This document shows, one piece after another, positions 1 through 64,000 of a stretch of DNA of 64,000 bases. The position numbers were made by a program, and so were the translations under genes. Numbering within the stretch: position 1 is the first letter of the stretch; every line of letters starts with the position of its first letter. Origin of the DNA: a virus; IMG/VR virus record IMGVR_UViG_3300043409_000868, positions 5,007 through 69,006 of that record, one strand, 5' to 3'. Under the pieces are notes generated by a model. The model saw only the letters and a list, made by a program, of their open reading frames with translations. It ran no database searches and was not told the origin of the DNA.

Positions 1-611
1 CGGATCATAATTATAGTGCTACAACAACTCTTTTAGTTAATAAAAGTGATATCTTTAAAAACGGTATGTTAAAGGTAGACCAAGCACGTGTTTTATCTAG
101 ATTTAATAAATCAAATACCCGTGTCTATGTTAAACATGAAACAGTAGAAACAACTGCTGGATCTGATAGATACGTCATTACATTAGGTATTCAAGTACCT
201 AGGTTAAAGTCTATTGGTTATGCTAAAGTATTTAGAAAATGGAACAGTACAGCTGTATATCCAATAAGAGAATCAAATACAGCCGATACTGAGATTGATT
301 CTGGTCCTTGGAGTTTTGGAGATATTACTGCTGATTTTGCACGGAATATTGCTAGCCCTACCGAATCTTATGGTAGTTTAGCTGACTTAATTTCTCCTAA
401 CAATTATAATGATGCAAATCCAATTGTAGGTTCATCGGGAGTAGGAACTGGAACAGATACACAAATAATTTCAGGCCGTAATGAATGTGCTGTTAAATTT
501 ACTAGATTAGGTTTACCCACTAATCTTTGGATTCGTTTATCTGTCTTAAATACAGATGGATCTGTAGATTTTATAAACTATAGTGGTATGGATGTAAGTA
601 CTAACGAATAA
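1..611 (+). CDS. C-terminal part of a virion structural protein, truncated at the window edge (possibly the end of tail tubular protein B)
   Basis: Frame is open from position 3 to TAA at 611. The window ends in the N-terminus of tail tubular B, suggesting circular permutation. Confidence 0.5.
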   Translation, partial: DHNYSATTTLLVNKSDIFKNGMLKVDQARVLSRFNKSNTRVYVKHETVETTAGSDRYVITLGIQVPRLKSIGYAKVFRKWNSTAVYPIRESNTADTEIDSGPWSFGDITADFARNIASPTESYGSLADLISPNNYNDANPIVGSSGVGTGTDTQIISGRNECAVKFTRLGLPTNLWIRLSVLNTDGSVDFINYSGMDVSTNE

Positions 612-624
612 TAGGAGAATTACA

Positions 625-888
625 ATGGAAAAAAAGAATGATTTTGATAGACTTTTACAAATTGTACAACTCCTAGTTATTCTAGCTGGTGTTGGTGGTT
701 TTTTTATTGAGATAGGTAAGACTACAGCAATACTAAGTAGAACCACTAATGATATATCTGAGTTAAAGCTTATTGTCCAAGATTTATTAAAAGCCCAAAT
801 ACAAGTGTCTTCTACAGATGCAAGGCATAGTGCCATGCTCGAAGACCTAAAGCAAAGAGTTTTAGAATTAGAAAGAAGGAAACCATGA
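625..888 (+). CDS. Small membrane/coiled-coil protein, holin- or lysis-associated
   Basis: GGAG SD, one N-terminal hydrophobic helix followed by a coiled-coil, adjacent to the lysis genes. Confidence 0.5.
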   Translation: MEKKNDFDRLLQIVQLLVILAGVGGFFIEIGKTTAILSRTTNDISELKLIVQDLLKAQIQVSSTDARHSAMLEDLKQRVLELERRKP

Positions 889-1076
889 ATAATCGTAACA
901 CAACTATGGCAGGTATCGGTGCAATTATCGTAGCTATTGGTAGCGTTTTTGTAACCATGTTTGATGCAGACCCAGCAACCGTAGTAGATTTTGGTTCAGC
1001 TATTGCAGCTATTATTGCTGGAGTTGGATTGATCTTTGCTAAGGATGCCAAACCCCCGACTACTCCAAATGTTTGA
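885..1076 (+). CDS. Putative holin (2 TM)
   Basis: 63 aa with two hydrophobic segments and a C-terminal GLIFAKD motif typical of small phage holins. Confidence 0.6.
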   Translation: MNNRNTTMAGIGAIIVAIGSVFVTMFDADPATVVDFGSAIAAIIAGVGLIFAKDAKPPTTPNV

Positions 1077-1266
1077 TAGAATTTTAATGCAAATTGCAGT
1101 AGGATTATTTGATGTTTTACTTAAAAAAATTGAAGCAGGTAAAATGGCTGTCGATGCTGATGTTGATGTTGAGCGTTTGCGTCGTGCTGGTTCTAGGATT
1201 GATGAGTGGCTGCGGAAGCAGGACAGTCTTTATCCCAGACGAGAGTCCGATTCGGATAGGCCCTAA
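1069..1266 (+). CDS. Putative i-spanin (Rz-like)
   Basis: N-terminal hydrophobic stretch and helical C-terminus. Overlaps a lipoprotein gene in another frame. Confidence 0.45.
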   Translation: MFDRILMQIAVGLFDVLLKKIEAGKMAVDADVDVERLRRAGSRIDEWLRKQDSLYPRRESDSDRP

Positions 1267-1402
1267 TGCTAGAGTCTATGTATATACCCTACAACAAGGT
1301 CAATGGTTCCTCAGTAACAATACTGTAACCATTCCCGAAGGTTGGTACTGTGTACCCCCTTCCTATGTAAAAGACACTAGACCCCTAGGAGAAATAAAAT
1401 GA
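1154..1402 (+). CDS. Putative o-spanin lipoprotein (Rz1-like)
   Basis: Signal peptide MLMLMLSVCVVLVLGLMSG-C with lipobox and a Pro-rich mature part. Overlaps the previous gene. Confidence 0.55.
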   Translation: MLMLMLSVCVVLVLGLMSGCGSRTVFIPDESPIRIGPNARVYVYTLQQGQWFLSNNTVTIPEGWYCVPPSYVKDTRPLGEIK

Positions 1403-1620
1403 AAGAAAAGTTAAATGAAATGCAAGAGAAGTTATTAGACTGCTTAATTAGCGATCTCAGTGACACAGACCGCCGAACCCCTGGTCTTTATACCGTGGTA
1501 CGAGGCATCCTCAGCGACCACAAGGATAAGGTTAATACCATTCCAAACGAAGCCATTGAGGCTGTAGAGGCCGCTATGAAGGACTCAGTTCCTTTTAAGA
1601 TTAAGAAAGCAGCTTATTAA
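1399..1620 (+). CDS. Terminase small subunit (T7 gp18-like)
   Basis: 73 aa, immediately upstream of and coupled to the large terminase. Confidence 0.6.
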   Translation: MKEKLNEMQEKLLDCLISDLSDTDRRTPGLYTVVRGILSDHKDKVNTIPNEAIEAVEAAMKDSVPFKIKKAAY

Positions 1621-3281
1621 TGAAAGTTCCCCAAGAAGTAATCAATGATTTTAGAAACCATCTATATTTTTGCTTTAAGCATTTAGGACTTGGGGAACCC
1701 ACTAAGATACAATATGAATTAGCCAGAGAGATCCAAGAAGGGCAGTCAGATGCCATCATAGCCGCAGGACGCGGTACGGGTAAGTCTACCATTACAGCTT
1801 GCCTAGCGAGCTGGGAATGGCTCAGGGACCCCAATTTAACCTTCCTAGTATTGTCAAATACCCAGGGTAAAGCTATTGATTTTGTTTCTCAGGCTAGGAA
1901 GATCCTATCTGTAGTCCCTTATTGTCATTATATGATACCTCGGGACGAGGATAAAGACAATGCACTTGGTTTTAACCTAGCGGTTAGAACCAAGTTTACA
2001 CAAGATCTAAACTGTGCTGCTAGAGGCATCACAGGTCAGATCACAGGTTTACATGCTGACCGTGTAGTCCTAGACGACATTGAGATCTCGGGTAAGAATG
2101 AAACCCCAGTTGGTAAAGAAGCTTTACTTAAGAAGTTAGCAGAACTAGAAAGTATTAGGAATAAGAACTCTAGAGTAATCTTCTTAGGTACACCCCATTA
2201 TCAAGACTCTATTTACAATACATTAAAAGAATCATACCCTATGATTAAGTATCCTGCAGAGATGCCAGATACCTCTCTTCCCTATGAGGTAGAGGACGTG
2301 GCTCCTTGGGTCCTAGGATTGGATCTGGAGGCAGGGGAGGCAACACAACCCGAACGGTTCAATAAGGACGAGCTTGGCTCCAGACGGGCTAAAATCGGCC
2401 CTAGCCACTATGCCCTGCAGTACAAGCTGGTAACATCCCTAGCCGATGCGGATAGATACCCATTAAAGCTTAGGGATCTAATAGTCATGGATCTAGATCC
2501 TGAGCTTGGTCCAGATAAGATAATCTGGCAAGGGCAGAATCCAATGAGAGATGTTCCTAGCTTTGGTATGACTGGTGATCACATATGTGATCCTATGTTT
2601 ATTAGTAACAAATATATTAAATATCAACATAGTCATCTATGTATAGATCCTAGCGGCAGAGGAACTGATGAGACAGGCATATGTATTTCCTCTGTCTTAA
2701 GTGGAGTTATTTTTGTTCATGAGTTACTAGGTATCCAAGGTGGGTATGATGATCATGTCTTAGCTAAGATTGCTAAGTTAGTAAATGAATATCAGATTCC
2801 CTTAGTTAGAGTAGAATCTAATTTTGGTGATGGATTATTTACTAAGGTCCTTACTCCTTATTTAATAAATCATTGTGGTAAGGTTGGTATAGAAGAATAT
2901 AGAGTTAAGGGTCAAAAAGAATTAAGAATTATTTCAACCTTAGAACCTGTAATCTCTATGCATAGATTAGTCGTAGCTAGAAAAGCTATGAAAGATCAAA
3001 CAAATCAAATACAATTAACTAGATTACACTCTGGTCGTGGTGCTTTAAAGCATGACGATAGAGTAGACGTTCTTGCAGCAGCCGTAGAATTCTATAAGTC
3101 ACATATGTCTTTAGATACAGAGAGGGCTTCTGAAGACATTAAAGATAAAGAGTGGAAGAAAAGAATTCATGACTGGGCTAATAATTTTAGGGCTGGTGAC
3201 TATGCCCCAACTAGTGGTGCTACAAAGGTTGTTGCAACCAATCAAAAACAAAAATCAAAAAGAAACCAATGGGGTTGGTAA
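1620..3281 (+). CDS. terL: Terminase large subunit (T7 gp19-like)
   Basis: Walker A AGRGTGKS, Walker B VVLDDIE, nuclease motifs IDPSGRGTDET and HDDRVDVLA. Confidence 0.95.
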   Translation: MKVPQEVINDFRNHLYFCFKHLGLGEPTKIQYELAREIQEGQSDAIIAAGRGTGKSTITACLASWEWLRDPNLTFLVLSNTQGKAIDFVSQARKILSVVPYCHYMIPRDEDKDNALGFNLAVRTKFTQDLNCAARGITGQITGLHADRVVLDDIEISGKNETPVGKEALLKKLAELESIRNKNSRVIFLGTPHYQDSIYNTLKESYPMIKYPAEMPDTSLPYEVEDVAPWVLGLDLEAGEATQPERFNKDELGSRRAKIGPSHYALQYKLVTSLADADRYPLKLRDLIVMDLDPELGPDKIIWQGQNPMRDVPSFGMTGDHICDPMFISNKYIKYQHSHLCIDPSGRGTDETGICISSVLSGVIFVHELLGIQGGYDDHVLAKIAKLVNEYQIPLVRVESNFGDGLFTKVLTPYLINHCGKVGIEEYRVKGQKELRIISTLEPVISMHRLVVARKAMKDQTNQIQLTRLHSGRGALKHDDRVDVLAAAVEFYKSHMSLDTERASEDIKDKEWKKRIHDWANNFRAGDYAPTSGATKVVATNQKQKSKRNQWGW

Positions 3282-3292
3282 GGAGTTAATTC

Positions 3293-3991
3293 ATGGAACC
3301 AATGACAATTATGGCAATTGGTGGAGCTATTGCTGGTGGAGCAAGTTCAATCTTTGGTGGGCTAGCTAGAAAAGCCGAAATACAACAGGCTAACGATGCG
3401 GCTTATCGTCGATGGATTCAAAGTAATTCTCAAAAAACACTTTCTAATGCTAGAGAGCAATTCCAAGCATCTTATCTATATGCTCAACAATTAAAGAAAA
3501 ATGATGCAATAGCTAAATCTGCATATTCTTTTCAACGAGATAATAAAGAATCTTTAAATGATTCTACAAACTTCCAACAAAAAGAACTTTCAGATAGCCT
3601 TAGAAATCAAAAGAGTTCTTTATTAACCTCATTTGCTTTACGTGGTATATCTTCTAATAGTGGAATGTATGGAACACTGGCTGCTATGCAAGCTATAAGT
3701 GGATTAACAAATGCAGTTCAACTAGAAAAGAATAGATTAGCCCAAGCTAAGAACATTGATAATCAAACACAAAATATGCTTTCACAACAAACAGAAAATA
3801 TCTTTATGCCTAATATTCAATTGTATGATGAAGCACCCATATTAGGAGATGCTAATGCAGCTGCTACTGGTGGAATTGTTTCTGGTATGTTGCAAATTGG
3901 TGCTGGTATTGCTGGAGCAGCTACTAGTTATAGTGGAAATCCAACCTCTATAAGAACTCCAACTTTTATACCTGGTATGGGTCCAAACTAA
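3293..3991 (+). CDS. Internal virion (ejection) protein, gp14-like
   Basis: MEPMTIMAIGGAIAGG Gly/Ala-rich N-terminus, helical middle, Gly-rich C-terminus. First gene of the internal-protein block. Confidence 0.7.
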   Translation: MEPMTIMAIGGAIAGGASSIFGGLARKAEIQQANDAAYRRWIQSNSQKTLSNAREQFQASYLYAQQLKKNDAIAKSAYSFQRDNKESLNDSTNFQQKELSDSLRNQKSSLLTSFALRGISSNSGMYGTLAAMQAISGLTNAVQLEKNRLAQAKNIDNQTQNMLSQQTENIFMPNIQLYDEAPILGDANAAATGGIVSGMLQIGAGIAGAATSYSGNPTSIRTPTFIPGMGPN

Positions 3992-4002
3992 GGAAAAACA
4001 AT

Positions 4003-7000
4003 ATGTCACAAATGAATTCTTCAGATAATCCATTTTCATTGAAACGAATTGCCCCAAATACAGAAATCAATGCAACACAACCAAATTATAAGTCTTCTCA
4101 ACTAAGTGGAGGACAAATCCAACTTGGACAGACAGCCCAACAAGTTGCTGCGACTGGTGATGCGGCTATGTATGCAGGACTTGCAGAAATTGCTGGTGGC
4201 ATTGGTAAAGCAATTGATACCTTTGCTGATATTGGAAAAAGAGTAGATGAAGAAAAAATTAATATTGTTCAAATGAACTTTGATAAGTTAGATAACGATC
4301 CTACATTAACTCCAGAAGAAAAACAAAATCAACTTGATGCATCAATGAAAGATGTATGGACTCCAGTATTAGGAGATTCTTGGAAAGAAAAACTTAGTCT
4401 TTCTGTTAATAAAAAATGGTTATCTGACGAAGCTAGAAATACATTTGAACAAACTAGATATACAAAAGAATTGTCTAGTTTTTTAGATAGAAACCAAACT
4501 AGAACAGACTCACCTGAATTAATACAACAATTTAATAAAGAATATTCTAGTAAATTTCCAACAGCAAAATATAATGATTGGTTTAAGATAAAAAACTTTG
4601 AAACCAATTCTAAAATAAACCAAAAGACTGTAGATGATCAGCTAAGTATGGTTGAACTAGCAATAGTACAATCTATAGCAATACCATCACCAGAGTTTCA
4701 GAAAGCTGCTAGAGCTGGAGATCAAGCAGTTATAGGTAAATATAAACCTTTTTTTGACTTGGTAGATGATGCTAAGTTAGCTCCTGATTTAGAACATTTT
4801 TCGGGAACTGTTTATAACTTACTTCGAGAACAATTCCTTAATCCACTAGCTAAATCTCCAACTCCTATTGAAGTTGTACAAGAAATAACTAGAAGACTTC
4901 CAGAACTATCTACTAAAATATCTAAACAAATTTTTGACGCAGCTAACTTATTTAATTTAAACCAAGTGCAAGAAGATGCAGCTACTTCTTTGGTTTTAGG
5001 TCAATCAAACTTTAAAGATACTACTGATAAAATAGATGGTTTAGGTGTTTATTTAGATTTAATGACTAGACATCTTCCTACTGTGGATATGTCTAAATTA
5101 GAAAGAAGATCTCTAATTCAAAATACCATACCACTTGTTTATGAGCAATTTAGTTTGGCTATGGAAACTGGAACAGACCCAAGATTTCAGGAAAAATATC
5201 CAAATTGGTTTAATTTAACACCAATTGAAAAATTAGATATAGTAGAAAAAGAAATTAATATTTGGATGAGTAAAGGTAATAACGCAAATAACGTAGTAGC
5301 TTTAATGGGATTTTCTCCAGAAGAAATTAAAAATTCTAAACTTACAGCAAATCAACTAGCAGAAAAAATTATTATTCAAAATGGAAGAACTAATGTTTTA
5401 CTTTCTGAAAAAACAAGAAAAGAAATAAATCAAAATGCAGAAGATGCAATTGAAAATTTAGAAGTTAAAGTAGCATCATTTGACTTATATGGCGTGGAAA
5501 AAGATTTAAAAGAAAGTGTTGATTCTTCTTTACAAGTTATATCAACAAAACTTGGAGTTGATGTTAGTACTCTTAGGGATTTGTATTTAGAAGATAAAGA
5601 TAAAGGAATACCTAAATCAAAAATTAACTACGCAGAATGGTATAATTCTTTAACACCAGAAGCTCAGAAAAAAATGATTCATGATGGATTTACTTTAAAT
5701 AATTTTGAATTACTTAGAAAATATTCAACTGTTTCTAGTAAAATAGATTTAGCAGGTATTAAAAATGTCAAAAGAATACAAGAAGAAGAAGCGCGTTTAC
5801 AAGCAGAACAACTAAGACAAGAAATAGCAGCGGGAAAAGAAAGAACCGCAGAAGAAAAAGCAGCACTAGCAGAAAGAAAAGCTATATTAAAACTAGATAC
5901 TTTACTCCCACAAGCATCTAAATTTAATATGGGACCAGGTACTGGAAATGATAATGCTGCAAACGGTTCTATTCAAAGTGCAACATTAACAGGATCATTA
6001 TATAGTGGTGAAAATTCACAATATAAATCAGTATTACAAAATACAGTTCAAAGTTTAAAGACACTTAATGAATGGAAAAAACAAAATCCAGATGCAGAAT
6101 TTTCTTGGTCAACTTCAGAGGAAGTTCACGATGCAATTAGATTTATAAATATAATTAATGAAGATGCTCCTATTATGTTACAACATGCTCAAGCAATAGA
6201 TAATTTAAAGATTGAAATAGTAAACAATTTTTCAGAGGTTTGGTCAAATATTCCTTCATTAAACCCAGTGACACCAAAAACAGATACTCCACCTGCTACA
6301 TTAATTCGTAATTTTGCTAAACAAACTGATGATTGGATTAATGGTAAAATTAGTTTAGATGTTTCAAGAATTCCATCAAGTCCAATTGAAAATGAACAAT
6401 GGACTGCAGAATCTTTATTTACTTTTAGTCAAGTACAAGTAACTGGTCAATCTTTTTTAAAATCAGATTCTTCTATTGAAGATAAAAGATTTTTTGGTGG
6501 GATGTATTTAACTGTTTTAGAAAGAATAGGAAATGGTAACCAAGATTACCTTAAATCTGATATGGGTAAATACGATTTAACTTTACTATCTTTAATGGGT
6601 AAAGCTTATAAACGTGCTTACGATTCTACAGGAACACTACCTGAAATTCATGGAGTACCTTATTTAATAACAAGAGCATTAGTAGGTGCTAACTGGGCTG
6701 AAGAAACAAATGTTGAAGATATGATTGCTGGGATGAATGATCCAAAAGAAATAGAACGAGTACAGTCACAACTAGGAATTGTTATTGAATTAGCTAGACT
6801 TTCAGCTGGAGATAAACAACTAGCAGCTACTGCTACAGTAGGAGAAACAAATCCAAAAGACATTTTCTTTAAAAATAAAAATGCTATTATAATATCTTCG
6901 GCATTTGTAGCACAACCAACTTTTATACCATTAGCAATGGACCCTAATGTTAAATTAGCAGATGTACCAATTTCCCCAAGAAATAAAGCATGGAATCCTG

Positions 7001-8205
7001 ACACTTTAGTTGCTAGTATTAATAGAGTTTTTCAGGCGGACTACACTAAAGAAGATGTTGCTAATGTATTAGAACCTGTATTGCTTGCTAGTTTTCCAAT
7101 AGGAACTTTAGCAGACATGTCTCCAGAACAAAAACTTAAAATAAGTGCACAAATAATTGAAAGAGCAACTGAAAATAATCCAGTTTTATTTGAACTAGCT
7201 AATGAATTATTCTTTAATGGAATACACAATGGCACTATAAAGCCAAATAGTGATGCAGGTGAAACTTATTTTTCACTGTACGCTCATCATATAGATGTAG
7301 TTTTAGATATTGATTCTCAAGCAAATAAACCACAATCAGCTGGACATCGTATTGGAGTAAGTCCTGTTAATACTATGATTACATTTAGAGGAACTACAAT
7401 AGATGCAGATAATAATCAGTTTTTTGAGTTAGGAAACTCAGCAACTGTTTATGGAAATAATCCAGAATCAACATTCTCCCTTGCTTTAATAAATGACAGT
7501 CAAGATGCAGCAGCAAAACAGTTAGCTGCTTTACCAAGTATGGAGTTTAGTTGGGGAGGATGGTCTAGTCAAGAAACCACTAAAATGGGTTATCCTACTT
7601 ATGTAGCTGAACTTGAAAAAATATTTACACCAGCTAAACTAGTAGATTCAAACAATAATTCTATTGGTAAAGCCAATGGGCCGATGTTTGTTGTTGGTTC
7701 TGTAATTCTATCTGATTTATATTCGACAGATACGTATTTTAAGGCAGCACTTGATCCGTGGTTTAAGGCAAATGGAACAGACTCTCCTCCAATGAGAAAT
7801 ATTCCCGCAACTATACAAGAATGTATAGACAACAGATTATCGTTTTTTGATACTTTAGTAGCAATTAATAAAAAATACATAGAAGATGGCGGAACAATAC
7901 CATTTATGAAAAGTGAAGGTTTAGATAAAACAACTCCAGGTTTTTCTGAATTAAAACAAAACCTTACCTATAATAGAGATAAAAGAGCTAATTTACCAAC
8001 ATGGGATTTTGTTCACAGAGGTATGGACGGAGTTCCTTTATTATCTATAACCGATGCTTTTATGCTTATAGATCAAAAAAATGGCGAATCAGTTCCAGAA
8101 AACATCTATTCAGAAGATATAATAAATAAAATTAAAGATGAAGCAGCAAAACGATTTAAAGCAACCAAAGAAACTAAAGATTACACTCAAAGAAAACTCT
8201 ACTAA
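4003..8205 (+). CDS. Large internal virion protein, gp15-like (1400 aa)
   Basis: Position, size and helical composition. Confidence 0.55.
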   Translation: MSQMNSSDNPFSLKRIAPNTEINATQPNYKSSQLSGGQIQLGQTAQQVAATGDAAMYAGLAEIAGGIGKAIDTFADIGKRVDEEKINIVQMNFDKLDNDPTLTPEEKQNQLDASMKDVWTPVLGDSWKEKLSLSVNKKWLSDEARNTFEQTRYTKELSSFLDRNQTRTDSPELIQQFNKEYSSKFPTAKYNDWFKIKNFETNSKINQKTVDDQLSMVELAIVQSIAIPSPEFQKAARAGDQAVIGKYKPFFDLVDDAKLAPDLEHFSGTVYNLLREQFLNPLAKSPTPIEVVQEITRRLPELSTKISKQIFDAANLFNLNQVQEDAATSLVLGQSNFKDTTDKIDGLGVYLDLMTRHLPTVDMSKLERRSLIQNTIPLVYEQFSLAMETGTDPRFQEKYPNWFNLTPIEKLDIVEKEINIWMSKGNNANNVVALMGFSPEEIKNSKLTANQLAEKIIIQNGRTNVLLSEKTRKEINQNAEDAIENLEVKVASFDLYGVEKDLKESVDSSLQVISTKLGVDVSTLRDLYLEDKDKGIPKSKINYAEWYNSLTPEAQKKMIHDGFTLNNFELLRKYSTVSSKIDLAGIKNVKRIQEEEARLQAEQLRQEIAAGKERTAEEKAALAERKAILKLDTLLPQASKFNMGPGTGNDNAANGSIQSATLTGSLYSGENSQYKSVLQNTVQSLKTLNEWKKQNPDAEFSWSTSEEVHDAIRFINIINEDAPIMLQHAQAIDNLKIEIVNNFSEVWSNIPSLNPVTPKTDTPPATLIRNFAKQTDDWINGKISLDVSRIPSSPIENEQWTAESLFTFSQVQVTGQSFLKSDSSIEDKRFFGGMYLTVLERIGNGNQDYLKSDMGKYDLTLLSLMGKAYKRAYDSTGTLPEIHGVPYLITRALVGANWAEETNVEDMIAGMNDPKEIERVQSQLGIVIELARLSAGDKQLAATATVGETNPKDIFFKNKNAIIISSAFVAQPTFIPLAMDPNVKLADVPISPRNKAWNPDTLVASINRVFQADYTKEDVANVLEPVLLASFPIGTLADMSPEQKLKISAQIIERATENNPVLFELANELFFNGIHNGTIKPNSDAGETYFSLYAHHIDVVLDIDSQANKPQSAGHRIGVSPVNTMITFRGTTIDADNNQFFELGNSATVYGNNPESTFSLALINDSQDAAAKQLAALPSMEFSWGGWSSQETTKMGYPTYVAELEKIFTPAKLVDSNNNSIGKANGPMFVVGSVILSDLYSTDTYFKAALDPWFKANGTDSPPMRNIPATIQECIDNRLSFFDTLVAINKKYIEDGGTIPFMKSEGLDKTTPGFSELKQNLTYNRDKRANLPTWDFVHRGMDGVPLLSITDAFMLIDQKNGESVPENIYSEDIINKIKDEAAKRFKATKETKDYTQRKLY

Positions 8206-8220
8206 GGAAGCATTAAATTT

Positions 8221-11200
8221 ATGTCAACTTTTCAACAATTTAATATAGACAATTCTCCGTATAAGTCTAATAGAGAACAATTAACATTAGATAAAATTTC
8301 TTCTTTAGTAAATAAATCACAAAATTCTATTACAACCAAACCAGTATCTTTCAATTTACCTGGTTTACACCTTACAGATGAAGAAGTAAAAAAAGAAAAC
8401 GATACTTTTTTAGAGTTTCTAAAGGAAACAGAAGAACAAAGAAAATATATACCTGGTTCAGAATTAGAAGATATGGGTATTAAAGCTAAGAGTAGTTATT
8501 TAGATGATAAAGAAAAGTATATAGAAAGGCAAATGGGATCTAATCCTTCAGCAACTTCTAAGTTATTAGATAGTTGGAAAATTAATAGAGAAGATAGTCC
8601 ATTACTAAGTGTTGCATTGTTATCAGATTCTGTTGAATTCTTTCAACCCAAATCTGCAGCTAATAGTTTTTCAAGTGTATATAATATGAATTTTAGAGCT
8701 GCTTCTTTATGGGGTAAACTATTTGACAAAGAAGCAGCTGGACCACAATTTACAGAAGCATTAGGAAGAAATGCTCAAGCAAATGTAATTGCTGCTATTA
8801 GAGCACGTGGTGGAATTAAAGGTGAACTATGGGCTAATGCAGTAGCAAAAAGCACATACTTAAGGAATATGTTAACAGACACAGCTGAAACAGATCAAAA
8901 ATTAGAGAGTTGGATTAGAGGTTCTCCTTCTTTAATTAATTTAAAAGGATCAGTACCATTTAGTGCTTATGCTGGAGATACTGTATTAGATATTTTAGCA
9001 GATAGTGAAAAACCAGAATCATGGGACCCTAAAAGAGCAATAGAGGAATTACAAATTGCAGAACCTGGTTTACATAATTTATTATTTAATGAAATGCAAC
9101 TTAAACCAGAAGACGTAGAAAACGCAGCAAATACTCCACTACAATTTAAATATTTTATTGCGGATGCTATAGATCAATATGCATTTGGAGTTACAATAAA
9201 TGAGTACCAAAAACAAGCAGGTGGTTTAGAGTATTTTTTTGGGGCACAAGCTTTACCGTTAGTTGTAAATTCTTTTAATAGTAATGATCAATTAGCTGAA
9301 ATAGGGGTAACAGCTGCGTTAACCTTTTTTACTGGAGGCACCTATGGTGCAATAGGTGGAACTGCTTTATTAACAAAGAGATTAGCAAAATCTTCTTCAT
9401 TAATTAGAAAAGCATTAAAAACTGCTAACGCATTTGAAAGATTTGAATCTATTAGTGCAAGAGTAGCCCAAGTAAATAGATATTTATGGAAAGCCCAAAA
9501 GATACTTCCTAGCAATATAACTGAAACTATACTGCACAGTATGCCAGCTACTAGAGGTATTTTTATGGAAGCTAAAGCTGGTACTTCATTATTTAAAAAA
9601 ACTGTACAAAAATCTACAGCACTTTTTATTGGAGAAGCAGCACAAGGTATAGTAGAATCTGGTGTTCAACAATATGAAGCTATGTCAAATGGATTCCAAG
9701 AACACTTTAGTGCTTCAGCAATAGTTCAAAATGCTGTAGAAGAGGGTATTGGTGGTTTAGTTCTTGGTGGCCCAATTAGATTAATTGGTAAAGTAGGCGA
9801 AAGAGTTAGTACTACAAATATGGGTAAATACGTTAATAGACAAATAAACAAAGGTAAAGTAGGTTTATTAGGTTCTTTACCAGAATTAAAACCTAGTGTA
9901 GCAAGAGATATAGATTTAGCTACTAGGGTTATTATGGGTATACCAGATGGAGTTTCTTTTGAAGACTTTAAGGGTGCTCTATCAACACAAGCTAGATTAA
10001 ATATTCTTATGGATAAAATAGATAACCTTGGATTAGGTGATTTACTATCTGTCTCAAGCGAAAAAGCCAATAGAAATGAAAATCCTTTTATAGCAGAAGC
10101 AATTAGTATAATGTCTGGAGGAGACAAGAAACAAGAGTTTCGTGTTCGTGTTGATATGGCACAAAGATTATCTGCTTTAATGGACCATACAACTAACGAA
10201 GAAACTGGAGTATCTACTCTATCAAGAGATGATGTAGAAGCGGTTTTTTATTTAGCTGCTATGGATTCTATAGACCCAAGTTCTAGATCTTCTTCATCGC
10301 AAACAAATAGACTATTAGAAACATTATTAGAATCTGACCAAGCAAAAAAAGGAAAAACTATTGTAACTCAACATAGTGGTGGGGAATTCACACATACATC
10401 TAATTTTTATCAGGTTACTGATCAAGATTTAATTGATTTAGGTAATAAAATACAAGCACAAACTCAAGGTTTAGTCACTAAACTGGGTGCTGATTCTGTC
10501 TCAGAAATTAGTGATATCTTTGGTAAAAGTATTGGTCAAGAACAAATAGACCTAACAAATGATGTATTAGACGAAGCAGAAGCTGCTTTAGGAACTAATA
10601 ACAGAGGTGTTGGAGTTTCATTTTTAGGTCTTCCTTTACTTGGGATGTTTAGATCTAAACTATCTCCAAAGAAGGTTGATACTAGTACTGGGACTCCTCC
10701 TCCTGAAGCTGATATAGATGCTGAGGATGAAATTAAATCTGATGCGGCTGATGCGGCTGATGCTGATCGCGAAGAAGCTGCTGCGGCTCGCGAAGAAGCT
10801 GTTGCGGCTCGCGAAGAAGCTGCTGCGGCTCCTGAGGCTGCTCCTGCGGCTCCTAAGACTAACGCAGAAAAAGCAGCTGATGACCTTAAAAAGTTAGGGG
10901 ATATAGGTGTTGGGGCAGCTAAACAATTTAAAAACGATACAGCTAAGAGGTTGTCTAAAGTTCTTGATGGGAGTATGACTTTTGACGAATTTTTAATCGA
11001 TGCAGGAATTAAACCCAATGGTCAGTCAGGCCAGGACGCTCGAAAAGTATACGATCTTGCTAAACTAAAAGGTTTAACGTCCATAGATGGAGACACATAT
11101 ACAGCCCTTTTAGAGGAAGCAAATCAAGCTGCTGCGGCTCCTAAGGTTGCTACTGCGGCTCCAACACTAAGTGTTAAAGTTAGTGATAAAATTAAAGAAA

Positions 11201-11907
11201 AAGCCAATGAAATGGGAATATCTGAACTGCAACTTGAAAAAGCAGCAGAACTTGCCTCATCAATTGCTGATAATGATTGGCTTGGACTTCATCTTGTACA
11301 AGATGAGACACAAGATGAAGCTAATAAGCGAGCGCAAACACATATAGCTATTAAAGATAAATTTGAACACATATCTAATATTGATATTAGAACTAACGGA
11401 CATAAAGGATTAAGGGGTGTTATTGACTCAAGAGTATCTACAAAATCACTTGAACAAGCACTTACAGAATTAGATAAAATTCCTGAAGACGAACGTCACC
11501 AGCTTGATGTTCGATTTGTTGTACTTGGTTTAGCTGGAAAAGAGGTTACTATTGGTTTAGAAGTGGAAGGATATTCTCTTGAACTAATTCAAACCGAATT
11601 AGCAAAAAGAAAGGCTGCTGCGGCTGCTCCTACGGCTCCTGAGGCTGCTCCTGCAGCTCCTGAGGCTGCTCCTGCAGCTCCTGAGGCTGCTGCGGCTCTT
11701 AAGGCTGCTCCTGCAGCTCCTGAGGCTGCTACGGCTCCTAAGGCTGCTCCTGCAGCTCCTGAGGCTGCTGATAAATCTGTAGTAGAAATATCAAAAGATT
11801 TAGTTACCGCTTTTGATAAAGATTTAGATAGTGTAACAGATGTAGAACTAACACCAGAAGAAGCAGCCGATTTACTTGGTCGAGTTTGCTATAGAAAGGG
11901 TAAATAA
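8221..11907 (+). CDS. Large internal virion protein (1228 aa) with Ala/Pro/Glu repeats
   Basis: Gly-rich hydrophobic segments, AAPEAAP repeats, located in the internal-protein block. Confidence 0.55.
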   Translation: MSTFQQFNIDNSPYKSNREQLTLDKISSLVNKSQNSITTKPVSFNLPGLHLTDEEVKKENDTFLEFLKETEEQRKYIPGSELEDMGIKAKSSYLDDKEKYIERQMGSNPSATSKLLDSWKINREDSPLLSVALLSDSVEFFQPKSAANSFSSVYNMNFRAASLWGKLFDKEAAGPQFTEALGRNAQANVIAAIRARGGIKGELWANAVAKSTYLRNMLTDTAETDQKLESWIRGSPSLINLKGSVPFSAYAGDTVLDILADSEKPESWDPKRAIEELQIAEPGLHNLLFNEMQLKPEDVENAANTPLQFKYFIADAIDQYAFGVTINEYQKQAGGLEYFFGAQALPLVVNSFNSNDQLAEIGVTAALTFFTGGTYGAIGGTALLTKRLAKSSSLIRKALKTANAFERFESISARVAQVNRYLWKAQKILPSNITETILHSMPATRGIFMEAKAGTSLFKKTVQKSTALFIGEAAQGIVESGVQQYEAMSNGFQEHFSASAIVQNAVEEGIGGLVLGGPIRLIGKVGERVSTTNMGKYVNRQINKGKVGLLGSLPELKPSVARDIDLATRVIMGIPDGVSFEDFKGALSTQARLNILMDKIDNLGLGDLLSVSSEKANRNENPFIAEAISIMSGGDKKQEFRVRVDMAQRLSALMDHTTNEETGVSTLSRDDVEAVFYLAAMDSIDPSSRSSSSQTNRLLETLLESDQAKKGKTIVTQHSGGEFTHTSNFYQVTDQDLIDLGNKIQAQTQGLVTKLGADSVSEISDIFGKSIGQEQIDLTNDVLDEAEAALGTNNRGVGVSFLGLPLLGMFRSKLSPKKVDTSTGTPPPEADIDAEDEIKSDAADAADADREEAAAAREEAVAAREEAAAAPEAAPAAPKTNAEKAADDLKKLGDIGVGAAKQFKNDTAKRLSKVLDGSMTFDEFLIDAGIKPNGQSGQDARKVYDLAKLKGLTSIDGDTYTALLEEANQAAAAPKVATAAPTLSVKVSDKIKEKANEMGISELQLEKAAELASSIADNDWLGLHLVQDETQDEANKRAQTHIAIKDKFEHISNIDIRTNGHKGLRGVIDSRVSTKSLEQALTELDKIPEDERHQLDVRFVVLGLAGKEVTIGLEVEGYSLELIQTELAKRKAAAAAPTAPEAAPAAPEAAPAAPEAAAALKAAPAAPEAATAPKAAPAAPEAADKSVVEISKDLVTAFDKDLDSVTDVELTPEEAADLLGRVCYRKGK
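10740..10860 (+). repeat. Coding tandem repeats (REEAAAA / APEAAP)
   Basis: 21-nt units of CGCGAAGAAGCTG(C/T)TGCGGCT. Confidence 0.85.
11613..11770 (+). repeat. Coding tandem repeat (AAPEAAP)n
   Basis: About seven 21-nt units of GCTCCTGAGGCTGCTCCTGCA. Confidence 0.9.
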
Positions 11908-11910
11908 GTT

Positions 11911-14900
11911 ATGAGTACTAAGAGTTGCGATATTTCTGATTTTATAAAAAACCTAACAGAACAATTAAATCCCGATGGAACTAGAAAATTTACAGATGAC
12001 CAAATTAAGGGAAAACTAAAAGTTGCTTACAAAAAGGGATATATTAGCCGTGCTCAAATTATCGCAGCCTCTGGCAAAGAAGATACTCTTATTTCAGAAA
12101 CTGAATTTAAAGAATTAGAAACTTTGACTGATTTACTCGTTAGTTCTAATAAACCATTGTTTGATGTCTTTTCTCCAGAACAGGCTAAACGTTTATTAGA
12201 GTTAACAAATAAAGCAAAAAATTCGGTTGGTTATGGTGAAGAAGGTAGATTAAATCAATCAAGACTTCAAGAAATTATTAATTTAGCATCAGAACGAACA
12301 CCAGAAACTTCAATTAGTATCTTAACTTTAGTTGATGAATCTATTCAAAGAGCTGAAAATAACGGAGATAAGAAAAGAGCAGCAGAACTTAGAGACTTAA
12401 AAGTTAGATTTCAAAAGATGAACGACTTGTCATCTAAGTTAAAGATTGATTGGAATGCTATTGTAAAGACAAACAAACAATCAGATAAACTAACAGCTGA
12501 ATATGCAATTGTTAGATCAATTTTAGATGTAGGTGATAGAGAGACAGCTGAAAAAAGAACTGTATTAAGTCAAAAAATACTTGCTGTAGTAGACGAACAA
12601 AAAACTATAATAAAAGATACTACAATATCCGAAGAAGAAAAGGTTAAGCCAGTAGCTAAATTAGAGGCAGAAAAACAAAACTTAGTTACACAACTAGAAG
12701 AAATCACATCTAAAAAGTTTGCAGTAAATAGAAAAAAATTAGAAAAAAGATTAAAGACAATAACCCATGAACTTAGGCGATTACAGGATAACGCTCCTAA
12801 TTCATTCTTAAATAAAATTTTAGTTACTGTAAGCGGAATGGACCCAGAGTTTGTTGTTACTAGTTTAAGAGAATTAAAAGAACGACAATTAAAAGTTGAA
12901 GACGATATTAAGTTAGTAGAGAAAGTTATTGAGCAGTATCCAACTGACAAAGAATTTTCTTTTCCAGAGTTAGAAAACTTAATTGGCGACGATATCTCTA
13001 CAACAAAATCAATTAAAAGTTATTTTTATGAGATTGATTTAGATGCAGATGGAAAACCAAGATTAGATTCATCTCTTAGGCCAATGAAAAAAAGAAAAGA
13101 GAAAATTACCTTTAGTGATATGAAGGCTATTGTTGACATTTGGAAAACTATTAAACGAAATAATTCATATGATTCTACAATTACAAATGTTGAAGCAAAT
13201 ATGATTAGAAACGCTTTATTAAGCGGAGATCAGAAATTAGTTAGTGAAGTTGATCCAGCAGATCCTTTACCTATTTCTAGGACTAACGCAGAAAGAATAA
13301 CGTTAAAAGTTGGTAAACAATATGATCCTCGAAAACTAGAAGATAGGGTTTCTGCTATTAAAGATTTACATGTAGCTTTAAAACGATTAAGTTATATCTC
13401 TTCTTTAGCAAACAATTCAGGAGTTATTTCAAGTGGAATGTTAGTTGGAGTGTTAGGATCTAATGCACAAAGCCTTAGTCATAAATTTGATAGCGCATTA
13501 GCTGATGATTCTGAGTTAAGTAATCCTTATATTCCAGAAGGTGAAACAACAAATGAAGGTCGTAGAGCTGTGTTAAGAGGACAATTAACTGCTTTAGGTT
13601 ATTCTGATTCTGACATTAATGCTATGCCAGAAATGCGCAATGAATATCATGATGATTTTACTAAAATTCTGGCTTTTGATCTTGAATGGGAAAAAGGAAC
13701 AAACAATATTATTGCTATTTCAATAGTAGAATTACTTAATGGAGAACCTACTCCAGTAAACTCTAGGGTAATTTATTCTACCGCTGGAAAAGATAAAAAT
13801 TTTAGTAAGGAAGATGCAGAAGAATTTTTACAATTAATACATAGATATCAGAATGAAGGTTTTAAAGTAACTGGACATAATATTCTTGGATCAGACTCAG
13901 ACGTACAGAAATTAGTATCTGTTTCTAAGAATACTAAATTAGGAATGTCTATTGCACTGAGATCTCTTGATACTATGCTTTTAGCGTTTAGGAATGGAGA
14001 TAAAACGTCATTTAGTAGAAACTTTGGTCCATCTTTAGATAATTTAGCGAAAGCTTTTAAAGTAGGTAGTAAAGCTGGTACTGGTATTACAGGAGAATCT
14101 GCACATGGTGTTTGGAAAAGTGGAGATTACTCTAAGTTTGAGGAATATATTCAAGGTGATTCTATCTTAGCTGCTCGTATTCTTCAAGAAATGTCAAAGA
14201 ATGAAGGTAAAGATATTAAGGTAATGAATTCTAGGAAACAAGAACAAACACTGCATATACACGAAACAGTTCCTATTTGGTACGATACAGGAAAACCAGA
14301 AATGGGAAGAAACCAAAGATATACTGGAGTAAATGTATTATATGATATTCAATCTTTTAATAACCTAAGAGAAAATGCTCAACAAACCATTTATGATAAT
14401 ACCTTATACGATATAGCTAAAGTTAGAAATGTAATGACTAATATGGTTTTAGGTTTAATGCGTACTAACAATGCTAAAGATATTGATACTTTATTTTCGG
14501 CAATTAATGCTTCTGAAACAGATGCATTAGAGAATATTGATATGGTAATGTCTATTTCAAGAGTTAATCACGAAGCTTATTTACCTATTCTACAACAAGT
14601 TAGAAATAGTAATGGTAATAGATTCTTATCCAACGCAGCTAGAGAAGAAAATGGAGATATATCATATACATACTGTGATAATGGTACAGATTATGAAAAC
14701 CAAGTTATTGAAGAAATATTTAATACACTAAGTGCATATAATAGAAAAGCTGAAAAAACTATTACACGCTTTGCTGAATTAGTTGGGTTTAGGGGAATAG
14801 GTGAAACAGAAAACTTAATAGATTTTACAAAGGCTTTATTTAGTTTTTCTGCACAAAAATTTAATAATAAAGAGAGCATAAAAATACAAGACTTTGGTAA

Positions 14901-17900
14901 TGGTATTTTTGACTATGTTTCAGCAGTTCAACTGGGTCGTGGTTTTTCACAAATTATGCTTGGTCATGTTGAGGAAGGTTTAACTTTATCTCAAAATATT
15001 AAAACTCCTGTAGAAGAAATTGATCGTATACGAGAAGTAGCAAAAATTGATGGAGAAGAGATTGCAGGAGAAGATAGTAGAAACTTAGTAGAAAAAAGAG
15101 AATATTTACCTATTACAAGACAAAACGTTAGTTACTTTGCTCCACTTAGTATGTACGAACAAGAACGAGCTTATAATGATTTTGCCTTACGAGAGAGATT
15201 TCATTATATCTTAAATAAAGATATTACAGATGATGATGTTAGAGAGTTTGAAAAATGGGTAGGTACAAACAAGATTGTTGAATTTAAAAACAACATTAAG
15301 GATAGACTTCGTTTACATAAACTCTTTAGAGAGGGATTAATAAAAACAGTAAATGATGTAAAACTCTTTATGTATGATTTAGGAATAGAATCTTTTACGG
15401 GATATGATCCTATTAGTATTATTCTTAATAAGGATTTAAGTAAAGATGAAAAGGTTAAGTTATTCTATGATGGAGCTTCTTTTGCTAAAAATGAGTTAGC
15501 AACTTATATGAAGGAGTTAGATAGAACTAGATTAGAACAAGGAAGAGTTCAGAATTATAATATTCTAATGATTGCCAATAATAGAGATATTTATAATAGA
15601 ATCCCTACATTAGAAGAAGTTAAAGAAATGTCACTAGAGGTTGCATTAGATCTTCCTCAAATGGTTGCTACTTGGGTACATGATTCACACAATACTAGAC
15701 CAGAAGAGAGACGACATCTAGAAGAAAAGAATTATTGGGAGATGTCGGAATTATCTTCTGGTGGGCCAACAGGAGCTGCTCTTTTAAGTGGCATTTATCC
15801 ACAAATAGCTTGGTACATGAGTCATCCTGAAATAACAAGTGATCCTAAAGCTATGGAACAATTAGTTTATAAATCATTGCAAAATGGTATAGCTGGTGGA
15901 TCTAGGTTTTCTAGGTCTTCTTACTGGGACGATGTCCAAAGTGGACATCACCATATTGTGGCTCTTCAATGGGCTTATTTTCCTGATGAATCTCATGTTC
16001 AAGAGGGTGGTTTATTACAGATTCTTGATAACATTAAGACTGGAAATGTAGGTCGTAGTGATCTAAAAGACTACTACAATGAAACCGCAAATGAGTTTGC
16101 TAAAGCTTTAGGTGAATTAACAAATGCTGCTATTATGAGAGGTGGATCTGACTCTAGTACAAATCCTGAATTAGCTCAAATTGAAAGAATAAATAATGCT
16201 TTAAATAGGAGCAATGAATCAAGAGAATTCTTTAAGGGTGCCGTTATTCCCGTATTTTATAGTGCAGGATTTAATGGTGTTCTTAAAGGATTAAGAGATA
16301 AACAAAAGAAAATGCCTGGAGATCCTATTTCAGAATTAAATGATGAAGACATTCAATTTATTGCTGCAAAACTTACTGTAACTGGAGCAATTGGTACTGG
16401 ACGATTAATAGATACAATTCTTGGCATGGATACAGAAAAGTCTAGAGAAATAATTAAGTTATTTGGAGAAGGAACAAAAAGATTAACTTTTGATATGAGA
16501 AAAAGATGGATTGATATAATGAATTTAGATAAGGATCTTAAGAATAATTATATTTCTGAAGATGCTGCTAGAGCAGGAATTAATCTTAGACTTCGTATGA
16601 TTGCTGAACTAACATTACCAGCTAGATACGAAACAACTAGATTTGAAAGAGAAGAGTGGATTAAAGATAGAGTAAAATTACTTACTGAAAAATGGAATAA
16701 AAGAATTGAAAACGGAATGGAAATTATTAGAAAGTCTGGTAAAAAAGGAGTAGAAGTCGGAAGTCAATCAGAAAGAGACTTTCATGTTGCATTAGCAGGA
16801 AATGAATCAGCCTTTAAAACACAAATGTCATTAATGGCAATTAATCAAATGCAGAATTCTGGTCTTAAGTTAAATTCTTCTGATAGAGATATATTAGAAG
16901 CATCAGTTAGAACTGGTAGATATATTGCTGAAGGTGATTTAATGTATGCTAATAATGTAGTATTTACTACAGTTGGTTTTGGTAGTGGTAGTGCTCGCGC
17001 TCAATATGTTGGTAATTATTTAACAAACTTACATGGCTCAAGACTAAGCAAAGGAAACCGAACAGTCTATAACGATGATCATTCTATTAACTGGGATGAG
17101 ACAATTAAAAATAGTGCTTGGAGTCTAGAAGGAAATCCACTAACTGGTAAACCAAGAAATGAAGCTATTGCAGAAATAGATAAACTAGCAGTAAAACATT
17201 ATCTTTTACAGGTTGCTACTGATTATGCCCCAACTATGATTGGTTATAATCAAGAGAATGAAAGTAGATCTAATTTCTTTAATCAATGGAAAAATAGAAC
17301 AAAACAAGAACGTGAATATGACTACATGGGTCGTATGAACGATGTTGCAAAACTAAAAACACTATATGAAACAGAAGATCCAACAACAAAAAGAACATTA
17401 ACAGACGCAGAAATTGAACTATCTATTGCTAGTAACTCAACTCCAATTAATAAGAGAATTGGAACTAGAATTTTAGCTGGTGATTTTGCGTCTCCCCATG
17501 ACGAAACTGTAATGTCTATGTCAGATGCCAAGGGATTGGCTGCGTTTAGACCAAGATTGGCTGATGATGCTTTTGACGATAGAATAGTTCATGGTTTATA
17601 CTCTATTTACCAAGGAACAAAACAATTAAATCTTGGAGTAGGTCGATTTAGATCTGCTGTGCAAAAACTAAAAGAAGACAATACAACTCCTGAATCTATT
17701 CTGGATATGGAAAACTCAAGAGCAACTCAATACGACCCTGAAGAACTAGGAGTATACTTTCCTGAAATAGACTCTTCTTTAACCCAAGAAATATTTGGAC
17801 AAAGACCAACATTTAATCAAAAACTAAATAAAATGAGATTTTTATTAGATACTTTTGGTATGCAGCACGGTTTACAAGAATTAGTTAAAGCAAAAGAATA

Positions 17901-20900
17901 TACTCGTTTGTATCAAATTTATAAAGTTAGACAGGCAATGAAAAAGTTTGCATTACTTCTTGGTGAAAGTAAAGATTCTAAATGGGATATGAGATTCTTA
18001 CATAGACACTTTATTCAACAAGTATTTAGAATAACAAAAGCCCAAAGAGATGCAAGTAATTCTTCTAGAAATCTCTTAAATTTCCTTAAGTCAATTGGAA
18101 TTGATCCTAGTCTATTTAAAGATGGATTTGGTAATAATCTTCACTGGATTGATACTCTTGGCATACTTGCTGACATGGGTATTGAAGAACTTAGTACTCT
18201 TAAGTTTGGAATGTCTCCAGTAGAAATGTTAACAACATCAACAACAGAAACTCCAAGTATATTAAAAAGTGGATCTACTATTGTTATGCCTAATGTAATT
18301 CAGGGTGAAGATGTTTCAGTTATTATTCAGAGTATATGGGCAGATGTAAGGGTCCAACAGAAAGCTACTGAATATGCTGATAGATTAGTTAGTGAAGGTA
18401 CTTTAAGTTCATATGAAAAAGATCCAACAGGAAAATATATTTTACTTGCTGCTGTACCTAAGGATATTCAAGTACAGATTGCACAAACTATATTTACAGA
18501 TGATGAATTGATTATGGATGTTGCAGAAAATCTTGGTTTACATGTAACTTTAGAGTTTGTAGCTGGCGAAAATATGCTTAGATTACAAGGATCTAAACTA
18601 CATGCTTCATCTTTGGGAGCATATGTTGTTCCACGAAGAGGACTAGGTTTTCCTTCTGCTAATCGAACAGTACTTGGTGAAAGAGATGTTAAAACCTATT
18701 TAACTCCAGAGGCTGTTAAATCAATTCTTTATTCTGCAAAAAATGCTAAGTTTTTTAGTAGATTAGAGACTGCTGTACAAGTAGATAAATACTTGGGGCA
18801 AACAACTATTGTTGATAGATTACGACAACAACAATATGGAGAATATCTTGATAGACATTTAGAGCAGATAGCCGAAGAAACCGAACTTTTAGAGGCTCTT
18901 GAAGAAGGTAAACTACAGAAATTAAGAACTGAAAGAATGAGGGATGAATTAGGTGTTGAATTAAATTTATATGACGCTGAAGCATACTTTACCTCAGAAG
19001 ATGAAATAACTGGATTAACCCCATTTAAAAATGCTATGTCATTGGATATGAGAATTGCTTATGAAAGAGCAAAACAATATCCACTTTTACAAGATGAAGC
19101 TGAGACATTAAGGAAATTAACAACCAAAGTAGAACATGAAAAACTTTTTTTACAAATTTCCTTTATAACTTTTCTTAGAAATAACGTAAGTGGAAAAGAA
19201 CTAACAGATCCTCAATTACGAATGCTTGTAAATGAGCATTTTGGATCAGAACTCACTAATTCAGAGTTTGAAAGCCTTATGAAAAACGCTAATGAAATTA
19301 CTGAAATTATAGATAGAATTAATTTCTCTCCATTTAAAGGTAAAAATCCATATTTAGCACAAGCTGTAAAACATAGACAAATGCTGTTATATGATCCTGA
19401 TGTTTTAAATGTAACTAGTGGATATAGAAGTCAAAATGATATTATTAATTTTATGGAAGAATTTGATATTCCAAGTAAGGACTATGAAATAGCAGCACAA
19501 GCAGTTATTGAAGCATACGCAATTACTAATCGTTCTGTTGGTAACGCAGAAACATATTTAACTATTCCAAGCAGTGATCTAGTTAATATAGCATCTGATC
19601 CAGATGAATTTGCTAGGGTATTCCCTAGTGGAAGTCACATTAATTCTCAATTATCAAAATTAGTGAAAGATGGGGTTATTGACGGAGAAACTGAAATATT
19701 TTATCGCCTCTTAATTGGTAAAATTTTAAAACATAATCCAAACTTAGCAAAATTCTTATCTATTGAATGTGATGACTTAAGTACTTCTAGATCTGCAGAA
19801 GCTGTTAAAGAAGATGATAGATTTATAATAAAACTTAATACAAAGTTATTAAAAAATATGGGTAGAATTGATCAGACAAGGGTATTTGCACATGAGATTT
19901 CCCATATTGCTCGTTTAGCTTTTATTGCCGATAACAGTCCTGAATGGAGAAAAGTAGAGTCTTTATTTAGATCTAAAAAGGGAAGAGACAGTATTCCTAC
20001 TATGTTACTTATTATGAATAATAATAGTAAATATGAAGGGTTTGATCAAGATGTAAAATACTATACTGAAAACGTAGAAGAATTTCTTGCTCAATGGGGA
20101 TCGTGGATTTTATTAGAAAAAGTATTTAATAATCCAGCTGTAATGCAAGCAATACAATCCAGGAGTACGGCAGCTTTATTTGCAAGTAATGCTTATAAAT
20201 CTTCATTTTATAGGATGCGAGATGAAGTTCTTAGTATTACAACTGGTTTAGCTGAAGTAGACGAAGGTGTATTATCTAGTATTTTAGATATAACAGAGAG
20301 TATGTTTGGATTTACTTCTTCTGTAGAAAGAACAATTCACGTTACAAATGCAAATCAAAAACTAGGGATGATAAGTAGTTTTGATACGCCATTATCTAGT
20401 AGAGAAGGAGAAGTAGATAAACTATCTAGCTTACAAAACAAAGTAAATGTTTCTGGCATTTCTTCTTTGACTGTAATTGAGCAGGCAGAATATAAAATTT
20501 TAACAAATAAATATAGCGTTTCTCCATTAAAGAATTTAGATATTGTAACATATAAAAAACTTAGAAGCACACGAGAATCTAGACAAGGAACTTCATTAGC
20601 TCTTCCGCATGTAAGGTCTAGTTCAGGTAAATTTCTAAGTACACTTGATGATTTAAAAACTCCAGAAAAATTAGAATTGGCTAATACTATAATTCTTGAG
20701 TCTATTAAACGGGGTGGAAAATTAGCTAGAAATTTAGGAACTGTTGGTGGATTAGCCCGAGAACAATCGGAAAAAATGTTTGGTAAAAAAGCTACTGAGA
20801 TGTTTTTAGTTAGTAGATATTTATTAGGAACATGGGATTTAACTCAAGCAAGTAAAACACATCAAAGCCAGAATATTGTAGTAGCTTCTTTAATGCACAT

Positions 20901-23900
20901 TATTGGTGAAACATTTAATAATACTGAGAATCAATATCAACAACAAACTGGTGCTCGTAGTATTCGAGAAAACAGAGCTTATTCTCAACAATGGATTGAC
21001 AGAGTTTCTTATGAAGTTGGTCAATTAAGAATTGAAACTACAGATGATGAGTTTAAAACTTTATTAAAATATGCACAAGAAGTTGCAACAGGAATGGGTC
21101 CAGTAGATCCACCAGGTATCTCAGCTGAGAAAATAGATCAAGCTAAAAAAGTAGGTAAAACCACTTTAAAAAATTCTAGACAACTTAGATTCTTTATTTA
21201 CGGAAAACTTGCAAAACTTTTTGAAGAAATTCCAGTTCAATTAGATAAATCATTATTTGGATCTAGGCAAATTAGTTCAGATCCCAATAAACAATTAGGG
21301 TTTGAAAAAAATAGACAAGATCTAATAGATGCAACTGCTAAACAAATTATAGAAAATGTAGAAACAGGTTCAATAAACGGTGCTTTGTTTTATGCAAGTG
21401 GTTTAGGACCTAAAATTAATAGATATTATGGTTATGATGATAAAACAGATTCAATTGATCCAGAATTTATTACGGAAATGAAACGAGTTCAAAATTCAAA
21501 TCCAGCTACGTTTAGGATGATTTCAGAAATTGCTGTAAGACAACTAGCTAATAGAGATAATTTAACTGAGGCTGAAGCATATAGAAAATTAAATCAATCA
21601 ATAAGTGATGGTTCTTTTTTAATTAATGGTTCTCCAACAATGCATAAAATTTGGCATGAATCTGCTTTAAAATTCTATAGTTTAATTAGTACCTATAAAC
21701 ATATTAGTCATGTAAATGATGGTATCAATAAAATAGCTAAATCTAACACCTTTAGTACTATATCGTTGAAGTATCTTGGAGAATGGGCAGATGAAATAAA
21801 CATAACTATAAATTCAAATGATGAAATAAGAACAGCTGGTCCTTTATTTGTACCTAATGGAAATCAATTCCTTCCAGATGGTGTTTCTAGTGTTACTAAA
21901 AAATCTACAATGTTATTAACAGGACAGAAACAAACTAAAATAGCAGATATCATGGCTGGTTTATTTTGGTCTGAAATGGGAGAACAACCAGATTACCTTA
22001 GGACAAATGAAATTATTACTGGTGCGCATATGAGACAAAACGAAGATATCAGTAAATTCTTACAGAATAGACTAGATAGTGTACTTGCTGATGTAGAACG
22101 TTCCAAGGGTTTTAGAGCTGCTTCTCGTATTGCTATTCAAGATATTACTGGAATAACTGGTTATGATATATACGATCTTATTTCTTTATTTAAACAAATA
22201 AGTGATAACTTTGAACCAAAAGAAAGAACAGAACTTTTAGATTCTCTAAAGGTAATTGAGCAAAAACTTCAGATTGAGCAAGGAATGAGTGCTAGGGGAT
22301 TAAACGATGAGGACGATCTTTACACTAATTTCTTCCTTAAGTGGGGACCTGATGTTACTAGATTAGCCTATGGTTCTAACTTGAATACGGCATCTTTAGT
22401 TATGGAAGGTGCTCTTGGTGCGTTAATTACAACTCGTTATGGAGGTAATCCAGTAACATTCTTTACAGATTTATTTGGTAGTGTCTTTGGAAACTTACCT
22501 AAAGCACTCTTTGGAGGAAGTACATACAACCCAAGAGGAGTAGCTGTAAATATGATGCGTGGTTTAGAACACTCTACAAGAAACGCTAGAGAAGTTGCAA
22601 CTCAACAAACAAACTATGTAGCTGATGGTGCGTCTAGATGGGAAAGATATAAGGCAATGATGTCAAGAGTTAACAATTCTATATTTAATGGAATTGCTGA
22701 AGGAATGACAAATCAAGCGCAAAACATTATAATTGATCACCTTAATAATGGAAATTTGTTTAAGATCAGGGATATGTTAGGCAAAGAGACGTTAAATAAT
22801 ATGGATGAATTAAAGGCAGCTTTAAATAAATACAATATTATTGGTATTCTACCCCATATGGTATTTGAATTAAAACAAGCTGGTATCTTTGAACCAAAAA
22901 TTTTAGAAGCTTATCAGTATATGTTAAATAACGTAAAGAGTAAGAAAATAAATAATGGTACTTTAGATTTTATTGCTGCAAACGAATGGAATGAAACCCA
23001 AAAATGGAACATACTACTCACTCATAAATTAGGGTTTGATAGAAATACAGCTTATCGTGCTGTAGCTAGTATGTATGAAGCTACAAAAAACTTTAGAAAT
23101 ATTGTATTAGTTGAGAATAATCCTTGGGATAGTAATACACATAGTGGTGGATTACGATTCTTAATGTCATTTTATAGACAATACCCTAATTTATTCTTTT
23201 CTCAAAAAGTAATGAGATTGGCTAATAAGGTAGACACAGGTACGTTTGCTGCTATGCTTATTAGCACTACAATCTTAGATTTACTATATAATGCTCTTTT
23301 ATTAGTTGCTCTTGGTGCTATACCCCTAGCAGCTCTGTATCCATTCTCAGATGAGTTTTTATTTAAGAAGAATCCATTAGCTGCTACTAGATTAATTCTT
23401 GGAAGAAATCCAATTTTTGGTCTTACTGGTAACTTAATTTTTGGAGCTTTGACTACTGGCTATCAGAATTATTTATCTATTAACAATGCTTATGCTAGGA
23501 AAAATAGATTTCAAGCACTAAAAAAATCAATTAAAACAGGGATTGATCAAACTGATTTAAGTATTGTTCCACAGCAAGCTGCTGAAACTTTAATTAAAGA
23601 TCCTATAACTATGATTATTCTTGGTTTAATTGCTGGTGGGAATATAAATGAAAAAGAAACATATGATATGCAGAATGCTGCTATAAATACTGGATCTAGA
23701 GTACTTCCAATTTTTGGTGAAATGGTTGTTAGAATTGGAGCTACAAGGGTACTAATAGGAGAAAACCCAAATCTCAAGAAACGTAGTAAAGTATCTCCAG
23801 GTATCAAACCTAATACTAAACCTAAGGGTCCAATTCAAGGATTACAAGCACCAAAGATTTCGTCTGCTAGTACTAATCCACTAACACCACCCGATTCATT

Positions 23901-23910
23901 AATAACCTAA
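11911..23910 (+). CDS. Giant (3999 aa) putative virion-ejected protein: DEDDy 3'-5' exonuclease, single-subunit RNAP-like module, zincin motif and hydrophobic gp16-like C-terminus
   Basis: Exonuclease motifs FDLEW / GHNILGSDSD / YIQGD. Motif A-like WDDVQSGHHH, then DYY, then motif B REFFKGAVIPVFYS. HEISH...EEFLA zincin motif. Confidence 0.7.
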   Translation: MSTKSCDISDFIKNLTEQLNPDGTRKFTDDQIKGKLKVAYKKGYISRAQIIAASGKEDTLISETEFKELETLTDLLVSSNKPLFDVFSPEQAKRLLELTNKAKNSVGYGEEGRLNQSRLQEIINLASERTPETSISILTLVDESIQRAENNGDKKRAAELRDLKVRFQKMNDLSSKLKIDWNAIVKTNKQSDKLTAEYAIVRSILDVGDRETAEKRTVLSQKILAVVDEQKTIIKDTTISEEEKVKPVAKLEAEKQNLVTQLEEITSKKFAVNRKKLEKRLKTITHELRRLQDNAPNSFLNKILVTVSGMDPEFVVTSLRELKERQLKVEDDIKLVEKVIEQYPTDKEFSFPELENLIGDDISTTKSIKSYFYEIDLDADGKPRLDSSLRPMKKRKEKITFSDMKAIVDIWKTIKRNNSYDSTITNVEANMIRNALLSGDQKLVSEVDPADPLPISRTNAERITLKVGKQYDPRKLEDRVSAIKDLHVALKRLSYISSLANNSGVISSGMLVGVLGSNAQSLSHKFDSALADDSELSNPYIPEGETTNEGRRAVLRGQLTALGYSDSDINAMPEMRNEYHDDFTKILAFDLEWEKGTNNIIAISIVELLNGEPTPVNSRVIYSTAGKDKNFSKEDAEEFLQLIHRYQNEGFKVTGHNILGSDSDVQKLVSVSKNTKLGMSIALRSLDTMLLAFRNGDKTSFSRNFGPSLDNLAKAFKVGSKAGTGITGESAHGVWKSGDYSKFEEYIQGDSILAARILQEMSKNEGKDIKVMNSRKQEQTLHIHETVPIWYDTGKPEMGRNQRYTGVNVLYDIQSFNNLRENAQQTIYDNTLYDIAKVRNVMTNMVLGLMRTNNAKDIDTLFSAINASETDALENIDMVMSISRVNHEAYLPILQQVRNSNGNRFLSNAAREENGDISYTYCDNGTDYENQVIEEIFNTLSAYNRKAEKTITRFAELVGFRGIGETENLIDFTKALFSFSAQKFNNKESIKIQDFGNGIFDYVSAVQLGRGFSQIMLGHVEEGLTLSQNIKTPVEEIDRIREVAKIDGEEIAGEDSRNLVEKREYLPITRQNVSYFAPLSMYEQERAYNDFALRERFHYILNKDITDDDVREFEKWVGTNKIVEFKNNIKDRLRLHKLFREGLIKTVNDVKLFMYDLGIESFTGYDPISIILNKDLSKDEKVKLFYDGASFAKNELATYMKELDRTRLEQGRVQNYNILMIANNRDIYNRIPTLEEVKEMSLEVALDLPQMVATWVHDSHNTRPEERRHLEEKNYWEMSELSSGGPTGAALLSGIYPQIAWYMSHPEITSDPKAMEQLVYKSLQNGIAGGSRFSRSSYWDDVQSGHHHIVALQWAYFPDESHVQEGGLLQILDNIKTGNVGRSDLKDYYNETANEFAKALGELTNAAIMRGGSDSSTNPELAQIERINNALNRSNESREFFKGAVIPVFYSAGFNGVLKGLRDKQKKMPGDPISELNDEDIQFIAAKLTVTGAIGTGRLIDTILGMDTEKSREIIKLFGEGTKRLTFDMRKRWIDIMNLDKDLKNNYISEDAARAGINLRLRMIAELTLPARYETTRFEREEWIKDRVKLLTEKWNKRIENGMEIIRKSGKKGVEVGSQSERDFHVALAGNESAFKTQMSLMAINQMQNSGLKLNSSDRDILEASVRTGRYIAEGDLMYANNVVFTTVGFGSGSARAQYVGNYLTNLHGSRLSKGNRTVYNDDHSINWDETIKNSAWSLEGNPLTGKPRNEAIAEIDKLAVKHYLLQVATDYAPTMIGYNQENESRSNFFNQWKNRTKQEREYDYMGRMNDVAKLKTLYETEDPTTKRTLTDAEIELSIASNSTPINKRIGTRILAGDFASPHDETVMSMSDAKGLAAFRPRLADDAFDDRIVHGLYSIYQGTKQLNLGVGRFRSAVQKLKEDNTTPESILDMENSRATQYDPEELGVYFPEIDSSLTQEIFGQRPTFNQKLNKMRFLLDTFGMQHGLQELVKAKEYTRLYQIYKVRQAMKKFALLLGESKDSKWDMRFLHRHFIQQVFRITKAQRDASNSSRNLLNFLKSIGIDPSLFKDGFGNNLHWIDTLGILADMGIEELSTLKFGMSPVEMLTTSTTETPSILKSGSTIVMPNVIQGEDVSVIIQSIWADVRVQQKATEYADRLVSEGTLSSYEKDPTGKYILLAAVPKDIQVQIAQTIFTDDELIMDVAENLGLHVTLEFVAGENMLRLQGSKLHASSLGAYVVPRRGLGFPSANRTVLGERDVKTYLTPEAVKSILYSAKNAKFFSRLETAVQVDKYLGQTTIVDRLRQQQYGEYLDRHLEQIAEETELLEALEEGKLQKLRTERMRDELGVELNLYDAEAYFTSEDEITGLTPFKNAMSLDMRIAYERAKQYPLLQDEAETLRKLTTKVEHEKLFLQISFITFLRNNVSGKELTDPQLRMLVNEHFGSELTNSEFESLMKNANEITEIIDRINFSPFKGKNPYLAQAVKHRQMLLYDPDVLNVTSGYRSQNDIINFMEEFDIPSKDYEIAAQAVIEAYAITNRSVGNAETYLTIPSSDLVNIASDPDEFARVFPSGSHINSQLSKLVKDGVIDGETEIFYRLLIGKILKHNPNLAKFLSIECDDLSTSRSAEAVKEDDRFIIKLNTKLLKNMGRIDQTRVFAHEISHIARLAFIADNSPEWRKVESLFRSKKGRDSIPTMLLIMNNNSKYEGFDQDVKYYTENVEEFLAQWGSWILLEKVFNNPAVMQAIQSRSTAALFASNAYKSSFYRMRDEVLSITTGLAEVDEGVLSSILDITESMFGFTSSVERTIHVTNANQKLGMISSFDTPLSSREGEVDKLSSLQNKVNVSGISSLTVIEQAEYKILTNKYSVSPLKNLDIVTYKKLRSTRESRQGTSLALPHVRSSSGKFLSTLDDLKTPEKLELANTIILESIKRGGKLARNLGTVGGLAREQSEKMFGKKATEMFLVSRYLLGTWDLTQASKTHQSQNIVVASLMHIIGETFNNTENQYQQQTGARSIRENRAYSQQWIDRVSYEVGQLRIETTDDEFKTLLKYAQEVATGMGPVDPPGISAEKIDQAKKVGKTTLKNSRQLRFFIYGKLAKLFEEIPVQLDKSLFGSRQISSDPNKQLGFEKNRQDLIDATAKQIIENVETGSINGALFYASGLGPKINRYYGYDDKTDSIDPEFITEMKRVQNSNPATFRMISEIAVRQLANRDNLTEAEAYRKLNQSISDGSFLINGSPTMHKIWHESALKFYSLISTYKHISHVNDGINKIAKSNTFSTISLKYLGEWADEINITINSNDEIRTAGPLFVPNGNQFLPDGVSSVTKKSTMLLTGQKQTKIADIMAGLFWSEMGEQPDYLRTNEIITGAHMRQNEDISKFLQNRLDSVLADVERSKGFRAASRIAIQDITGITGYDIYDLISLFKQISDNFEPKERTELLDSLKVIEQKLQIEQGMSARGLNDEDDLYTNFFLKWGPDVTRLAYGSNLNTASLVMEGALGALITTRYGGNPVTFFTDLFGSVFGNLPKALFGGSTYNPRGVAVNMMRGLEHSTRNAREVATQQTNYVADGASRWERYKAMMSRVNNSIFNGIAEGMTNQAQNIIIDHLNNGNLFKIRDMLGKETLNNMDELKAALNKYNIIGILPHMVFELKQAGIFEPKILEAYQYMLNNVKSKKINNGTLDFIAANEWNETQKWNILLTHKLGFDRNTAYRAVASMYEATKNFRNIVLVENNPWDSNTHSGGLRFLMSFYRQYPNLFFSQKVMRLANKVDTGTFAAMLISTTILDLLYNALLLVALGAIPLAALYPFSDEFLFKKNPLAATRLILGRNPIFGLTGNLIFGALTTGYQNYLSINNAYARKNRFQALKKSIKTGIDQTDLSIVPQQAAETLIKDPITMIILGLIAGGNINEKETYDMQNAAINTGSRVLPIFGEMVVRIGATRVLIGENPNLKKRSKVSPGIKPNTKPKGPIQGLQAPKISSASTNPLTPPDSLIT

Positions 23911-24005
23911 GTAAATCGACTTAGGGGTCAGAAATTTTCGTGGGGGTCGGTAGCTTTAGCTAAAATAGCTTTACCCCCCGTACCCCCACCAACGAAAGGT
24001 CAGGT

Positions 24006-24116
24006 ATGAAAATTTTCTTGCTGATCAATACGTTCATGGTGGCACACAAGAACTATATTGCCTTCATTGGCAGTATACTTTGTGTGTCAGCATGGATCGT
24101 AAAGATCTATGGTTGA
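24006..24116 (+). CDS. Small hydrophobic early peptide (36 aa)
   Basis: MKIFLLINTFMVAHKNYIAFIGSILCVSAWIVKIYG. GAAAGGT upstream and a hairpin downstream. Confidence 0.45.
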   Translation: MKIFLLINTFMVAHKNYIAFIGSILCVSAWIVKIYG

Positions 24117-24151
24117 CAGCCAATCCCTCATGCTTTCGTAAGAGAGCATGA

Positions 24152-24197
24152 GGATGTTAGCTGTCGCTAACAAACGTACCTATGCGTTACATAGGAT
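24152..24197 (+). repeat. 46-nt intergenic direct repeat A, copy 1 (two hairpins)
   Basis: GGATGTTAGCTGT(C/T)GCTAACAAACGTACCTATGCGTTACATAGGAT, repeated at 24361-24406. Confidence 0.9.
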
Positions 24198-24211
24198 ACA
24201 GGAGATATGCC

Positions 24212-24328
24212 ATGACTTGGCTTATCTGTATCATCGGTGGACTCCTTATTGGAGTCTTATGTAGTCTCGCCTCTATCTTCAGCCGCTGGGCTGAAGAAGC
24301 CAGGAAGGCAGGTGCATACAAGAGATAA
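24212..24328 (+). CDS. Small membrane peptide (38 aa)
   Basis: AGGAG SD. MTWLICIIGGLLIGVLCSLASIFSRWAEEARKAGAYKR. Confidence 0.6.
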   Translation: MTWLICIIGGLLIGVLCSLASIFSRWAEEARKAGAYKR

Positions 24329-24360
24329 CACTCCGCCCCTTTGCTACGGCAAGGGGGCGG

Positions 24361-24406
24361 GGATGTTAGCTGTTGCTAACAAACGTACCTATGCGTTACA
24401 TAGGAT
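24361..24406 (+). repeat. 46-nt intergenic direct repeat A, copy 2
   Basis: One mismatch to copy 1. Confidence 0.9.
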
Positions 24407-24432
24407 TTTATAGTCTGAAAGGACTAGACAGT

Positions 24433-24681
24433 ATGAGCAAGACGAAGAAGAAGCTGATGATGAATATCATCGTCTGGTGGGTTATCCTGGTAGGAGGAAC
24501 ATGCGTTCTTTCGTACTTGACCTTTGTCATTGGGAAGTACGTGATGTGTGAGGCAACTCACCCAGCGGAGTGGATGTTGGTTGGGCTGTGTGTTGGTCTT
24601 CCGATCATGGGTGTGTACTTTCTTATTTGCATTGCAGATGAGATCAAGTCAGACATGATTCGTTTCCGCTTTATGAAGTAA
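24433..24681 (+). CDS. Small 2-TM membrane protein
   Basis: AAGGA SD and two hydrophobic helices. Confidence 0.65.
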   Translation: MSKTKKKLMMNIIVWWVILVGGTCVLSYLTFVIGKYVMCEATHPAEWMLVGLCVGLPIMGVYFLICIADEIKSDMIRFRFMK

Positions 24682-24734
24682 GTAGCTAAGAGGCTACCCA
24701 AGCTCCCTAGGGAAACCTAGGGAGCGAAGGGCTG
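24682..24734 (+). repeat. 53-nt intergenic direct repeat B, copy 1 (GAAA-tetraloop hairpin)
   Basis: GTAGCTAAGAGGCTACCCAAGCTCCCTAGGGAAACCTAGGGAGCGAAGGGCTG, repeated at 24967-25019. Confidence 0.9.
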
Positions 24735-24791
24735 TATCTTAACAGCACATGTGTACCTATGCACTACATAGGATATTTCAAGGAGATCCAA

Positions 24792-24974
24792 ATGGATCAG
24801 CCTAAGAAAACCACAACAAGGTATATTGTTGTGGACAACGTGTTTGGTGTGGATCTTGTTATCCATACCAATTTGAAAGAGGCCAACATTGATGCTGGCC
24901 TTTATCCTCAAACCCATATTGTTGTAGAAGTTACAACAGAATGGGAGAACGTTAAGACAATCTCTCGTAGCTAA
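24792..24974 (+). CDS. Small hypothetical early protein
   Basis: AAGGAG SD, flanked by the two repeat B copies. Confidence 0.6.
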   Translation: MDQPKKTTTRYIVVDNVFGVDLVIHTNLKEANIDAGLYPQTHIVVEVTTEWENVKTISRS

Positions 24975-25019
24975 GAAGCTACCCAAGCTCCCTAGGGAAA
25001 CCTAGGAAGCGAAGGGCTG
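24967..25019 (+). repeat. 53-nt intergenic direct repeat B, copy 2
   Basis: Two mismatches to copy 1. Confidence 0.9.
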
Positions 25020-25104
25020 CGTCGTAGCAGCAAACCCCTAAGGCATTGGGGGTGCCCTATTGAGGGCCTACTCATAACAGTGGCATAGCCACAAGGAGAG
25101 TTCA

Positions 25105-26928
25105 ATGCCCGTTTCTCTTGCTGGTCTTCCGACCAGCGAAAAGGTTAGTAAGTTTGTCCATGACTTGCTTGTCAAGTCTGGCGAACTGTCTAACCAGCCA
25201 TCCTTTGAGATGGCGATCAAGGTGGTGTGGGAGGACATCGTTGTCCCTGCACTGGACGCGGGTGACTTGGAAGTGATCCAAGTCGGCGACGAGAAGTGGA
25301 TTCGGAATACTTCGTCTAAAATGACGAAGGACAACCGAATCTGTTTGTCTCCGAGAACAATGCGGCACAACTGGGGCAGCAGCAAGATGAATCTTGAGTT
25401 GCCTCCGCGATACGCAGAAGAGCAGGAGACTCGCGCCAGTGTTCGCCTGACGATTAATCGCCCTATGTTGGCGATCATTCAGAAGGCGGCATTGGTTCCA
25501 GAGGTCGTCAAGAAGATCGGACAAGATCCTGCCGTTAATTTGGCAACGATGTTTGTGCGCAACGCAGACAAGGGTGGACAACCATTCTTTTACGTTGCAC
25601 CCTTCTTTGACAGCGTTGGACGCGAGTATGGGGAGGGTCTTTTGAGTTACACAGGTAACCAAATGGTCCGAAATCTCATTGAGTTTTACGACTCAGTGGA
25701 TTATAACCCCATCTTCGTGAAGGAGTTCATTGAACCCCTGGTCTACGAGTCCAGCGGCGTGAAGTTTGAGAACTTCCGTGAAGTGCTGGATCGGTGGGAG
25801 GACATCCTCCTCGACAAGTGGGCGTTCAAGAATCCGTGGCACACGCTTCGTATGGCGGTCTTCTACAACGAAGTCGTTACTCAGGGGTACTCTGGTGCCC
25901 ATCTTGAGTACGACTTTCGTACCAGTGGTCCGTTGATGCTTGGGCTTCTCTCGCGCGACCGAAACATGATGGCCGACACCAATATGTTCGGTGTCGATAA
26001 CCGTGATTGCCGCAACACTGTGGCAAGCTTGGTTGTTGTTCCTGCTGCTCTCAAGCAGTGGGAAGATCGCCTCAAGTCCAAGGATGTTGCCAAGCCTTTC
26101 GTGACTCAGACCACATACGGTCAAGGTCCGAAGGGTGCGGTGGCTGGCCTCTTCTGGAAGGATGCCAAGAAGGCTCCTGGGATGTGGCTCAACGGACTGG
26201 GAATGCCGCAAGAGGCATTTTTGGATGCTGTTCTCAAGCAGCAGCCAAACCTCTTCAACCCAGACTGGATCGAAATCATCCAATCTTTGGGTTGGATGAG
26301 TGCGTATTCAGCTTTCCACGACCTGTCTTCCTCTTACTACAATTCCTTCTGGGGTGCTTACAAGCACCTCAAGGGGTATTGTTTGAAGGTAGAGAAGGCA
26401 GGAATGGCCCAGATGGCAAGCACGGGCTGCAAGCCAGAGTTCACCAACATTGCTGGGTGGCGTTATTGCCACCACAAGTGGGAAGTGGAAGCAGGGGGAA
26501 AGGTGGTTCGTTTGCGTTATAACGGACCAGGTTGCTGGAAGGACTTTCCACGGGGGTTTGAAGTGTCAATCGGCAGCATGATTGACACGGCAGACCTCTA
26601 CAGTTTGGTTGTTAGGATGACACACCAAGCCGATGCGTGGATTCGCAACGATTCTCACTTCGCTATCCGCAAGGACCAGATGCGGTACTGGGGGCGATAC
26701 GTCGGACACATGGCAGTGCATGACGCACTCATCGTGCCAGTACGGCAGGGGGTGGGTTTCCACAAGGTGGTGAGGCCAGTCCTCCACCGCTTCGTGGAGA
26801 ATTACGTCCCGAGTGTGGACAAGTTCCTGAAGGACAATGGTCAGGAGCCGCCAACGGCCCTGAACAAGTCTCAGCAGGAACTCGTTCACTGGAGCATCGC
26901 CAACAACAAGAGGTGGCTCAACCTCTAA
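25105..26928 (+). CDS. Second, minimal T7/N4-type single-subunit RNA polymerase (607 aa)
   Basis: FDSVGREY (DxxGR), motif A YDFRTSG, motif B KDVAKPFVTQTTYG, THQADA and motif C AVHDAL, all in T7 order. AAGGAG SD. Confidence 0.8.
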   Translation: MPVSLAGLPTSEKVSKFVHDLLVKSGELSNQPSFEMAIKVVWEDIVVPALDAGDLEVIQVGDEKWIRNTSSKMTKDNRICLSPRTMRHNWGSSKMNLELPPRYAEEQETRASVRLTINRPMLAIIQKAALVPEVVKKIGQDPAVNLATMFVRNADKGGQPFFYVAPFFDSVGREYGEGLLSYTGNQMVRNLIEFYDSVDYNPIFVKEFIEPLVYESSGVKFENFREVLDRWEDILLDKWAFKNPWHTLRMAVFYNEVVTQGYSGAHLEYDFRTSGPLMLGLLSRDRNMMADTNMFGVDNRDCRNTVASLVVVPAALKQWEDRLKSKDVAKPFVTQTTYGQGPKGAVAGLFWKDAKKAPGMWLNGLGMPQEAFLDAVLKQQPNLFNPDWIEIIQSLGWMSAYSAFHDLSSSYYNSFWGAYKHLKGYCLKVEKAGMAQMASTGCKPEFTNIAGWRYCHHKWEVEAGGKVVRLRYNGPGCWKDFPRGFEVSIGSMIDTADLYSLVVRMTHQADAWIRNDSHFAIRKDQMRYWGRYVGHMAVHDALIVPVRQGVGFHKVVRPVLHRFVENYVPSVDKFLKDNGQEPPTALNKSQQELVHWSIANNKRWLNL

Positions 26929-26950
26929 CCTTGATCGCCATCACAACCTC

Positions 26951-26980
26951 GCACTCCCTAGGGGAAACCTTAGGGAGTGC
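26951..26980 (+). other. Strong hairpin (terminator or RNase III-like site)
   Basis: GCACTCCCTAGGG-GAAA-CCTTAGGGAGTGC, related to the repeat B core. No U-tract. Confidence 0.55.
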
Positions 26981-27067
26981 CTTGGGCATTTTGCCCACCT
27001 CGTCTACAGGAGTTCTCTGTAGAAGATACCTGTTTGTCTTAAAAACAGGCTATTAGGAGCATGTCAC

Positions 27068-27475
27068 ATGAGTGACATCAACGTTGGTTCGCGTCAGGTC
27101 ATCCGCAACTCCGAAGGCAAGGTTGTCGGGACTTTCCTCCCGTCAAAGAAACACTTCGGCAAGTTTGCGGTTACCACGTTCCTTCCGTCTGGCGAAGCGC
27201 ACACCACAATCAAGGGAGTATCTGATTGGGTCATGATCACGGAGCGCAACCCAGACTGGACATTCTCTCCGTCTTACTACACCGTTGCGTGTGGTAAGGA
27301 GGGTGATGAGGTGGTGATTGAACTGACGCACAACAGTGTTCCAGAGTGGAACACTACGTTTCGCGTGCCACACGCAATGAACTGGCAGGATTCGTTCCTG
27401 ATCTCGTTCCGCATGGGCATGATGTCTCTGGGTCGTGAGACGCACATCGGCAACTTTGTCGATCTCACGGTCTGA
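27068..27475 (+). CDS. Hypothetical early protein (135 aa)
   Basis: AGGAG SD, GC-rich codon usage like the adjacent RNAP. Confidence 0.7.
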   Translation: MSDINVGSRQVIRNSEGKVVGTFLPSKKHFGKFAVTTFLPSGEAHTTIKGVSDWVMITERNPDWTFSPSYYTVACGKEGDEVVIELTHNSVPEWNTTFRVPHAMNWQDSFLISFRMGMMSLGRETHIGNFVDLTV

Positions 27476-27638
27476 GAGACAAGTAAAACAAGTACGGAGC
27501 AACCCCCCTTGGGCAACCAAGGGGGCCTCTCCCTATTTGTTCTAGGTAATATGAGTTATTATATACTCTAGACTATTTGTAACCATAGACTATGGAGTAG
27601 TTATAGACTATAGGCATATCATTATACCCAGGTCAGTA

Positions 27639-27682
27639 CCATACCATACCCATACCATACCCATACCATACCCATACCATAC
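27639..27682. repeat. (CCATACCATAC)x4 tandem repeat
   Basis: Four exact 11-nt units in a non-coding region. Confidence 0.95.
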
Positions 27683-27820
27683 CCCTACCCAGCTTATAGA
27701 ATGCCGTAGCGGTCATCCTAGGGCCATTTCCTGCCATTCTACAAGGTATATCCAGCAGCTATCTATAAAAAATGCGTATAACTGTGGAATGCCCTGCTAA
27801 TTTCCCATATTATACTTATT

Positions 27821-27847
27821 TATCGTCCCCTTCGGGGACCGTGGTGG
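27821..27847 (+). promoter_or_regulatory. Candidate phage promoter, hairpin motif copy 1
   Basis: TATCGTCCCC-TTC-GGGGACCGTGGTGG. Confidence 0.7.
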
Positions 27848-27928
27848 AAATTGAGTAGTACTCAAGCCCAGATATAATATAGATCAGAGCGTAAACTATC
27901 TATAGATATATCTGAATTAGGAGACAAC

Positions 27929-28192
27929 ATGTCTGATCCCAATACGCCTGACATCTCCGTTGATCCCATCGCAGCTGTTTTTCCTGTTGATCCCGTTGCT
28001 ACAATGCTTCGGACTGGCCAAATTCTCATCACTCTCAAAGGTGAGTCAAATTGGCCTGGGAATTACAAGAACCTGAATGACCGTCAAATCATGAATTTGA
28101 TCAAGATGGTTCAAGAAGGTCGAGCTAACAAGCCAGAGACGGTCAAGGCTATCCTGCGGGAAGCGTTGGATCGTCAACTCATCTCGCCATGA
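27929..28192 (+). CDS. Hypothetical protein (87 aa)
   Basis: AGGAG SD, located between motif copies 1 and 2. Confidence 0.7.
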   Translation: MSDPNTPDISVDPIAAVFPVDPVATMLRTGQILITLKGESNWPGNYKNLNDRQIMNLIKMVQEGRANKPETVKAILREALDRQLISP

Positions 28193-28193
28193 G

Positions 28194-28220
28194 TATCGTC
28201 CCCTAAGGGGACCGTGGTGG
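28194..28220 (+). promoter_or_regulatory. Candidate phage promoter, hairpin motif copy 2
   Basis: TATCGTCCCC-TAA-GGGGACCGTGGTGG. Confidence 0.7.
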
Positions 28221-28250
28221 TCTATAGGGAAACCTATAGATCATCTTTCA

Positions 28251-28336
28251 GGTCTATCAAGAGCCTATACATAAATCTTGGTGCAAACATCAACTAGGTA
28301 GCCAATCTGGAGGCTAAGTAGTGCTCTTAATGATGT
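28251..28336 (+). ncRNA. Hatchet-like ribozyme candidate
   Basis: UC|U, P1 TATCAAGA/TCTTGGTG, CAA linker, P2 ACATCA/TGATGT, P3 ACTA/TAGT, P4 TAGCC/GGCTA and 3' TAGTGC..TTAA. Lacks the G-rich strand expected between P2 and P3. Confidence 0.35.
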
Positions 28337-28365
28337 AGCTTATAGTGTAGCTTACTATAAGTATT

Positions 28366-28458
28366 CACCTAAGCATGTGTTTAAACTGCTTACGCTGTCC
28401 AAGAACGGTAGTCATAAGTTTCTTGGTATTCACCTAAGCAATGTGCCTAAACTGCTTA
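28366..28458 (+). repeat. Two tandem copies of a compact pseudoknot motif (further copies at 28880-28905 and 28964-28991)
   Basis: CAC-CTAAGCA-(A)TGTG-NNTAAAC-TGCTTA. Confidence 0.75.
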
Positions 28459-28576
28459 CTTTGTTAACTACTGGCTGTGCCAGAGTTTGGTACCACAATG
28501 TCCGCCAAAAACCTATAATAGGGCGGTATAAAAATACTATACCATTACGGTACATAGGTAAATTGCGTATACCGCG

Positions 28577-28647
28577 ACTCAACTAGATGAGTATAAATAG
28601 GGTTTAAGTCTAGTGCGCCCCCTTCCATTTTACGATGGGGGGTACCC
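28577..28647 (+). ncRNA. Pistol self-cleaving ribozyme
   Basis: P1 ACTCA/TGAGT, loop ACTAGA pairing with TCTAGT, ATAAAT linker, P2 GGGT/ACCC, TTAAG, GCG, P3 CCCCC/GGGGG. GU cleavage site at 28642-28643. Confidence 0.85.
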
Positions 28648-29046
28648 AGCGAGGGTAACAATAATTGAATCATACCTCAACTCTTCTGTTGACATCCATT
28701 CAATTTTAGAAGTATTGTTATCTAGACTAAACAGCAATTGTTAAGTTTGCCGAGTCACACAATTGCTGGGATCAATAAACTCGGATCTTCCTACACAAAG
28801 GGGCACCTTTGTATAGGAGTTTACCGCAAGCAACCTAGCCCATAGGCGGTATATAAATAGTGGGACATTATACTGTGTAGACCTAAGCATGTCAAAAAAA
28901 GGCTTTGGATTTAGGGTATGATAAGACTATCCTAGCATATCACCTAAGGTATGTATAACTTTCACACCTGAATATGTGTTTAAACTATTTACAGATTACA
29001 ATACACCTAGGCGTACTAGGTATTACTTTATTGGAGATATATTTAA

Positions 29047-29298
29047 ATGACTGATTCAGGTATCCGTATTGCGCTTTGGGAAGTCAACAGTGAGAATCCC
29101 AACAGCCCTAAGTTCAATGGTATTGTTACTATTGATGGTAAGGAGCACAAGGTATCCCTTTGGGATAATTCGGCAGCTACGCACCCTAAAGCCCCAAGGC
29201 TTAAGGGAAAGACGAGCCGACCAAGTCCAAAGGTTGAAGAAGAGTCCATGATTACTGAGATTATCTGTGTCCCTATGGGCACGAATCTCCCCTTCTAA
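29047..29298 (+). CDS. Small DUF736-like putative ssDNA-binding protein
   Basis: N..SPKFNG.VTIDGKEHKVSLW pattern and C-terminal LPF. Confidence 0.5.
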   Translation: MTDSGIRIALWEVNSENPNSPKFNGIVTIDGKEHKVSLWDNSAATHPKAPRLKGKTSRPSPKVEEESMITEIICVPMGTNLPF

Positions 29299-29302
29299 TC
29301 AG

Positions 29303-29336
29303 GGGGTACTTAGGGAAACCTAAGTACCCCTTTTTT
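29303..29336 (+). terminator. Rho-independent terminator
   Basis: GGGGTACTTAGG-GAAA-CCTAAGTACCCC followed by T6. Confidence 0.9.
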
Positions 29337-29339
29337 CCG

Positions 29340-29458
29340 AATACCCTAGTATATAGCTAGGGTTTAACCTTAGGTTTATCACCTAAGAATAACCTAAGAT
29401 ACTTAGGTTATATAGTATTATTATTATAGTATTATATCACCTAAGTATTAACCTAAGA
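29340..29458. repeat. ACCTAAG short-repeat, AT-rich cluster (candidate origin)
   Basis: ACCTAAG x4 plus inverted CTTAGGT copies around TATAGTATTATTATTATAGTATTATAT. Confidence 0.55.
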
Positions 29459-29465
29459 GGGATAT

Positions 29466-29864
29466 ATGTCACACGAAATTGTTGAAGAAGTTGCTAAAAG
29501 GTTAGATGCTAAGGTTCTTATAAGATTTGAAGACAGCAATGGTTACCAAGGTGTAATCTATTATGTCTTAAGTAAGAGTAATACTTACTCTATTGTATCT
29601 GTTCACTACGGGACCTGTGCTCTTTGTGATTTTCAACTTGGTTTGATTGAAGAATACCGAGAAATGTGGCCTGATGTTAATAATGAGATTCCCCTTAGTG
29701 CTTTCGAGCCTATGATTCAATCTCTTTTTAAAGATGTTGAAGAGTTTGGATTCCATTCAGTTGAAGACCTTATCACTAAATTTGATATGATCTTTGGTGT
29801 TGGCTACAGTGAAGAACTTGTTCGTGAAGAAGTACTTAAGTATCTTCTTCGTAATTGTCTATAG
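29466..29864 (+). CDS. Hypothetical protein
   Basis: ORF with a GAGGG SD. Confidence 0.7.
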   Translation: MSHEIVEEVAKRLDAKVLIRFEDSNGYQGVIYYVLSKSNTYSIVSVHYGTCALCDFQLGLIEEYREMWPDVNNEIPLSAFEPMIQSLFKDVEEFGFHSVEDLITKFDMIFGVGYSEELVREEVLKYLLRNCL

Positions 29865-29874
29865 GAGAATAATT

Positions 29875-30240
29875 ATGGGTCTTGATACTTATGCTGTATA
29901 CTCTAGTAAACATCCTAATTATACTCAGGATGGGGATAACTCCATACCTGACACATTGTTCCCCGATAACAACCTGTGTGGTGGGATGTTTAGTGGAATG
30001 GGTGCCTCATTTCGAGGCAAACGTTACAATGACTATGTAGAATGGGCAACTGGGGTTTCCCTTTATGATCGTTTAATTGATTCAGAAGTTGTCCAAGATA
30101 TGTATATCTCACTAAAGAATGCTGACTTTAGGCAGTATCGTGGTGATAATTGGGGTATTACTAAAGAAGAAACAAAACAACTAACGGAATGGTTCCGTGT
30201 AGTTAGTGAAGAAAATGGCTCTATTGCAGGATGGTGGTAA
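29875..30240 (+). CDS. Hypothetical protein (MGLD... family)
   Basis: AGGAG SD, MGLDTY start and WW end typical of phage early proteins. Confidence 0.7.
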   Translation: MGLDTYAVYSSKHPNYTQDGDNSIPDTLFPDNNLCGGMFSGMGASFRGKRYNDYVEWATGVSLYDRLIDSEVVQDMYISLKNADFRQYRGDNWGITKEETKQLTEWFRVVSEENGSIAGWW

Positions 30241-30241
30241 C

Positions 30242-30613
30242 ATGTATACAGTTGATATGTCTATTGTTAATAAGAAGGTTCAACAGCGTGTAGAGAAGAT
30301 CCAAACTGTAGCTAACGCTAAGAAGATTCCTTTGATTGCTGCTGCTATGTGGGTAGACCAGAATGGTCCCGAGAGCACCAATAAGAAGATGTTGGCTGAG
30401 ATTGGTATGAACTTTGATGAGGTTACATTGGATAACTACAAGGATGTTCTTGTTGGTCTTGAGTGTATCAATGTCAAGGTTGTATGGCAAGAGAATCATC
30501 CTCTTACCCGTGTTGTTGAGCAACTCAATGAAGTAATTAATGAAACAATTACTGAGTGTTGGGGTGGCGAAGACATGCAAGAGTTTATTGAACTTACTCC
30601 TATCTTCGAGTGA
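30242..30613 (+). CDS. Hypothetical protein
   Basis: ORF coupled to the previous gene. Confidence 0.65.
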   Translation: MYTVDMSIVNKKVQQRVEKIQTVANAKKIPLIAAAMWVDQNGPESTNKKMLAEIGMNFDEVTLDNYKDVLVGLECINVKVVWQENHPLTRVVEQLNEVINETITECWGGEDMQEFIELTPIFE

Positions 30614-30637
30614 AGGTACACAAAATACGGATAATCT

Positions 30638-30895
30638 ATGTCTGAATCAAAATCTTTAGTCGCATTCAGTGGCTATCACGCTAAGATTAATCCAACCCTT
30701 AGCGTTAACTTTAATAGTTCTTATCGCAGTGAAGATAAGCATAACTATAAGTGTACATATGAGGTTGTTGTTGATGGTAATGCTGCTTGGCTTACCATTG
30801 AAGAAATTTATTCTCTTGTAAATCATTTACAAAAGATTCTTTCTATTTCTAATCAAATCCCACACATTGGTAATGTAAATGTTTACCCTTCCTGA
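30638..30895 (+). CDS. Hypothetical protein
   Basis: ORF within the operon. Confidence 0.55.
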   Translation: MSESKSLVAFSGYHAKINPTLSVNFNSSYRSEDKHNYKCTYEVVVDGNAAWLTIEEIYSLVNHLQKILSISNQIPHIGNVNVYPS

Positions 30896-30954
30896 TGATG
30901 AGTTTAATTGGTTGTTCTCTTATAACACGGATGGTGGACGAGTAGTCCATCAAG

Positions 30955-31155
30955 ATGATGAGGAACGAGATGAATATGGAAATCAACCGTCTGAAGTCGA
31001 GACTGATCCTCAATACGGATGCCTCGACCGCTGGTCGAATTAATGAGTTGTTTGAGCGAGGAATCATAGCTGATTTCTCTGAAGATGGATGGGTACTTTA
31101 CCATAAAGAGTGGTATCCATTCAACACTTTCCTTGAAAGGATTAAGTATGTCTAG
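30955..31155 (+). CDS. Hypothetical protein
   Basis: ORF overlapping the next start. Confidence 0.55.
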   Translation: MMRNEMNMEINRLKSRLILNTDASTAGRINELFERGIIADFSEDGWVLYHKEWYPFNTFLERIKYV

Positions 31156-32110
31156 TGTGTTTAATTTTGTTGGTGCTACAGTCGAGGGTCTTTCTCTCGA
31201 AAAGGCAACCAGTCTAGCTGAGATGAATTGGAGCGTAAGTAAGCGTCCTATTTATGTCTCAGATATTTCTGAAGGAAAGAATAGCAATGAACTATTCTCT
31301 ACGAGTAAGTTCTTTGCTACTACTAGGGATGATACAAATCAAATCCTTGGTATCGTTGGACCTGATTATCAGGTTGTTCAAAACAGCGAGCTTGCCTATA
31401 TGTGTGAGCGTCTTCAGGGATCTGATGTAAAGATTGAGACTGCTGGTATCCTTGATAACGGTCGCCGAGTCTTTATTCAGATGCGTGGAAATCCATTTGA
31501 TGTTGGTCCTAAGCACGATACCAACATCCCTTATACCTTGTTCACTAATGGACATGATGGACAATGGCCCCTTAGTTCGTTGCCTACTTCTTATCGAGTG
31601 ATCTGTCAGAATACTCTGAACATGGCACTACAGAATGGTAGCAAGACTAATATGATTATCAGTATCCGACATACTGGTAACATGCAAGATCGTCTTGAGT
31701 CTATGTTCCAATCAATTCAGAATTGGAAGGATCGTACTGTTACTTTCCAGAATCAAGTAGAACTACTTGCTCGTAAGGAAGTTAATACCGAGCTTGTCCA
31801 AAGCTTCTGGACTAATCTCTATGTAAATTTGTTTGGAGATATCCATGAAAATCCTACTACAGAGGAACATTTGGACAATAACAAATCCGCAATGTCAACA
31901 ATGACTACGTGGAGTAATACATTTGACTCCGAGGTTAAGTTGAGTGGTGCTAACATGTGGACTGCAGCTAATGCAGTTACTTCATGGTTGGATCACAACC
32001 AAATCTATCGTGGTGTAAAGAAGAATGAAAACAGGTTCAATGATACGCTCTTTGGCACTGGTGCCAAGGAGAAGGTTCGTACTATGAACTATGCTCTGAC
32101 TGCTATCTAA
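31148..32110 (+). CDS. DUF932 / LGT_TIGR03299-family protein
   Basis: LGIVGPDYQVVQN, IETAGILDNGRRVF, TNGHDG, RVICQNTL, IRHT motifs. Confidence 0.85.
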   Translation: MSSVFNFVGATVEGLSLEKATSLAEMNWSVSKRPIYVSDISEGKNSNELFSTSKFFATTRDDTNQILGIVGPDYQVVQNSELAYMCERLQGSDVKIETAGILDNGRRVFIQMRGNPFDVGPKHDTNIPYTLFTNGHDGQWPLSSLPTSYRVICQNTLNMALQNGSKTNMIISIRHTGNMQDRLESMFQSIQNWKDRTVTFQNQVELLARKEVNTELVQSFWTNLYVNLFGDIHENPTTEEHLDNNKSAMSTMTTWSNTFDSEVKLSGANMWTAANAVTSWLDHNQIYRGVKKNENRFNDTLFGTGAKEKVRTMNYALTAI

Positions 32111-32114
32111 TTAT

Positions 32115-32153
32115 AGGGTAACCTAGGAAGTAATTCCTAGGTTACCCTTTTTT
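32115..32153 (+). terminator. Rho-independent terminator
   Basis: AGGGTAACCTAGGAA-GTAA-TTCCTAGGTTACCCT followed by a T-tract. Confidence 0.9.
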
Positions 32154-32228
32154 ATTTTACTATGAAAAAAATTATTGATGTTACTGTTCGTATAATTTTA
32201 TATGATCAACTCAATGTTATAGATACAT

Positions 32229-32708
32229 ATGAGGAAAGGAAGTGTACTGTCCTTGAAGATTCACCTAATTGTTTATCGATTACAGAATGTAATAGATCCT
32301 TTGTCAACCATGTATCAACGAGTCTTCTCAACATGGAACCACTGTGCGATACAAGTTGATGATATTGTCATACATTTCTATGATGATTTACCTTTACCTA
32401 GGTGGACAGAACTAAATGTAGATGTTAAACTTCCACATTGTAGAACATCTATAGATCTTGGTGAAACTACTAAGACTTGGCAGGAGATACGAGAGTTCAC
32501 AAATAATCTACCTAACATGCGTACTATAGATTATATAGTTAGATATCTCTCTCCCCTAACTCTTTTTAAATTTCCAAAAAAACATAATGATTGTATACAC
32601 AAATGCAGTCAAACCTTACAATTTATGTTTGGGTGTGATATAATAACATCTACCCCAGATAAACTCCTAGAATACATGAAAGAATTTAATGATAAAAGTA
32701 GGCACTAA
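32229..32708 (+). CDS. Hypothetical protein (start uncertain)
   Basis: ORF between the terminator and thyX. Confidence 0.5.
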   Translation: MRKGSVLSLKIHLIVYRLQNVIDPLSTMYQRVFSTWNHCAIQVDDIVIHFYDDLPLPRWTELNVDVKLPHCRTSIDLGETTKTWQEIREFTNNLPNMRTIDYIVRYLSPLTLFKFPKKHNDCIHKCSQTLQFMFGCDIITSTPDKLLEYMKEFNDKSRH

Positions 32709-33414
32709 AGGATTTGTAACTTTAATTGAGACTCTTGGTTCTGATTTAACTATTGTTAATGCAGCTAGGGTTTCATTTAATAAAATTAGTAAGTGGGATG
32801 AAGATGCATCCCTTGTAGACAATAATGGATTGCTTGATGTTACGTATAAATTAAATGATAAAGATAAACATCTTATTCATTACTTGGCAAAGCATGATCA
32901 CTGGACTCCCTTTGCACATCCTCAGATTTGTTTACATATTAAGGCACCTATCTCTATTCGTACACAATTCTTTAAGCATAAGGTAGGATTTGTAGAAAAT
33001 GAATTGTCTCGTCGTTATGTTGATGAAGAACCAGAATTCTTCTATCCTGAGTGGTCATCTAGACCTACAGGATCTATGAAGCAGGGTGCTGGTGACAACC
33101 TAGATAATAATGATTCAAATCGTGCTGTATATTTCTATGATTATGCAGTTAAAGCTGCTAAGTCAGCCTATGATGATCTTATTAAGCTTGGCGTAGCCCC
33201 AGAACAAGCAAGATTTGTTCTACCTCAAGGTACTTATACCGAATGGTATTGGACTGGTAGTCTTGCTGCTTATGCAAGGTTTTATAAACAACGATCTAAC
33301 TCTCACGCTCAAGCAGAAATTAGAGACTATGCAGATGTAATTAGTACAATTATTAAGCCTTTGTTTCCCATTAGTTGGAATGCGCTTACTAATACTTTTG
33401 TAACTCCTCAGTAA
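32689..33414 (+). CDS. thyX: Flavin-dependent thymidylate synthase
   Basis: IVNAARVSF, HWTPF, KHK..ENELSRRY, PEQARFVLP, HAQAEIR. Confidence 0.95.
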   Translation: MIKVGTKGFVTLIETLGSDLTIVNAARVSFNKISKWDEDASLVDNNGLLDVTYKLNDKDKHLIHYLAKHDHWTPFAHPQICLHIKAPISIRTQFFKHKVGFVENELSRRYVDEEPEFFYPEWSSRPTGSMKQGAGDNLDNNDSNRAVYFYDYAVKAAKSAYDDLIKLGVAPEQARFVLPQGTYTEWYWTGSLAAYARFYKQRSNSHAQAEIRDYADVISTIIKPLFPISWNALTNTFVTPQ

Positions 33415-33446
33415 CCACGCTTGTAGCTATGCTACACTCAAAAAAT

Positions 33447-33470
33447 TATCGTCCCCTTCGGGGACCATTG
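33447..33470 (+). promoter_or_regulatory. Candidate phage promoter, hairpin motif copy 3 (directly upstream of the main RNAP)
   Basis: TATCGTCCCC-TTC-GGGGACCATTG. Confidence 0.7.
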
Positions 33471-33487
33471 TGACACAAAGGAGAACA

Positions 33488-35923
33488 ATGCTAGAATCTT
33501 GGCATAAATTAAGTGTGGAAGAAAAGTCTCGTAGAACAACAATGCAAAAGATCTACGAGGAAGAGTTGCTTGAAAATGGTGTTGAAAAATATTGGAAAGA
33601 GTATGGTAGGTCACCTGATGAAGGTAAGCCAGAACAACTGCTACTTGAATCAGCTGTAATACATCTCACTCCTTATTACCAAAAATGGATTGATGAATGT
33701 TGTAGTAATCGTAAGTCACCTGATTGGCTAGCACCTTTACTTAGTATTGGTGCAGCTAAGATGGCAGATATTACTCTTCGATCAATGATGAGATTGTTTC
33801 TAACAAGAAATACAATCCAAAGTTTTGATGATACAATGGGTATCCCAGCTAATGCTCCTGTTGCTCAACAAGTAGCAAAGCTTATCTCTGAGGATGTTGT
33901 ATCTATTGTTGCTTATCAACAAGCAAAGAAACGATTCTCTGAAGATTGGCGTAAGCAATCTAAGTTCATTAAGAACTGGACTGTTAAGCGGTGCAAAGCA
34001 TTTACATCTAAAGTTGCTAAGATCCCTAAGCTAAGGCCTAAGGAGAAAGAAGACTTTGGTCACAACATGCTTAGAGTTGCCCTCTCTAGTGATATCCTCA
34101 CTAGTAGGATTCATTGGAATGGTAAAAATAAAAAGTCATTACTAGTATCTTTCTCTCCTTGGATCTTATGTGAAATCCAAAAGAGACATGAGCTACTAGA
34201 GACAGCTTGCCTTGTTTACAGGCCAATGATCTCACCACCCATCCCACATACAACTAAAGAAGATGGTGGGTTTCTCAGCCCCTGGGTGCGTAAGAAGATG
34301 ATCAAGAGATATCATCCTGTTGGAGCAGATCCAAAGGAGTGGGACTCAAGACCATCCCCTATGGTTCTTAAAGGTCTTAATGCTTTAATGGAAACAGAGT
34401 GGTCAGTTAACACTCAAGTCTACCAAGTCATGAAGACTATGTTTGAGAATGATTATAAGGCTGCTAACATTCCTGCATACACATTCAGAGACTATGCTTT
34501 CTCTAGGGAGTATCCCATTGATGGGACCAAAGAAGAGAAAGCTAAGTGGATGCAAGAATCTAATGAAGCATGGGGCGAGTGGTATAAGGAAGAACAATCA
34601 CGATCTAGAATGATCGTTAGATTAGAGTTGGCAAGAAAGATGATTCAATGGAACTTCTTTTATATGCCATACACCCTTGACTTTAGAGGACGTACCTATT
34701 CGGTATGTGAACTTCTATCTCCTCAAGGTATTGACTTTGATCGAGGACTTGTTCACTTTGGAATGCCACGTAAACAAACTAAAGAAGGTTTGTATTGGTT
34801 GTATGTCCATGTAGCAAATCTATTTGATCAAGACAAGAAACCATTTGACCACCGTGTTAAATGGGTTAAAGATAATATGGATCTCTTCCTCCGTATTGCT
34901 GATGATCCATATGCTAATAAAGAATGGATTGATCCAAGTAAGAAGAAGAATAAATCATTTCAAAGATTGGCTGCTATCTTTGAGGTATGCAGGACAGATG
35001 GACTAACACAACTCCCTGTTCAAATGGATGGTGCAAATAATGGTGGTCAACATTGGGCTGCTATTATGCGTAATAAGAAACTTGGTATCCTAACTAATCT
35101 TATTAAAACAGAAAAGCCACAAGATCTCTATCAGTATGTAGCTGATGCTGCTACTGAGTTTATGAAAGAGAATCCAACTAATAGATGGTATCCTGCATTT
35201 CTAGAGTATTGGGATAATAGACTTCCTCGTAGTGTAACTAAGCGTTCTACTATGTGTGATGCTTATGGTCTTACATTCTATGGTATGCAGAAATATGTCA
35301 AGCAAGAGGGTCATGTAGATTGGGTAAGTAAAGAACAAAGAGGTGGAGCTGTAGTAGAACTAGCTCGCGCTATCCAAGTTGGCCTAGGTGAGACAATGCA
35401 ATCGCCTAACCTAGGCAAAGTTTGGCTACGAGAAGTAGCTACTATTCTTAACTCTTTAAACAAACCTTTTGTATGGACTACACCTAGTGGCTTTGAGGTA
35501 CATCATGTTTATAATCAAATACTTGAACGAGTCAGTTATGCTGAGTTGTTTAATCGTCAGCAACTTGTTTTCAGCACTGTTACGGAAGACCTTAATGGTA
35601 AAGCACAATATCTTGCAATTTCTCCAAACTATATCCATTCGCTAGATGCTGCTCATATGTTTATGACAATTTCTAGGATGTTAGATACAGGTATGAGTGC
35701 CTTTTCATTTGTCCATGATTCTTATGGAACATATGCACCTGACATTCCTGTCATGCATAAGCTATTGCGAGAAGAATTCATCAAGATTCATAAGGAGAAT
35801 CAACTTGAAAACCTCAAAAAAGAAATTGAAAAAAGATATGGAATCTATCTCCCCGAAGTCCCCACCCAAGAAGAAGGTTTTGACCTCCAAGAAGTCGTTG
35901 AATCAGAATACTTCTTCGCTTAA
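33488..35923 (+). CDS. T7-like single-subunit DNA-directed RNA polymerase
   Basis: DFRGR, motif A MDGANNGGQH, motif B RSVTKRSTMCDAYG, PNYIHSLDAAH, motif C VHDSY. AAGGAG SD before ATG 33488. Confidence 0.97.
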   Translation: MLESWHKLSVEEKSRRTTMQKIYEEELLENGVEKYWKEYGRSPDEGKPEQLLLESAVIHLTPYYQKWIDECCSNRKSPDWLAPLLSIGAAKMADITLRSMMRLFLTRNTIQSFDDTMGIPANAPVAQQVAKLISEDVVSIVAYQQAKKRFSEDWRKQSKFIKNWTVKRCKAFTSKVAKIPKLRPKEKEDFGHNMLRVALSSDILTSRIHWNGKNKKSLLVSFSPWILCEIQKRHELLETACLVYRPMISPPIPHTTKEDGGFLSPWVRKKMIKRYHPVGADPKEWDSRPSPMVLKGLNALMETEWSVNTQVYQVMKTMFENDYKAANIPAYTFRDYAFSREYPIDGTKEEKAKWMQESNEAWGEWYKEEQSRSRMIVRLELARKMIQWNFFYMPYTLDFRGRTYSVCELLSPQGIDFDRGLVHFGMPRKQTKEGLYWLYVHVANLFDQDKKPFDHRVKWVKDNMDLFLRIADDPYANKEWIDPSKKKNKSFQRLAAIFEVCRTDGLTQLPVQMDGANNGGQHWAAIMRNKKLGILTNLIKTEKPQDLYQYVADAATEFMKENPTNRWYPAFLEYWDNRLPRSVTKRSTMCDAYGLTFYGMQKYVKQEGHVDWVSKEQRGGAVVELARAIQVGLGETMQSPNLGKVWLREVATILNSLNKPFVWTTPSGFEVHHVYNQILERVSYAELFNRQQLVFSTVTEDLNGKAQYLAISPNYIHSLDAAHMFMTISRMLDTGMSAFSFVHDSYGTYAPDIPVMHKLLREEFIKIHKENQLENLKKEIEKRYGIYLPEVPTQEEGFDLQEVVESEYFFA

Positions 35924-36185
35924 GAATGTATCTTATCCAGCTAGTATTCCTCGTCTAGTCAAGGTAACTTGGGTAGACGCTATGACTGTTGGAGGAGCTG
36001 AGTGGTTAGGTAAGGAAGAAGCTAAGACTTCCGCTAAAGAACCATTACCAATGATGTTAACAGTAGGGTTTGTTCTACATAATGATGATGAACAAATCTC
36101 TTTAACTGCTACCATTGGACCATGTGAGACTGCTCAAGTAAATAAAATACCAAAGAGAATGATTATTAAAATTGAGGAAGTGTAA
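35838..36185 (+). CDS. Hypothetical phage protein (V.V.W.DA...TVGF family), start uncertain
   Basis: LVKVTWVDA, TVGF and IPKRMI pattern. Confidence 0.6.
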   Translation: MESISPKSPPKKKVLTSKKSLNQNTSSLKNVSYPASIPRLVKVTWVDAMTVGGAEWLGKEEAKTSAKEPLPMMLTVGFVLHNDDEQISLTATIGPCETAQVNKIPKRMIIKIEEV

Positions 36186-36322
36186 TGGCAGAGCAGAAAA
36201 ATATACGTAAGAAAGATATCCGTGAGTTTAATCCAGAGAAGTATAAAAGAGAACAGGATAAGAAACGAAGACAACTACAACGCCGAGAGGCTAGGAGTAA
36301 GAGTCATGAACCAAACATATGA
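36185..36322 (+). CDS. Small basic protein (45 aa)
   Basis: GAGGA SD, TAATG coupling, MAEQKNIRKKDIREF... Confidence 0.5.
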   Translation: MAEQKNIRKKDIREFNPEKYKREQDKKRRQLQRREARSKSHEPNI

Positions 36323-36491
36323 CAAATCGTCCCCTACGGGGACCGCTGTAGATCATTTAAATATCTACCAACAAATGCATTTACAAGGTACTTTTAATGT
36401 ATACGAACCTATTGAACAGATTAATGGAGATCCTTTGCCACCACTAGCTGTACAATGGAAGGAAGACGCAAAGCGTAGATGGGGTAGATAA
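36306..36491 (+). CDS. Hypothetical protein
   Basis: ORF coupled to the phosphoesterase. Confidence 0.45.
   Translation: MNQTYDKSSPTGTAVDHLNIYQQMHLQGTFNVYEPIEQINGDPLPPLAVQWKEDAKRRWGR
36325..36346 (+). promoter_or_regulatory. Candidate phage promoter, hairpin motif copy 4
   Basis: AATCGTCCCC-TAC-GGGGACCGC. Confidence 0.65.
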
Positions 36492-37144
36492 TGAAAACAT
36501 TAGTAATTGGTGACTTGCATTGTCCAGCAGACCATGAAGACTATTTTAAATTCTGTAAGGACATGCAGAAAAAATATAAAACAAACAATACTGTATTCAT
36601 TGGTGACATTATTGATCACGAATCAATCTCAGCACACGATAAGAATCCTTCATTGCCAGGAGCATTAGATGAGTTTCAACAAGCAGTAAGTCGTGTCCGT
36701 AGATGGTACGATGCATTTAAATATGCATCTGTATGCATTGGTAATCATGATGCCAGAGTACATAAGAAAGCAATAAAGAATGGCATTCCTGAAATTTATA
36801 TTAAGACTTATTCAGATATTTATAGCACTCCTAATTGGAAGTGGGATTATAATCATGACTATAGTGGTGTGTTTTATACTCATGGTGATGGTTGGGGTGG
36901 TCAGTATCCTGCTTTCAATGCTTCCAAGGCAAGACTTCAATCAGTAGTATGCGGACATCATCATAGTCTAGCTTCTATCAATTGGATTAAAGGCCCGACA
37001 ACCATGTATTTTGGTATGAATGTAGGCTGCGGTGTTGATCAAAGACACGCGGCCTTCGCATATTCAAAACCACATCTTAAGAGAGCCGTCCTTAGTTGTG
37101 GTATAGTAATCGACGGCGTTCAACCCTATTTGGAGATCATGTAA
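36491..37144 (+). CDS. Calcineurin-like metallophosphoesterase
   Basis: GDLH, GDIID, GNHD, THGD and GHHH motifs. Confidence 0.9.
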   Translation: MKTLVIGDLHCPADHEDYFKFCKDMQKKYKTNNTVFIGDIIDHESISAHDKNPSLPGALDEFQQAVSRVRRWYDAFKYASVCIGNHDARVHKKAIKNGIPEIYIKTYSDIYSTPNWKWDYNHDYSGVFYTHGDGWGGQYPAFNASKARLQSVVCGHHHSLASINWIKGPTTMYFGMNVGCGVDQRHAAFAYSKPHLKRAVLSCGIVIDGVQPYLEIM

Positions 37145-37323
37145 TGAGTGACAACCAAGAGAAACAAGTACCAGCTGTACCTACGGAAGCAGTTGTGGCT
37201 TATCTATCTGACCTATATCGGCAGCTAGATGCAATCAGTTTTAATATCCGTACAAACATTTCAAATATCCTACCCAAAGTAGAAGGAGAAGTAACTAATG
37301 CCAGTAGCGAACAACAAGTCTAA
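37144..37323 (+). CDS. Small hypothetical protein
   Basis: TAATG coupling. Confidence 0.55.
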   Translation: MSDNQEKQVPAVPTEAVVAYLSDLYRQLDAISFNIRTNISNILPKVEGEVTNASSEQQV

Positions 37324-37786
37324 ATACGCAAAATCTTTTGTGACAGGTAATGTAGTTGTCAAGTGGTCACACTTGATGGCACCAGATGATAAGTTCGGAA
37401 ACCCAAATCATTCCGTAACTGTTGAGCTTACACCTGAACTGCATAAGCAGATTCAATCATCTGTTAAAGAACTAGGTGGCAAGAAAATCAATGGCTTTAA
37501 GGATCAAGATGGACTTAAGACAATTAAGTTTAAGAATGTTCTTAAGGCTAAGGAAGGTGTTAAGGTATTCCCTGTGATCGGACCTGATACTAAACCATCA
37601 GAGACGATTCCCTTTGGTACTGATGTGGTTAGGGTTAAGGTAACCCCTGCTTTGATTAGTCGTGATGATTCTGTTTCATTCTATATGGAATCAATTCAAC
37701 TAATTGAACGTAACTATATTAGTACTGGGTCTGAGTTTACTGATGTAAGTAATACTCCTATCAGTAATAGTGATATCCCCTTCTAA
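37298..37786 (+). CDS. ssDNA-binding protein (T7 gp2.5-like)
   Basis: WSHL..PDDKF N-terminus, SIQLIE, acidic DIPF C-terminus. Confidence 0.8.
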   Translation: MPVANNKSKYAKSFVTGNVVVKWSHLMAPDDKFGNPNHSVTVELTPELHKQIQSSVKELGGKKINGFKDQDGLKTIKFKNVLKAKEGVKVFPVIGPDTKPSETIPFGTDVVRVKVTPALISRDDSVSFYMESIQLIERNYISTGSEFTDVSNTPISNSDIPF

Positions 37787-37796
37787 GGAGTAATGC

Positions 37797-38189
37797 ATGA
37801 TGGAGTATAAGTTCCCAATAAACCCAGTAGCTGCATCCCGACCAAGGATCAGTAAATTCGGCGCGTATTTTACGGGACCTTATAAGAAGTTTCGTTCAGC
37901 AGCGGCTATGGTTATTAACCAAGTCCTTGGGCGAAACTTCGCTCCATTGAGCAATAAACTTGCAGTTGATATTAGATGCTATGTTACAAGACCAAAGTCA
38001 ACTAAGTTAGAATATCCTAGAGCTGATGTAGATAACTACAGCAAAGGTATTTTAGATTCGTTGAATGGTAAATTGTGGGTAGATGATTCACAAATCTGGG
38101 CTTTGTTCATTTCAAAAGAATGGGCAGAACCTGGTGAAGCTGGATACTTTATTGTATCATTAGAGGAAATCAAAGTTGGACATCGCTAA
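37797..38189 (+). CDS. rusA: RusA-family Holliday junction resolvase
   Basis: PVAASRPR and DVDNYSKGILDSLNG..WVDDSQI. Confidence 0.9.
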   Translation: MMEYKFPINPVAASRPRISKFGAYFTGPYKKFRSAAAMVINQVLGRNFAPLSNKLAVDIRCYVTRPKSTKLEYPRADVDNYSKGILDSLNGKLWVDDSQIWALFISKEWAEPGEAGYFIVSLEEIKVGHR

Positions 38190-38547
38190 GTATCGTGATA
38201 TCGCATATAAGGAATTTCAAAACATCAATCAACACCGTAGCCACAATCATGTATCTTTAATTCTACAAGGAGGTAAGTTACATGGTATTGGAACTAACAA
38301 GAGGAAAACCCATCCGTTAGCCATGAAATATGGCTATCGGAGCTGTGAACTCCACAGTGAACTCGATGCCCTCATCCAAATTCCAAGATGGGATCGGAAT
38401 GATTTGCTTTTGATTAACTTTAGGTTTGGTCCAAAGGGAGATATGAAACTTTCCAAGCCTTGCGCTTTATGCCTACCTTGGTGTATACAAGCGTTTGATG
38501 AAATTTATTATTCAGTACCCGATGGACTTGTTCAGTTGGAGTATTAA
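38176..38547 (+). CDS. Zn-dependent cytidine/dCMP deaminase-fold protein
   Basis: HSE...SKPCALC motifs. Confidence 0.75.
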   Translation: MDIAKYRDIAYKEFQNINQHRSHNHVSLILQGGKLHGIGTNKRKTHPLAMKYGYRSCELHSELDALIQIPRWDRNDLLLINFRFGPKGDMKLSKPCALCLPWCIQAFDEIYYSVPDGLVQLEY

Positions 38548-38553
38548 GGTTAA

Positions 38554-38642
38554 GCTATTGACTGGTGTCAATTATACCTAGCATGTTCGCAGACGTGTTA
38601 ACTATATGTGGTATAATGGAGGTTCGATTCCTCCAAGTAGCT
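38554..38642 (+). ncRNA. tRNA-like element (acceptor and T-arm, no canonical D or anticodon arm)
   Basis: GCTATT/AGTAGC acceptor, GGAGG-TTCGATT-CCTCC T-arm, long ATTATACC/GGTATAAT arm. Confidence 0.5.
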
Positions 38643-38648
38643 TTCTAT

Positions 38649-38722
38649 GGAAGGGTGCCTGAACTGGAGGAAGGCCGTGACTTATAATCGCGTACATGTG
38701 GGTTCGAGTCCCACCCCTTCTA
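38649..38722 (+). tRNA. tRNA-Ile(UAU)
   Basis: Cloverleaf with anticodon arm CGTGA-CTTATAA-TCGCG and T-loop TTCGAGT. No encoded CCA. Confidence 0.88.
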
Positions 38723-38775
38723 CTTTATGGGGAGACGTTCTCCCCTGTTTTTATCGCAAAAGACTGTGAGGTCAC

Positions 38776-39057
38776 ATGGACCTAGAAGATGACACACACA
38801 TGAGTAATGTAACTCAAGACACAACTATTGTAAATATCCCTGTTAACCTTACCCCCCAACTAATGGAAGCACTTGTTGATGCTTTGCTAGCAAGTAAGTT
38901 TTTTAAGACAACAATCAACAACTCTCTTGATGATTATTTCCGTCATGAATTTGATATCAATGATCACATGGGTAGCTTTGAATTCAGCGATCTTAAGGAT
39001 GATCTTCTTGATGGATTGGTTGAAGATGTAATTTCAAATATTAAGGATCGACTTTAA
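38776..39057 (+). CDS. Acidic hypothetical protein
   Basis: GAGGT SD. Confidence 0.65.
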   Translation: MDLEDDTHMSNVTQDTTIVNIPVNLTPQLMEALVDALLASKFFKTTINNSLDDYFRHEFDINDHMGSFEFSDLKDDLLDGLVEDVISNIKDRL

Positions 39058-39530
39058 TGAAGAAAATGATTATGAAGAAGTGGGTTAAGGCTCTTCGTTC
39101 TGGCAACTACAAGCAGTGCAAAGAAGACCTATGTCAAGTAGATGATAAGGGTAACCTTAGTTACTGCTGCCTTGGTGTACTTACTCAACTGTATATCAAT
39201 GAACGTAAGCGACAAAAGAAGGGTAATAACATTGAGGGGTTTGTTCACATGGGTAACTATGAAGAAACCTATGGCTATTCCCCTGATATAAATAGTGAGG
39301 GTACTCCTGCTTGGTACATTAATGAAGAAACTGGACTACTTCCAAACGAAGTTGCTAAGTGGGCAGGATTTGATATGCTTCGTCCAGGATGGGGAGCAGG
39401 TAGTATTCATGGATTCCATGAAGACAGAAGCCTTAGTACCATGAATGATGGATACAAAGCTGTGTATCTTGAGCCTAAGTCTTTCAAGCAAATTGCAAAC
39501 ATTATCGAAAAGAATTACACAAACATTTAA
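39057..39530 (+). CDS. Phage hypothetical protein (KWVKALRSG.Y.Q...YCCLGV family)
   Basis: Recurrent phage motifs KWVxALRSGxYxQ, CCLGV, ND...SFxxIA. Confidence 0.75.
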   Translation: MKKMIMKKWVKALRSGNYKQCKEDLCQVDDKGNLSYCCLGVLTQLYINERKRQKKGNNIEGFVHMGNYEETYGYSPDINSEGTPAWYINEETGLLPNEVAKWAGFDMLRPGWGAGSIHGFHEDRSLSTMNDGYKAVYLEPKSFKQIANIIEKNYTNI

Positions 39531-39536
39531 TCACAA

Positions 39537-39610
39537 ATCCTCATAGCTCAACTGGATAGAGCAACAGCCTTCTAAGCTGTAGGTTGCTGGTTCGATTCCA
39601 GCTGAGGATG
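39537..39610 (+). tRNA. tRNA-Arg(UCU)
   Basis: ATCCTCA/TGAGGAT acceptor, anticodon arm ACAGC-CTTCTAA-GCTGT. Confidence 0.95.
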
Positions 39611-39633
39611 TATTTAATTTAAGGAACACACCT

Positions 39634-40068
39634 ATGCACCCAACAATCTATTCTCTTATCGCTATTACTATAATTACTATTCTTAACACTTGGTTGTGGT
39701 ACTCAATGTACAAGAAGATGTTATGTATTAATCAAAAATGCAATGATCTAACTAATCGTTGTGATGCCCTATGTAGACATGTTCAAACTCTAGATAGGAG
39801 TTTTTCAGACTTTACTCATATGTTAGTACACAGAGTAGAGAAAATGGAACTTCAATGTCATGACTTTGAAATTCGAGATGAGTTCAGTGAAGCTGATGTC
39901 TATTCTCTTCAAGATGAAATCTCACAACTACAAAGTGATGTTAAGTTTTTTAGTCCATTGACTACACTTGTTACTAAGTATAGCATTAAAGAACAAATTG
40001 TAGAAAATACAAAGAAGTTAAATGAGTTAAAGGCTAAGCTAAAGGAGATTGAGCGTGAACTCAAATGA
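39634..40068 (+). CDS. Membrane-anchored coiled-coil protein
   Basis: N-terminal TM segment followed by a heptad pattern. Confidence 0.65.
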   Translation: MHPTIYSLIAITIITILNTWLWYSMYKKMLCINQKCNDLTNRCDALCRHVQTLDRSFSDFTHMLVHRVEKMELQCHDFEIRDEFSEADVYSLQDEISQLQSDVKFFSPLTTLVTKYSIKEQIVENTKKLNELKAKLKEIERELK

Positions 40069-40261
40069 ATTACTTTTATTACTTGAAAATGCAATCGACA
40101 CTTCGGTACATAGTGACTACCACTCTGGCTACACAGCCAAAGAAATTCACCGTAAATGTATTGCCCATATTAAACTTTTGGATAAAGCCATCCAAACATT
40201 GACAGACGCGCGCAATAGCCAACCATATAGCTTAGGTTGGGGAAAAGGTAAAGATGAATAA
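40049..40261 (+). CDS. Hypothetical protein
   Basis: ORF within the operon. Confidence 0.5.
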   Translation: MSVNSNELLLLLENAIDTSVHSDYHSGYTAKEIHRKCIAHIKLLDKAIQTLTDARNSQPYSLGWGKGKDE

Positions 40262-40399
40262 TCAATTAACAGTTGAAGAACAGTATATGATTGATCATGG
40301 TATGCGTCAATGTGGTCTTTGTGGTTGTTGGGATTATGTAGATAGCCACCACGGAGATTGTAAAATTTGTTCAACAGCACAATATGGAGCTGATTAAGA

Positions 40400-40762
40400 A
40401 TGCTTAATAAAGTCAATGAAACATTTAAAATTATATACAATTCTATAGATGAAATGGAAGCAACTATTAATGAACAACGCGCTGAGATTAAACGACTTCG
40501 TGAGCAGCGTGACGAGGCTCAAGTTGATCAACAATTGATTGAGGAACTGTGGGAGCGGCGAACAGATGCAAGCGAGGCGAACGCAAAGATTCGCCAACTG
40601 TTAGGAGATACCGAACAGTTGCTCAAAGAGCGCGACGAGGCGCGGCGTGAAGTGTGTCGGCTAATTGGTGGACACATAGACGAAAACAATAATCTAATTG
40701 GCAACGAGAATGATTGTGCTTTGTGGCGCGGTTGGGACTGCTACAAGGAGGAATCACCATGA
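40400..40762 (+). CDS. Coiled-coil protein (ERDEARR type)
   Basis: RDEA repeats, GWDCY end, GC-richer patch. Confidence 0.65.
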   Translation: MLNKVNETFKIIYNSIDEMEATINEQRAEIKRLREQRDEAQVDQQLIEELWERRTDASEANAKIRQLLGDTEQLLKERDEARREVCRLIGGHIDENNNLIGNENDCALWRGWDCYKEESP

Positions 40763-41037
40763 GTCCAGAAGCACAAAAGATTGCAATTGCTACAGCGTGT
40801 GGAACAATGCAATGGGGTTACGCATGTGTGCCGCATAAAATTGTGCATTGCGATGTCCCAGATTATCTCAACGATCTCAACGCTATGTACAGAGCGGAAG
40901 AGACGCTGAATAGCAACCAATGGGAAACTTGGCATCGCATTGTCGGAAACTGGACTACTGACAGAGCGCACCTAACTGCCGCTCAACGAGCGGAGGCGTT
41001 CCTGCGGACGCTTGGACTGTGGGAGGAGAAACCATGA
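40759..41037 (+). CDS. Hypothetical phage protein (PDYLNDLNAM...TAAQRAEAFL)
   Basis: GGAGG SD and a recurrent phage motif. Confidence 0.7.
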   Translation: MSPEAQKIAIATACGTMQWGYACVPHKIVHCDVPDYLNDLNAMYRAEETLNSNQWETWHRIVGNWTTDRAHLTAAQRAEAFLRTLGLWEEKP

Positions 41038-41094
41038 CAGAAATAGAAGAAGCAGACTATTGGAATAATTATTTCAAGTCACATTACAAATAAC

Positions 41095-41118
41095 TAGCGT
41101 CCCCTAACGGGGACCATT
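41095..41118 (+). promoter_or_regulatory. Candidate phage promoter, hairpin motif copy 5 (upstream of the tRNA pair and DNA replication genes)
   Basis: TAGCGTCCCC-TAAC-GGGGACCATT. Confidence 0.65.
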
Positions 41119-41120
41119 TT

Positions 41121-41202
41121 GGCTTCGTGGCGGAATCGGCATACGCAGCGGACTTAAAATCCGTAGCCGCAAGGCGTGGGGGTTCAAGTCCCCCCGAAGC
41201 TA
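41121..41202 (+). tRNA. tRNA-Leu(UAA)
   Basis: GCGGA-CTTAAAA-TCCGT anticodon arm and long variable arm. Confidence 0.95.
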
Positions 41203-41205
41203 TTC

Positions 41206-41278
41206 GGTTTCTTAGCTCAGTTGGTAGAGCAACCGACTTTTAATCGGTTGGTCGTGGGTTCGACCCCCACAGGAACCA
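41206..41278 (+). tRNA. tRNA-Lys(UUU)
   Basis: ACCGA-CTTTTAA-TCGGT anticodon arm. Confidence 0.95.
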
Positions 41279-41280
41279 TT

Positions 41281-41571
41281 ATGAATTTTCCTTGTACATC
41301 ATGCGGATCTTGTTGTCGTAGAGCACACTTAGTTGATATCTTTCCACGGGAGTGGGTTTCTAAAGATGGATCATGTATCCATTTAGAAAATAATCAATGT
41401 AATATCTACGAAACTAGACCTGATTATTGTAGAGTTGGTTATAACTTAGTTAAGTCAGGCTTAACTAAAGAAGAGTATTTCAAACGGACTGCCATAATTT
41501 GTAATCATTTTATGAAACAGGACGGAATTGTGGATAAATTTATTCCACTAACAATCTTTCAAACGGAGTGA
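41281..41571 (+). CDS. YkgJ-like cysteine-cluster protein
   Basis: CTSCGSCC, CIHL..C.IYETRP..CR. Confidence 0.85.
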   Translation: MNFPCTSCGSCCRRAHLVDIFPREWVSKDGSCIHLENNQCNIYETRPDYCRVGYNLVKSGLTKEEYFKRTAIICNHFMKQDGIVDKFIPLTIFQTE

Positions 41572-41572
41572 T

Positions 41573-43288
41573 ATGGAAACGGAATCAAAAGTAGTATCTC
41601 GTAAACGCTGTCCCAAATGTGCAGCACAGGGAAACGATACATCAGGTAACAACCTAGCAATGTATGATGACGGTCACAGTTATTGTTATGCATGTGAATT
41701 TTACATTAAAGGAACCAAACCAATGGAATCAGTAGTAGATGAAACACCCGTTTATATTACAGAAAAGTTTCGTACTGGTGAGATTCAGGCTTTACCACAT
41801 CGACGAATTAACGAGAAGACTGCTCGTCAATATGGGTACGCAACAACAGCAAACGGAGCTGAGATTGAAAATTTCTACGGTGCGAATGGTGTACTACAAG
41901 CTCAACACATTCGATATGACGGGAAGAAGTTTGCGTGGATTGGGGACACATCAGGACTCAAGTTCTACGGTCAAGATCTTTTCTCTAGTGGTGGCAAAAG
42001 GATTCTCATTACAGAAGGAGCAATTGATTGCCTAACTATGGCTCAATTGTTTGATAATAAATATCCAGTTGTCTCTATCCCTAGCGGCGTAGGATCAGCA
42101 GTTAAATGTGTCAAAGAAAACTATGAGTACTTAGCCTCCTTTGAGACTATTGTTCTTTGCTTTGACATGGATGAAGCAGGTCAAAAAGCAGCGGCTGATG
42201 TAGCAGAGATCTTACCTCCAGGCAAGGTAAAGATTATGTCCTTGCCTCGTAAGGACCCTAATGAGATGCTTGTAAACGCTGAGGCAGCTCAGTTACTACA
42301 AGCATACTGGAATGCTCGGACATACTCTCCAGATTCTATCTTACACATTAGTCAAGTAGTATCTCAAACAGATCAACATTTAAATGTATACGAGTATCCT
42401 TGGGATTCACTAACTACATTTATGATTGGTCAAGACTCTGGTAGATTAAATCTATGGACTTCAGCTACTGGTCATGGTAAGTCTACCATTATTCGTGAAT
42501 TGGTTGTAGATCATCTTAACCAAGGCCGCACAGTTGGTGCTGTGTTCTTAGAAGAATCACCAGAGCAAACAGTAGATGATCTTATCTCTCTTATTGTAGG
42601 TAAACCTGTTCGTAAAATTATGTCACAACGACAACTCAATGACCTACGAAGAACAACTAATAAATCTGTTGTAGATATGGTCGAGGATAATTTAACTGAT
42701 GAAGAATATAACAACGCTAAAGCAGAAATTGCAAAGAAACCTTTGTATCTTTATGATCACATTGGCAACACTAACATTTCTAATATCATCAATCGTCTTG
42801 AGTATATGGCTGTTGGTCTTGATTGTAAAGTCATCTTCCTTGATCATATTACTTTGCTCGGTAATATGCTCTTATCTAGCGGTTCTGATTTTGGAAACGA
42901 TGAAAGATTAGTTCTTGATTCTGTAATGAAGAAACTACGAGAACTTGTAGAACGTACTAAGATTACTCTACATGTTGTAGCTCACATTAAGAAGACAGAA
43001 AAGAATGTTGATGAGGGTGATCGTATCAACCTTAATGACCTTCGTGGCTCAGGATCTCTTGCTCAGATCTCAGATAATGTCTTTGCTCTAGAACGCAATG
43101 CACAACATCCTGATCTAACAACAGCCAATACAACAAACATCCGTGTGCTTAAGAACCGCAAGGGTGGTCGTAGAGGAATTGCAACCGCATTGTTCTACAA
43201 TGACCAGACAGCCAAGCTTATGGATGTGCCATTTGTTATTACCCCCGAAGGAGAGGTGCTTTATCGCTACGATAAAATTGGTGTTTGA
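41573..43288 (+). CDS. Primase-helicase (T7 gp4-like)
   Basis: Zn finger CPKC/CYAC, TOPRIM ITEGAID/FDMD, Walker A SATGHGKST, DLRGSGSLAQ. Confidence 0.95.
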   Translation: METESKVVSRKRCPKCAAQGNDTSGNNLAMYDDGHSYCYACEFYIKGTKPMESVVDETPVYITEKFRTGEIQALPHRRINEKTARQYGYATTANGAEIENFYGANGVLQAQHIRYDGKKFAWIGDTSGLKFYGQDLFSSGGKRILITEGAIDCLTMAQLFDNKYPVVSIPSGVGSAVKCVKENYEYLASFETIVLCFDMDEAGQKAAADVAEILPPGKVKIMSLPRKDPNEMLVNAEAAQLLQAYWNARTYSPDSILHISQVVSQTDQHLNVYEYPWDSLTTFMIGQDSGRLNLWTSATGHGKSTIIRELVVDHLNQGRTVGAVFLEESPEQTVDDLISLIVGKPVRKIMSQRQLNDLRRTTNKSVVDMVEDNLTDEEYNNAKAEIAKKPLYLYDHIGNTNISNIINRLEYMAVGLDCKVIFLDHITLLGNMLLSSGSDFGNDERLVLDSVMKKLRELVERTKITLHVVAHIKKTEKNVDEGDRINLNDLRGSGSLAQISDNVFALERNAQHPDLTTANTTNIRVLKNRKGGRRGIATALFYNDQTAKLMDVPFVITPEGEVLYRYDKIGV

Positions 43289-44987
43289 TGTTGAAGCTAA
43301 TGGGCTTCATGAAGTTATCTCTGGAAAGAAAGATTCATATCTTCCAGAGGCTACAAAGATCTGGTGTATGTCTGTCATGAATATTGAAACCAAAGAGATC
43401 TTTCTTTTTGAACAAGATAACATGAAAGATGGAGTTCAGATGTTACGAGAGGCTGATTTAATTATTGGCCATAACATCTATGGATTTGATATCCCATTGA
43501 TTGAAAGATTGTTTGGTTCTCTAGATAAGAAACCAGAACAAATCATGGATACCTTGATTCTATCTCGGCTTATCTATGGTGATGCCCCACCAACAGAAAG
43601 TCAATCCCATTCTCTAATGGCATGGGGTATCTATCTTAACTCGGTTAAGGGTGATTATAAGGGTGGTTGGGATAACTACACAGCTGAGATGGGAATCTAC
43701 TGTCTACAAGATTCAATTATTACTGATAAACTTTGGAGTCACTTTTCCAAGTTAGATTACTTAGTAACATATAATCGTGCTATTCGTATGGAACATGTCG
43801 TTGCTGATATGATCAAACGACAAGTCGAAGCTGGTTTTGGATTTGATCTAAAGCTTGCTGAAAATCTTGAAATGGAACTACTCATTGAGAAATCAACAAT
43901 TGAAGACCAATTCCACAAAATCTTCCCAACCAAAATCATTGTTAGACATTCTGAGAAAACAGGCAAGAGACTCAAAGATAAGATCGAAGTCTTTAACCCA
44001 GGTTCTAGACAACAGATTGCCGAACGACTCTTTGAGAAGTATGGATGGCAAGGACCAATCACCGACAAGGGAAACCCCAAGGTGGACCATGAAGTTCTAT
44101 CTAACCTAAGCTTTGAAGAAGCACAACATCTATGTCGTTACTTTGATCTTGTTAAATTAATTAGTCAAGTATCGGACTGGATTGGTCGTTCTAAGATATC
44201 GCGTGATGGTCGTATTCATGGGTTCATTAATACCCTAGGTGCAGTAACTGGTCGTATGTCAAGTAAGGAACCAAATATCCAACAGGTTCATTCAGATGAC
44301 CGAGCGCGTAAGTTATTTATTCCTAAAGATAAATGGTCACTTGTTGGTTCTGATCTTAAGGGTCTAGAGCTACGAATGTTAGCCCATTATCTTTACCCGT
44401 TTGATGGTGGTGCTTATGCTAAGGAAGTTTGTGATGGAGACATTCACACACACAATCAAAAAGCTATGGACCTAGACTCTAGAACCACAGCTAAGACTGC
44501 TATCTACTGCTTCCTTTATGGTGGTGGAGATGAAAAGTTTGGTAAGACTATTGGATGCTCCACTTACAAAGCAAAGCAAACAAAGAACAAACTACTAAGT
44601 AATATCCCTGGGCTTAAGAAGTTAATTGAGAATTGTCGATTTGATACTCTTGATAAAGGTTATGTAAAGCCTTTCAATTGGCGACCTGTCTTTGTTCGTA
44701 AAGAACACGCTGCTCTTAATACTCTATTACAATCTTCTGGAGCACACATTGCCAAGGCATGGGCTTGTGTAGCTGATCAACGACTTCGTTTAGAAGTTGG
44801 TCAAGAAAAGTTTAATTGGGTTGCATCAGTACATGATGAACTACAACTCGAATGCCACCCTGATGTAGCTAATAAAATTGGTAAGATCCTCTGCGAATCT
44901 GCAACCACTGCTGGAGAACTCCTGAAGTGTTCTTGTAAGATAGAAGCAGAATATAAAGTAGGAACTAATTGGTCGGAGACACACTAA
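43272..44987 (+). CDS. DNA polymerase family A (T7 gp5-like), start codon uncertain
   Basis: FDVEANG exonuclease motif, DLKGLELR, RTTAKTAIYCFLYG, VHDE. Confidence 0.95.
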   Translation: MKLVFDVEANGLHEVISGKKDSYLPEATKIWCMSVMNIETKEIFLFEQDNMKDGVQMLREADLIIGHNIYGFDIPLIERLFGSLDKKPEQIMDTLILSRLIYGDAPPTESQSHSLMAWGIYLNSVKGDYKGGWDNYTAEMGIYCLQDSIITDKLWSHFSKLDYLVTYNRAIRMEHVVADMIKRQVEAGFGFDLKLAENLEMELLIEKSTIEDQFHKIFPTKIIVRHSEKTGKRLKDKIEVFNPGSRQQIAERLFEKYGWQGPITDKGNPKVDHEVLSNLSFEEAQHLCRYFDLVKLISQVSDWIGRSKISRDGRIHGFINTLGAVTGRMSSKEPNIQQVHSDDRARKLFIPKDKWSLVGSDLKGLELRMLAHYLYPFDGGAYAKEVCDGDIHTHNQKAMDLDSRTTAKTAIYCFLYGGGDEKFGKTIGCSTYKAKQTKNKLLSNIPGLKKLIENCRFDTLDKGYVKPFNWRPVFVRKEHAALNTLLQSSGAHIAKAWACVADQRLRLEVGQEKFNWVASVHDELQLECHPDVANKIGKILCESATTAGELLKCSCKIEAEYKVGTNWSETH

Positions 44988-45208
44988 TGGCTAGAGATTA
45001 CAAAGACGAGTATAGTAAATTTCAATCTTCTGATGAAGAAAAAAAGAACCGAGCTAAACGAAATAAAAATCGTAGAGCAGCTACTAAAGCAAAGCGAGTT
45101 AGTAAAGGTGATGGAAAAGATATTGATCACAAAGATGGTAATCCACAAAACAATTCAGCTAAGAATCTTAGGGTTGTACCTAAGGGAGTTAACCGAGGTA
45201 AACATTAA
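44987..45208 (+). CDS. Small HNH-motif protein
   Basis: DIDHKDGNPQNNSAKNL. Confidence 0.8.
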   Translation: MARDYKDEYSKFQSSDEEKKNRAKRNKNRRAATKAKRVSKGDGKDIDHKDGNPQNNSAKNLRVVPKGVNRGKH

Positions 45209-45431
45209 TGCTTAATAAGGTTATTTTAATTGGTTCTTTGTTTTTCCTTGCCCTCAGTATCTACGGTATGTTTAACTATCTGTGGGGTAACAGTGATGAG
45301 TGAAGCAGTTTCTTTTATGCGCCAGATAAACGACTTTATAGCAAACAACCCAGATCATCAGTTTGTTGTTTTATACAACAATGGTGAGATAGGTTTAGGT
45401 TACATCATTAGACATTGGAAGGAAATTTCAC

Positions 45432-46073
45432 ATGAGAATTGTACAAATTAGTGGAAAGGGGAGAGTAGGAAAGACTACTCTTGCTAATCTAATTGCAAAG
45501 TATTCATTTAATCTTGGATACATTCCAGTTATTCTTCCCTTTGCTCAAGCTATAAAAGATCTTGCGGGTCAACAAGGAATTACTAAAGAACAAGACTCTT
45601 CAAAGTATAGAGAGTTTTGTCAGCTACTTGGTGCTGAGAAACGAAAACAAGAAGAAGATTACTGGGTTACCCGTACTTATGATAAGATCCAAGAATTTAT
45701 GCTTCAAGAAATTAATAATAAAATTGAAGACAAAAGATTCTGGGAGTTTGTTATTATTCAGGATGATGTTCGATACATGAACGAACTTGCTCTTGGTAGG
45801 GACCTAGCTGCTACTCAAATCTTTCTTGATTCTTCTTTACGAAAGTTAGAAGAGAATGATGCTGAGTGGCGTAAACACGAAAGTGAATTACTTGCTACTA
45901 AAATTGAAAACTCATTAGATCAAATCAATTCAGAGTATGAACATTTGTTTGATGTTGTCATTGATAATGGTTATTCTCTTAAGGAACTAGAAGAAGAAGT
46001 TAGTAATAATCTTAAAGAGTGGCTGGAAGAAGGCTACTTAGAACTAGAGGAATACATTGAAGAAACCAAATGA
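45432..46073 (+). CDS. Deoxynucleoside monophosphate kinase
   Basis: GKGRVGKTT, FA..IK, DDVRYMNE, HESE. Confidence 0.85.
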   Translation: MRIVQISGKGRVGKTTLANLIAKYSFNLGYIPVILPFAQAIKDLAGQQGITKEQDSSKYREFCQLLGAEKRKQEEDYWVTRTYDKIQEFMLQEINNKIEDKRFWEFVIIQDDVRYMNELALGRDLAATQIFLDSSLRKLEENDAEWRKHESELLATKIENSLDQINSEYEHLFDVVIDNGYSLKELEEEVSNNLKEWLEEGYLELEEYIEETK

Positions 46074-46866
46074 AGTAATTCTTGATGGAGATATCATTGC
46101 CTATAGGGCTGCGTTCTGGGCTGACGCTGAGGGTGTTGAAGATATCCCCCAGCGTATTGCACAGGACATCAAGAACTGGACACCTGTTGGGTGTGAGAAT
46201 GTTTACATTGCTATGTCTTGCCCTAGGTCAAAGAACTATCGTAAGATCTTCTGGCCTGAGTACAAGCGTCATCGGGAGGACTTTAAAACCCCTGACTCTA
46301 TGCCTTACGTCTTAGAGGAAATCTATCGTAGCTTCTCCCTACCTCGTTGTGTAGATCGTCTAGAGGCTGATGACCTAATTGGTATGTTGGTATCCTCTGG
46401 TAAGGCAATTGGGGTTACAGTTGATAAAGATCTACGTCAGGTTCCAGGATGGCATTGGAATCCTGATAAGGAAGATGCCCCAATAGAGGTAACTAAAGAT
46501 GATGCTAATAGTTACTTTTACCAGCAATGGATGACTGGAGACACGACTGATAACATTTGGGGTCTTTGGAAGGTGGGTCCTGTAAAGGCTAAGAAGATCC
46601 TACAGAACACACCTATTGAGTTATGGGATCAAACTATTCTTGAAATGTATCAGGAAGAAGACTGGGCTAAACGCCCTGAGAATAAACGTCCTTTAGATAT
46701 GATTCGTAAAGAGTTTGCTTTGTCGCAAGCTAGGTGCGTCCGTATCCTACAAGAGGGTGATTATAATCTACAAACAAATAGTATTAACCTTTGGTGTCCA
46801 AATAACCACGGAGTTAGAAACATTTTAGACCTAGATAAGGGAGAAATTTATGAGCAAAGTATTTGA
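46057..46866 (+). CDS. 5'-3' exonuclease (T7 gp6-like)
   Basis: DGDIIAY, LEADD, DKDLRQVPG, GDTTDNI.G. Confidence 0.93.
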   Translation: MKKPNEVILDGDIIAYRAAFWADAEGVEDIPQRIAQDIKNWTPVGCENVYIAMSCPRSKNYRKIFWPEYKRHREDFKTPDSMPYVLEEIYRSFSLPRCVDRLEADDLIGMLVSSGKAIGVTVDKDLRQVPGWHWNPDKEDAPIEVTKDDANSYFYQQWMTGDTTDNIWGLWKVGPVKAKKILQNTPIELWDQTILEMYQEEDWAKRPENKRPLDMIRKEFALSQARCVRILQEGDYNLQTNSINLWCPNNHGVRNILDLDKGEIYEQSI

Positions 46867-48763
46867 AGATTTTGTCGCAGTAGATAAGTATTGCCGTTGG
46901 TTACCAGAACAAAGCCGTAGAGAGACATGGGAGGAAGCCGTAGATCGTTACTTTGATTACCTTATTAATCGTTTAGATCTTAAAACTAAGCTTCCTGCTG
47001 AAAAAATGGGAGATATTGACCTTGCTCGTAAAATGATGAAAGACCGAGAAGTCTTTGGTTCTATGAGAACCTTAATGACGGCAGGTCCTGCCCTTGACAA
47101 AGATGATGTAGCAGCTTATAATTGTTGTTATATTGCCATTAATACTACTCAAGACCTAGGTAATATCCTGTATGCACTGGCGTGTGGCACAGGTGTTGGG
47201 TTTTCAGTTGAAAAGAAGAATGTTAATAACCTTCCTCTTATTCCTGAATCTTTTACTAAGGGTTTAATTTATAAAGTAGCTGATTCCCGAGAAGGATGGG
47301 CTGATGCTTATGTTGAGTTTGTTAATGCTTTATATGCAGGTAAACATTACGAGATTGATTGTTCAAATATTCGCCCAGCTGGGGCTAGGCTAAAGACCTT
47401 TGGTGGTCGAGCATCTGGTCCAGAACCCTTTATTAGATTAATCAAGTTCACGGCTAACATCTTTAATGCGGCCCGTGGACGTAAGCTTAAGCCATTAGAA
47501 GTACATGACCTTGTATGTCAAATTGCAGATTCTATTGTTTCTGGTGGAGTTAGACGCTCTGCCTTAATCAGTCTATCTGATTTATCTGATTATGAAATGG
47601 CTCATGCCAAAAGTGGACCTTGGTGGGAAAGGAATGGACATCGTGCTCTTGCAAACAACTCTGTTGTGTACGAAACAAAGCCAGACATGGGTTCCTTTAT
47701 GCGGGAATGGTCATCTCTATACAACTCACGATCAGGTGAACGTGGGATTTGTAATAGAGAAGCAATGCGTCTTATTGCAAAGCGTGCTGGTAGAAAGGAA
47801 GAGTACGAATTTGGGACTAATCCCTGTTCTGAAATCATCCTACGACCAAATCAATTCTGTAATCTGTCCACGATTGCTGTACGGCCTGAAGACCAGGCCC
47901 CCCAACTCATTAATAAGATTAGGTTGGCGACTATTCTGGGAACGTTACAGAGTGCGCTTACCAACTTCTCGTATTTTGAGTCCAATAATAATTCCTCTTT
48001 CAAAAATAATTGTGAAGAAGAAAGATTACTTGGCGTTAGTATGACTGGTATCTTTGACAATAACCTAACCAATGGTGGTGATGGTCCAGAAGAACTACAG
48101 AAATTACTAGGAGTCTTAAAATTTGTTTCCCATAAAACTAATGAAGAATGGGCTAATTATATTGGAATTAATCCCTCCGTATCTATTACCTGTATTAAAC
48201 CTGAAGGTACTACTAGCTGTGTTGCTGGTACTGCTTCTGGATTACATCCAAGGTTTAGTAAGTTCTATATCCGACGTATACGCATGGCTAAGAACTCACC
48301 AATGGCAAGATTTATGATTGATTCAGGAGTTCCTAATGAAGATTGTGTAATAAAAGCAGAACAAACTACAATATTCTCTTTCCCTATTAAGGCAGACTTT
48401 GGTGTTACAGAGTCTCAGATCAATGCTCTTGGTCATCTTAATTTGTGGTTAGCATATCAACTTTGGTACTGTGATCACAAGCCAAGCATTACTGTTAACT
48501 ATAGTGACTCTGATTTCCTAGCTATTGGGGATTGGGTATGGAAACACTGGGAAGCAATTTCTGGTATTTCTTTCTTACCGAGGGATAACCATGTATATCA
48601 GCAAGCACCCTTTGAAATGATTACTGAAGAACAGTATGATAAAATGCAGAGTACTATGCCAACCAGCGTTGATTTTAGTCTTCTCTCACAATATGAGTTA
48701 GAGGATGGCACCACAAATGCTCGCGCCCTTGCTTGTACAGCAGGTGGTTGTGAGGTAAGTTAA
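46850..48763 (+). CDS. nrdJ: Class II (AdoCbl) ribonucleotide reductase
   Basis: RRETWEE, YNC, TFGGRASGP, GTNPCSEI, C-terminal CTAGGC. No nrdB nearby. Confidence 0.9.
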   Translation: MSKVFEDFVAVDKYCRWLPEQSRRETWEEAVDRYFDYLINRLDLKTKLPAEKMGDIDLARKMMKDREVFGSMRTLMTAGPALDKDDVAAYNCCYIAINTTQDLGNILYALACGTGVGFSVEKKNVNNLPLIPESFTKGLIYKVADSREGWADAYVEFVNALYAGKHYEIDCSNIRPAGARLKTFGGRASGPEPFIRLIKFTANIFNAARGRKLKPLEVHDLVCQIADSIVSGGVRRSALISLSDLSDYEMAHAKSGPWWERNGHRALANNSVVYETKPDMGSFMREWSSLYNSRSGERGICNREAMRLIAKRAGRKEEYEFGTNPCSEIILRPNQFCNLSTIAVRPEDQAPQLINKIRLATILGTLQSALTNFSYFESNNNSSFKNNCEEERLLGVSMTGIFDNNLTNGGDGPEELQKLLGVLKFVSHKTNEEWANYIGINPSVSITCIKPEGTTSCVAGTASGLHPRFSKFYIRRIRMAKNSPMARFMIDSGVPNEDCVIKAEQTTIFSFPIKADFGVTESQINALGHLNLWLAYQLWYCDHKPSITVNYSDSDFLAIGDWVWKHWEAISGISFLPRDNHVYQQAPFEMITEEQYDKMQSTMPTSVDFSLLSQYELEDGTTNARALACTAGGCEVS

Positions 48764-48773
48764 GGAGTACACT

Positions 48774-49001
48774 ATGTCTCAGATGTATGTTGAAACAGAG
48801 TATGATATGGACATGGCGTTAGCCGAAACTATTAAATTAGCGAAACTAACCAATTGTCAATTGGATGTTGGTTTCAATAACATGAAAATGGTGCACATTT
48901 TCTTGGATAATCTCCAAGAACAACTAGTAGAAAATAAAATAAATCCTAATAAAAAGGACTTTCACCTTAATATAATGGTAAAAACAAATGAACAAGCTTG
49001 A
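48774..49001 (+). CDS. Hypothetical protein
   Basis: AAGGAG SD. Confidence 0.65.
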   Translation: MSQMYVETEYDMDMALAETIKLAKLTNCQLDVGFNNMKMVHIFLDNLQEQLVENKINPNKKDFHLNIMVKTNEQA

Positions 49002-49096
49002 AATTTTATTAAAGAAGTGGAAGGCAGGGTCCATTAGGGACCCTGACCTTTCGTTGTGTCTTAGTTACATAAATGGTTTATTACTAGAGAGATCAA

Positions 49097-49279
49097 ATGA
49101 AAGAACAGTTGAACATAAACAAGGACCTGATTCAGTATCTGGAGAAAGCGATATCCCTGCAACCAAGCGACTTAAAATTAAAGGATTACGAGAGGGGATT
49201 TAAAGCTGGTCAATTAGAAGTTATCTCAAAATTACGTACTTTATTTGAACAACAGGAAAGGAGAAACGGTTATGCCTAA
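49097..49279 (+). CDS. Small protein (T7 gp6.5-like position)
   Basis: LIQYLE...F.AGQ..VI..L pattern, located before the portal block. Confidence 0.55.
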   Translation: MKEQLNINKDLIQYLEKAISLQPSDLKLKDYERGFKAGQLEVISKLRTLFEQQERRNGYA

Positions 49280-49673
49280 TTTTTTAATGATGTCTGAACT
49301 AAAACAATTACCTGAAATAAAGAAATATAAAGGTGGTGGTGGTGGCGGAAACATTGATGTTGCTGGACAAATGCGTCAACAAGAAGAAATGATGGGTAGA
49401 CAAATGGCTATGCAACAACAATACCAGATTGACGCTGAATCTCGCTTTCGTGCTGAGTCTGATCGTCAACGTAATTTAGAATATCTAAATAGGCAAACAG
49501 CAGCAGCCGCTAAAGAAGAGAGATATAAGAAACAACAACAACAAGAAACAGCACTTGTTAGTGAAATGACTGGTCAATCAAAGTCAGAGTCTAATGACTT
49601 TGGTGGTGGTTTTAACCTAGCAATGCCAACAATCGAACGACCAGGATATGAAAGTATTAGTCGTCCAATATAA
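49272..49673 (+). CDS. Virion assembly protein (gp6.7/7.3-like position)
   Basis: KGGGGGG, Gln-rich, immediately before the portal. Confidence 0.55.
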   Translation: MPNFLMMSELKQLPEIKKYKGGGGGGNIDVAGQMRQQEEMMGRQMAMQQQYQIDAESRFRAESDRQRNLEYLNRQTAAAAKEERYKKQQQQETALVSEMTGQSKSESNDFGGGFNLAMPTIERPGYESISRPI

Positions 49674-49682
49674 GGAGAGAAT

Positions 49683-51293
49683 ATGAAAGCTGAAAAGACT
49701 ATTAAGGATAGATGGTTTACTCTAAATGCAAAACGCGAATCAAAATTAAACAAGTCCCGAGCTTGTTCTGCATTAACTGTACCGACTCTATTACCATATC
49801 AATCTCTATCTGGAGAGGATAATCTTGTTCAGACTTATTCATCTGTACAATCGAGGGGTGTTACATCTCTTGCTAGTAAAATTCTTAGTGTGTTAATTCC
49901 ATTAAATGATACTCCCTTTTTTACATTTGGTCTTCGTAATGGTAGAGAACCAGAAGCCGAAGTGGGTGAGTACTTAAGTAAACTATCTTTTCAAGTATAT
50001 AAAAAACTTATTTCTAATAACCTACGAGAGATATCTTACTTAGCTATTCAACATTTAGTTGTTATTGGCGATGTATTAATTGTAATGGAAAATGATTTTT
50101 CTTTCCGTGTTATTCGATTAGATCAATTTGTCGTTCGTCGAGATGTAAATGGTTCTATTAAAGAATTTATTTATCTTGAATACATTTCTCCTAGTAACGA
50201 GGAGGCTGCAAGTGCGTATGACTTCCTTTCGGGTGAAGAAAAACAAACTGGTTATAAGACGGTATATATCCGAGTCTCGCAAAGCCCTGATCTATCGTGG
50301 CAAGTTGAAAAAGAACTTGACGGAACGATCATTGATACGGGATACTATACTGTTCTTCCTTATATTATCCTTCGTTGGGCTAGTGTTGCTGGTGAAGACT
50401 ATGGTCGAAGCCATGTAGAAGATATCTATTCTGATATTAGAACCTTAGAATCATATAGTCGTGCTATGATTCAAGGCATGGCAGCAGCCTCTACATTCTT
50501 TATGGGTGTAGATCCAGCTGGTATCTCTGAAATTGATGATCTTTCTGTAGCACAGAACGGACAATGGGTTGGTGCAAGAAAACAAGATATCTTTGTCATT
50601 ACCCCAGGAGACACTATTAATCCTCAGTTGCAAGCGTGTGCTGCGGCTGTAGATGCTATGCGTAAAGAGGTAGGTCAAGGGTTCTTACTACAGACCTCAG
50701 CCATGCCTACAGGTGACAGAGTTACTGCTACTGCTGTTAGAGCCGTAGGTAATGAATTAGAAACAATCTTAGGTGGTACATTCTCGTCTATTGCTAGAGA
50801 CTTTATGATTCCAATTGTTCGTAGAACAATCTATTTAATGATTGAAAATAATGAAGTTGATCAAAGAATGAAAGAACAATTTGATGAGAATAATGGTATT
50901 CTTAATATTGAAATCTTAACTGGTCTACAATCTCTATCTAGAGAATCTGATATTACTAAGTTACTACAGATGGGTGAAATGGTTCGCAATCTTCCTCCAG
51001 AAGCTGCTTCTAGTTTTAAATGGGAAGCATATGCTAGAGCCTTAATTACATCTATGGGATTTGATGCAAACAATTGGGTACGTAGTGCAGAAGAAATTGC
51101 AGAAGAAAAGCAGAAACTAGCTCAACAACAACAGCAGATGGAAATGCAAAAGATGTTTGCACAAGGTTCTGCTAATGCTATGAGTGGTGCTGCTCAAGCA
51201 GATCTACAAGAGACAGGTGGTCAAAATATCCCACCTGAAATGGCACAACAAGCTATGCAACTAATGGGTCAAGGAGGTATGCCTAATGGCTAA
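49683..51293 (+). CDS. Portal / head-tail connector (T7 gp8-like)
   Basis: YSSVQSRGVTSLASK, GEDYGRS, RVTATAV. Confidence 0.95.
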   Translation: MKAEKTIKDRWFTLNAKRESKLNKSRACSALTVPTLLPYQSLSGEDNLVQTYSSVQSRGVTSLASKILSVLIPLNDTPFFTFGLRNGREPEAEVGEYLSKLSFQVYKKLISNNLREISYLAIQHLVVIGDVLIVMENDFSFRVIRLDQFVVRRDVNGSIKEFIYLEYISPSNEEAASAYDFLSGEEKQTGYKTVYIRVSQSPDLSWQVEKELDGTIIDTGYYTVLPYIILRWASVAGEDYGRSHVEDIYSDIRTLESYSRAMIQGMAAASTFFMGVDPAGISEIDDLSVAQNGQWVGARKQDIFVITPGDTINPQLQACAAAVDAMRKEVGQGFLLQTSAMPTGDRVTATAVRAVGNELETILGGTFSSIARDFMIPIVRRTIYLMIENNEVDQRMKEQFDENNGILNIEILTGLQSLSRESDITKLLQMGEMVRNLPPEAASSFKWEAYARALITSMGFDANNWVRSAEEIAEEKQKLAQQQQQMEMQKMFAQGSANAMSGAAQADLQETGGQNIPPEMAQQAMQLMGQGGMPNG

Positions 51294-51582
51294 AACAACA
51301 AATAAAGAATCTATGCCGTGTAATCAACCAAAGAAATCAACTTCTCCTGGAAAGAAGAAGATGGTTAAAGCATGTGCTAATGGACAAGAAAAAATCATTC
51401 ACTTTGGAGCTACAGGTTATGGTAACAACTATAGTGCGGAAGCTCGCAAATCTTTCAAAGCACGGCATAACTGCGACTCTGCGGATAATAAACTAAGTGC
51501 TAAATACTGGGCTTGTAAGAATCTATGGGCTGGGCCTGGGGGTGCTAAAACACCATGTCCAAAAAATAGGAAGTGCAAATGA
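51286..51582 (+). CDS. Small basic conserved phage protein
   Basis: IIHFG..GY, RKSFKARHNC, SAKYWA motifs common in aquatic phages. Confidence 0.7.
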   Translation: MAKTTNKESMPCNQPKKSTSPGKKKMVKACANGQEKIIHFGATGYGNNYSAEARKSFKARHNCDSADNKLSAKYWACKNLWAGPGGAKTPCPKNRKCK

Positions 51583-53243
51583 CAGACCGTAAACAATCAG
51601 CCCACGCACGCCGTGAAGATCGAAAATTACAAGGTACAACAAGTGCTACTGACAGTAATACTATAGTTAACCTTAATACTTTTGTTGAACAGACAACTCA
51701 AAATCTAGCTACTATTGGTAATACCTTAGGTAATGTATCTACTCAGACTGATTCAACTACTATTCTTCTAAACCAACAACTAGATGTAACCAATATAACC
51801 TCTTGGGAAGCTAGAATTCAAGATTTAGAAAATAATCCAGTAGGTGGTGGCGGTGGAGGTATAGATCCAAGTGATCCAGATCAACCAGTAATTATTGTCG
51901 ATAATTATATTAGACAACCCAATGGTGATGCTGCTGGAACACTTTCTCTTTATCTATACCCATATGGTAATACTACAGTATTAAATTCATTTTCTCTTCC
52001 TATTTTTTTTGTTGAATCTGAGGTAGATCATCCTGGAATCATGGGATTTAGATTCCCTAATTATAGCACTGGCCCATATGCTTTAGCCTTAGGTGCAACA
52101 GTAACAGCTGATATATGTAAATTTCTTGATGTAAACACAGTATATTATATAATAAAAACACCAGCAACTTTATTTCACTCAATTAGAATAGGTTTTAAAG
52201 ATGATTATGGAACTGATATTACAACCAATGGTATATTCTTTGAAAGGTTAATGGGAGAAGCTAATATTAGTATTGTTACTAGATCTGGTGGAACTCAAAC
52301 AAAAACATCTAGTGGTATTGCATACTCTGCTAATACTTGGTATATATTTAAAATTGCCAGAACATTGACAAATACTGTAGATTTTACTATTAATACAACT
52401 ACAATTAACCAAACTACTAATATACCAACAGGATTTCTTAATGTTGGTATACAACTCCTTAGTGATGGTACTAGCAATACCGCTGATGAAGATTTTAAAA
52501 TAGATTTTTTTAGTCTTAAATTAGGTGATGTTGCTGCAGTATTGCCAACAGGAACCACAGTAGTAGGTACGGCTGGTGAAGTTGAAGTAACTACAGTTGG
52601 ATCTGTTATTACTGTAGGATTACCTAGCTCAGTACTGATTAATACAACATTAACTTCCCTTGCTAATAACGATGTACTACAATGGAACACAACAGAGTGG
52701 GTCAATAGATCACTATCATCAGCTGGTATAGCCGCTGCTACCCATACTCATGTAATAGCAGATATAACATCTATACCACAAATGAGATTACTTGGTAGAT
52801 GGAATGCAGGAGGAACTGGAGTAGGTCAACACATTACTATTGGCAACGGTCTTAAACTATCCGCTCTTGGTGAATTAGCTACCATAGCTAATTCACCTGT
52901 TCCAGACACTTTAGCTTTAACAGCAGGACTAGGTTTAACAGGTGGTGGAGATTTATCTGCTAATAGAACATTTGCTGTAAATTTTGTTACTTCGGGTGTT
53001 AGTAATGCAACTCAAGTAGTAAGAGCAGATGATTCAAGATTATCTAACTCTAGAACCCCTACTAGCCATACTCATGCCCTCAGTGATCTTACACAAACAG
53101 GTGCTACTTTAAATCAAGTTATTCAATGGAATAATACGGCATGGGTCCCTGCTACAATTTCTGGTGGTTCAGATTTTATTGATGGGGGATTCCCTAGTGA
53201 TAATTACAGTAACATTGCAACTATAGATGGAGGAACACCTTAA
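51579..53243 (+). CDS. Tail fibre/spike protein
   Basis: Lectin-like beta region, HTH repeats, [17 protein letters not shown]. Confidence 0.7.
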
Positions 53244-54412
53244 TGGCATCTAAGATACAAATACGAAGAGGTACTGCTGCACAATGGACTGCGGCTAATC
53301 CTATTTTAATTATAGGTGAGTTAGGATTTGAAACTGACACAAATTTAATTAAAGCTGGTAACGGTAGTACAGCATGGACATCTCTTCCTTATTACACTGG
53401 TGCTGTTGGTCCTACGGGTGCTACAGGTGCTACGGGTGCTACAGGAGCACAAGGAATTCAGGGCATCCAAGGTGCTACTGGTGCTACTGGTGCTACTGGT
53501 GCTACTGGTGCTACTGGTGCTACTGGTGCTGCTAGTACTGTTGCAGGTCCTACGGGACCTACAGGACCTACAGGTCTTACGGGACCTACAGGTCCAGCAG
53601 GAACCAATGGAACTAATGGAACAAATGGTGCACAAGGTATCCAAGGCGATACAGGATTAACAGGTCCAACTGGACCTACAGGAGCACAAGGAATTCAAGG
53701 CATCCAAGGTGCTACAGGATTAACAGGTGCTACAGGTGCTGCTAGTACTGTAGCAGGACCTACAGGTCCTACGGGTCCAACAGGTCCTACGGGTCCTGCA
53801 GGAACTAATGGCACAAACGGAGCGCAGGGAATTCAGGGTAATACAGGATTGACAGGTGCTACGGGTGCTACAGGTGCAGCAAGTACCGTTGCGGGTCCAA
53901 CTGGACCTACGGGTCCGACAGGCGCAACAGGCGCGGCAGGAACAAACGGCACAAACGGCGCGCAGGGCATCCAAGGTGCTACGGGCGCGACGGGCGCGAC
54001 TGGTCCCGCAGGAACAACGCTCGCATCAGGTCTGACAGGCACAACGCTTGCATCCAATGTCGTCGCATCTAGCCTGACATCGGTAGCAGCGTTAACCGCT
54101 GACGCATACGCGCTGTCCTCAAGCGGCATCAGCACGAAGACGGCAAGTTACACGCTCGTAGCAGGTGACAACGGAAAAATTATTACAATGAATGTGGCAT
54201 CAGCAAACACGCTAACCGTTCCAGCATCGCTTGCTGTTGGGTTTAATTGCACAATTATACAGCTTGGCGCAGGACAAACAACAATTACAGCATCTGGTAC
54301 TACTTTAAATTCATATCAAGGTTATTTAAAAATTAGTGGACAACATGGATCAGCTAGTATAATTAGTTATGTATCTAATGTTTACAATATAGCAGGGAGT
54401 TTAAGCGCATGA
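53243..54412 (+). CDS. Collagen-like tail fibre with Mtd/hyaluronidase-type N-terminal domain
   Basis: [11 protein letters not shown]...GELGFETDT...GNG..AW..LPY and a long Gly-X-Y tract. Confidence 0.85.
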
Positions 54413-55158
54413 TTATTCCATCTCAACATGCCAGTCGAGTTGCTAGGGCTGCTGCTGCCGCGCCTCCTGCGGGTAGCGCGTTTACGGCGGGAGAGTTCAA
54501 CTTTAATGACCAGTACGGTCTGACTTCAAATCAGGGATACACGACAAACATTGTCACAATGCCGCACGGTGGAACATTGGCTGTCTACTGCAACAATGTT
54601 ACCGATGGTGGTGGGTACATCTACAAGAACGGAGTGGCGCAGACCGCGTACACCACATCCGCTATGGTTTCATCTGGCTTCTATGCGTACTCAGCGCAGT
54701 ACGCGCAGTTTGCAGTTGCAACTGGCGACCAAGTATATTTTCAGTACGCAGGGTTTCCGTTCGGAAATGTTATCTTAACTATTGAAGTGCGAAACGCTAC
54801 TTTTGTTGGGACTCTAATTGATACTCATCAGGTCGAGTTTACTGGCGAATGTTTCCTGACTACAGCGGTAGTCGCACGCATGGGTGGCGTTGACAACGGA
54901 CCAGAACTCACCGCTATGCGAATGCTGCGTGAGCATTACCGTTCGACTCAGGGCTACGCAGAAGAGATCCAAGACTACTACACCCACTCCCCGCTCATTG
55001 TAAATGCGATCAACAACTCGCCTGACAAAGATGCGATCTACCTAGAGATCTATGCAGTAGTAAAGGCTTGCGAGTCATTTGTAATGGCGGGTGAATGGGA
55101 ACAAGCGCACGACCAATACATGACCATGTACCTAAACTTAAAAGGGAGATTTATTTAA
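54409..55158 (+). CDS. Fibre-associated protein with C-terminal CFI-box-CTERM-like domain
   Basis: ECFLTTAV...[16 protein letters not shown]. Confidence 0.65.
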
Positions 55159-55904
55159 TGAAGTTACAACATCAACTTAAATTGTTTTTTATCTCATTAA
55201 TATGTTTAACTAACACAACCTCTGCACAAATTGACCCTACAGCCAAGCTCAACCTATCCCTAGTGGCCCCACAACAGGCTGTGGCACTAGATGATATCAT
55301 TGAGGTACAGCTCATGGTATCAGCCGAGAATGCCCCACAAAGGTTTGTAGTGGCTGATGTACCCTTTGGATGGAATAATACCAAACTACAACTCCTAGGA
55401 GTATCCTTAGTTGAATCTCATGTTGGGGTTATGTCTGGATACTCTACTTTTCCTAATAATGATTATACCTTATGCAATGAAGTAGTTCCTCCACAAGATG
55501 GTAATGGAATGTTTTATTGCTATGGAGTACTAGGTTACCAATGGATTGTAACCACAGAGCCAGCCCAGATGTGTAAGTTTGTCTTTAAAGTAATAGGATT
55601 AGGTCAATCAGAGATTATCCTATATGACAACCTACCCCTTAATCCACAATACCCAGCAGAATGTATTGTATACGGTTGTTGTGTAGGTGGAAACATTGTT
55701 ACTGGGTCTTTAACCAATACAACTGTTGGTCTTGCTTTACAGGGTGATTTTAATAATGATGGTTTAGTAACAGCTCAAGACATGGGTGAACTCCTAGCCG
55801 ACTGGGGATCTACTAGTTTTAAACCTAATCCACATGACATTAACGGAGACGGCACAGTAAACTCACAGGACTTAGCCTTACTGGTTAATAACTGGACTCA
55901 ATAA
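55158..55904 (+). CDS. Secreted cohesin-like plus dockerin-like (EF-hand) protein
   Basis: Signal peptide, beta-sandwich, paired DFNNDGLV..QD..LLADWG / DINGDGTVNSQDLALLVNNW. Confidence 0.75.
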   Translation: MKLQHQLKLFFISLICLTNTTSAQIDPTAKLNLSLVAPQQAVALDDIIEVQLMVSAENAPQRFVVADVPFGWNNTKLQLLGVSLVESHVGVMSGYSTFPNNDYTLCNEVVPPQDGNGMFYCYGVLGYQWIVTTEPAQMCKFVFKVIGLGQSEIILYDNLPLNPQYPAECIVYGCCVGGNIVTGSLTNTTVGLALQGDFNNDGLVTAQDMGELLADWGSTSFKPNPHDINGDGTVNSQDLALLVNNWTQ

Positions 55905-56105
55905 ACCCACCCAATCTGCAGTGTTCTAGTTAAATCTATTGAACCTCAGATTGTTTTTTAGGTATCTCTTCCTACCTAAATCAACCATTACTATTAATAG
56001 AATCCTGTAATCTACTAATGTGTGGTTGGTGGGACAAATATTCAACAAATAACCTAGGAGTTAGAATCTTTAACTAAAGACGCAACAAAAAAGGAGGCAA
56101 ATTAA

Positions 56106-56219
56106 ATGCCAAAAGTAGGTAAAAAATCATTTCCTTATACAGCAAAAGGCAAAGCCGATGCAAAAGTAGAAGCTAAGAAATCTGGTAAGAAAATGTCAAT
56201 GAAGAAAGGCTATAAATAA
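56106..56219 (+). CDS. Tiny basic protein (MPKVGKK.FPYT.KG family)
   Basis: AGGAGG SD and a motif typical of aquatic podoviruses. Confidence 0.7.
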   Translation: MPKVGKKSFPYTAKGKADAKVEAKKSGKKMSMKKGYK

Positions 56220-56283
56220 TGACTAAGAAAAAATCAACAACTAAAAAGAAACCCAAGATGTCTTGTGGTTGCGGAGGTAAGAA

Positions 56284-57081
56284 ATGATTCCAGCATCAGG
56301 TTCAATTAACGTATTAAGTACAACTACTTTAGGAACATCAGCATTAACTGGAACCTTAACTGGAACTACCGTTGCAGGTAGTAGATTACTAATTGTTACA
56401 AGTACTCCACCAAGTGCTTTAGATGGTATTAGAACAACAGCTGGTTTATTTTTAGGAAACGTAACAAACTTTCCAGTTGGATGTAGGGTAATTGCTCAAC
56501 AAAGCCCTGTTAGTTATGCTTATGTTGGTGTATCTCATGCAGCTGGTACAGCTACTCTTAGTGTTGCTACTATGCCTTTTGCTTCTGTATCAGGACAAAC
56601 TTTTACTGTAACAGGAGCAACTAATTCTGCATTAAATGGAACATATGTAACTACTGCAACAGGAAGTACAACTACTTTTGTATTTGCTTTAGCAGCAGAT
56701 CCTTTAACTGGTTTTACTGGATGTTCAGTAACTCCAGGTATTATCAACAGTGTAGCTGGAACATCAAGTGGTTGTGTCGGTTATTATACAATTAATATGC
56801 CAGCTACAACTACTGTTAATGCCGCTTCATTAAGTACTGCTACTTGGACTCCATTTGTATTACCAGCTAGTACAACACATGTAATTAGTACTGCAGTTAC
56901 TGCTACAAACACATTTGCTAATCTTATTTTAGATGGTGTGGGTTCTGTTACCCTTCCTTGTTTAGACATTGTTTGTTTTAAGAATCTATTTGCTGGTAGT
57001 TACGTTATGGCAAATGGAGGAGCAGCAACAGATGTAAGTAAACTTGTCTTTTGTACAGTCAACCCTAATGGAAGAAATTAA
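56284..57081 (+). CDS. Thr/Ser-rich beta structural protein
   Basis: Composition and position in the structural block. Confidence 0.65.
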   Translation: MIPASGSINVLSTTTLGTSALTGTLTGTTVAGSRLLIVTSTPPSALDGIRTTAGLFLGNVTNFPVGCRVIAQQSPVSYAYVGVSHAAGTATLSVATMPFASVSGQTFTVTGATNSALNGTYVTTATGSTTTFVFALAADPLTGFTGCSVTPGIINSVAGTSSGCVGYYTINMPATTTVNAASLSTATWTPFVLPASTTHVISTAVTATNTFANLILDGVGSVTLPCLDIVCFKNLFAGSYVMANGGAATDVSKLVFCTVNPNGRN

Positions 57082-57102
57082 TTAAAATTGGAGGACTAAT
57101 CA

Positions 57103-58518
57103 ATGCCAGCTATTTCATTTCCACAAGCACTAGCTCTTGCTAAAGGTGCTAATTATAATTTTCCAGGTAAATTTCCTGGCATTAATTTAGCTACATTGCT
57201 GAGTACTGCAACACCCATTAGACTAAATCAACCATCGTTTGTACTTAGTAACTCTGCACCTAATGCATTAAATTCTGCGGCTGTTTTATACACCCTTGCT
57301 TCTAGCACTACTGTTAATGATTCAAAATTAGTATATAAAACTGGTGGTAATTTAGTAGATACTGCTATGAAATGGACTAATGGAAAAAACTTGGGAAATT
57401 GGTATGAAATCCAAAGACATGCTGGTACTCCAACTGGTGGAACAGTATCTTCTGATGGTACAAAGTTAAAAATAACTTGTGGACCTGGTTTATCTAGTGT
57501 GACTCGTAGTCTAATACATGATACTCTTTATGATAGAAATGGAGTTTTAATAAATCCTTCTTCATCAAGCACAGTAATAGGATGGTTATATTTTTCAGAT
57601 AAAGCAAATGCTACTATGTACTATAAAGGTTATGTAGAAAAAAATGATTTTCTTGCTGAAAATGGAACTATAGATTCAGCTAAAACACGACAAAAAACTT
57701 TTTTTGTTGGTTATACATATAATCACCTTTTTGAAATAATAGATCCAACTTTAAACATATTAGTAGGTTCGCAGCATGGTTTTGGTTTTATTCCAGTTCA
57801 AGCTATAGGTGGACAAAATTATACATGGTACGCTGTTGTAAAAGCTAATAACGCTTTAACTGACACTGTTGAATATCTATATAGCTTTAATACAAATCTT
57901 TCGGCTTTTTCTTCACAAAAATTAAAAGTTAATTTTACTGATGGAGTAGTTACTTTTTATGCTAATGATATGGTAACTCCTGTTGCTACAGTAACTGTAG
58001 CTGATATACCTAACATTTTCATAGTAAACTCAGCTAACGCTATGTATGCTGGTGTATTATCACAAAAAGGTGGAGATATTTCAGGAACACATATAGCTGG
58101 AGTTGGTTCTATATATGTAGAAGAAGCAGCTTCTTGGAGACAATTACCAGCTGGTGGTAAGGGTGGTTTAATTGCTACTTTAAGTCTTGCAACTAATGTT
58201 GTTACTTTAACTACTGGTACTACAACTGGACTTAGTGTTGGTATGCGCTTAGAAAAAACAAGTACTGGAGGTGGTGCTTTTAATGCTCTTACAAGCACAA
58301 CAGGAGTATTTATTGGAGCAATTACTAACTCAACAACTTTTACTGTTGTTAATAGTATTTACACTACAGCAGCTAACCATGCTACTGCTGGTTCCATTAC
58401 ATTTGATGCTGGTTTACTTTTTGGTGCTAATAATTATGAAGATACAAATACTGAAATTACCTCTTCAGATACTCAATATCACAATACTGGTATCCAAATC
58501 CTTAAAAAATTAAAGTGA
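57103..58518 (+). CDS. Virion structural protein, paralog 1
   Basis: N-terminus ISFPQALALAKGAN, C-terminus YHNTGIQILKKLK. Confidence 0.7.
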   Translation: MPAISFPQALALAKGANYNFPGKFPGINLATLLSTATPIRLNQPSFVLSNSAPNALNSAAVLYTLASSTTVNDSKLVYKTGGNLVDTAMKWTNGKNLGNWYEIQRHAGTPTGGTVSSDGTKLKITCGPGLSSVTRSLIHDTLYDRNGVLINPSSSSTVIGWLYFSDKANATMYYKGYVEKNDFLAENGTIDSAKTRQKTFFVGYTYNHLFEIIDPTLNILVGSQHGFGFIPVQAIGGQNYTWYAVVKANNALTDTVEYLYSFNTNLSAFSSQKLKVNFTDGVVTFYANDMVTPVATVTVADIPNIFIVNSANAMYAGVLSQKGGDISGTHIAGVGSIYVEEAASWRQLPAGGKGGLIATLSLATNVVTLTTGTTTGLSVGMRLEKTSTGGGAFNALTSTTGVFIGAITNSTTFTVVNSIYTTAANHATAGSITFDAGLLFGANNYEDTNTEITSSDTQYHNTGIQILKKLK

Positions 58519-58525
58519 GGTAATT

Positions 58526-59698
58526 ATGCAAGTATCCTATCCCCAATTACTAGCTCTTGCTAGGGGTGCTAATTTTTTTTATAACTTCCTTCCTAATAGG
58601 GGAATTAAGTATAGTACATTAACAGCTTCTAGTGGTTTTCGTTTTAAAGATCGACCATATAATGGAGCTGCACTTGATCCAGATTATGCTATTGGTTTAG
58701 CATCTTCAGGTACAATAGTTTATAATAAAAGTACTAGCACTGATTTATTAAACTCACAATTAATTTATAAATATGGCGGTAACTTAAGTGATACATCTAA
58801 TTTTTCGTTAGGAATGAAATCAACTACAACTACATATGTTCCAGGAACTACCAATGCAATTATTAAAATAGGTGATTGGTTACTTGTTCAAGCTACAGCT
58901 AGTGCGCCAAGAGAAACTGGATTATTTAAACTTACAAATAAATTTGTTACTTTATCAACCAATTCTACAATGACCGTTAGCAGTAGAATTATGTTAACGT
59001 CAGCTTGGAAAGATTATAGTAATACTACTACTAATTATACATACCAATCTAGTGTTCAAGGAAATATAGCTACAAGTACAAGTAATACATATGATTTAAC
59101 TTTTACTGGTTTTTTAAATCCATTAGAAGGTAATAATACGTATTCGGATTGTAGATTTATAGTTGGTTATTTTAGGGAACATGGTCCTCAAATTGTAAAT
59201 GTTTTATATAATCCATCAGGAAGTGGCATTATGGCAAGATTATCAGGAAATATGATTGGATTTCATCCATTCTATGTAAGCGGACAATGGACTTGGTATG
59301 CAATTATAATAGGTCTTAGATCTAGTACTGGTCTTAAAGACGTTTTTCTCTCTACAACAACAGGTTTAAATGCCCATGTTAGTCAACAGCTTAGAGTAGT
59401 TTGGGCTGGAACTACAATTACATGGTATGCTAATGGAACTAGTATAGCATCTATAGATTATTCTTCTATTGCTGATTTTGAATTAGATGAAGTAGCATTA
59501 AATGCTGGTTGCGCCCTTAGAGAACAAAGATCTACTAGTGATTCTTTACCTAATAATGTACCTACTTTTCCATGTACAATGACGGTAGAAAAGTTAGTTT
59601 TACTTCCAAATCCATATATCTCAACAGCAACAACTTTAGATGACAAAGAAATTAGTTATCACAATACGGGTCTTATCTTATTAAAAAAATTAAAGTGA
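58526..59698 (+). CDS. Virion structural protein, paralog 2
   Basis: N-terminus VSYPQLLALARGAN, C-terminus YHNTGLILLKKLK. Confidence 0.7.
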   Translation: MQVSYPQLLALARGANFFYNFLPNRGIKYSTLTASSGFRFKDRPYNGAALDPDYAIGLASSGTIVYNKSTSTDLLNSQLIYKYGGNLSDTSNFSLGMKSTTTTYVPGTTNAIIKIGDWLLVQATASAPRETGLFKLTNKFVTLSTNSTMTVSSRIMLTSAWKDYSNTTTNYTYQSSVQGNIATSTSNTYDLTFTGFLNPLEGNNTYSDCRFIVGYFREHGPQIVNVLYNPSGSGIMARLSGNMIGFHPFYVSGQWTWYAIIIGLRSSTGLKDVFLSTTTGLNAHVSQQLRVVWAGTTITWYANGTSIASIDYSSIADFELDEVALNAGCALREQRSTSDSLPNNVPTFPCTMTVEKLVLLPNPYISTATTLDDKEISYHNTGLILLKKLK

Positions 59699-59706
59699 GG
59701 TAAAAA

Positions 59707-60135
59707 ATGGCATTAACAACAATTCAACAAGCTTATGCTTTAGCTTATGGAGTATACGTAGAATTTGATAATTCTCCGTTAAAGAATAGAGGCACCTTAT
59801 CAAGTTCTGGTATAGTAACTAGAGCTGCATCTTTAAAAACAAATAGATTAGATGCGTTTTTAGTATCTGCAAGAAATACAGCTGTTTTAAATTTAAACGT
59901 TATTACATATGTTAATAAAGATACAGGAGCTAGTAGTACTATACTAGCTAATGCAGATAATCCAGATGATAATACATATACTTTAGTTACATCAACCACC
60001 GATCAAAATTCTAATAGTATTTTTGATTACATAGAAGGTAGTTGTTCTATAGATTCTACTAATGGTGTCTTATCGACATTTGAAGCAAATTTACATAAAA
60101 CTGGTAAATTAATTTTTAACAAACTTAAGAAATGA
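59707..60135 (+). CDS. Virion structural protein, paralog 3 (short)
   Basis: N-terminus TIQQAYALAYG, C-terminus LHKTGKLIFNKLKK. Confidence 0.65.
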   Translation: MALTTIQQAYALAYGVYVEFDNSPLKNRGTLSSSGIVTRAASLKTNRLDAFLVSARNTAVLNLNVITYVNKDTGASSTILANADNPDDNTYTLVTSTTDQNSNSIFDYIEGSCSIDSTNGVLSTFEANLHKTGKLIFNKLKK

Positions 60136-60143
60136 GATAAACA

Positions 60144-60311
60144 ATGAGCAGATTACAACAAATGATGGGTGGTATGGGTGGTATGCCAACAGGCATGGGT
60201 CCTGGATCAATGGAATCACAAATGGGGGGGCAAATGCCTCAAGAACAACCAATGCCTAAAAAGAAAGCCCCAGTTAAGAAGAAGGCTGGAAAGAAGATGA
60301 AGAAGAAATGA
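60144..60311 (+). CDS. Small Met/Gly-rich protein with Lys-rich tail
   Basis: MSRLQQMMGGMGGMP...KKKAPVKKKAGKKMKKK. Confidence 0.55.
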   Translation: MSRLQQMMGGMGGMPTGMGPGSMESQMGGQMPQEQPMPKKKAPVKKKAGKKMKKK

Positions 60312-60455
60312 ATAATAAACACACAAAAACAGATTTAGATTATGTCAAGAATCGTACTGGACCTAAGCCAGATACAAAAAAACCAAACCCAAATTTACCT
60401 AAGAAAACTAAGACTCGTTCACGATAACGAATAATCTTAAAGGAGAGTTATATAA

Positions 60456-61382
60456 ATGCCAGAAATTAATAATGCTGAACAATCTCAACCTGTAGGGACT
60501 CAGCCAGATTTAGCAACACCAATTCAAACAGAAGATCCAGTTACAACACACGAACGTGCAATGTTCATGAAGTACGTTCAAGATCAGGGACAAAAGATCC
60601 CTAGTAACTTCAAATCATCTGATGCTTGGTTCAATAGCCTTCTTGAAGCCCGTAAAGGATTCACTCAGGCTAAACAGGAAAATGCATCATTAAAAAAACA
60701 ATACAATCAAAATGGGGTGATCAATCCTGATTATAAGGACTCACCCCCCGTTGCTCAGGCAGTACCTGAGGTAGTAGAGGATTTATCAGGCATTCCTGAA
60801 GATCTAAAAATAGTTGCATCTACAATTCCACAATCAGTCTCTAATAAGATTAGCGCAGAAGATTGGGTCCGCTGGGGTAAAGAAATTGACTCAGCAGATT
60901 CCGTAAGTGACGCTACTCGAAAAGAAATTAGAGAGAAAATGGGTGCAGATGAAATTATTATTGAGCAGTTAATTAGAGGTAGAAAAGCTTTAGCAAAGCA
61001 ATCATGGGACGATGCGGCTTCGGTTGTCGGAGGCAATGACAATCTAAAGCGCATGTTCAAGTGGGCACAGGACAACCTGACTGCTGAAGAAGTTTCTGCT
61101 ACTAATCGCGCTCTACAGACAAATGCTTATAAGAATATTCTCCTAGGACTTAAGGCACGCTACGAGCAACAAAACCCACCAAAGGCCCCTTCACAGGAAC
61201 CTAGACCAATGGACAATCGGGTTAATCAATCTCAGGTTCCACAATCCGTACAGGTGTTTAATAGTTTTGCTGAACAACAAGCTGCTTTACGAGATCCACG
61301 ATTTCGGGTAGACTCTGCATATAGAAATGCAGTAGAAGCAATGACAATTAATACATCTCGGTACGGTTTTAGAAATCGTTAA
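60456..61382 (+). CDS. Capsid scaffolding protein (T7 gp9-like)
   Basis: VGG......WA..NL and DPRF..D.AYR..VE, located upstream of the MCP. Confidence 0.9.
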   Translation: MPEINNAEQSQPVGTQPDLATPIQTEDPVTTHERAMFMKYVQDQGQKIPSNFKSSDAWFNSLLEARKGFTQAKQENASLKKQYNQNGVINPDYKDSPPVAQAVPEVVEDLSGIPEDLKIVASTIPQSVSNKISAEDWVRWGKEIDSADSVSDATRKEIREKMGADEIIIEQLIRGRKALAKQSWDDAASVVGGNDNLKRMFKWAQDNLTAEEVSATNRALQTNAYKNILLGLKARYEQQNPPKAPSQEPRPMDNRVNQSQVPQSVQVFNSFAEQQAALRDPRFRVDSAYRNAVEAMTINTSRYGFRNR

Positions 61383-61489
61383 CTCTGTATAATCTTAGTA
61401 ACAAATACTAGGACACAGAACAATTAAGGTTTTCTCCTTTGTTTTATAATTTTTAAATAACAATAGTTTCTTTATAAGGAGAAACAAAT

Positions 61490-62815
61490 ATGCCAGAAAA
61501 TTTATCAGCAGGACAACTTTACCCCGCACCTTCGCAAACCTACGGTTGGATTGGTGGCGGTGCGGCAGCAAATACTACCTCAGTAACTCCAGGAGCAACT
61601 GGAAACGATCAATATTGGCTTCCAGTATGGTCTGGCGAAGTTCTCAATGCTTACGATCAATACAATATTTTTGAACCTATGGTAACTACACAAACCATTG
61701 AATCAGGCACCACTAAACGATTTCCTGTTACTGGAACCGTTGGTCATAAGGGTGTTTGGAAAGCTGGTGAAGAACTTTTAGGAGATTCTACTGCAACAGC
61801 GGCTGGTTTCTTTGACATCTCACTAGATCAGCGTCCAATGGCATCATTCTTTGAATTAGACGACATTTCCCTTATGATTACTCAATGGGATTATCGTTCA
61901 GAACTAGCCCGTCAAGCTGGTTTACAACTTAGTTATATTCGTGATAAGCAAATTGCTTCCATGATTGCATTAGGTTCTGTAACTGCTGCTCGTAATCCAT
62001 TTTCATCTAGTTATCAGGGTATGTGTGTAGATGAAACTATTCTCCCAGCAGCTAATGCTTTTAACATGTTAGGTTTAAGAGGAGCTAGTGCAACTGAACG
62101 AGCTGATGCTGCGCTTCTTCTTCTTGATTATTTAGAGCGTTATATGGTTCGTCTTTCTGAAATTGACGCTACCCTTACTGGTGTATACTGTGCAGTGACT
62201 CCACAGGCTTTCCATGACATCCGTGCTCTTGGTATTGCCCGTGACTCTACTGGCCTTGTAGGTGGTGCTGGTCGCCCATTCTTTGGCGGCGTAGCAGAAG
62301 CTGGTGGACTTGGTAGTCCACTAAGTAAGAGTATGTTTAATCTCCCAGATACTCTTGAGTATATGGGTGTTAAGATTGTAAAATCTAACCATCTTCAGCA
62401 ACTTGATCATCAACGAGTAATTAGTGATGACGGTACTGGTGGTGCTAATACTCCACAAGGAGCTGTATCCGCTACTACTGGTAGAATAGCTGGAGGAATT
62501 AACGTTGGCCTAACTAAAGATTTAGGTGACGCTAAGTATAACTTTAACTGGTATGATGGCACTAATACTGTTTCATCTGTATCTCCAGTTACTGGTGCTG
62601 GCCTTGCTGTACAGGGTGCTACTCTAAAACCAGTTAAGGCTCTTATTTGGCAACAGTCAGCTATTTGTTCCCTACGTTTACAAGGTATGAAGGTTGAGAC
62701 AGTCAAAGATGTCCGTAGAGGCACATTCTTTACTGTTGCTAGCATCATGGGTGGTGCTGGTGTCCTTCGTCCAGAACTTTGCGCTACAATCAGAGGTAGT
62801 TACCCAGCAGCTTAA
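61490..62815 (+). CDS. Major capsid protein (T7 gp10-like)
   Basis: VWSGEVLNAY, SGTTKRFP, G.GVLRPE. Confidence 0.95.
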   Translation: MPENLSAGQLYPAPSQTYGWIGGGAAANTTSVTPGATGNDQYWLPVWSGEVLNAYDQYNIFEPMVTTQTIESGTTKRFPVTGTVGHKGVWKAGEELLGDSTATAAGFFDISLDQRPMASFFELDDISLMITQWDYRSELARQAGLQLSYIRDKQIASMIALGSVTAARNPFSSSYQGMCVDETILPAANAFNMLGLRGASATERADAALLLLDYLERYMVRLSEIDATLTGVYCAVTPQAFHDIRALGIARDSTGLVGGAGRPFFGGVAEAGGLGSPLSKSMFNLPDTLEYMGVKIVKSNHLQQLDHQRVISDDGTGGANTPQGAVSATTGRIAGGINVGLTKDLGDAKYNFNWYDGTNTVSSVSPVTGAGLAVQGATLKPVKALIWQQSAICSLRLQGMKVETVKDVRRGTFFTVASIMGGAGVLRPELCATIRGSYPAA

Positions 62816-62834
62816 TAGTAATTAATCATTAACC

Positions 62835-62870
62835 ACCTAGGGGGTCGAAAGGCCCCCTAGGTATTTTTTT
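62835..62870 (+). terminator. Tphi-like terminator after the MCP
   Basis: ACCTAGGGGGTC-GAAA-GGCCCCCTAGGT followed by a T-tract. Confidence 0.9.
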
Positions 62871-62883
62871 CTCAGGAGACTTT

Positions 62884-63054
62884 ATGCCACTAAAACCATT
62901 TAATCCAATTTCCCCACACCAAAGAGGCTTAGGAGATACAGTAGCTAAAGTTGCTAGTGCATTAAACATTAAACCAACCAAAGATTGTGGTTGTGAAAAA
63001 CGTCAAGAGTTGTTAAATAAATTGGTTCCATATCCAAAGAAAGGAGCTAGATAA
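62884..63054 (+). CDS. Small protein (GLGDTVAK...CGC..RQE.LN family)
   Basis: AGGAG SD, 56 aa, coupled to tail tubular A. Confidence 0.7.
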   Translation: MPLKPFNPISPHQRGLGDTVAKVASALNIKPTKDCGCEKRQELLNKLVPYPKKGAR

Positions 63055-63728
63055 TGGGTTTATATAGTTACACAGATGCTATAAATCATATGTTGTTATC
63101 GTCAGGTGAACATTTGATTGTAGATCTAGATCAGGACGCTGGTGTTGATACCAGTGTTGCTCAGTTCATTCTTAAACAGACCATTAAAGCTGCTATGATG
63201 AGAGGCGTAGCTAATAATAGATTTGTAAATACCTATACGCTAGAAGCTAACGGTACTATTCTTTTGCCATCTACTGCTTGTTATGCTCAAGTTATTGAAC
63301 CATTGTTTGATCCAACGACGGGGGAGGTGATCCAAACAACTATTAAGTCCAATCCAACAAGGTTATTCAATATCACCAAGCAGACTGATGTTTTTTCTAC
63401 CTACACTAGTGGTCTTAAAATTGAAGTAATTGTTATGTTAGGCATTGAAGGCAATAGTCCACCATATGGTTGGAATGATATTGACTCTGCCCTACAACGT
63501 GGTATTATGGAGTCAGCAGCCAGAGAATATCAAATGATTACCCAAGGTGATCTAGATATCGATAAACGTATGGCTATGCGAGAAAGCTACCATTACTCTA
63601 GAGGACGTGCTGCTGATATGCAAAAAAAGAATAGATCAATTTTCCTAGGGGATATAGGAACTAGAACAGCAGTTGATAGGCGTGGTATACTAAGTAACGA
63701 TGCCTACTTTACAAGAACGAGGTTTTAA
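63054..63728 (+). CDS. Tail tubular protein A (T7 gp11-like)
   Basis: DAINHMLLSSGE N-terminus, located after the MCP. Confidence 0.85.
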   Translation: MGLYSYTDAINHMLLSSGEHLIVDLDQDAGVDTSVAQFILKQTIKAAMMRGVANNRFVNTYTLEANGTILLPSTACYAQVIEPLFDPTTGEVIQTTIKSNPTRLFNITKQTDVFSTYTSGLKIEVIVMLGIEGNSPPYGWNDIDSALQRGIMESAAREYQMITQGDLDIDKRMAMRESYHYSRGRAADMQKKNRSIFLGDIGTRTAVDRRGILSNDAYFTRTRF

Positions 63729-64000
63729 TGACACTTGCAAGACTCTCAATTAATTCATTAAGCGGAGGAGTAGGTAGACAAGCTCCAACAAAAAGATTAG
63801 TAACTGAATCAGAAAACATTGATAATTGTTTAGTTACTATTGAGAAGTCTGCCGAAAAAAGAGCACCACTAAGTTATGTTGCTTCGGGTGCAAGTACTAC
63901 CTATTTAGATGTACTCAATCTCAATCCAAGTACAACATTTGCTCCGTCTGGAGCAGCAACTAACTTTAATACAGATAATTTATATTTTCATTGGTTAGAT
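63728..64000 (+). CDS. Tail tubular protein B (T7 gp12-like), 5' part
   Basis: MTLARLSINSLSGGVGRQ resembles the T7 gp12 start (SIKNLKGGISQQ). Truncated by the window end. Confidence 0.85.
   Translation, partial: MTLARLSINSLSGGVGRQAPTKRLVTESENIDNCLVTIEKSAEKRAPLSYVASGASTTYLDVLNLNPSTTFAPSGAATNFNTDNLYFHWLD

Follow-up and report, generated by a model that had tools for sequence, protein, structure and literature searches.

In phage T7, RNase III processing sites lie between the early genes, and a comparable arrangement is built in synthetic biology as ribozyme-plus-hairpin insulators. Phage leaders can also contain pseudoknots, as in T4 gene 32, where an H-type pseudoknot stands upstream of a small early gene. 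The preQ1-I and SAM-II RNAs are small aptamers that fold as H-type pseudoknots and have an A-rich third loop, and the RNA antitoxins of type III toxin-antitoxin systems, together with their phage mimics, are pseudoknotted small RNAs derived from one precursor and usable as phage decoys. By analogy with the T7 sites and the insulators, the locus analyzed here would place a processing site, with stable structures at the ends that it creates, in an early polycistronic transcript; unlike them, the array RNA would cut itself, and its structured portion is roughly tenfold longer and contains elements with constant loops. The roles of self-cleaving ribozymes in bacteria and phages are still largely unknown, according to PMC6765202. 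Compared with the phage ribozyme clusters, as portrayed in PMC6765202, PMC10085705 and PMC5737381, the locus likewise combines a ribozyme in a phage intergenic region with conserved structured RNAs. It differs in that only one known ribozyme is present, that its neighbors are pseudoknots of no known family and that its place in the phage life cycle, the first early unit, can be deduced. No description of such an array was found in the literature searched, a scope outside of which lie the supplementary motif lists of PMC5737381, PMC10085705 and the 2015 ribozyme-discovery paper.

The locus belongs to an uncultured lake or freshwater phage of 69 kb with a T7-like gene order, of which a stretch of 64,000 nucleotides (the window) was analyzed. 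On the + strand, positions 28213-29046 form a spacer of about 830 nt between two small early ORFs. A blastn search with positions 27000-30500 against 50,697 phage records returned no matches, and the closest cultured relative of the phage RNA polymerase shares only 28% identity. The comparisons detailed below support the view that this spacer is a non-coding + strand array of RNA modules that fold independently. Their order from 5' to 3' is a hairpin block, hairpins with ACCTAAG boxes, the pseudoknot c1, a pistol ribozyme, module b, module a, a 12-bp hairpin and the pseudoknot c2. In related phages the module helices are upheld by compensatory substitutions, and G.U pairs assign the array RNA to the + strand. 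All sequences quoted in a preliminary description of this DNA were recovered at their positions, and the three elements that it had singled out (module a, module b and the related pair c1 and c2) proved to be real.

The same description had called the region poor in ORFs, which was borne out: the longest ORF on the + strand has 69 aa and a GTG start. It had also named short translated ORFs as a finding that would overturn an RNA reading, and all five + strand ORFs of at least 25 aa turned out to be broken by a frameshift or stop in the relatives L002 and/or L003. Comparison of the relatives thereby showed that 28213-29046 holds no conserved ORF. In some relatives an apparent short ORF follows c2; the window and L003 have no ATG for it, and in L090 and L111 it meets a stop after two codons. 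The upstream flanking early ORF (87 aa, 27929-28192, + strand) has no family match, and the protein atlas gave nothing for it. The downstream ORF (83 aa, 29047-29298, + strand) is conserved in relatives and falls in phage hypothetical clusters of the protein atlas; in one cluster 10% of the members carry DUF736, a weak lead towards a resemblance to DUF736-like phage proteins. As the array modules are not identical tandem repeats and no toxin-like gene is adjacent (neither flanking ORF has a family match), the locus was rejected as a type III antitoxin array; it would resemble one in yielding pseudoknotted small RNAs from a single precursor, and it also differs in that a ribozyme would do the processing.

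The pistol self-cleaving ribozyme (Rfam RF02679) occupies 28577-28647 on the + strand and scores 50 bits against a cut-off of 34.5 (E = 1.3e-7), with model positions 1-68 of 68 aligned. In the cmscan alignment P2 is formed by GGGT/ACCC and P3 by CCCCCTTC/GATGGGGG, and the 2-nt junction GT is found at 28642-28643, which places the predicted scissile bond between G28642 and U28643. The upper-case consensus positions of the Rfam model are matched in this alignment, a comparison with the letters of the model rather than with the published ten conserved nucleotides. P1, P2, P3, the pseudoknot with the P1 loop and the 2-nt GU junction are common to this element and to the described class (RF02679; Harris et al. 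2015, PMC4604425); it lies in phage DNA, as many pistols do, and shows no structural difference from RF02679. What is new about this pistol is its context, in the early non-coding array of a T7-like phage clade and between other conserved pseudoknots. Among 12 clade sequences, the five pairs of P1 and the six pairs of the pseudoknot, to which the covariation count refers, were paired in 100% of 132 cells; seven of these 11 pairs were changed on both sides, a result equaled by none of 500 shuffles. Of 44 related records, 14 carry a pistol, as do 6 of the 11 that are at least 90% complete. The ORF-poor gap with its pistol, about 0.8-1.4 kb long, is conserved in L009, L015, L019, L022 and L043, three of which also carry c2, and the relative L025 has two type II hammerheads at the same genomic region in place of the pistol. 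Several ribozymes had been claimed for the region; an Rfam search of the whole window yielded only the pistol. The hammerhead core CUGAnGA (permuted forms included, following PMC10085705) was absent from 28213-29046 when read by eye, and there was no Rfam hit. One ribozyme implies a single cut with one self-defined end per product and not the excision of each module. The idea of a processed non-coding transcript is a reasonable reading given a self-cleaving ribozyme, but with one cut instead of the several that had been envisaged.

Module b (28654-28722, + strand) consists of three nested helices, an outer (28654-63/28713-22), an inner (28664-70/28698-704) and an innermost one (28677-81/28688-92). 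Its nested fold has a z-score of -3.35, none of 200 shuffles folds as well, and changes on both sides affect two of five pairs in the innermost hairpin and one of ten in the outer stem. The possible loop-to-junction pairing of CTTCT (28683-87) with AGAAG (28708-12) never varies, so that the comparison is neutral on it. Module a (28732-28784, + strand) is an H-type pseudoknot with a 10-bp stem, CAGCAATTGT (28732-41) with ACAATTGCTG (28759-68), and a 6-bp second helix between the loop CCGAGT (28750-55) and ACTCGG (28779-84). It is the only element of its type on the + strand of the 64-kb window, and when the region was shuffled 2000 times with dinucleotides kept, 7 shuffles contained a perfect hairpin of at least 9 bp with a 6-nt pairing of loop and 3' flank. 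Across the window, L002 and L003 all six pairs of the pseudoknot are kept, two of them via changes on both sides; pairing in the stem amounts to 96%. A 12-bp hairpin follows just before c2 (28790-28817, + strand; z = -5.57), with one compensatory pair relative to L002 and L003. It is a poor terminator, because only three T follow it in the window; in the other subclade its place is taken by a hairpin with a GAAA loop and then TTTT. Taken together, modules a and b and this hairpin are paired in 96.2% of 159 cells and six pairs covary versus 2.0 in shuffles, the pairing being kept despite 40-43 substitutions in about 130 nt; for a, b and c1 these comparisons draw on three to four distinct, closely related sequences. 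The interval from pistol to c2 exists in two unrelated sequence versions of similar layout (shortest lengths 177-195 versus 187-188 nt). The module boundaries act like recombination joints: one RNA-library contig retains pistol and c2 with different letters between them.

The pseudoknot c1 lies directly 5' of the pistol (28502-28558, + strand), with stem S1 at 28502-06/28522-26, S2 at 28518-21/28537-40, an A-rich linker (28527-36) and a small hairpin (28541-51). A second loop pairing between 28512-16 and 28554-58 reads CCTAT/ATAGG in the window and CCTGT/ACAGG in L002 and L003. S1 is invariant and all four pairs of S2 covary among four sequences, which are the only distinct sequences with a c1-type pattern across all loci examined. 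The pseudoknot c2 (28823-28867, + strand) is likewise of the H type, and the A-rich linker common to both resembles that of the pistol. Its S1 is formed by 28823-27/28846-50 and S2 by 28839-43/28860-64, with loop 1 AAGCAACCTAG at 28828-38 and loop 3 ATATAAATA at 28851-59. Over 31 distinct sequences, aligned to a model that includes S2, 96.4% of 302 cells are paired; six of ten pairs covary with both sides changed, which none of 500 shuffles reaches, and slid controls give 32-53%. Pair 26-43 is U.G in 27 of the 31 sequences and would be a mismatch on the opposite strand. For a, c1, c2 and the repeat region, the nested-fold z-scores do not stand out (-1.2 to +0.4).

By these comparisons c2 is the best-conserved element of 28213-29046. 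Of the 45 loci collected by RNA polymerase alone, 13 contain it (one of these is truncated), among them phages whose polymerases share only 64-79% identity. The constancy of its loops is partly by construction, as L061-L124 were fetched by a pattern that fixes those bases, and independent support for it comes from the polymerase-fetched loci only. Where present, c2 is found in one copy, except for four contigs with two. In L015 and L019 c2 stands upstream of the pistol; c2 occurs without pistol in L027 and L029, pistol without c2 in L022 and L043, and in many relatives c2 comes just after, not before, a terminator-like hairpin. A cmscan of 27500-29600 against Rfam 15 at E up to 10 gave no match for c1, c2, a or b and returned only the pistol and four chance hits of microRNA models at 29385-29466. 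A pattern scan for c2 in cellular genomes of 185,579 species produced five stretches, none with two helices by eye; chance matches made up 15 of 29 stretches from IMG/VR and 4 of 36 loci from metagenomes. A full-text literature search with a 13-letter stretch of c2 found no match. No cis complement of loop 1 of at least 6 nt is consistently placed in 18 loci (400 nt upstream plus 500 nt downstream), and over this range the locus of the window has none. We propose c2 as a candidate new RNA motif, compact, well supported by covariation and missing from current family libraries.

Known folds were compared with c1 and c2. Like preQ1-I and SAM-II, both combine a 5-bp stem 1 and a 4-6-bp stem 2 with an A/U-rich loop 3 of 9-10 nt placed along stem 1. 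They differ from these aptamers in having no Rfam match at E up to 10, a long, constant loop 1 (9-11 nt) and no ribosome-binding site or terminator coupled to the fold nearby. As the T4 gene 32 pseudoknot does, c2 lies upstream of a small early gene; unlike it, c2 keeps a variable distance to the next ORF (about 180 to about 1800 nt) and may stand upstream of the pistol. In the nested double pseudoknot of HDV-like ribozymes, P2 is separated from the 3' strand of P1 by a P3 hairpin, and P1.1 comes right after P1. By inspection c1 and c2 have only 2-3 nt in place of P3 and a linker of 9-10 nt after stem 1, and were rejected as HDV-like ribozymes. Also rejected was c2 as a pistol variant, as P2, P3 and the scissile junction are missing and the 3' strand of S2 directly follows the linker; no partial pistol match was obtained at c2 at E up to 10.

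The remainder of the spacer is also structured. The 5' block (28222-28357, + strand) comprises, at 28222-28240, an 8-bp hairpin whose loop is GAAA, followed by a multi-hairpin domain; a z-score of -3.96 was obtained for the nested fold of 28213-28360, and the block is nearly invariant in L002 and L003 and so offers no covariation test. Directly before it, a repeated hairpin motif TATCGTCCCC-N4-GGGGACCGTGGTGG (28193-28220, + strand) had been taken for a candidate phage promoter. The 27-nt motif is indeed repeated, with four copies in the window (27825, 28198, 33451 and 36329), all on the + strand and each before a gene or cassette, and one of them overlaps the polymerase gene at its start. The 6-bp stem of the motif does not vary but its 4-nt loop does (TTCG, TAAG, TACG), a pattern more in keeping with an RNA hairpin than with a double-stranded promoter. 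Promoters of the latter kind would be expected in many copies, conserved at every position and placed ahead of middle or late genes. The 3999-aa virion ORF had no sequence match in Pfam, PHROG or PDB and was rejected as an N4-like injected polymerase using hairpin promoters. A sigma-70-like site at 27851-27878 was discarded as well; it overlaps a hairpin that covaries in L005 and is not conserved there. Two copies of a 28-nt repeat with the box TCACCTAAG (28366-93 and 28432-59) enclose a 7-bp hairpin, and two further copies lie at 28880-28907 and 28965-28992, all on the + strand with irregular spacing (66, 448 and 85 nt). Each forms a 5-bp hairpin TAAGC/GCTTA that covaries among copies (TGAAT/ATTTA; TGAGC/GCTCA in relatives). 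These repeats were rejected as pseudoknots, as each strand of the 64 kb has 82 examples of a generic fold whose stem 1 is 3 bp long, with 3 in the region versus 1.0 expected. The 3' part (28908-29046, + strand) contains a 7-bp hairpin (28914-20/28930-36) and further ACCTAAG-type boxes. The hairpin ACCTAG-GCGTA-CTAGGT (29005-21) comes next, and after it GGAG and the ATG that starts the following ORF. Beyond that ORF, a perfect 12-bp stem with a GAAA loop followed by TTTTTT (29303-29338, + strand) resembles an intrinsic terminator; it was not listed by the terminator scan and is evident from its letters, and it probably ends the first early transcription unit. With a second strong terminator at 32115-32148, two of them separate the array from the phage polymerase gene.

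Relatives at 88-99% identity are present in RNA libraries of four studies. These metatranscriptome contigs carry no strand or ends and DNA carry-over is possible; they lend weak support to transcription of 28213-29046. One RNA-library contig spans the predicted cut site of the pistol. In libraries of two studies the pistol is interrupted by a contig end at 28616, with another contig starting about 80-130 nt further on, a break that strain variation could cause and from which nothing is concluded about the uncovered part.

We tentatively propose, as a reading that could well be correct, that 28213-29046 is a non-coding, self-processing RNA cassette on the + strand inside the first early transcription unit. 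The array would be co-transcribed with the flanking 87-aa and 83-aa ORFs up to the terminator at 29303-29338. Cleavage by the pistol at G28642/U28643 would, following the known chemistry of the class, leave an upstream RNA with a 2',3'-cyclic phosphate and a downstream RNA with a 5'-hydroxyl. The approximately 180 nt from the cut to the hairpin at 28790-28817, with modules b and a, would constitute a compact, structure-capped RNA. The pseudoknot modules would cap the pieces and offer conserved loops to a partner, and c2, with about 20 constant loop bases, may be the recognition element for a conserved partner (a protein, an RNA polymerase or a small molecule). The product would be the modules and not the flanking proteins, acting very early and possibly as decoys or regulators. 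Position and turnover make a putative host-takeover or anti-defense role possible.

A purely cis-acting spacer, in which the pistol cut together with the hairpins and pseudoknots uncouples and stabilizes the two halves of an early mRNA and no RNA acts in trans, is a possible but rather less probable explanation. It fits the position of the array between two ORFs of one apparent unit ending at a strong terminator, the stable structure (module b) that begins 11 nt past the predicted cut and the structured module found directly 3' of the pistol in every relative. However, about 830 nt of structure-conserved RNA (0.8-1.4 kb in relatives) far exceeds the needs of end protection, c2 and pistol can each occur without the other, as listed above, and the constancy of the c2 loops across phages with 64% polymerase identity points to specific recognition.

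Alternatively, c2 (perhaps also c1) might be a sensor that regulates in cis or a modifier of RNA polymerase, as a riboswitch-like aptamer of the H-type pseudoknot kind or as a put-like antiterminator with whose help the host polymerase would pass 29303-29338 and 32115-32148 and reach the phage polymerase gene. The H-type fold, A-rich loop 3 and constant loops of c2 recall small pseudoknot aptamers, and its usually single copy ahead of two strong terminators would suit this role. We nevertheless consider it improbable: the Rfam scan returned no riboswitch at E up to 10, the variable distance to the next ORF and the position upstream of the pistol in L015 and L019 leave no fixed expression platform, c2 often comes just after a terminator-like hairpin, and no start codon or micro-ORF was found conserved after it.

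Less credible still is a catalytic c2, either as a new small self-cleaving class or as a pistol-derived fragment working with another strand. It adjoins a known ribozyme, and its 45-50 nt with a pseudoknot, many constant bases and significant covariation are features by which ribozyme candidates are picked (PMC10085705); moreover, the 3' strand of stem 1 and the linker nearly repeat those of the clade's pistols. Against this, P2, P3 and the scissile junction of the pistol are missing, RNA-library contigs cross c2 unbroken (though contigs cannot show absence of cleavage), and highly conserved motifs near ribozymes failed earlier cleavage tests, as stated in PMC5737381. Signals at the DNA level (operators, promoters, origin) or short translated ORFs are the most improbable source of the pattern: ACCTAAG boxes are clustered (11 of the 24 window copies in 28367-29457, with 10 expected for the whole window), some form operator-typical palindromes (29391-29409, 29005-29021) and a perfect sigma-70 consensus lies on the minus strand (28895-28867), but L002 and L010 have lost this promoter, every ORF is disrupted in relatives, and double-stranded DNA sites cannot account for helices that are interleaved (pseudoknotted) and show compensatory changes and strand-specific G.U pairs. 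For the ACCTAAG boxes alone, a DNA-level function may still hold.

A bolder form of the self-processing cassette is unlikely, although worth stating. In it, c2 would be the first member of a new class of functional RNAs, as a small catalytic RNA or as an aptamer that binds a conserved host factor, such as RNA polymerase, with high affinity. The array would also be an RNA-only early weapon and the first product of the phage; its ribozyme would cut it to size, and strains would exchange it as cassettes in an arms race with the defenses of the host.

In this phage clade, the pistol has a fixed address within a definable phage program: it belongs to the first early unit, ahead of the gene for the phage RNA polymerase, and stands between conserved pseudoknots, and the clade supplies dozens of natural variants of this setting. 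An association described as "near phage genes" is turned into testable predictions of the position of the cut, the RNAs that would be released and the loops that should stay constant.

The stretch at 28213-29046 of the window is non-coding and consists of a plus-strand chain of conserved folds, among them a complete pistol ribozyme. It was described beforehand as ORF-poor, which holds: the longest plus-strand ORF comprises 69 aa, begins with GTG and lacks a ribosome-binding site, and in L002 and L003, the two nearest relatives, frameshifts or stops interrupt all five ORFs of at least 25 aa. Every sequence string quoted in the preliminary description was found at the coordinates assigned to it. 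It also listed several ribozymes, of which Rfam finds one in the whole window, the pistol at 28577-28647 (+ strand, 50 bits, cut-off 34.5); a permissive Rfam scan of 27500-29600 returned, besides the pistol, only chance matches to microRNA models. The cmscan alignment contains P1 (ACTC/GAGT), the A-rich linker, P2 (GGGT/ACCC), the pseudoknot (CTAGA/TCTAG), P3 and the two-base GT junction (28642-28643); the class is cleaved at this junction (PMC4604425). In 12 pistols of the clade, P1 and the pseudoknot were paired in 132/132 cells, against 20-42% of cells for slid controls, and 7 of their 11 pairs changed on both sides, a result reached by 0/500 shuffles. The pistol is a new example of a class already known. 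It was detected in 14 of 44 records fetched with the RNA polymerase protein, and in 6 of the 11 with a completeness of 90% or more.

The element c2 (28823-28867) is a 45-nt piece with 88-100% identity (blastn) in phages whose polymerase is merely 64-79% identical, and it is the sole part of the spacer kept at that level there. It folds as an H-type pseudoknot: stem 1 is ACCGC/GCGGT (28823-28827/28846-28850), loop 1 is AAGCAACCTAG (28828-28838), stem 2 is CCCAT/GTGGG (28839-28843/28860-28864), loop 2 is AG (28844-28845) and loop 3 is ATATAAATA (28851-28859). With a covariance model built from 10 sequences, c2 was detected in 13 of 45 polymerase-fetched loci, including a truncated one. Pattern scans yielded 14 true members among 29 IMG/VR stretches and c2 in 32 of 36 metagenome-contig loci, four contigs each carrying two copies 223 nt apart; in cellular genomes of 185,579 species, five stretches were retrieved, none convincing. 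The resulting alignment (51 matches, 31 distinct), fitted to a model that already includes stem 2, is paired in 96.4% of 302 cells, with stem 2 paired throughout (100%). Six of ten pairs changed on both sides, and the score was reached by 0/500 shuffles. Stem 2 occurs as CCCAT/GTGGG, CCTGT/GCAGG, CCCGT/GCGGG and TCCAT/GTGGA, and stem 1 as ACCGC/GCGGT, ATCCC/GGGAT and GTCGC/GCGAC. Because the search pattern presets loop 1, AGG, ATAAAT and GG, evidence for constant loops is independent only in the polymerase-fetched loci, where loop 1 has one variant (L015). A U.G pair in 27 of the 31 sequences assigns the fold to the plus strand. As no regular complement of loop 1 was found nearby, this loop is probably free to be recognised. 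A full-text literature search with a 13-letter stretch of c2 retrieved no paper, although supplementary motif lists of the discovery papers could contain it. A sigma-70 consensus without mismatches (TTGACA, 17 nt, TATAAT; 12/12) on the minus strand at 28895-28867 points antisense into c2; it is retained in L003 and absent in L002 and L010.

Directly 5' of the pistol lies c1 (28502-28558). The preliminary description had regarded c1 and c2 as related, and indeed they share their topology and an almost identical stem-1 3' strand and linker (GGCGG and TATAAAAATA), a kinship that extends to the P1-linker of the pistol itself. Under the c2 covariance model, c1 of the window scores weakly (15.6 bits, E = 0.3). 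Only four distinct c1 sequences were available; the stem 2 letters of three of these differ, yet pairing is kept throughout (ATAG/CTAT, AAGG/CCTT, GAGA/TCTC), so that 4/4 pairs covary. In addition, the loop can pair with bases beyond a small hairpin, and this pairing likewise covaries (CCTAT/ATAGG versus CCTGT/ACAGG), as judged by eye since an indel rules out a column count.

Modules b and a lie in a stretch (28648-28790) that is strongly diverged between the window and L002/L003, with 40-43 substitutions across the ORF span 28613-28744. The proposed helices are nevertheless paired in 96.2% of 159 cells, and six pairs changed on both sides versus 2.0 in shuffles (0/500). The module a pseudoknot changes from CCGAGT/ACTCGG to CCAAAT/ATTTGG and the innermost hairpin of module b from TCAAC/GTTGA to TTAGC/GCTAA; in the outer stem of module b, two pairs are scored as unpaired solely owing to a one-base insertion that moves the register. 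The CTTCT/AGAAG pairing in module b never varies among the three sequences and therefore remains a proposal. Folding energy taken by itself gives a mixed picture: z-scores, from nested folding that is blind to pseudoknots, were -3.35 for module b and -1.14 for module a. A hairpin-plus-pseudoknot of the module a type arose in 7/2000 shuffle trials. The 5' block (28213-28360) and the hairpin at 28787-28819 gave z-scores of -3.96 and -5.57. The 28-nt repeats carry the box TCACCTAAG, all five exact copies of which lie within 28365-29445; of the core ACCTAAG, 11 of 24 copies fall within 28367-29457. Their 5-bp hairpin covaries between copies; a small pseudoknot considered for them performed no better than chance. 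Some boxes are DNA palindromes downstream of the terminator, and protein binding is therefore a live alternative for them. Just past the terminator, seven boxes in both orientations (29340-29460), including the palindrome AACCTAAG-ATA-CTTAGGTT at 29391-29409, look like an operator cluster before the next early unit.

Fetching relatives from IMG/VR with the polymerase protein gave 45 loci (27-100% identity). In L009, L015, L019, L022 and L043 the pistol lies at the same genome place inside an ORF-poor gap of ~0.8-1.4 kb, which c2 shares in the first three. A sister subclade (L009 and equivalents) carries, 3' of the pistol, a conserved domain, a second hairpin-pseudoknot and a GAAA-loop hairpin with TTTT, followed by c2. 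In the domain (L009 4967-5125; equivalents in L005, L010, L015, L019, L022, L050 and L060) a GTTTCA further 3' pairs with the loop (..TGAAAC..) of a hairpin; the hairpin stems covary (CCGTAG/CTACGG, TTAGGG/CCCTAA, CTATGG/CCATAG), and Rfam gave no match for the domain at the gathering threshold. The pistol-to-c2 interval measures 177-195 nt in the shortest sister forms and 187-188 nt in L002 and L003, where it holds the unrelated modules b, a and a hairpin; in a third variant, from an RNA-library contig, pistol and c2 are retained and 129 other letters replace 127. The order also changes (in L015, L018 and L019, c2 precedes the pistol), and each occurs separately: L022 and L043 have a pistol but no c2, and L027 and L029 have c2, adjoining tRNA clusters, but no pistol. 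The array units are therefore autonomous, and the stretch between the pistol and c2 anchors turns over fast. In L027 (4716-5535) and L029 (5283-6781), three clustered tRNA genes follow c2 at a distance of 160-300 nt. The pistol-to-c2 spacer of L089 contains a hairpin with T-arm-like GGTTCGAATCC, at which ARAGORN called no tRNA. In L025 the pistol is replaced by two type II hammerheads (2028-2575; 50 and 45 bits), which lie 5' of the polymerase gene and flank a 128-aa ORF; two cuts would free the RNA of this ORF, one end carrying a 5'-OH and the other a cyclic phosphate.

The source record (69,006 bases, the window being bases 5007-69006) has direct terminal repeats, and all long ORFs of the window are on the plus strand. 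Gene order is T7-like, starting with small early ORFs; a DUF932 gene (31085-32110, +) and the single-subunit RNA polymerase gene (33470-35923, +; PF00940, E = 4.7e-82) are followed by ThyX, primase-helicase, family A DNA polymerase, 5'-3' exonuclease and ribonucleotide reductase, by portal, scaffold and tail genes, and then by terminase. The closest cultured-phage polymerase has 28% identity, and a blastn search with 27000-30500 against 50,697 phage records gave no match. By analogy with T7, the array region is presumably transcribed first. It is flanked by an 87-aa ORF (27929-28192, +) and an 83-aa ORF (29047-29298, +), both without a family match; after the latter come a perfect 12-bp hairpin and a TTTTTT run (29303-29338). 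Another strong terminator-like hairpin (32115-32148; 15 pairs, then TTTTTATTTT) lies 3' of the DUF932 gene and precedes the polymerase gene by ~1.3 kb. The structural module includes a 3999-aa ORF (11911-23910) with no sequence match in Pfam, PHROG or PDB, beside a 1228-aa ORF with long Ala/Pro/Glu-rich tandem repeats. Between the 3999-aa ORF and a 607-aa ORF, a further ORF-poor stretch of ~1.2 kb (23911-25104) carries 46-nt (3 copies) and 66-nt (2 copies) repeats with GAAA-loop hairpins. A non-coding 11-nt tandem repeat (CCATACCCATA-like, ~6 units; 27624-27689), 5' of the early region, may be near the physical genome end.

At the array border, 28193-28220 had been put forward as a candidate phage promoter. 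The motif, GTCCCC-N4-GGGGAC followed by CGTGGTGG-like bases, has four plus-strand copies (27825-27847, 28198-28220, 33451-33473, 36329-36351), each before a gene or cassette, at its border; one overlaps the GTG start of the polymerase ORF. L002 and L003 have an additional copy along with an inserted ORF of ~80 aa. The array copy is identical across 34 nt in L005; the stem is invariant and the tetraloop varies (TTCG, TAAG, TACG), and in both phages a second hairpin of differing sequence follows. We read the motif tentatively as an RNA hairpin marking cassette borders, with a promoter as a less favoured alternative.

Metatranscriptome contigs of relatives (88-99% identity) from four lake or freshwater runs of four studies jointly cover most of 27568-29997, including the array; they carry no strand, ends or levels and could include DNA carry-over, and are compatible with array transcription rather than proof of it. 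The chain and its flanking ORFs would share one transcript, the first early unit, ending at the 29303 terminator, and the pistol is predicted to cut at 28642/28643; terminal structures may protect the resulting pieces, and c2, perhaps with the variable modules, might bind a partner. We tentatively favor, at somewhat less than an even chance, a self-processing cassette with its RNAs as the functional product. A purely cis-acting role in processing and stability, which would draw on the same cut and terminal structures, is possible but rather unlikely. That c2 is a sensor or antiterminator appears doubtful, and a catalytic c2 is more improbable still. DNA-level or coding explanations, faced with the broken ORFs and the U.G pair, are the least credible. 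An anti-defence role for the cassette, a speculative idea of the preliminary description, fits its early position and cassette-like turnover. The elements c2, c1, a and b have no match in Rfam 15, and the array as a whole is a variation on ribozyme-associated structured RNAs, a kind already known in phage DNA.

Follow-up and report, generated by a model that had tools for sequence, protein, structure and literature searches.

The DNA analysed here (the window) is a stretch of 64,000 nt, bases 5007-69006 of a 69,006-base virus record which, as its ends repeat, was assembled as a circle. Every long ORF lies on the + strand, the same strand as the pistol ribozyme at 28577-28647 that is our subject. 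Recognisable genes include a single-subunit RNA polymerase (33470-35923, phrog_414, E 3.6e-150), which in its best 15 matches is 26-28% identical to those of cultured T7-type phages, a primase/helicase, a DNA polymerase and a ribonucleotide reductase, together with virion genes for a head-tail adaptor, a tail protein and the major head protein; four tRNA genes are found at 38.6-41.3 kb. Two sequencing runs holding most of the stretch are labelled freshwater or lake, and one of them may be its origin. When 27000-30500 was compared by megablast with 50,697 phage records no match was seen, and no cultured phage is close in DNA. Three consecutive giant ORFs of 1400, 1228 and 3999 residues span 4003-23910 (+); none of the three proteins belongs to a Pfam family, PHROG likewise gives no family for the one of 3999 residues, and the second carries long Ala/Pro/Glu-rich repeats at 10.7-11.8 kb.

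The pistol sits within a ~2-kb gene-poor stretch (27476-29465) between the last large + ORFs (to 27475) and the small ORFs that precede the polymerase gene. This stretch holds two small ORFs, 27929-28192 and 29047-29298, which flank the pistol; both are on the + strand with ribosome-binding sites, and the next ORF start is ~400 nt from the pistol. A terminator-like hairpin (27520-27534) follows the last large ORF. Searching the nine neighbouring ORFs against PHROG gave no family for six and faint or unnamed families for the remaining three. By gene order, early transcription of a T7-type phage would be expected to start in the gene-poor stretch; the earlier note had called the region early, which is reasonable on this ground though not proven.

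To identify the RNA we scanned the window with cmscan against 4227 Rfam families. Five matches exceeded the gathering score: Pistol (RF02679) and four tRNAs. The pistol match occupies 28577-28647 (+), covers the whole model (1-68/68) and scores 50.0 bits against a gathering score of 34.5 bits (E 3.8e-6 for the 64-kb window). It was recovered at 50 bits in the complete 69,006-base record, where it is the only one, and the same search found no pistol in 14 control genomes. A full-length match that is alone in its record and has no counterpart in the control genomes is far beyond chance. At the level of sequence, the segment is thus confirmed as a genuine member of the known pistol class, a family reportedly described by Weinberg et al. 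in 2015. The earlier note had named it a pistol and proposed Infernal with the Rfam model as the check, and it is this search that bears the name out; covariation in relatives, described below, backs it further. The elements, all on the + strand, are as follows:

28577-28581 / 28588-28592 (+): P1, ACUCA / UGAGU, 5 bp, read from the sequence
28582-28587 / 28609-28614 (+): pseudoknot, P1 loop ACUAGA / UCUAGU, a perfect 6-bp complement
28593-28599 (+): linker AUAAAUA, read from the sequence
28600-28603 / 28644-28647 (+): P2, GGGU / ACCC, four standard pairs; brackets the active site
28604-28608 (+): UUAAG, read from the sequence
28615-28617 (+): GCG, read from the sequence
28618-28625 / 28634-28641 (+): P3, CCCCCUUC / GAUGGGGG, seven of eight pairs standard, one U.U
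28642/28643 (+): predicted scissile bond G28642/U28643, in the 2-nt junction from P3 to the 3' strand of P2

The pseudoknot of this class joins the P1 loop to the strand between P2 and P3, and its scissile bond sits in a junction of exactly two bases, usually GU. Reading the sequence placed every element named in the earlier note where it had been claimed, the GU junction at 28642/28643 included. In the covariance-model alignment, G28642 and U28643 occupy two unpaired ',,' columns (GU) of the Rfam consensus, and the linker AUAAAUA, the UUA-purine-G segment and GCG agree with upper-case consensus letters. The same unpaired bases are invariant or nearly so in an alignment of 14 pistol sequences.

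From the alignment, we provisionally take G28615 to be G40 of the pistol ribozyme, G28608 to be G33, A28607 to be residue 32 and G28617 to be G42. All four are present, and three of them are invariant in the 14 sequences; position 28607 is A or G among these sequences and likewise in the Rfam consensus. As described in PMC7027511, the 2'-OH of the junction G attacks the next phosphate, with the guanine G40 as general base, a hydrated Mg2+ on N7 of G33 as the likely acid, and ribose 32 and G42 helping to shape the active site. Going by the alignment and these roles (PMC7027511), G28615 would act as general base and G28608 would hold the catalytic Mg2+. Junction length is reported to be strictly conserved in pistols, with the cleavage site defined there, and a representative pistol makes ~10 cuts per minute under physiological conditions (PMC4604425). 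The ribozyme at 28577-28647 is probably active in self-cleavage. The transcribed RNA would fold into P1, the P1-loop pseudoknot, P2 and P3 and would cut itself between G28642 and U28643 by internal transesterification, giving an upstream fragment that ends in a 2',3'-cyclic phosphate and a downstream fragment that begins with a 5'-OH at U28643. Since only 5 nt separate the predicted cut from the ribozyme's 3' terminus, nearly the entire ribozyme would stay on the upstream fragment and the downstream product would keep UACCC alone; few ribozyme nucleotides remain on the 3' fragment of pistols, according to PMC8782182.

To follow the ribozyme in relatives, we collected 45 IMG/VR loci via the polymerase protein and searched the 44 records behind them with RF02679. 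A pistol above the cut-off was found in 14 of the 44 (38.9-65.2 bits), and among the 11 records with a completeness of 90% or more it was present in 6. The five complete records that have no pistol carry a polymerase only 27-65% identical to the query; in pistol-bearing records the identity is 72-100%, plus one at 65%. The pistol is on the polymerase strand in all 14 records, 3.5-5.9 kb upstream of the polymerase in 13 of them and 10.1 kb in one. We then aligned 14 distinct pistol sequences with MAFFT (L058, identical to L057 over the ribozyme, was omitted) and scored each helix for cells paired and for pairs with changes on both sides:

P1: 100% of cells paired, both-side changes at 2 of 5 pairs (14 sequences)
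Pseudoknot: 100% of cells paired, both-side changes at 5 of 6 pairs (14 sequences)
P3, outer six pairs: 79.8% of cells paired, both-side changes at 4 of 6 pairs (14 sequences)
P2: 56.3% of cells paired, both-side changes at 3 of 4 pairs (14 sequences)

For the structure as a whole, 87.3% of cells were paired, compared with 75.5% in shuffled controls (none of 500 reached 87.3%) and 35-52% when the partners were slid. The figures for P2 and P3 are somewhat lowered by a MAFFT register that is off by one on the 3' side of three sequences. P1 and the pseudoknot are, as far as the alignment can tell, strongly supported by covariation. P2 is canonical in the window copy, well formed there alone and without covariation support: its outermost position is a standard pair in the window copy only, and the covariance-model alignments contain P2 mismatches in most relatives and, for L056, mismatches at several places in P3. 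For L057 the model leaves P3 out, and a longer hairpin can be made out there by eye. The pistols of some relatives may therefore be weakened or degenerate-looking.

The surroundings of the ribozyme vary. The upstream context differs among relatives; by eye, a reading frame apparently ends directly before the pistol in L060 and ~60 nt before it in L050. In X21 record 9, an RNA-library contig, 28577-28646 is preserved but for three differences between flanks that are both of other sequence, which makes the ribozyme a conserved island.

We next consider the RNA on both sides of the predicted cut, for which the features are:

28523-28530 / 28568-28575 (+): upstream hairpin clamp, GCGGUAUA / UAUACCGC, from the minimum free energy fold of 28500-28830
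28643..28822 (+): expected 3' product of the cut, a structured RNA of ~180 nt, non-coding
28663-28670 / 28698-28705 (+): long-range helix, AAUUGAAU / AUUCAAUU, a perfect 8-bp complement
28790..28817 (+): terminal hairpin, 12 pairs of which 11 standard, GGCA loop, followed by AGUUUA
28823..28866 (+): pseudoknot candidate, S1 28824-28827/28846-28849 and S2 28839-28842/28861-28864

On the 5' side, the clamp is a predicted 8-bp hairpin (28523-28575) that closes 1 nt before the ribozyme; by eye, relatives also have a hairpin directly 5' of the pistol, with different sequences. The fold of 28500-28830 has a z-score of -4.38 and retains P1 and P3. On the 3' side, the 188 bases from U28643 fold with a minimum free energy of -54.1 kcal/mol (z -4.76), and none of 200 shuffles was as stable. 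No + strand ORF of at least 60 aa lies within 28643..28822. A counterpart of equal length follows the pistol in relatives, with sequences that are barely alignable across subgroups, and a MAFFT alignment of the downstream RNA across subgroups is not structure-consistent. Rfam searches returned no other significant family for 27400-29500 and 23880-25120 (E up to 5), and none but the pistols for the loci of three relatives (E up to 1). ARAGORN found no tRNA gene beside the pistol in any of 13 relatives' loci, and it rejected as a tRNA a T-arm-like stretch that follows the pistol of L051.

Six versions of the long-range helix, different in sequence, are found at much the same distance from the pistol. 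Besides that of the window, these are:

L048 and L054: AUUGAAUA / UAUUCAAU
L047, L049, L050, L052, L056 and L060: UUGAAAC / GUUUCAA
L053, L055 and L059: AUGAAAC / GUUUCAU
L064: GUGAAAC / GUUUCAC
L057 and L058: UGAACA / UGUUCA

As a general companion of pistols, a TGAA-type loop and its complement was rejected (11 of 93 pistols, 13 of 838 control windows); the pair is clade-specific, since 7 of the 11 cases belong to this clade or are of the L064 type. When nine relatives were folded together with RNAalifold, the downstream RNA had both-side changes at 9 of 31 pairs. In this consensus the bases just behind the cut pair with a distal strand, and UCUUUU stands after a terminal hairpin that shows compensatory changes. 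In the window itself the terminal hairpin is terminator-like with a poor U run and is absent from the terminator-scan list. The single-sequence fold of the window has a closing helix (28645-28650 / 28764-28769) that includes the P2 strand ACCC, and in this model the helix would draw the product away from the ribozyme once the cut is made; it is not kept in the two closest relatives, L048 and L054.

Directly 3' of the pistol-linked RNA lies the ~44-nt H-type pseudoknot candidate, which is 84-100% identical in seven relatives. S1 (CCGC/GCGG) is invariant. S2 (CCCA/UGGG) is paired in all 10 distinct sequences, compared with 30-55% for slid controls, and 3 of its 4 pairs have changed on both sides. 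The candidate is interrupted in L047 and is also found in two relatives that have no pistol (L027:4719-4772 and L029:5286-5339), and its core pattern recurs in 28 IMG/VR stretches. It has no Rfam match. The RNA adjoining the pistol and the pseudoknot motif, both outside the Rfam families, may merit a description of their own. A weaker paralogue of the candidate, repeat D4, lies just upstream of the pistol at 28500-28547.

The pistol region also occurs in RNA libraries from several studies. The data are assembled contigs from four runs with freshwater or lake-type labels, which contain relatives 90-99% alike; the contigs are blind to strand, ends and level, and DNA may be present. X21 record 9 spans the scissile bond uncut and so represents either uncleaved RNA or DNA in the library. 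X16 record 1, unbroken from 27568 into the ribozyme, and X20 record 6, from a different study, both stop at 28616 without a loose end. This position is inside the ribozyme, 26 nt before the predicted cut, and the stops hint at a nearby RNA end weakly at best; strain differences in P3 that create a branch point would account for them equally well. X20 record 7 covers 28774 to 29301, terminal hairpin included, and enters the next ORF, so the hairpin need not end the RNA. The uncovered stretches (28617-29344 in X16, 28617-28773 in X20) carry no evidential weight, and labels of runs with small shares were set aside where habitat is concerned.

Altogether, we put at about three in four the probability that 28577-28647 is a genuine, probably active pistol on the gene strand that cuts at G28642/U28643 and has processing in cis as its most likely role. 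This role is favoured because the downstream fragment is a conserved structured non-coding RNA. The ribozyme would separate the upstream leader and small-ORF transcript from the ~180-nt RNA and so fix the 5' end of the latter, which would be released as a conserved, highly structured molecule closed by the terminator-like hairpin at 28790-28817. The earlier note had suggested that the ribozyme may cut a phage non-coding transcript into modules. This fits the clamp, the ~180-nt RNA and the pseudoknot. The data demonstrate that the element belongs to the family, that it is conserved and covaries, and that it has structured neighbours; the ribozyme-bearing transcript, its self-cleavage in vivo and the making of an end are things we infer. 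The chance that the pistol defines the 5' end of the downstream RNA is, in our estimate, between one in three and one in two, with plain intercistronic processing as the main alternative. More tentatively, the pistol might be the built-in 5'-end maker of a new ~180-nt phage RNA within a ~400-nt early module locus. Such a locus could be made up of clamp, ribozyme, a domain of several helices (the covarying long-range one among them), terminal hairpin and covarying H-type pseudoknot, a layout that we offer only as a suggestion; equally speculative is its assignment to a place near the early-gene start throughout a clade of ~65-70-kb freshwater phages. If true, this would be the first defined biological job for the pistol class, and the downstream RNA could be a new functional RNA, such as a regulator, an anti-defence decoy or a catalytic RNA.

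The same arrangement might reflect ordinary intercistronic mRNA processing, in which a long rightward early transcript would be cut between 27929-28192 and 29047-29298, its two parts would get different stability or translation, and the folded RNA would be a long 5' leader. We consider this possible, if somewhat doubtful. The pistol does lie between two small + ORFs with ribosome-binding sites, one RNA-library contig reaches the ribozyme from 27568 without a break (X16 record 1) and another is continuous over 28774-29301 (X20 record 7), and a pistol-less relative has two type II hammerheads exactly between ORFs. Some pistols in other phage contigs are found 45-93 nt before a start codon that has a Shine-Dalgarno motif, and the processing of polycistronic transcripts is among the roles proposed in PMC6765202. 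Here, however, the next ORF starts ~400 nt away, and the stretch up to it is conserved as structure and not as plain spacer. Across phages, an ORF start lies at most 100 nt from 16 of 88 usable pistols and from 87 of 475 random places; these are no different, so a general link between pistols and ORF starts was rejected.

Alternatively, the ribozyme could be an insulator at the late/early boundary that cuts read-through from the virion-gene side or across the junctions of replicated copies. A ~2-kb gene-poor site between the last large ORFs and the pre-polymerase small ORFs would suit such a device, as would an upstream context that differs among relatives, with frames apparently ending before the ribozyme in L060 and L050. 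We think it unlikely, however, as the hairpin at 27520-27534 already stands after the last large ORF and the conserved partner of the ribozyme is downstream, not upstream. Finally, the element might be an inactive relic or look-alike that is conserved as a DNA site or as part of a 42-codon minus-strand frame (28545-28673). The weakened P2 or P3 of several relatives and the wealth of repeats and hairpins in the region speak for this reading, but a score 15 bits above the curated cut-off and a window copy with all four P2 pairs and the conserved bases intact make it improbable, and neither a protein frame nor a DNA site predicts that P1 and the pseudoknot are kept by compensatory changes in 14 of 14 sequences.

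Several known systems come close to this locus. Harris et al. already reported in 2015 (PMC4604425) that pistols are frequent near phage genes, prevalent in Firmicutes and environmental DNA, and in several cases encoded by phage genomes. A narrow pattern built from the core of the window copy occurs in 103 IMG/VR stretches, on contigs of 4-190 kb with at most three copies per contig. Phages thus commonly carry pistols, and as a ribozyme this copy is nothing new. It shares with the family (RF02679) the fold, the conserved bases, the cleavage junction and the phage-linked setting. It differs in its host, which instead of a Firmicute or its prophage is a freshwater phage of ~69 kb, uncultured and equipped with a T7-type RNA polymerase, and in its fixed syntenic place in a clade, coupled to conserved structured RNA outside Rfam. 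What is new here is the context: a conserved ~180-nt RNA, whose 5' end the predicted cut would set free, followed by a covarying pseudoknot. A literature search over listings and abstracts found nothing on pistols in phages with T7-type polymerases or on pistols coupled to a downstream RNA; the pistol discovery papers may already include cases from comparable phage contigs.

A 2019 review describes the functions of such ribozymes as undefined and perhaps important in phages (PMC6765202). With the roles of pistol and most small self-cleaving ribozymes given there as open (PMC6765202), this copy provides a natural setting that is well defined: its position is constant within a phage clade, with a predicted cut at the start of a conserved folded RNA. 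Relatives with hammerheads elsewhere or with no ribozyme add to its value. The context is of moderate interest because it makes the purpose of the cut testable.

By analogy, the nearest functional counterpart is the theta ribozyme at the 3' ends of phage tRNAs, as reported in PMC10879173. Theta (minimal HDV-like) ribozymes lie by phage tRNA genes and cut at a site that coincides with the end of a neighbouring structured RNA (PMC10879173). They too are small self-cleaving phage ribozymes and point to end-maturation without a host nuclease (PMC10879173). The geometry is different: theta cuts its own 5' end and makes a tRNA 3' end (PMC10879173), whereas pistol cuts near its own 3' end. Unlike theta, the pistol here would make an RNA 5' end, and ARAGORN finds no tRNA at the locus.

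Within the same phage group, L025, which has no pistol, carries two type II hammerheads (RF02276, cut-off 37 bits) at 2028-2093 and 2507-2575 (+), with scores of 50.2 and 45.5 bits. In both cases the ribozyme starts immediately behind a small ORF's stop codon, ahead of the next ORF, and the second precedes a homologue of window ORF 25105-26928 (26% identity, E 8e-18). Like the pistol, they are self-cleaving ribozymes on the gene strand in short non-coding gaps; they differ in class and in place, among the small ORFs before the 25105-26928 homologue, and in a record that is pistol-less.

RNase III processing sites in phage T7 early transcripts were reportedly described by Dunn and Studier in 1983. 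They too are places where rightward early RNA is cut site-specifically at structured inter-gene sites, in a phage that, as here, has its own single-subunit polymerase, but the cutting there needs a host protein enzyme. At our locus, in contrast, the RNA would do the cutting on its own, with a 5'-OH and a 2',3'-cyclic phosphate as the resulting ends.

As for promoters and repeats, ten sigma-70-type promoters were found in comparison with 6.2 expected, none of them convincing upstream of the ribozyme, and no motif of at least 11 bases recurs before genes as a genome-wide phage promoter would. A perfect sigma-70 consensus (TTGACA, 17 nt, TATAAT) is present at 28895..28867 on the - strand, against all genes. 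As its hexamers are not kept in most relatives, an antisense-RNA reading was dropped, and this promoter may be fortuitous. The motif TCACCTAAG has five exact copies in the window, all on the + strand within 28365-29445 (1.1 kb), and GGCGGTATAWAAATA has two; being local to the pistol region, both were ruled out as a genome-wide promoter. Three or four of the TCACCTAAG copies belong to a ~28-nt repeat, CACCTAAGCATGTGTTTAAACTGCTTAC.

A third candidate, TACCTATGCGTTACATAGGA, was ruled out in the same way since its three copies are all at 24.2-24.8 kb. It forms the core of a 46-nt two-hairpin repeat at 24152-24197, 24361-24406 and 24729-24774 (+; 0.01 expected by chance). Each repeat stands shortly before a small ORF, in a region that corresponds to the hammerhead sites of L025, and has no Rfam match at E up to 5. 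These repeats could be processing sites, promoters or something new.

A hairpin of the form ATCGTCCCC-UUCG/UAAG/UACG-GGGGACC has four copies on the + strand (27820-27846, 28193-28219, 33446-33472 and 36324-36350), which bracket the first small ORF and the RNA-polymerase-gene stretch; the third overlaps the polymerase start codon. This layout is reminiscent of how RNase III sites flank the early genes of T7. Behind the last large ORF, the gene-poor stretch also has an 11-base tandem repeat, CATACCATACC-like, with ~6 units (27624-27689, +), which may be near a physical genome end. Two other phage contigs in IMG/VR, of 39 and 131 kb (L102 and L139), carry three pistols each. Several of these are 20-40 nt before a Shine-Dalgarno motif and start codon, which suggests that pistols are used repeatedly as intercistronic cutters in the L102 and L139 phages.
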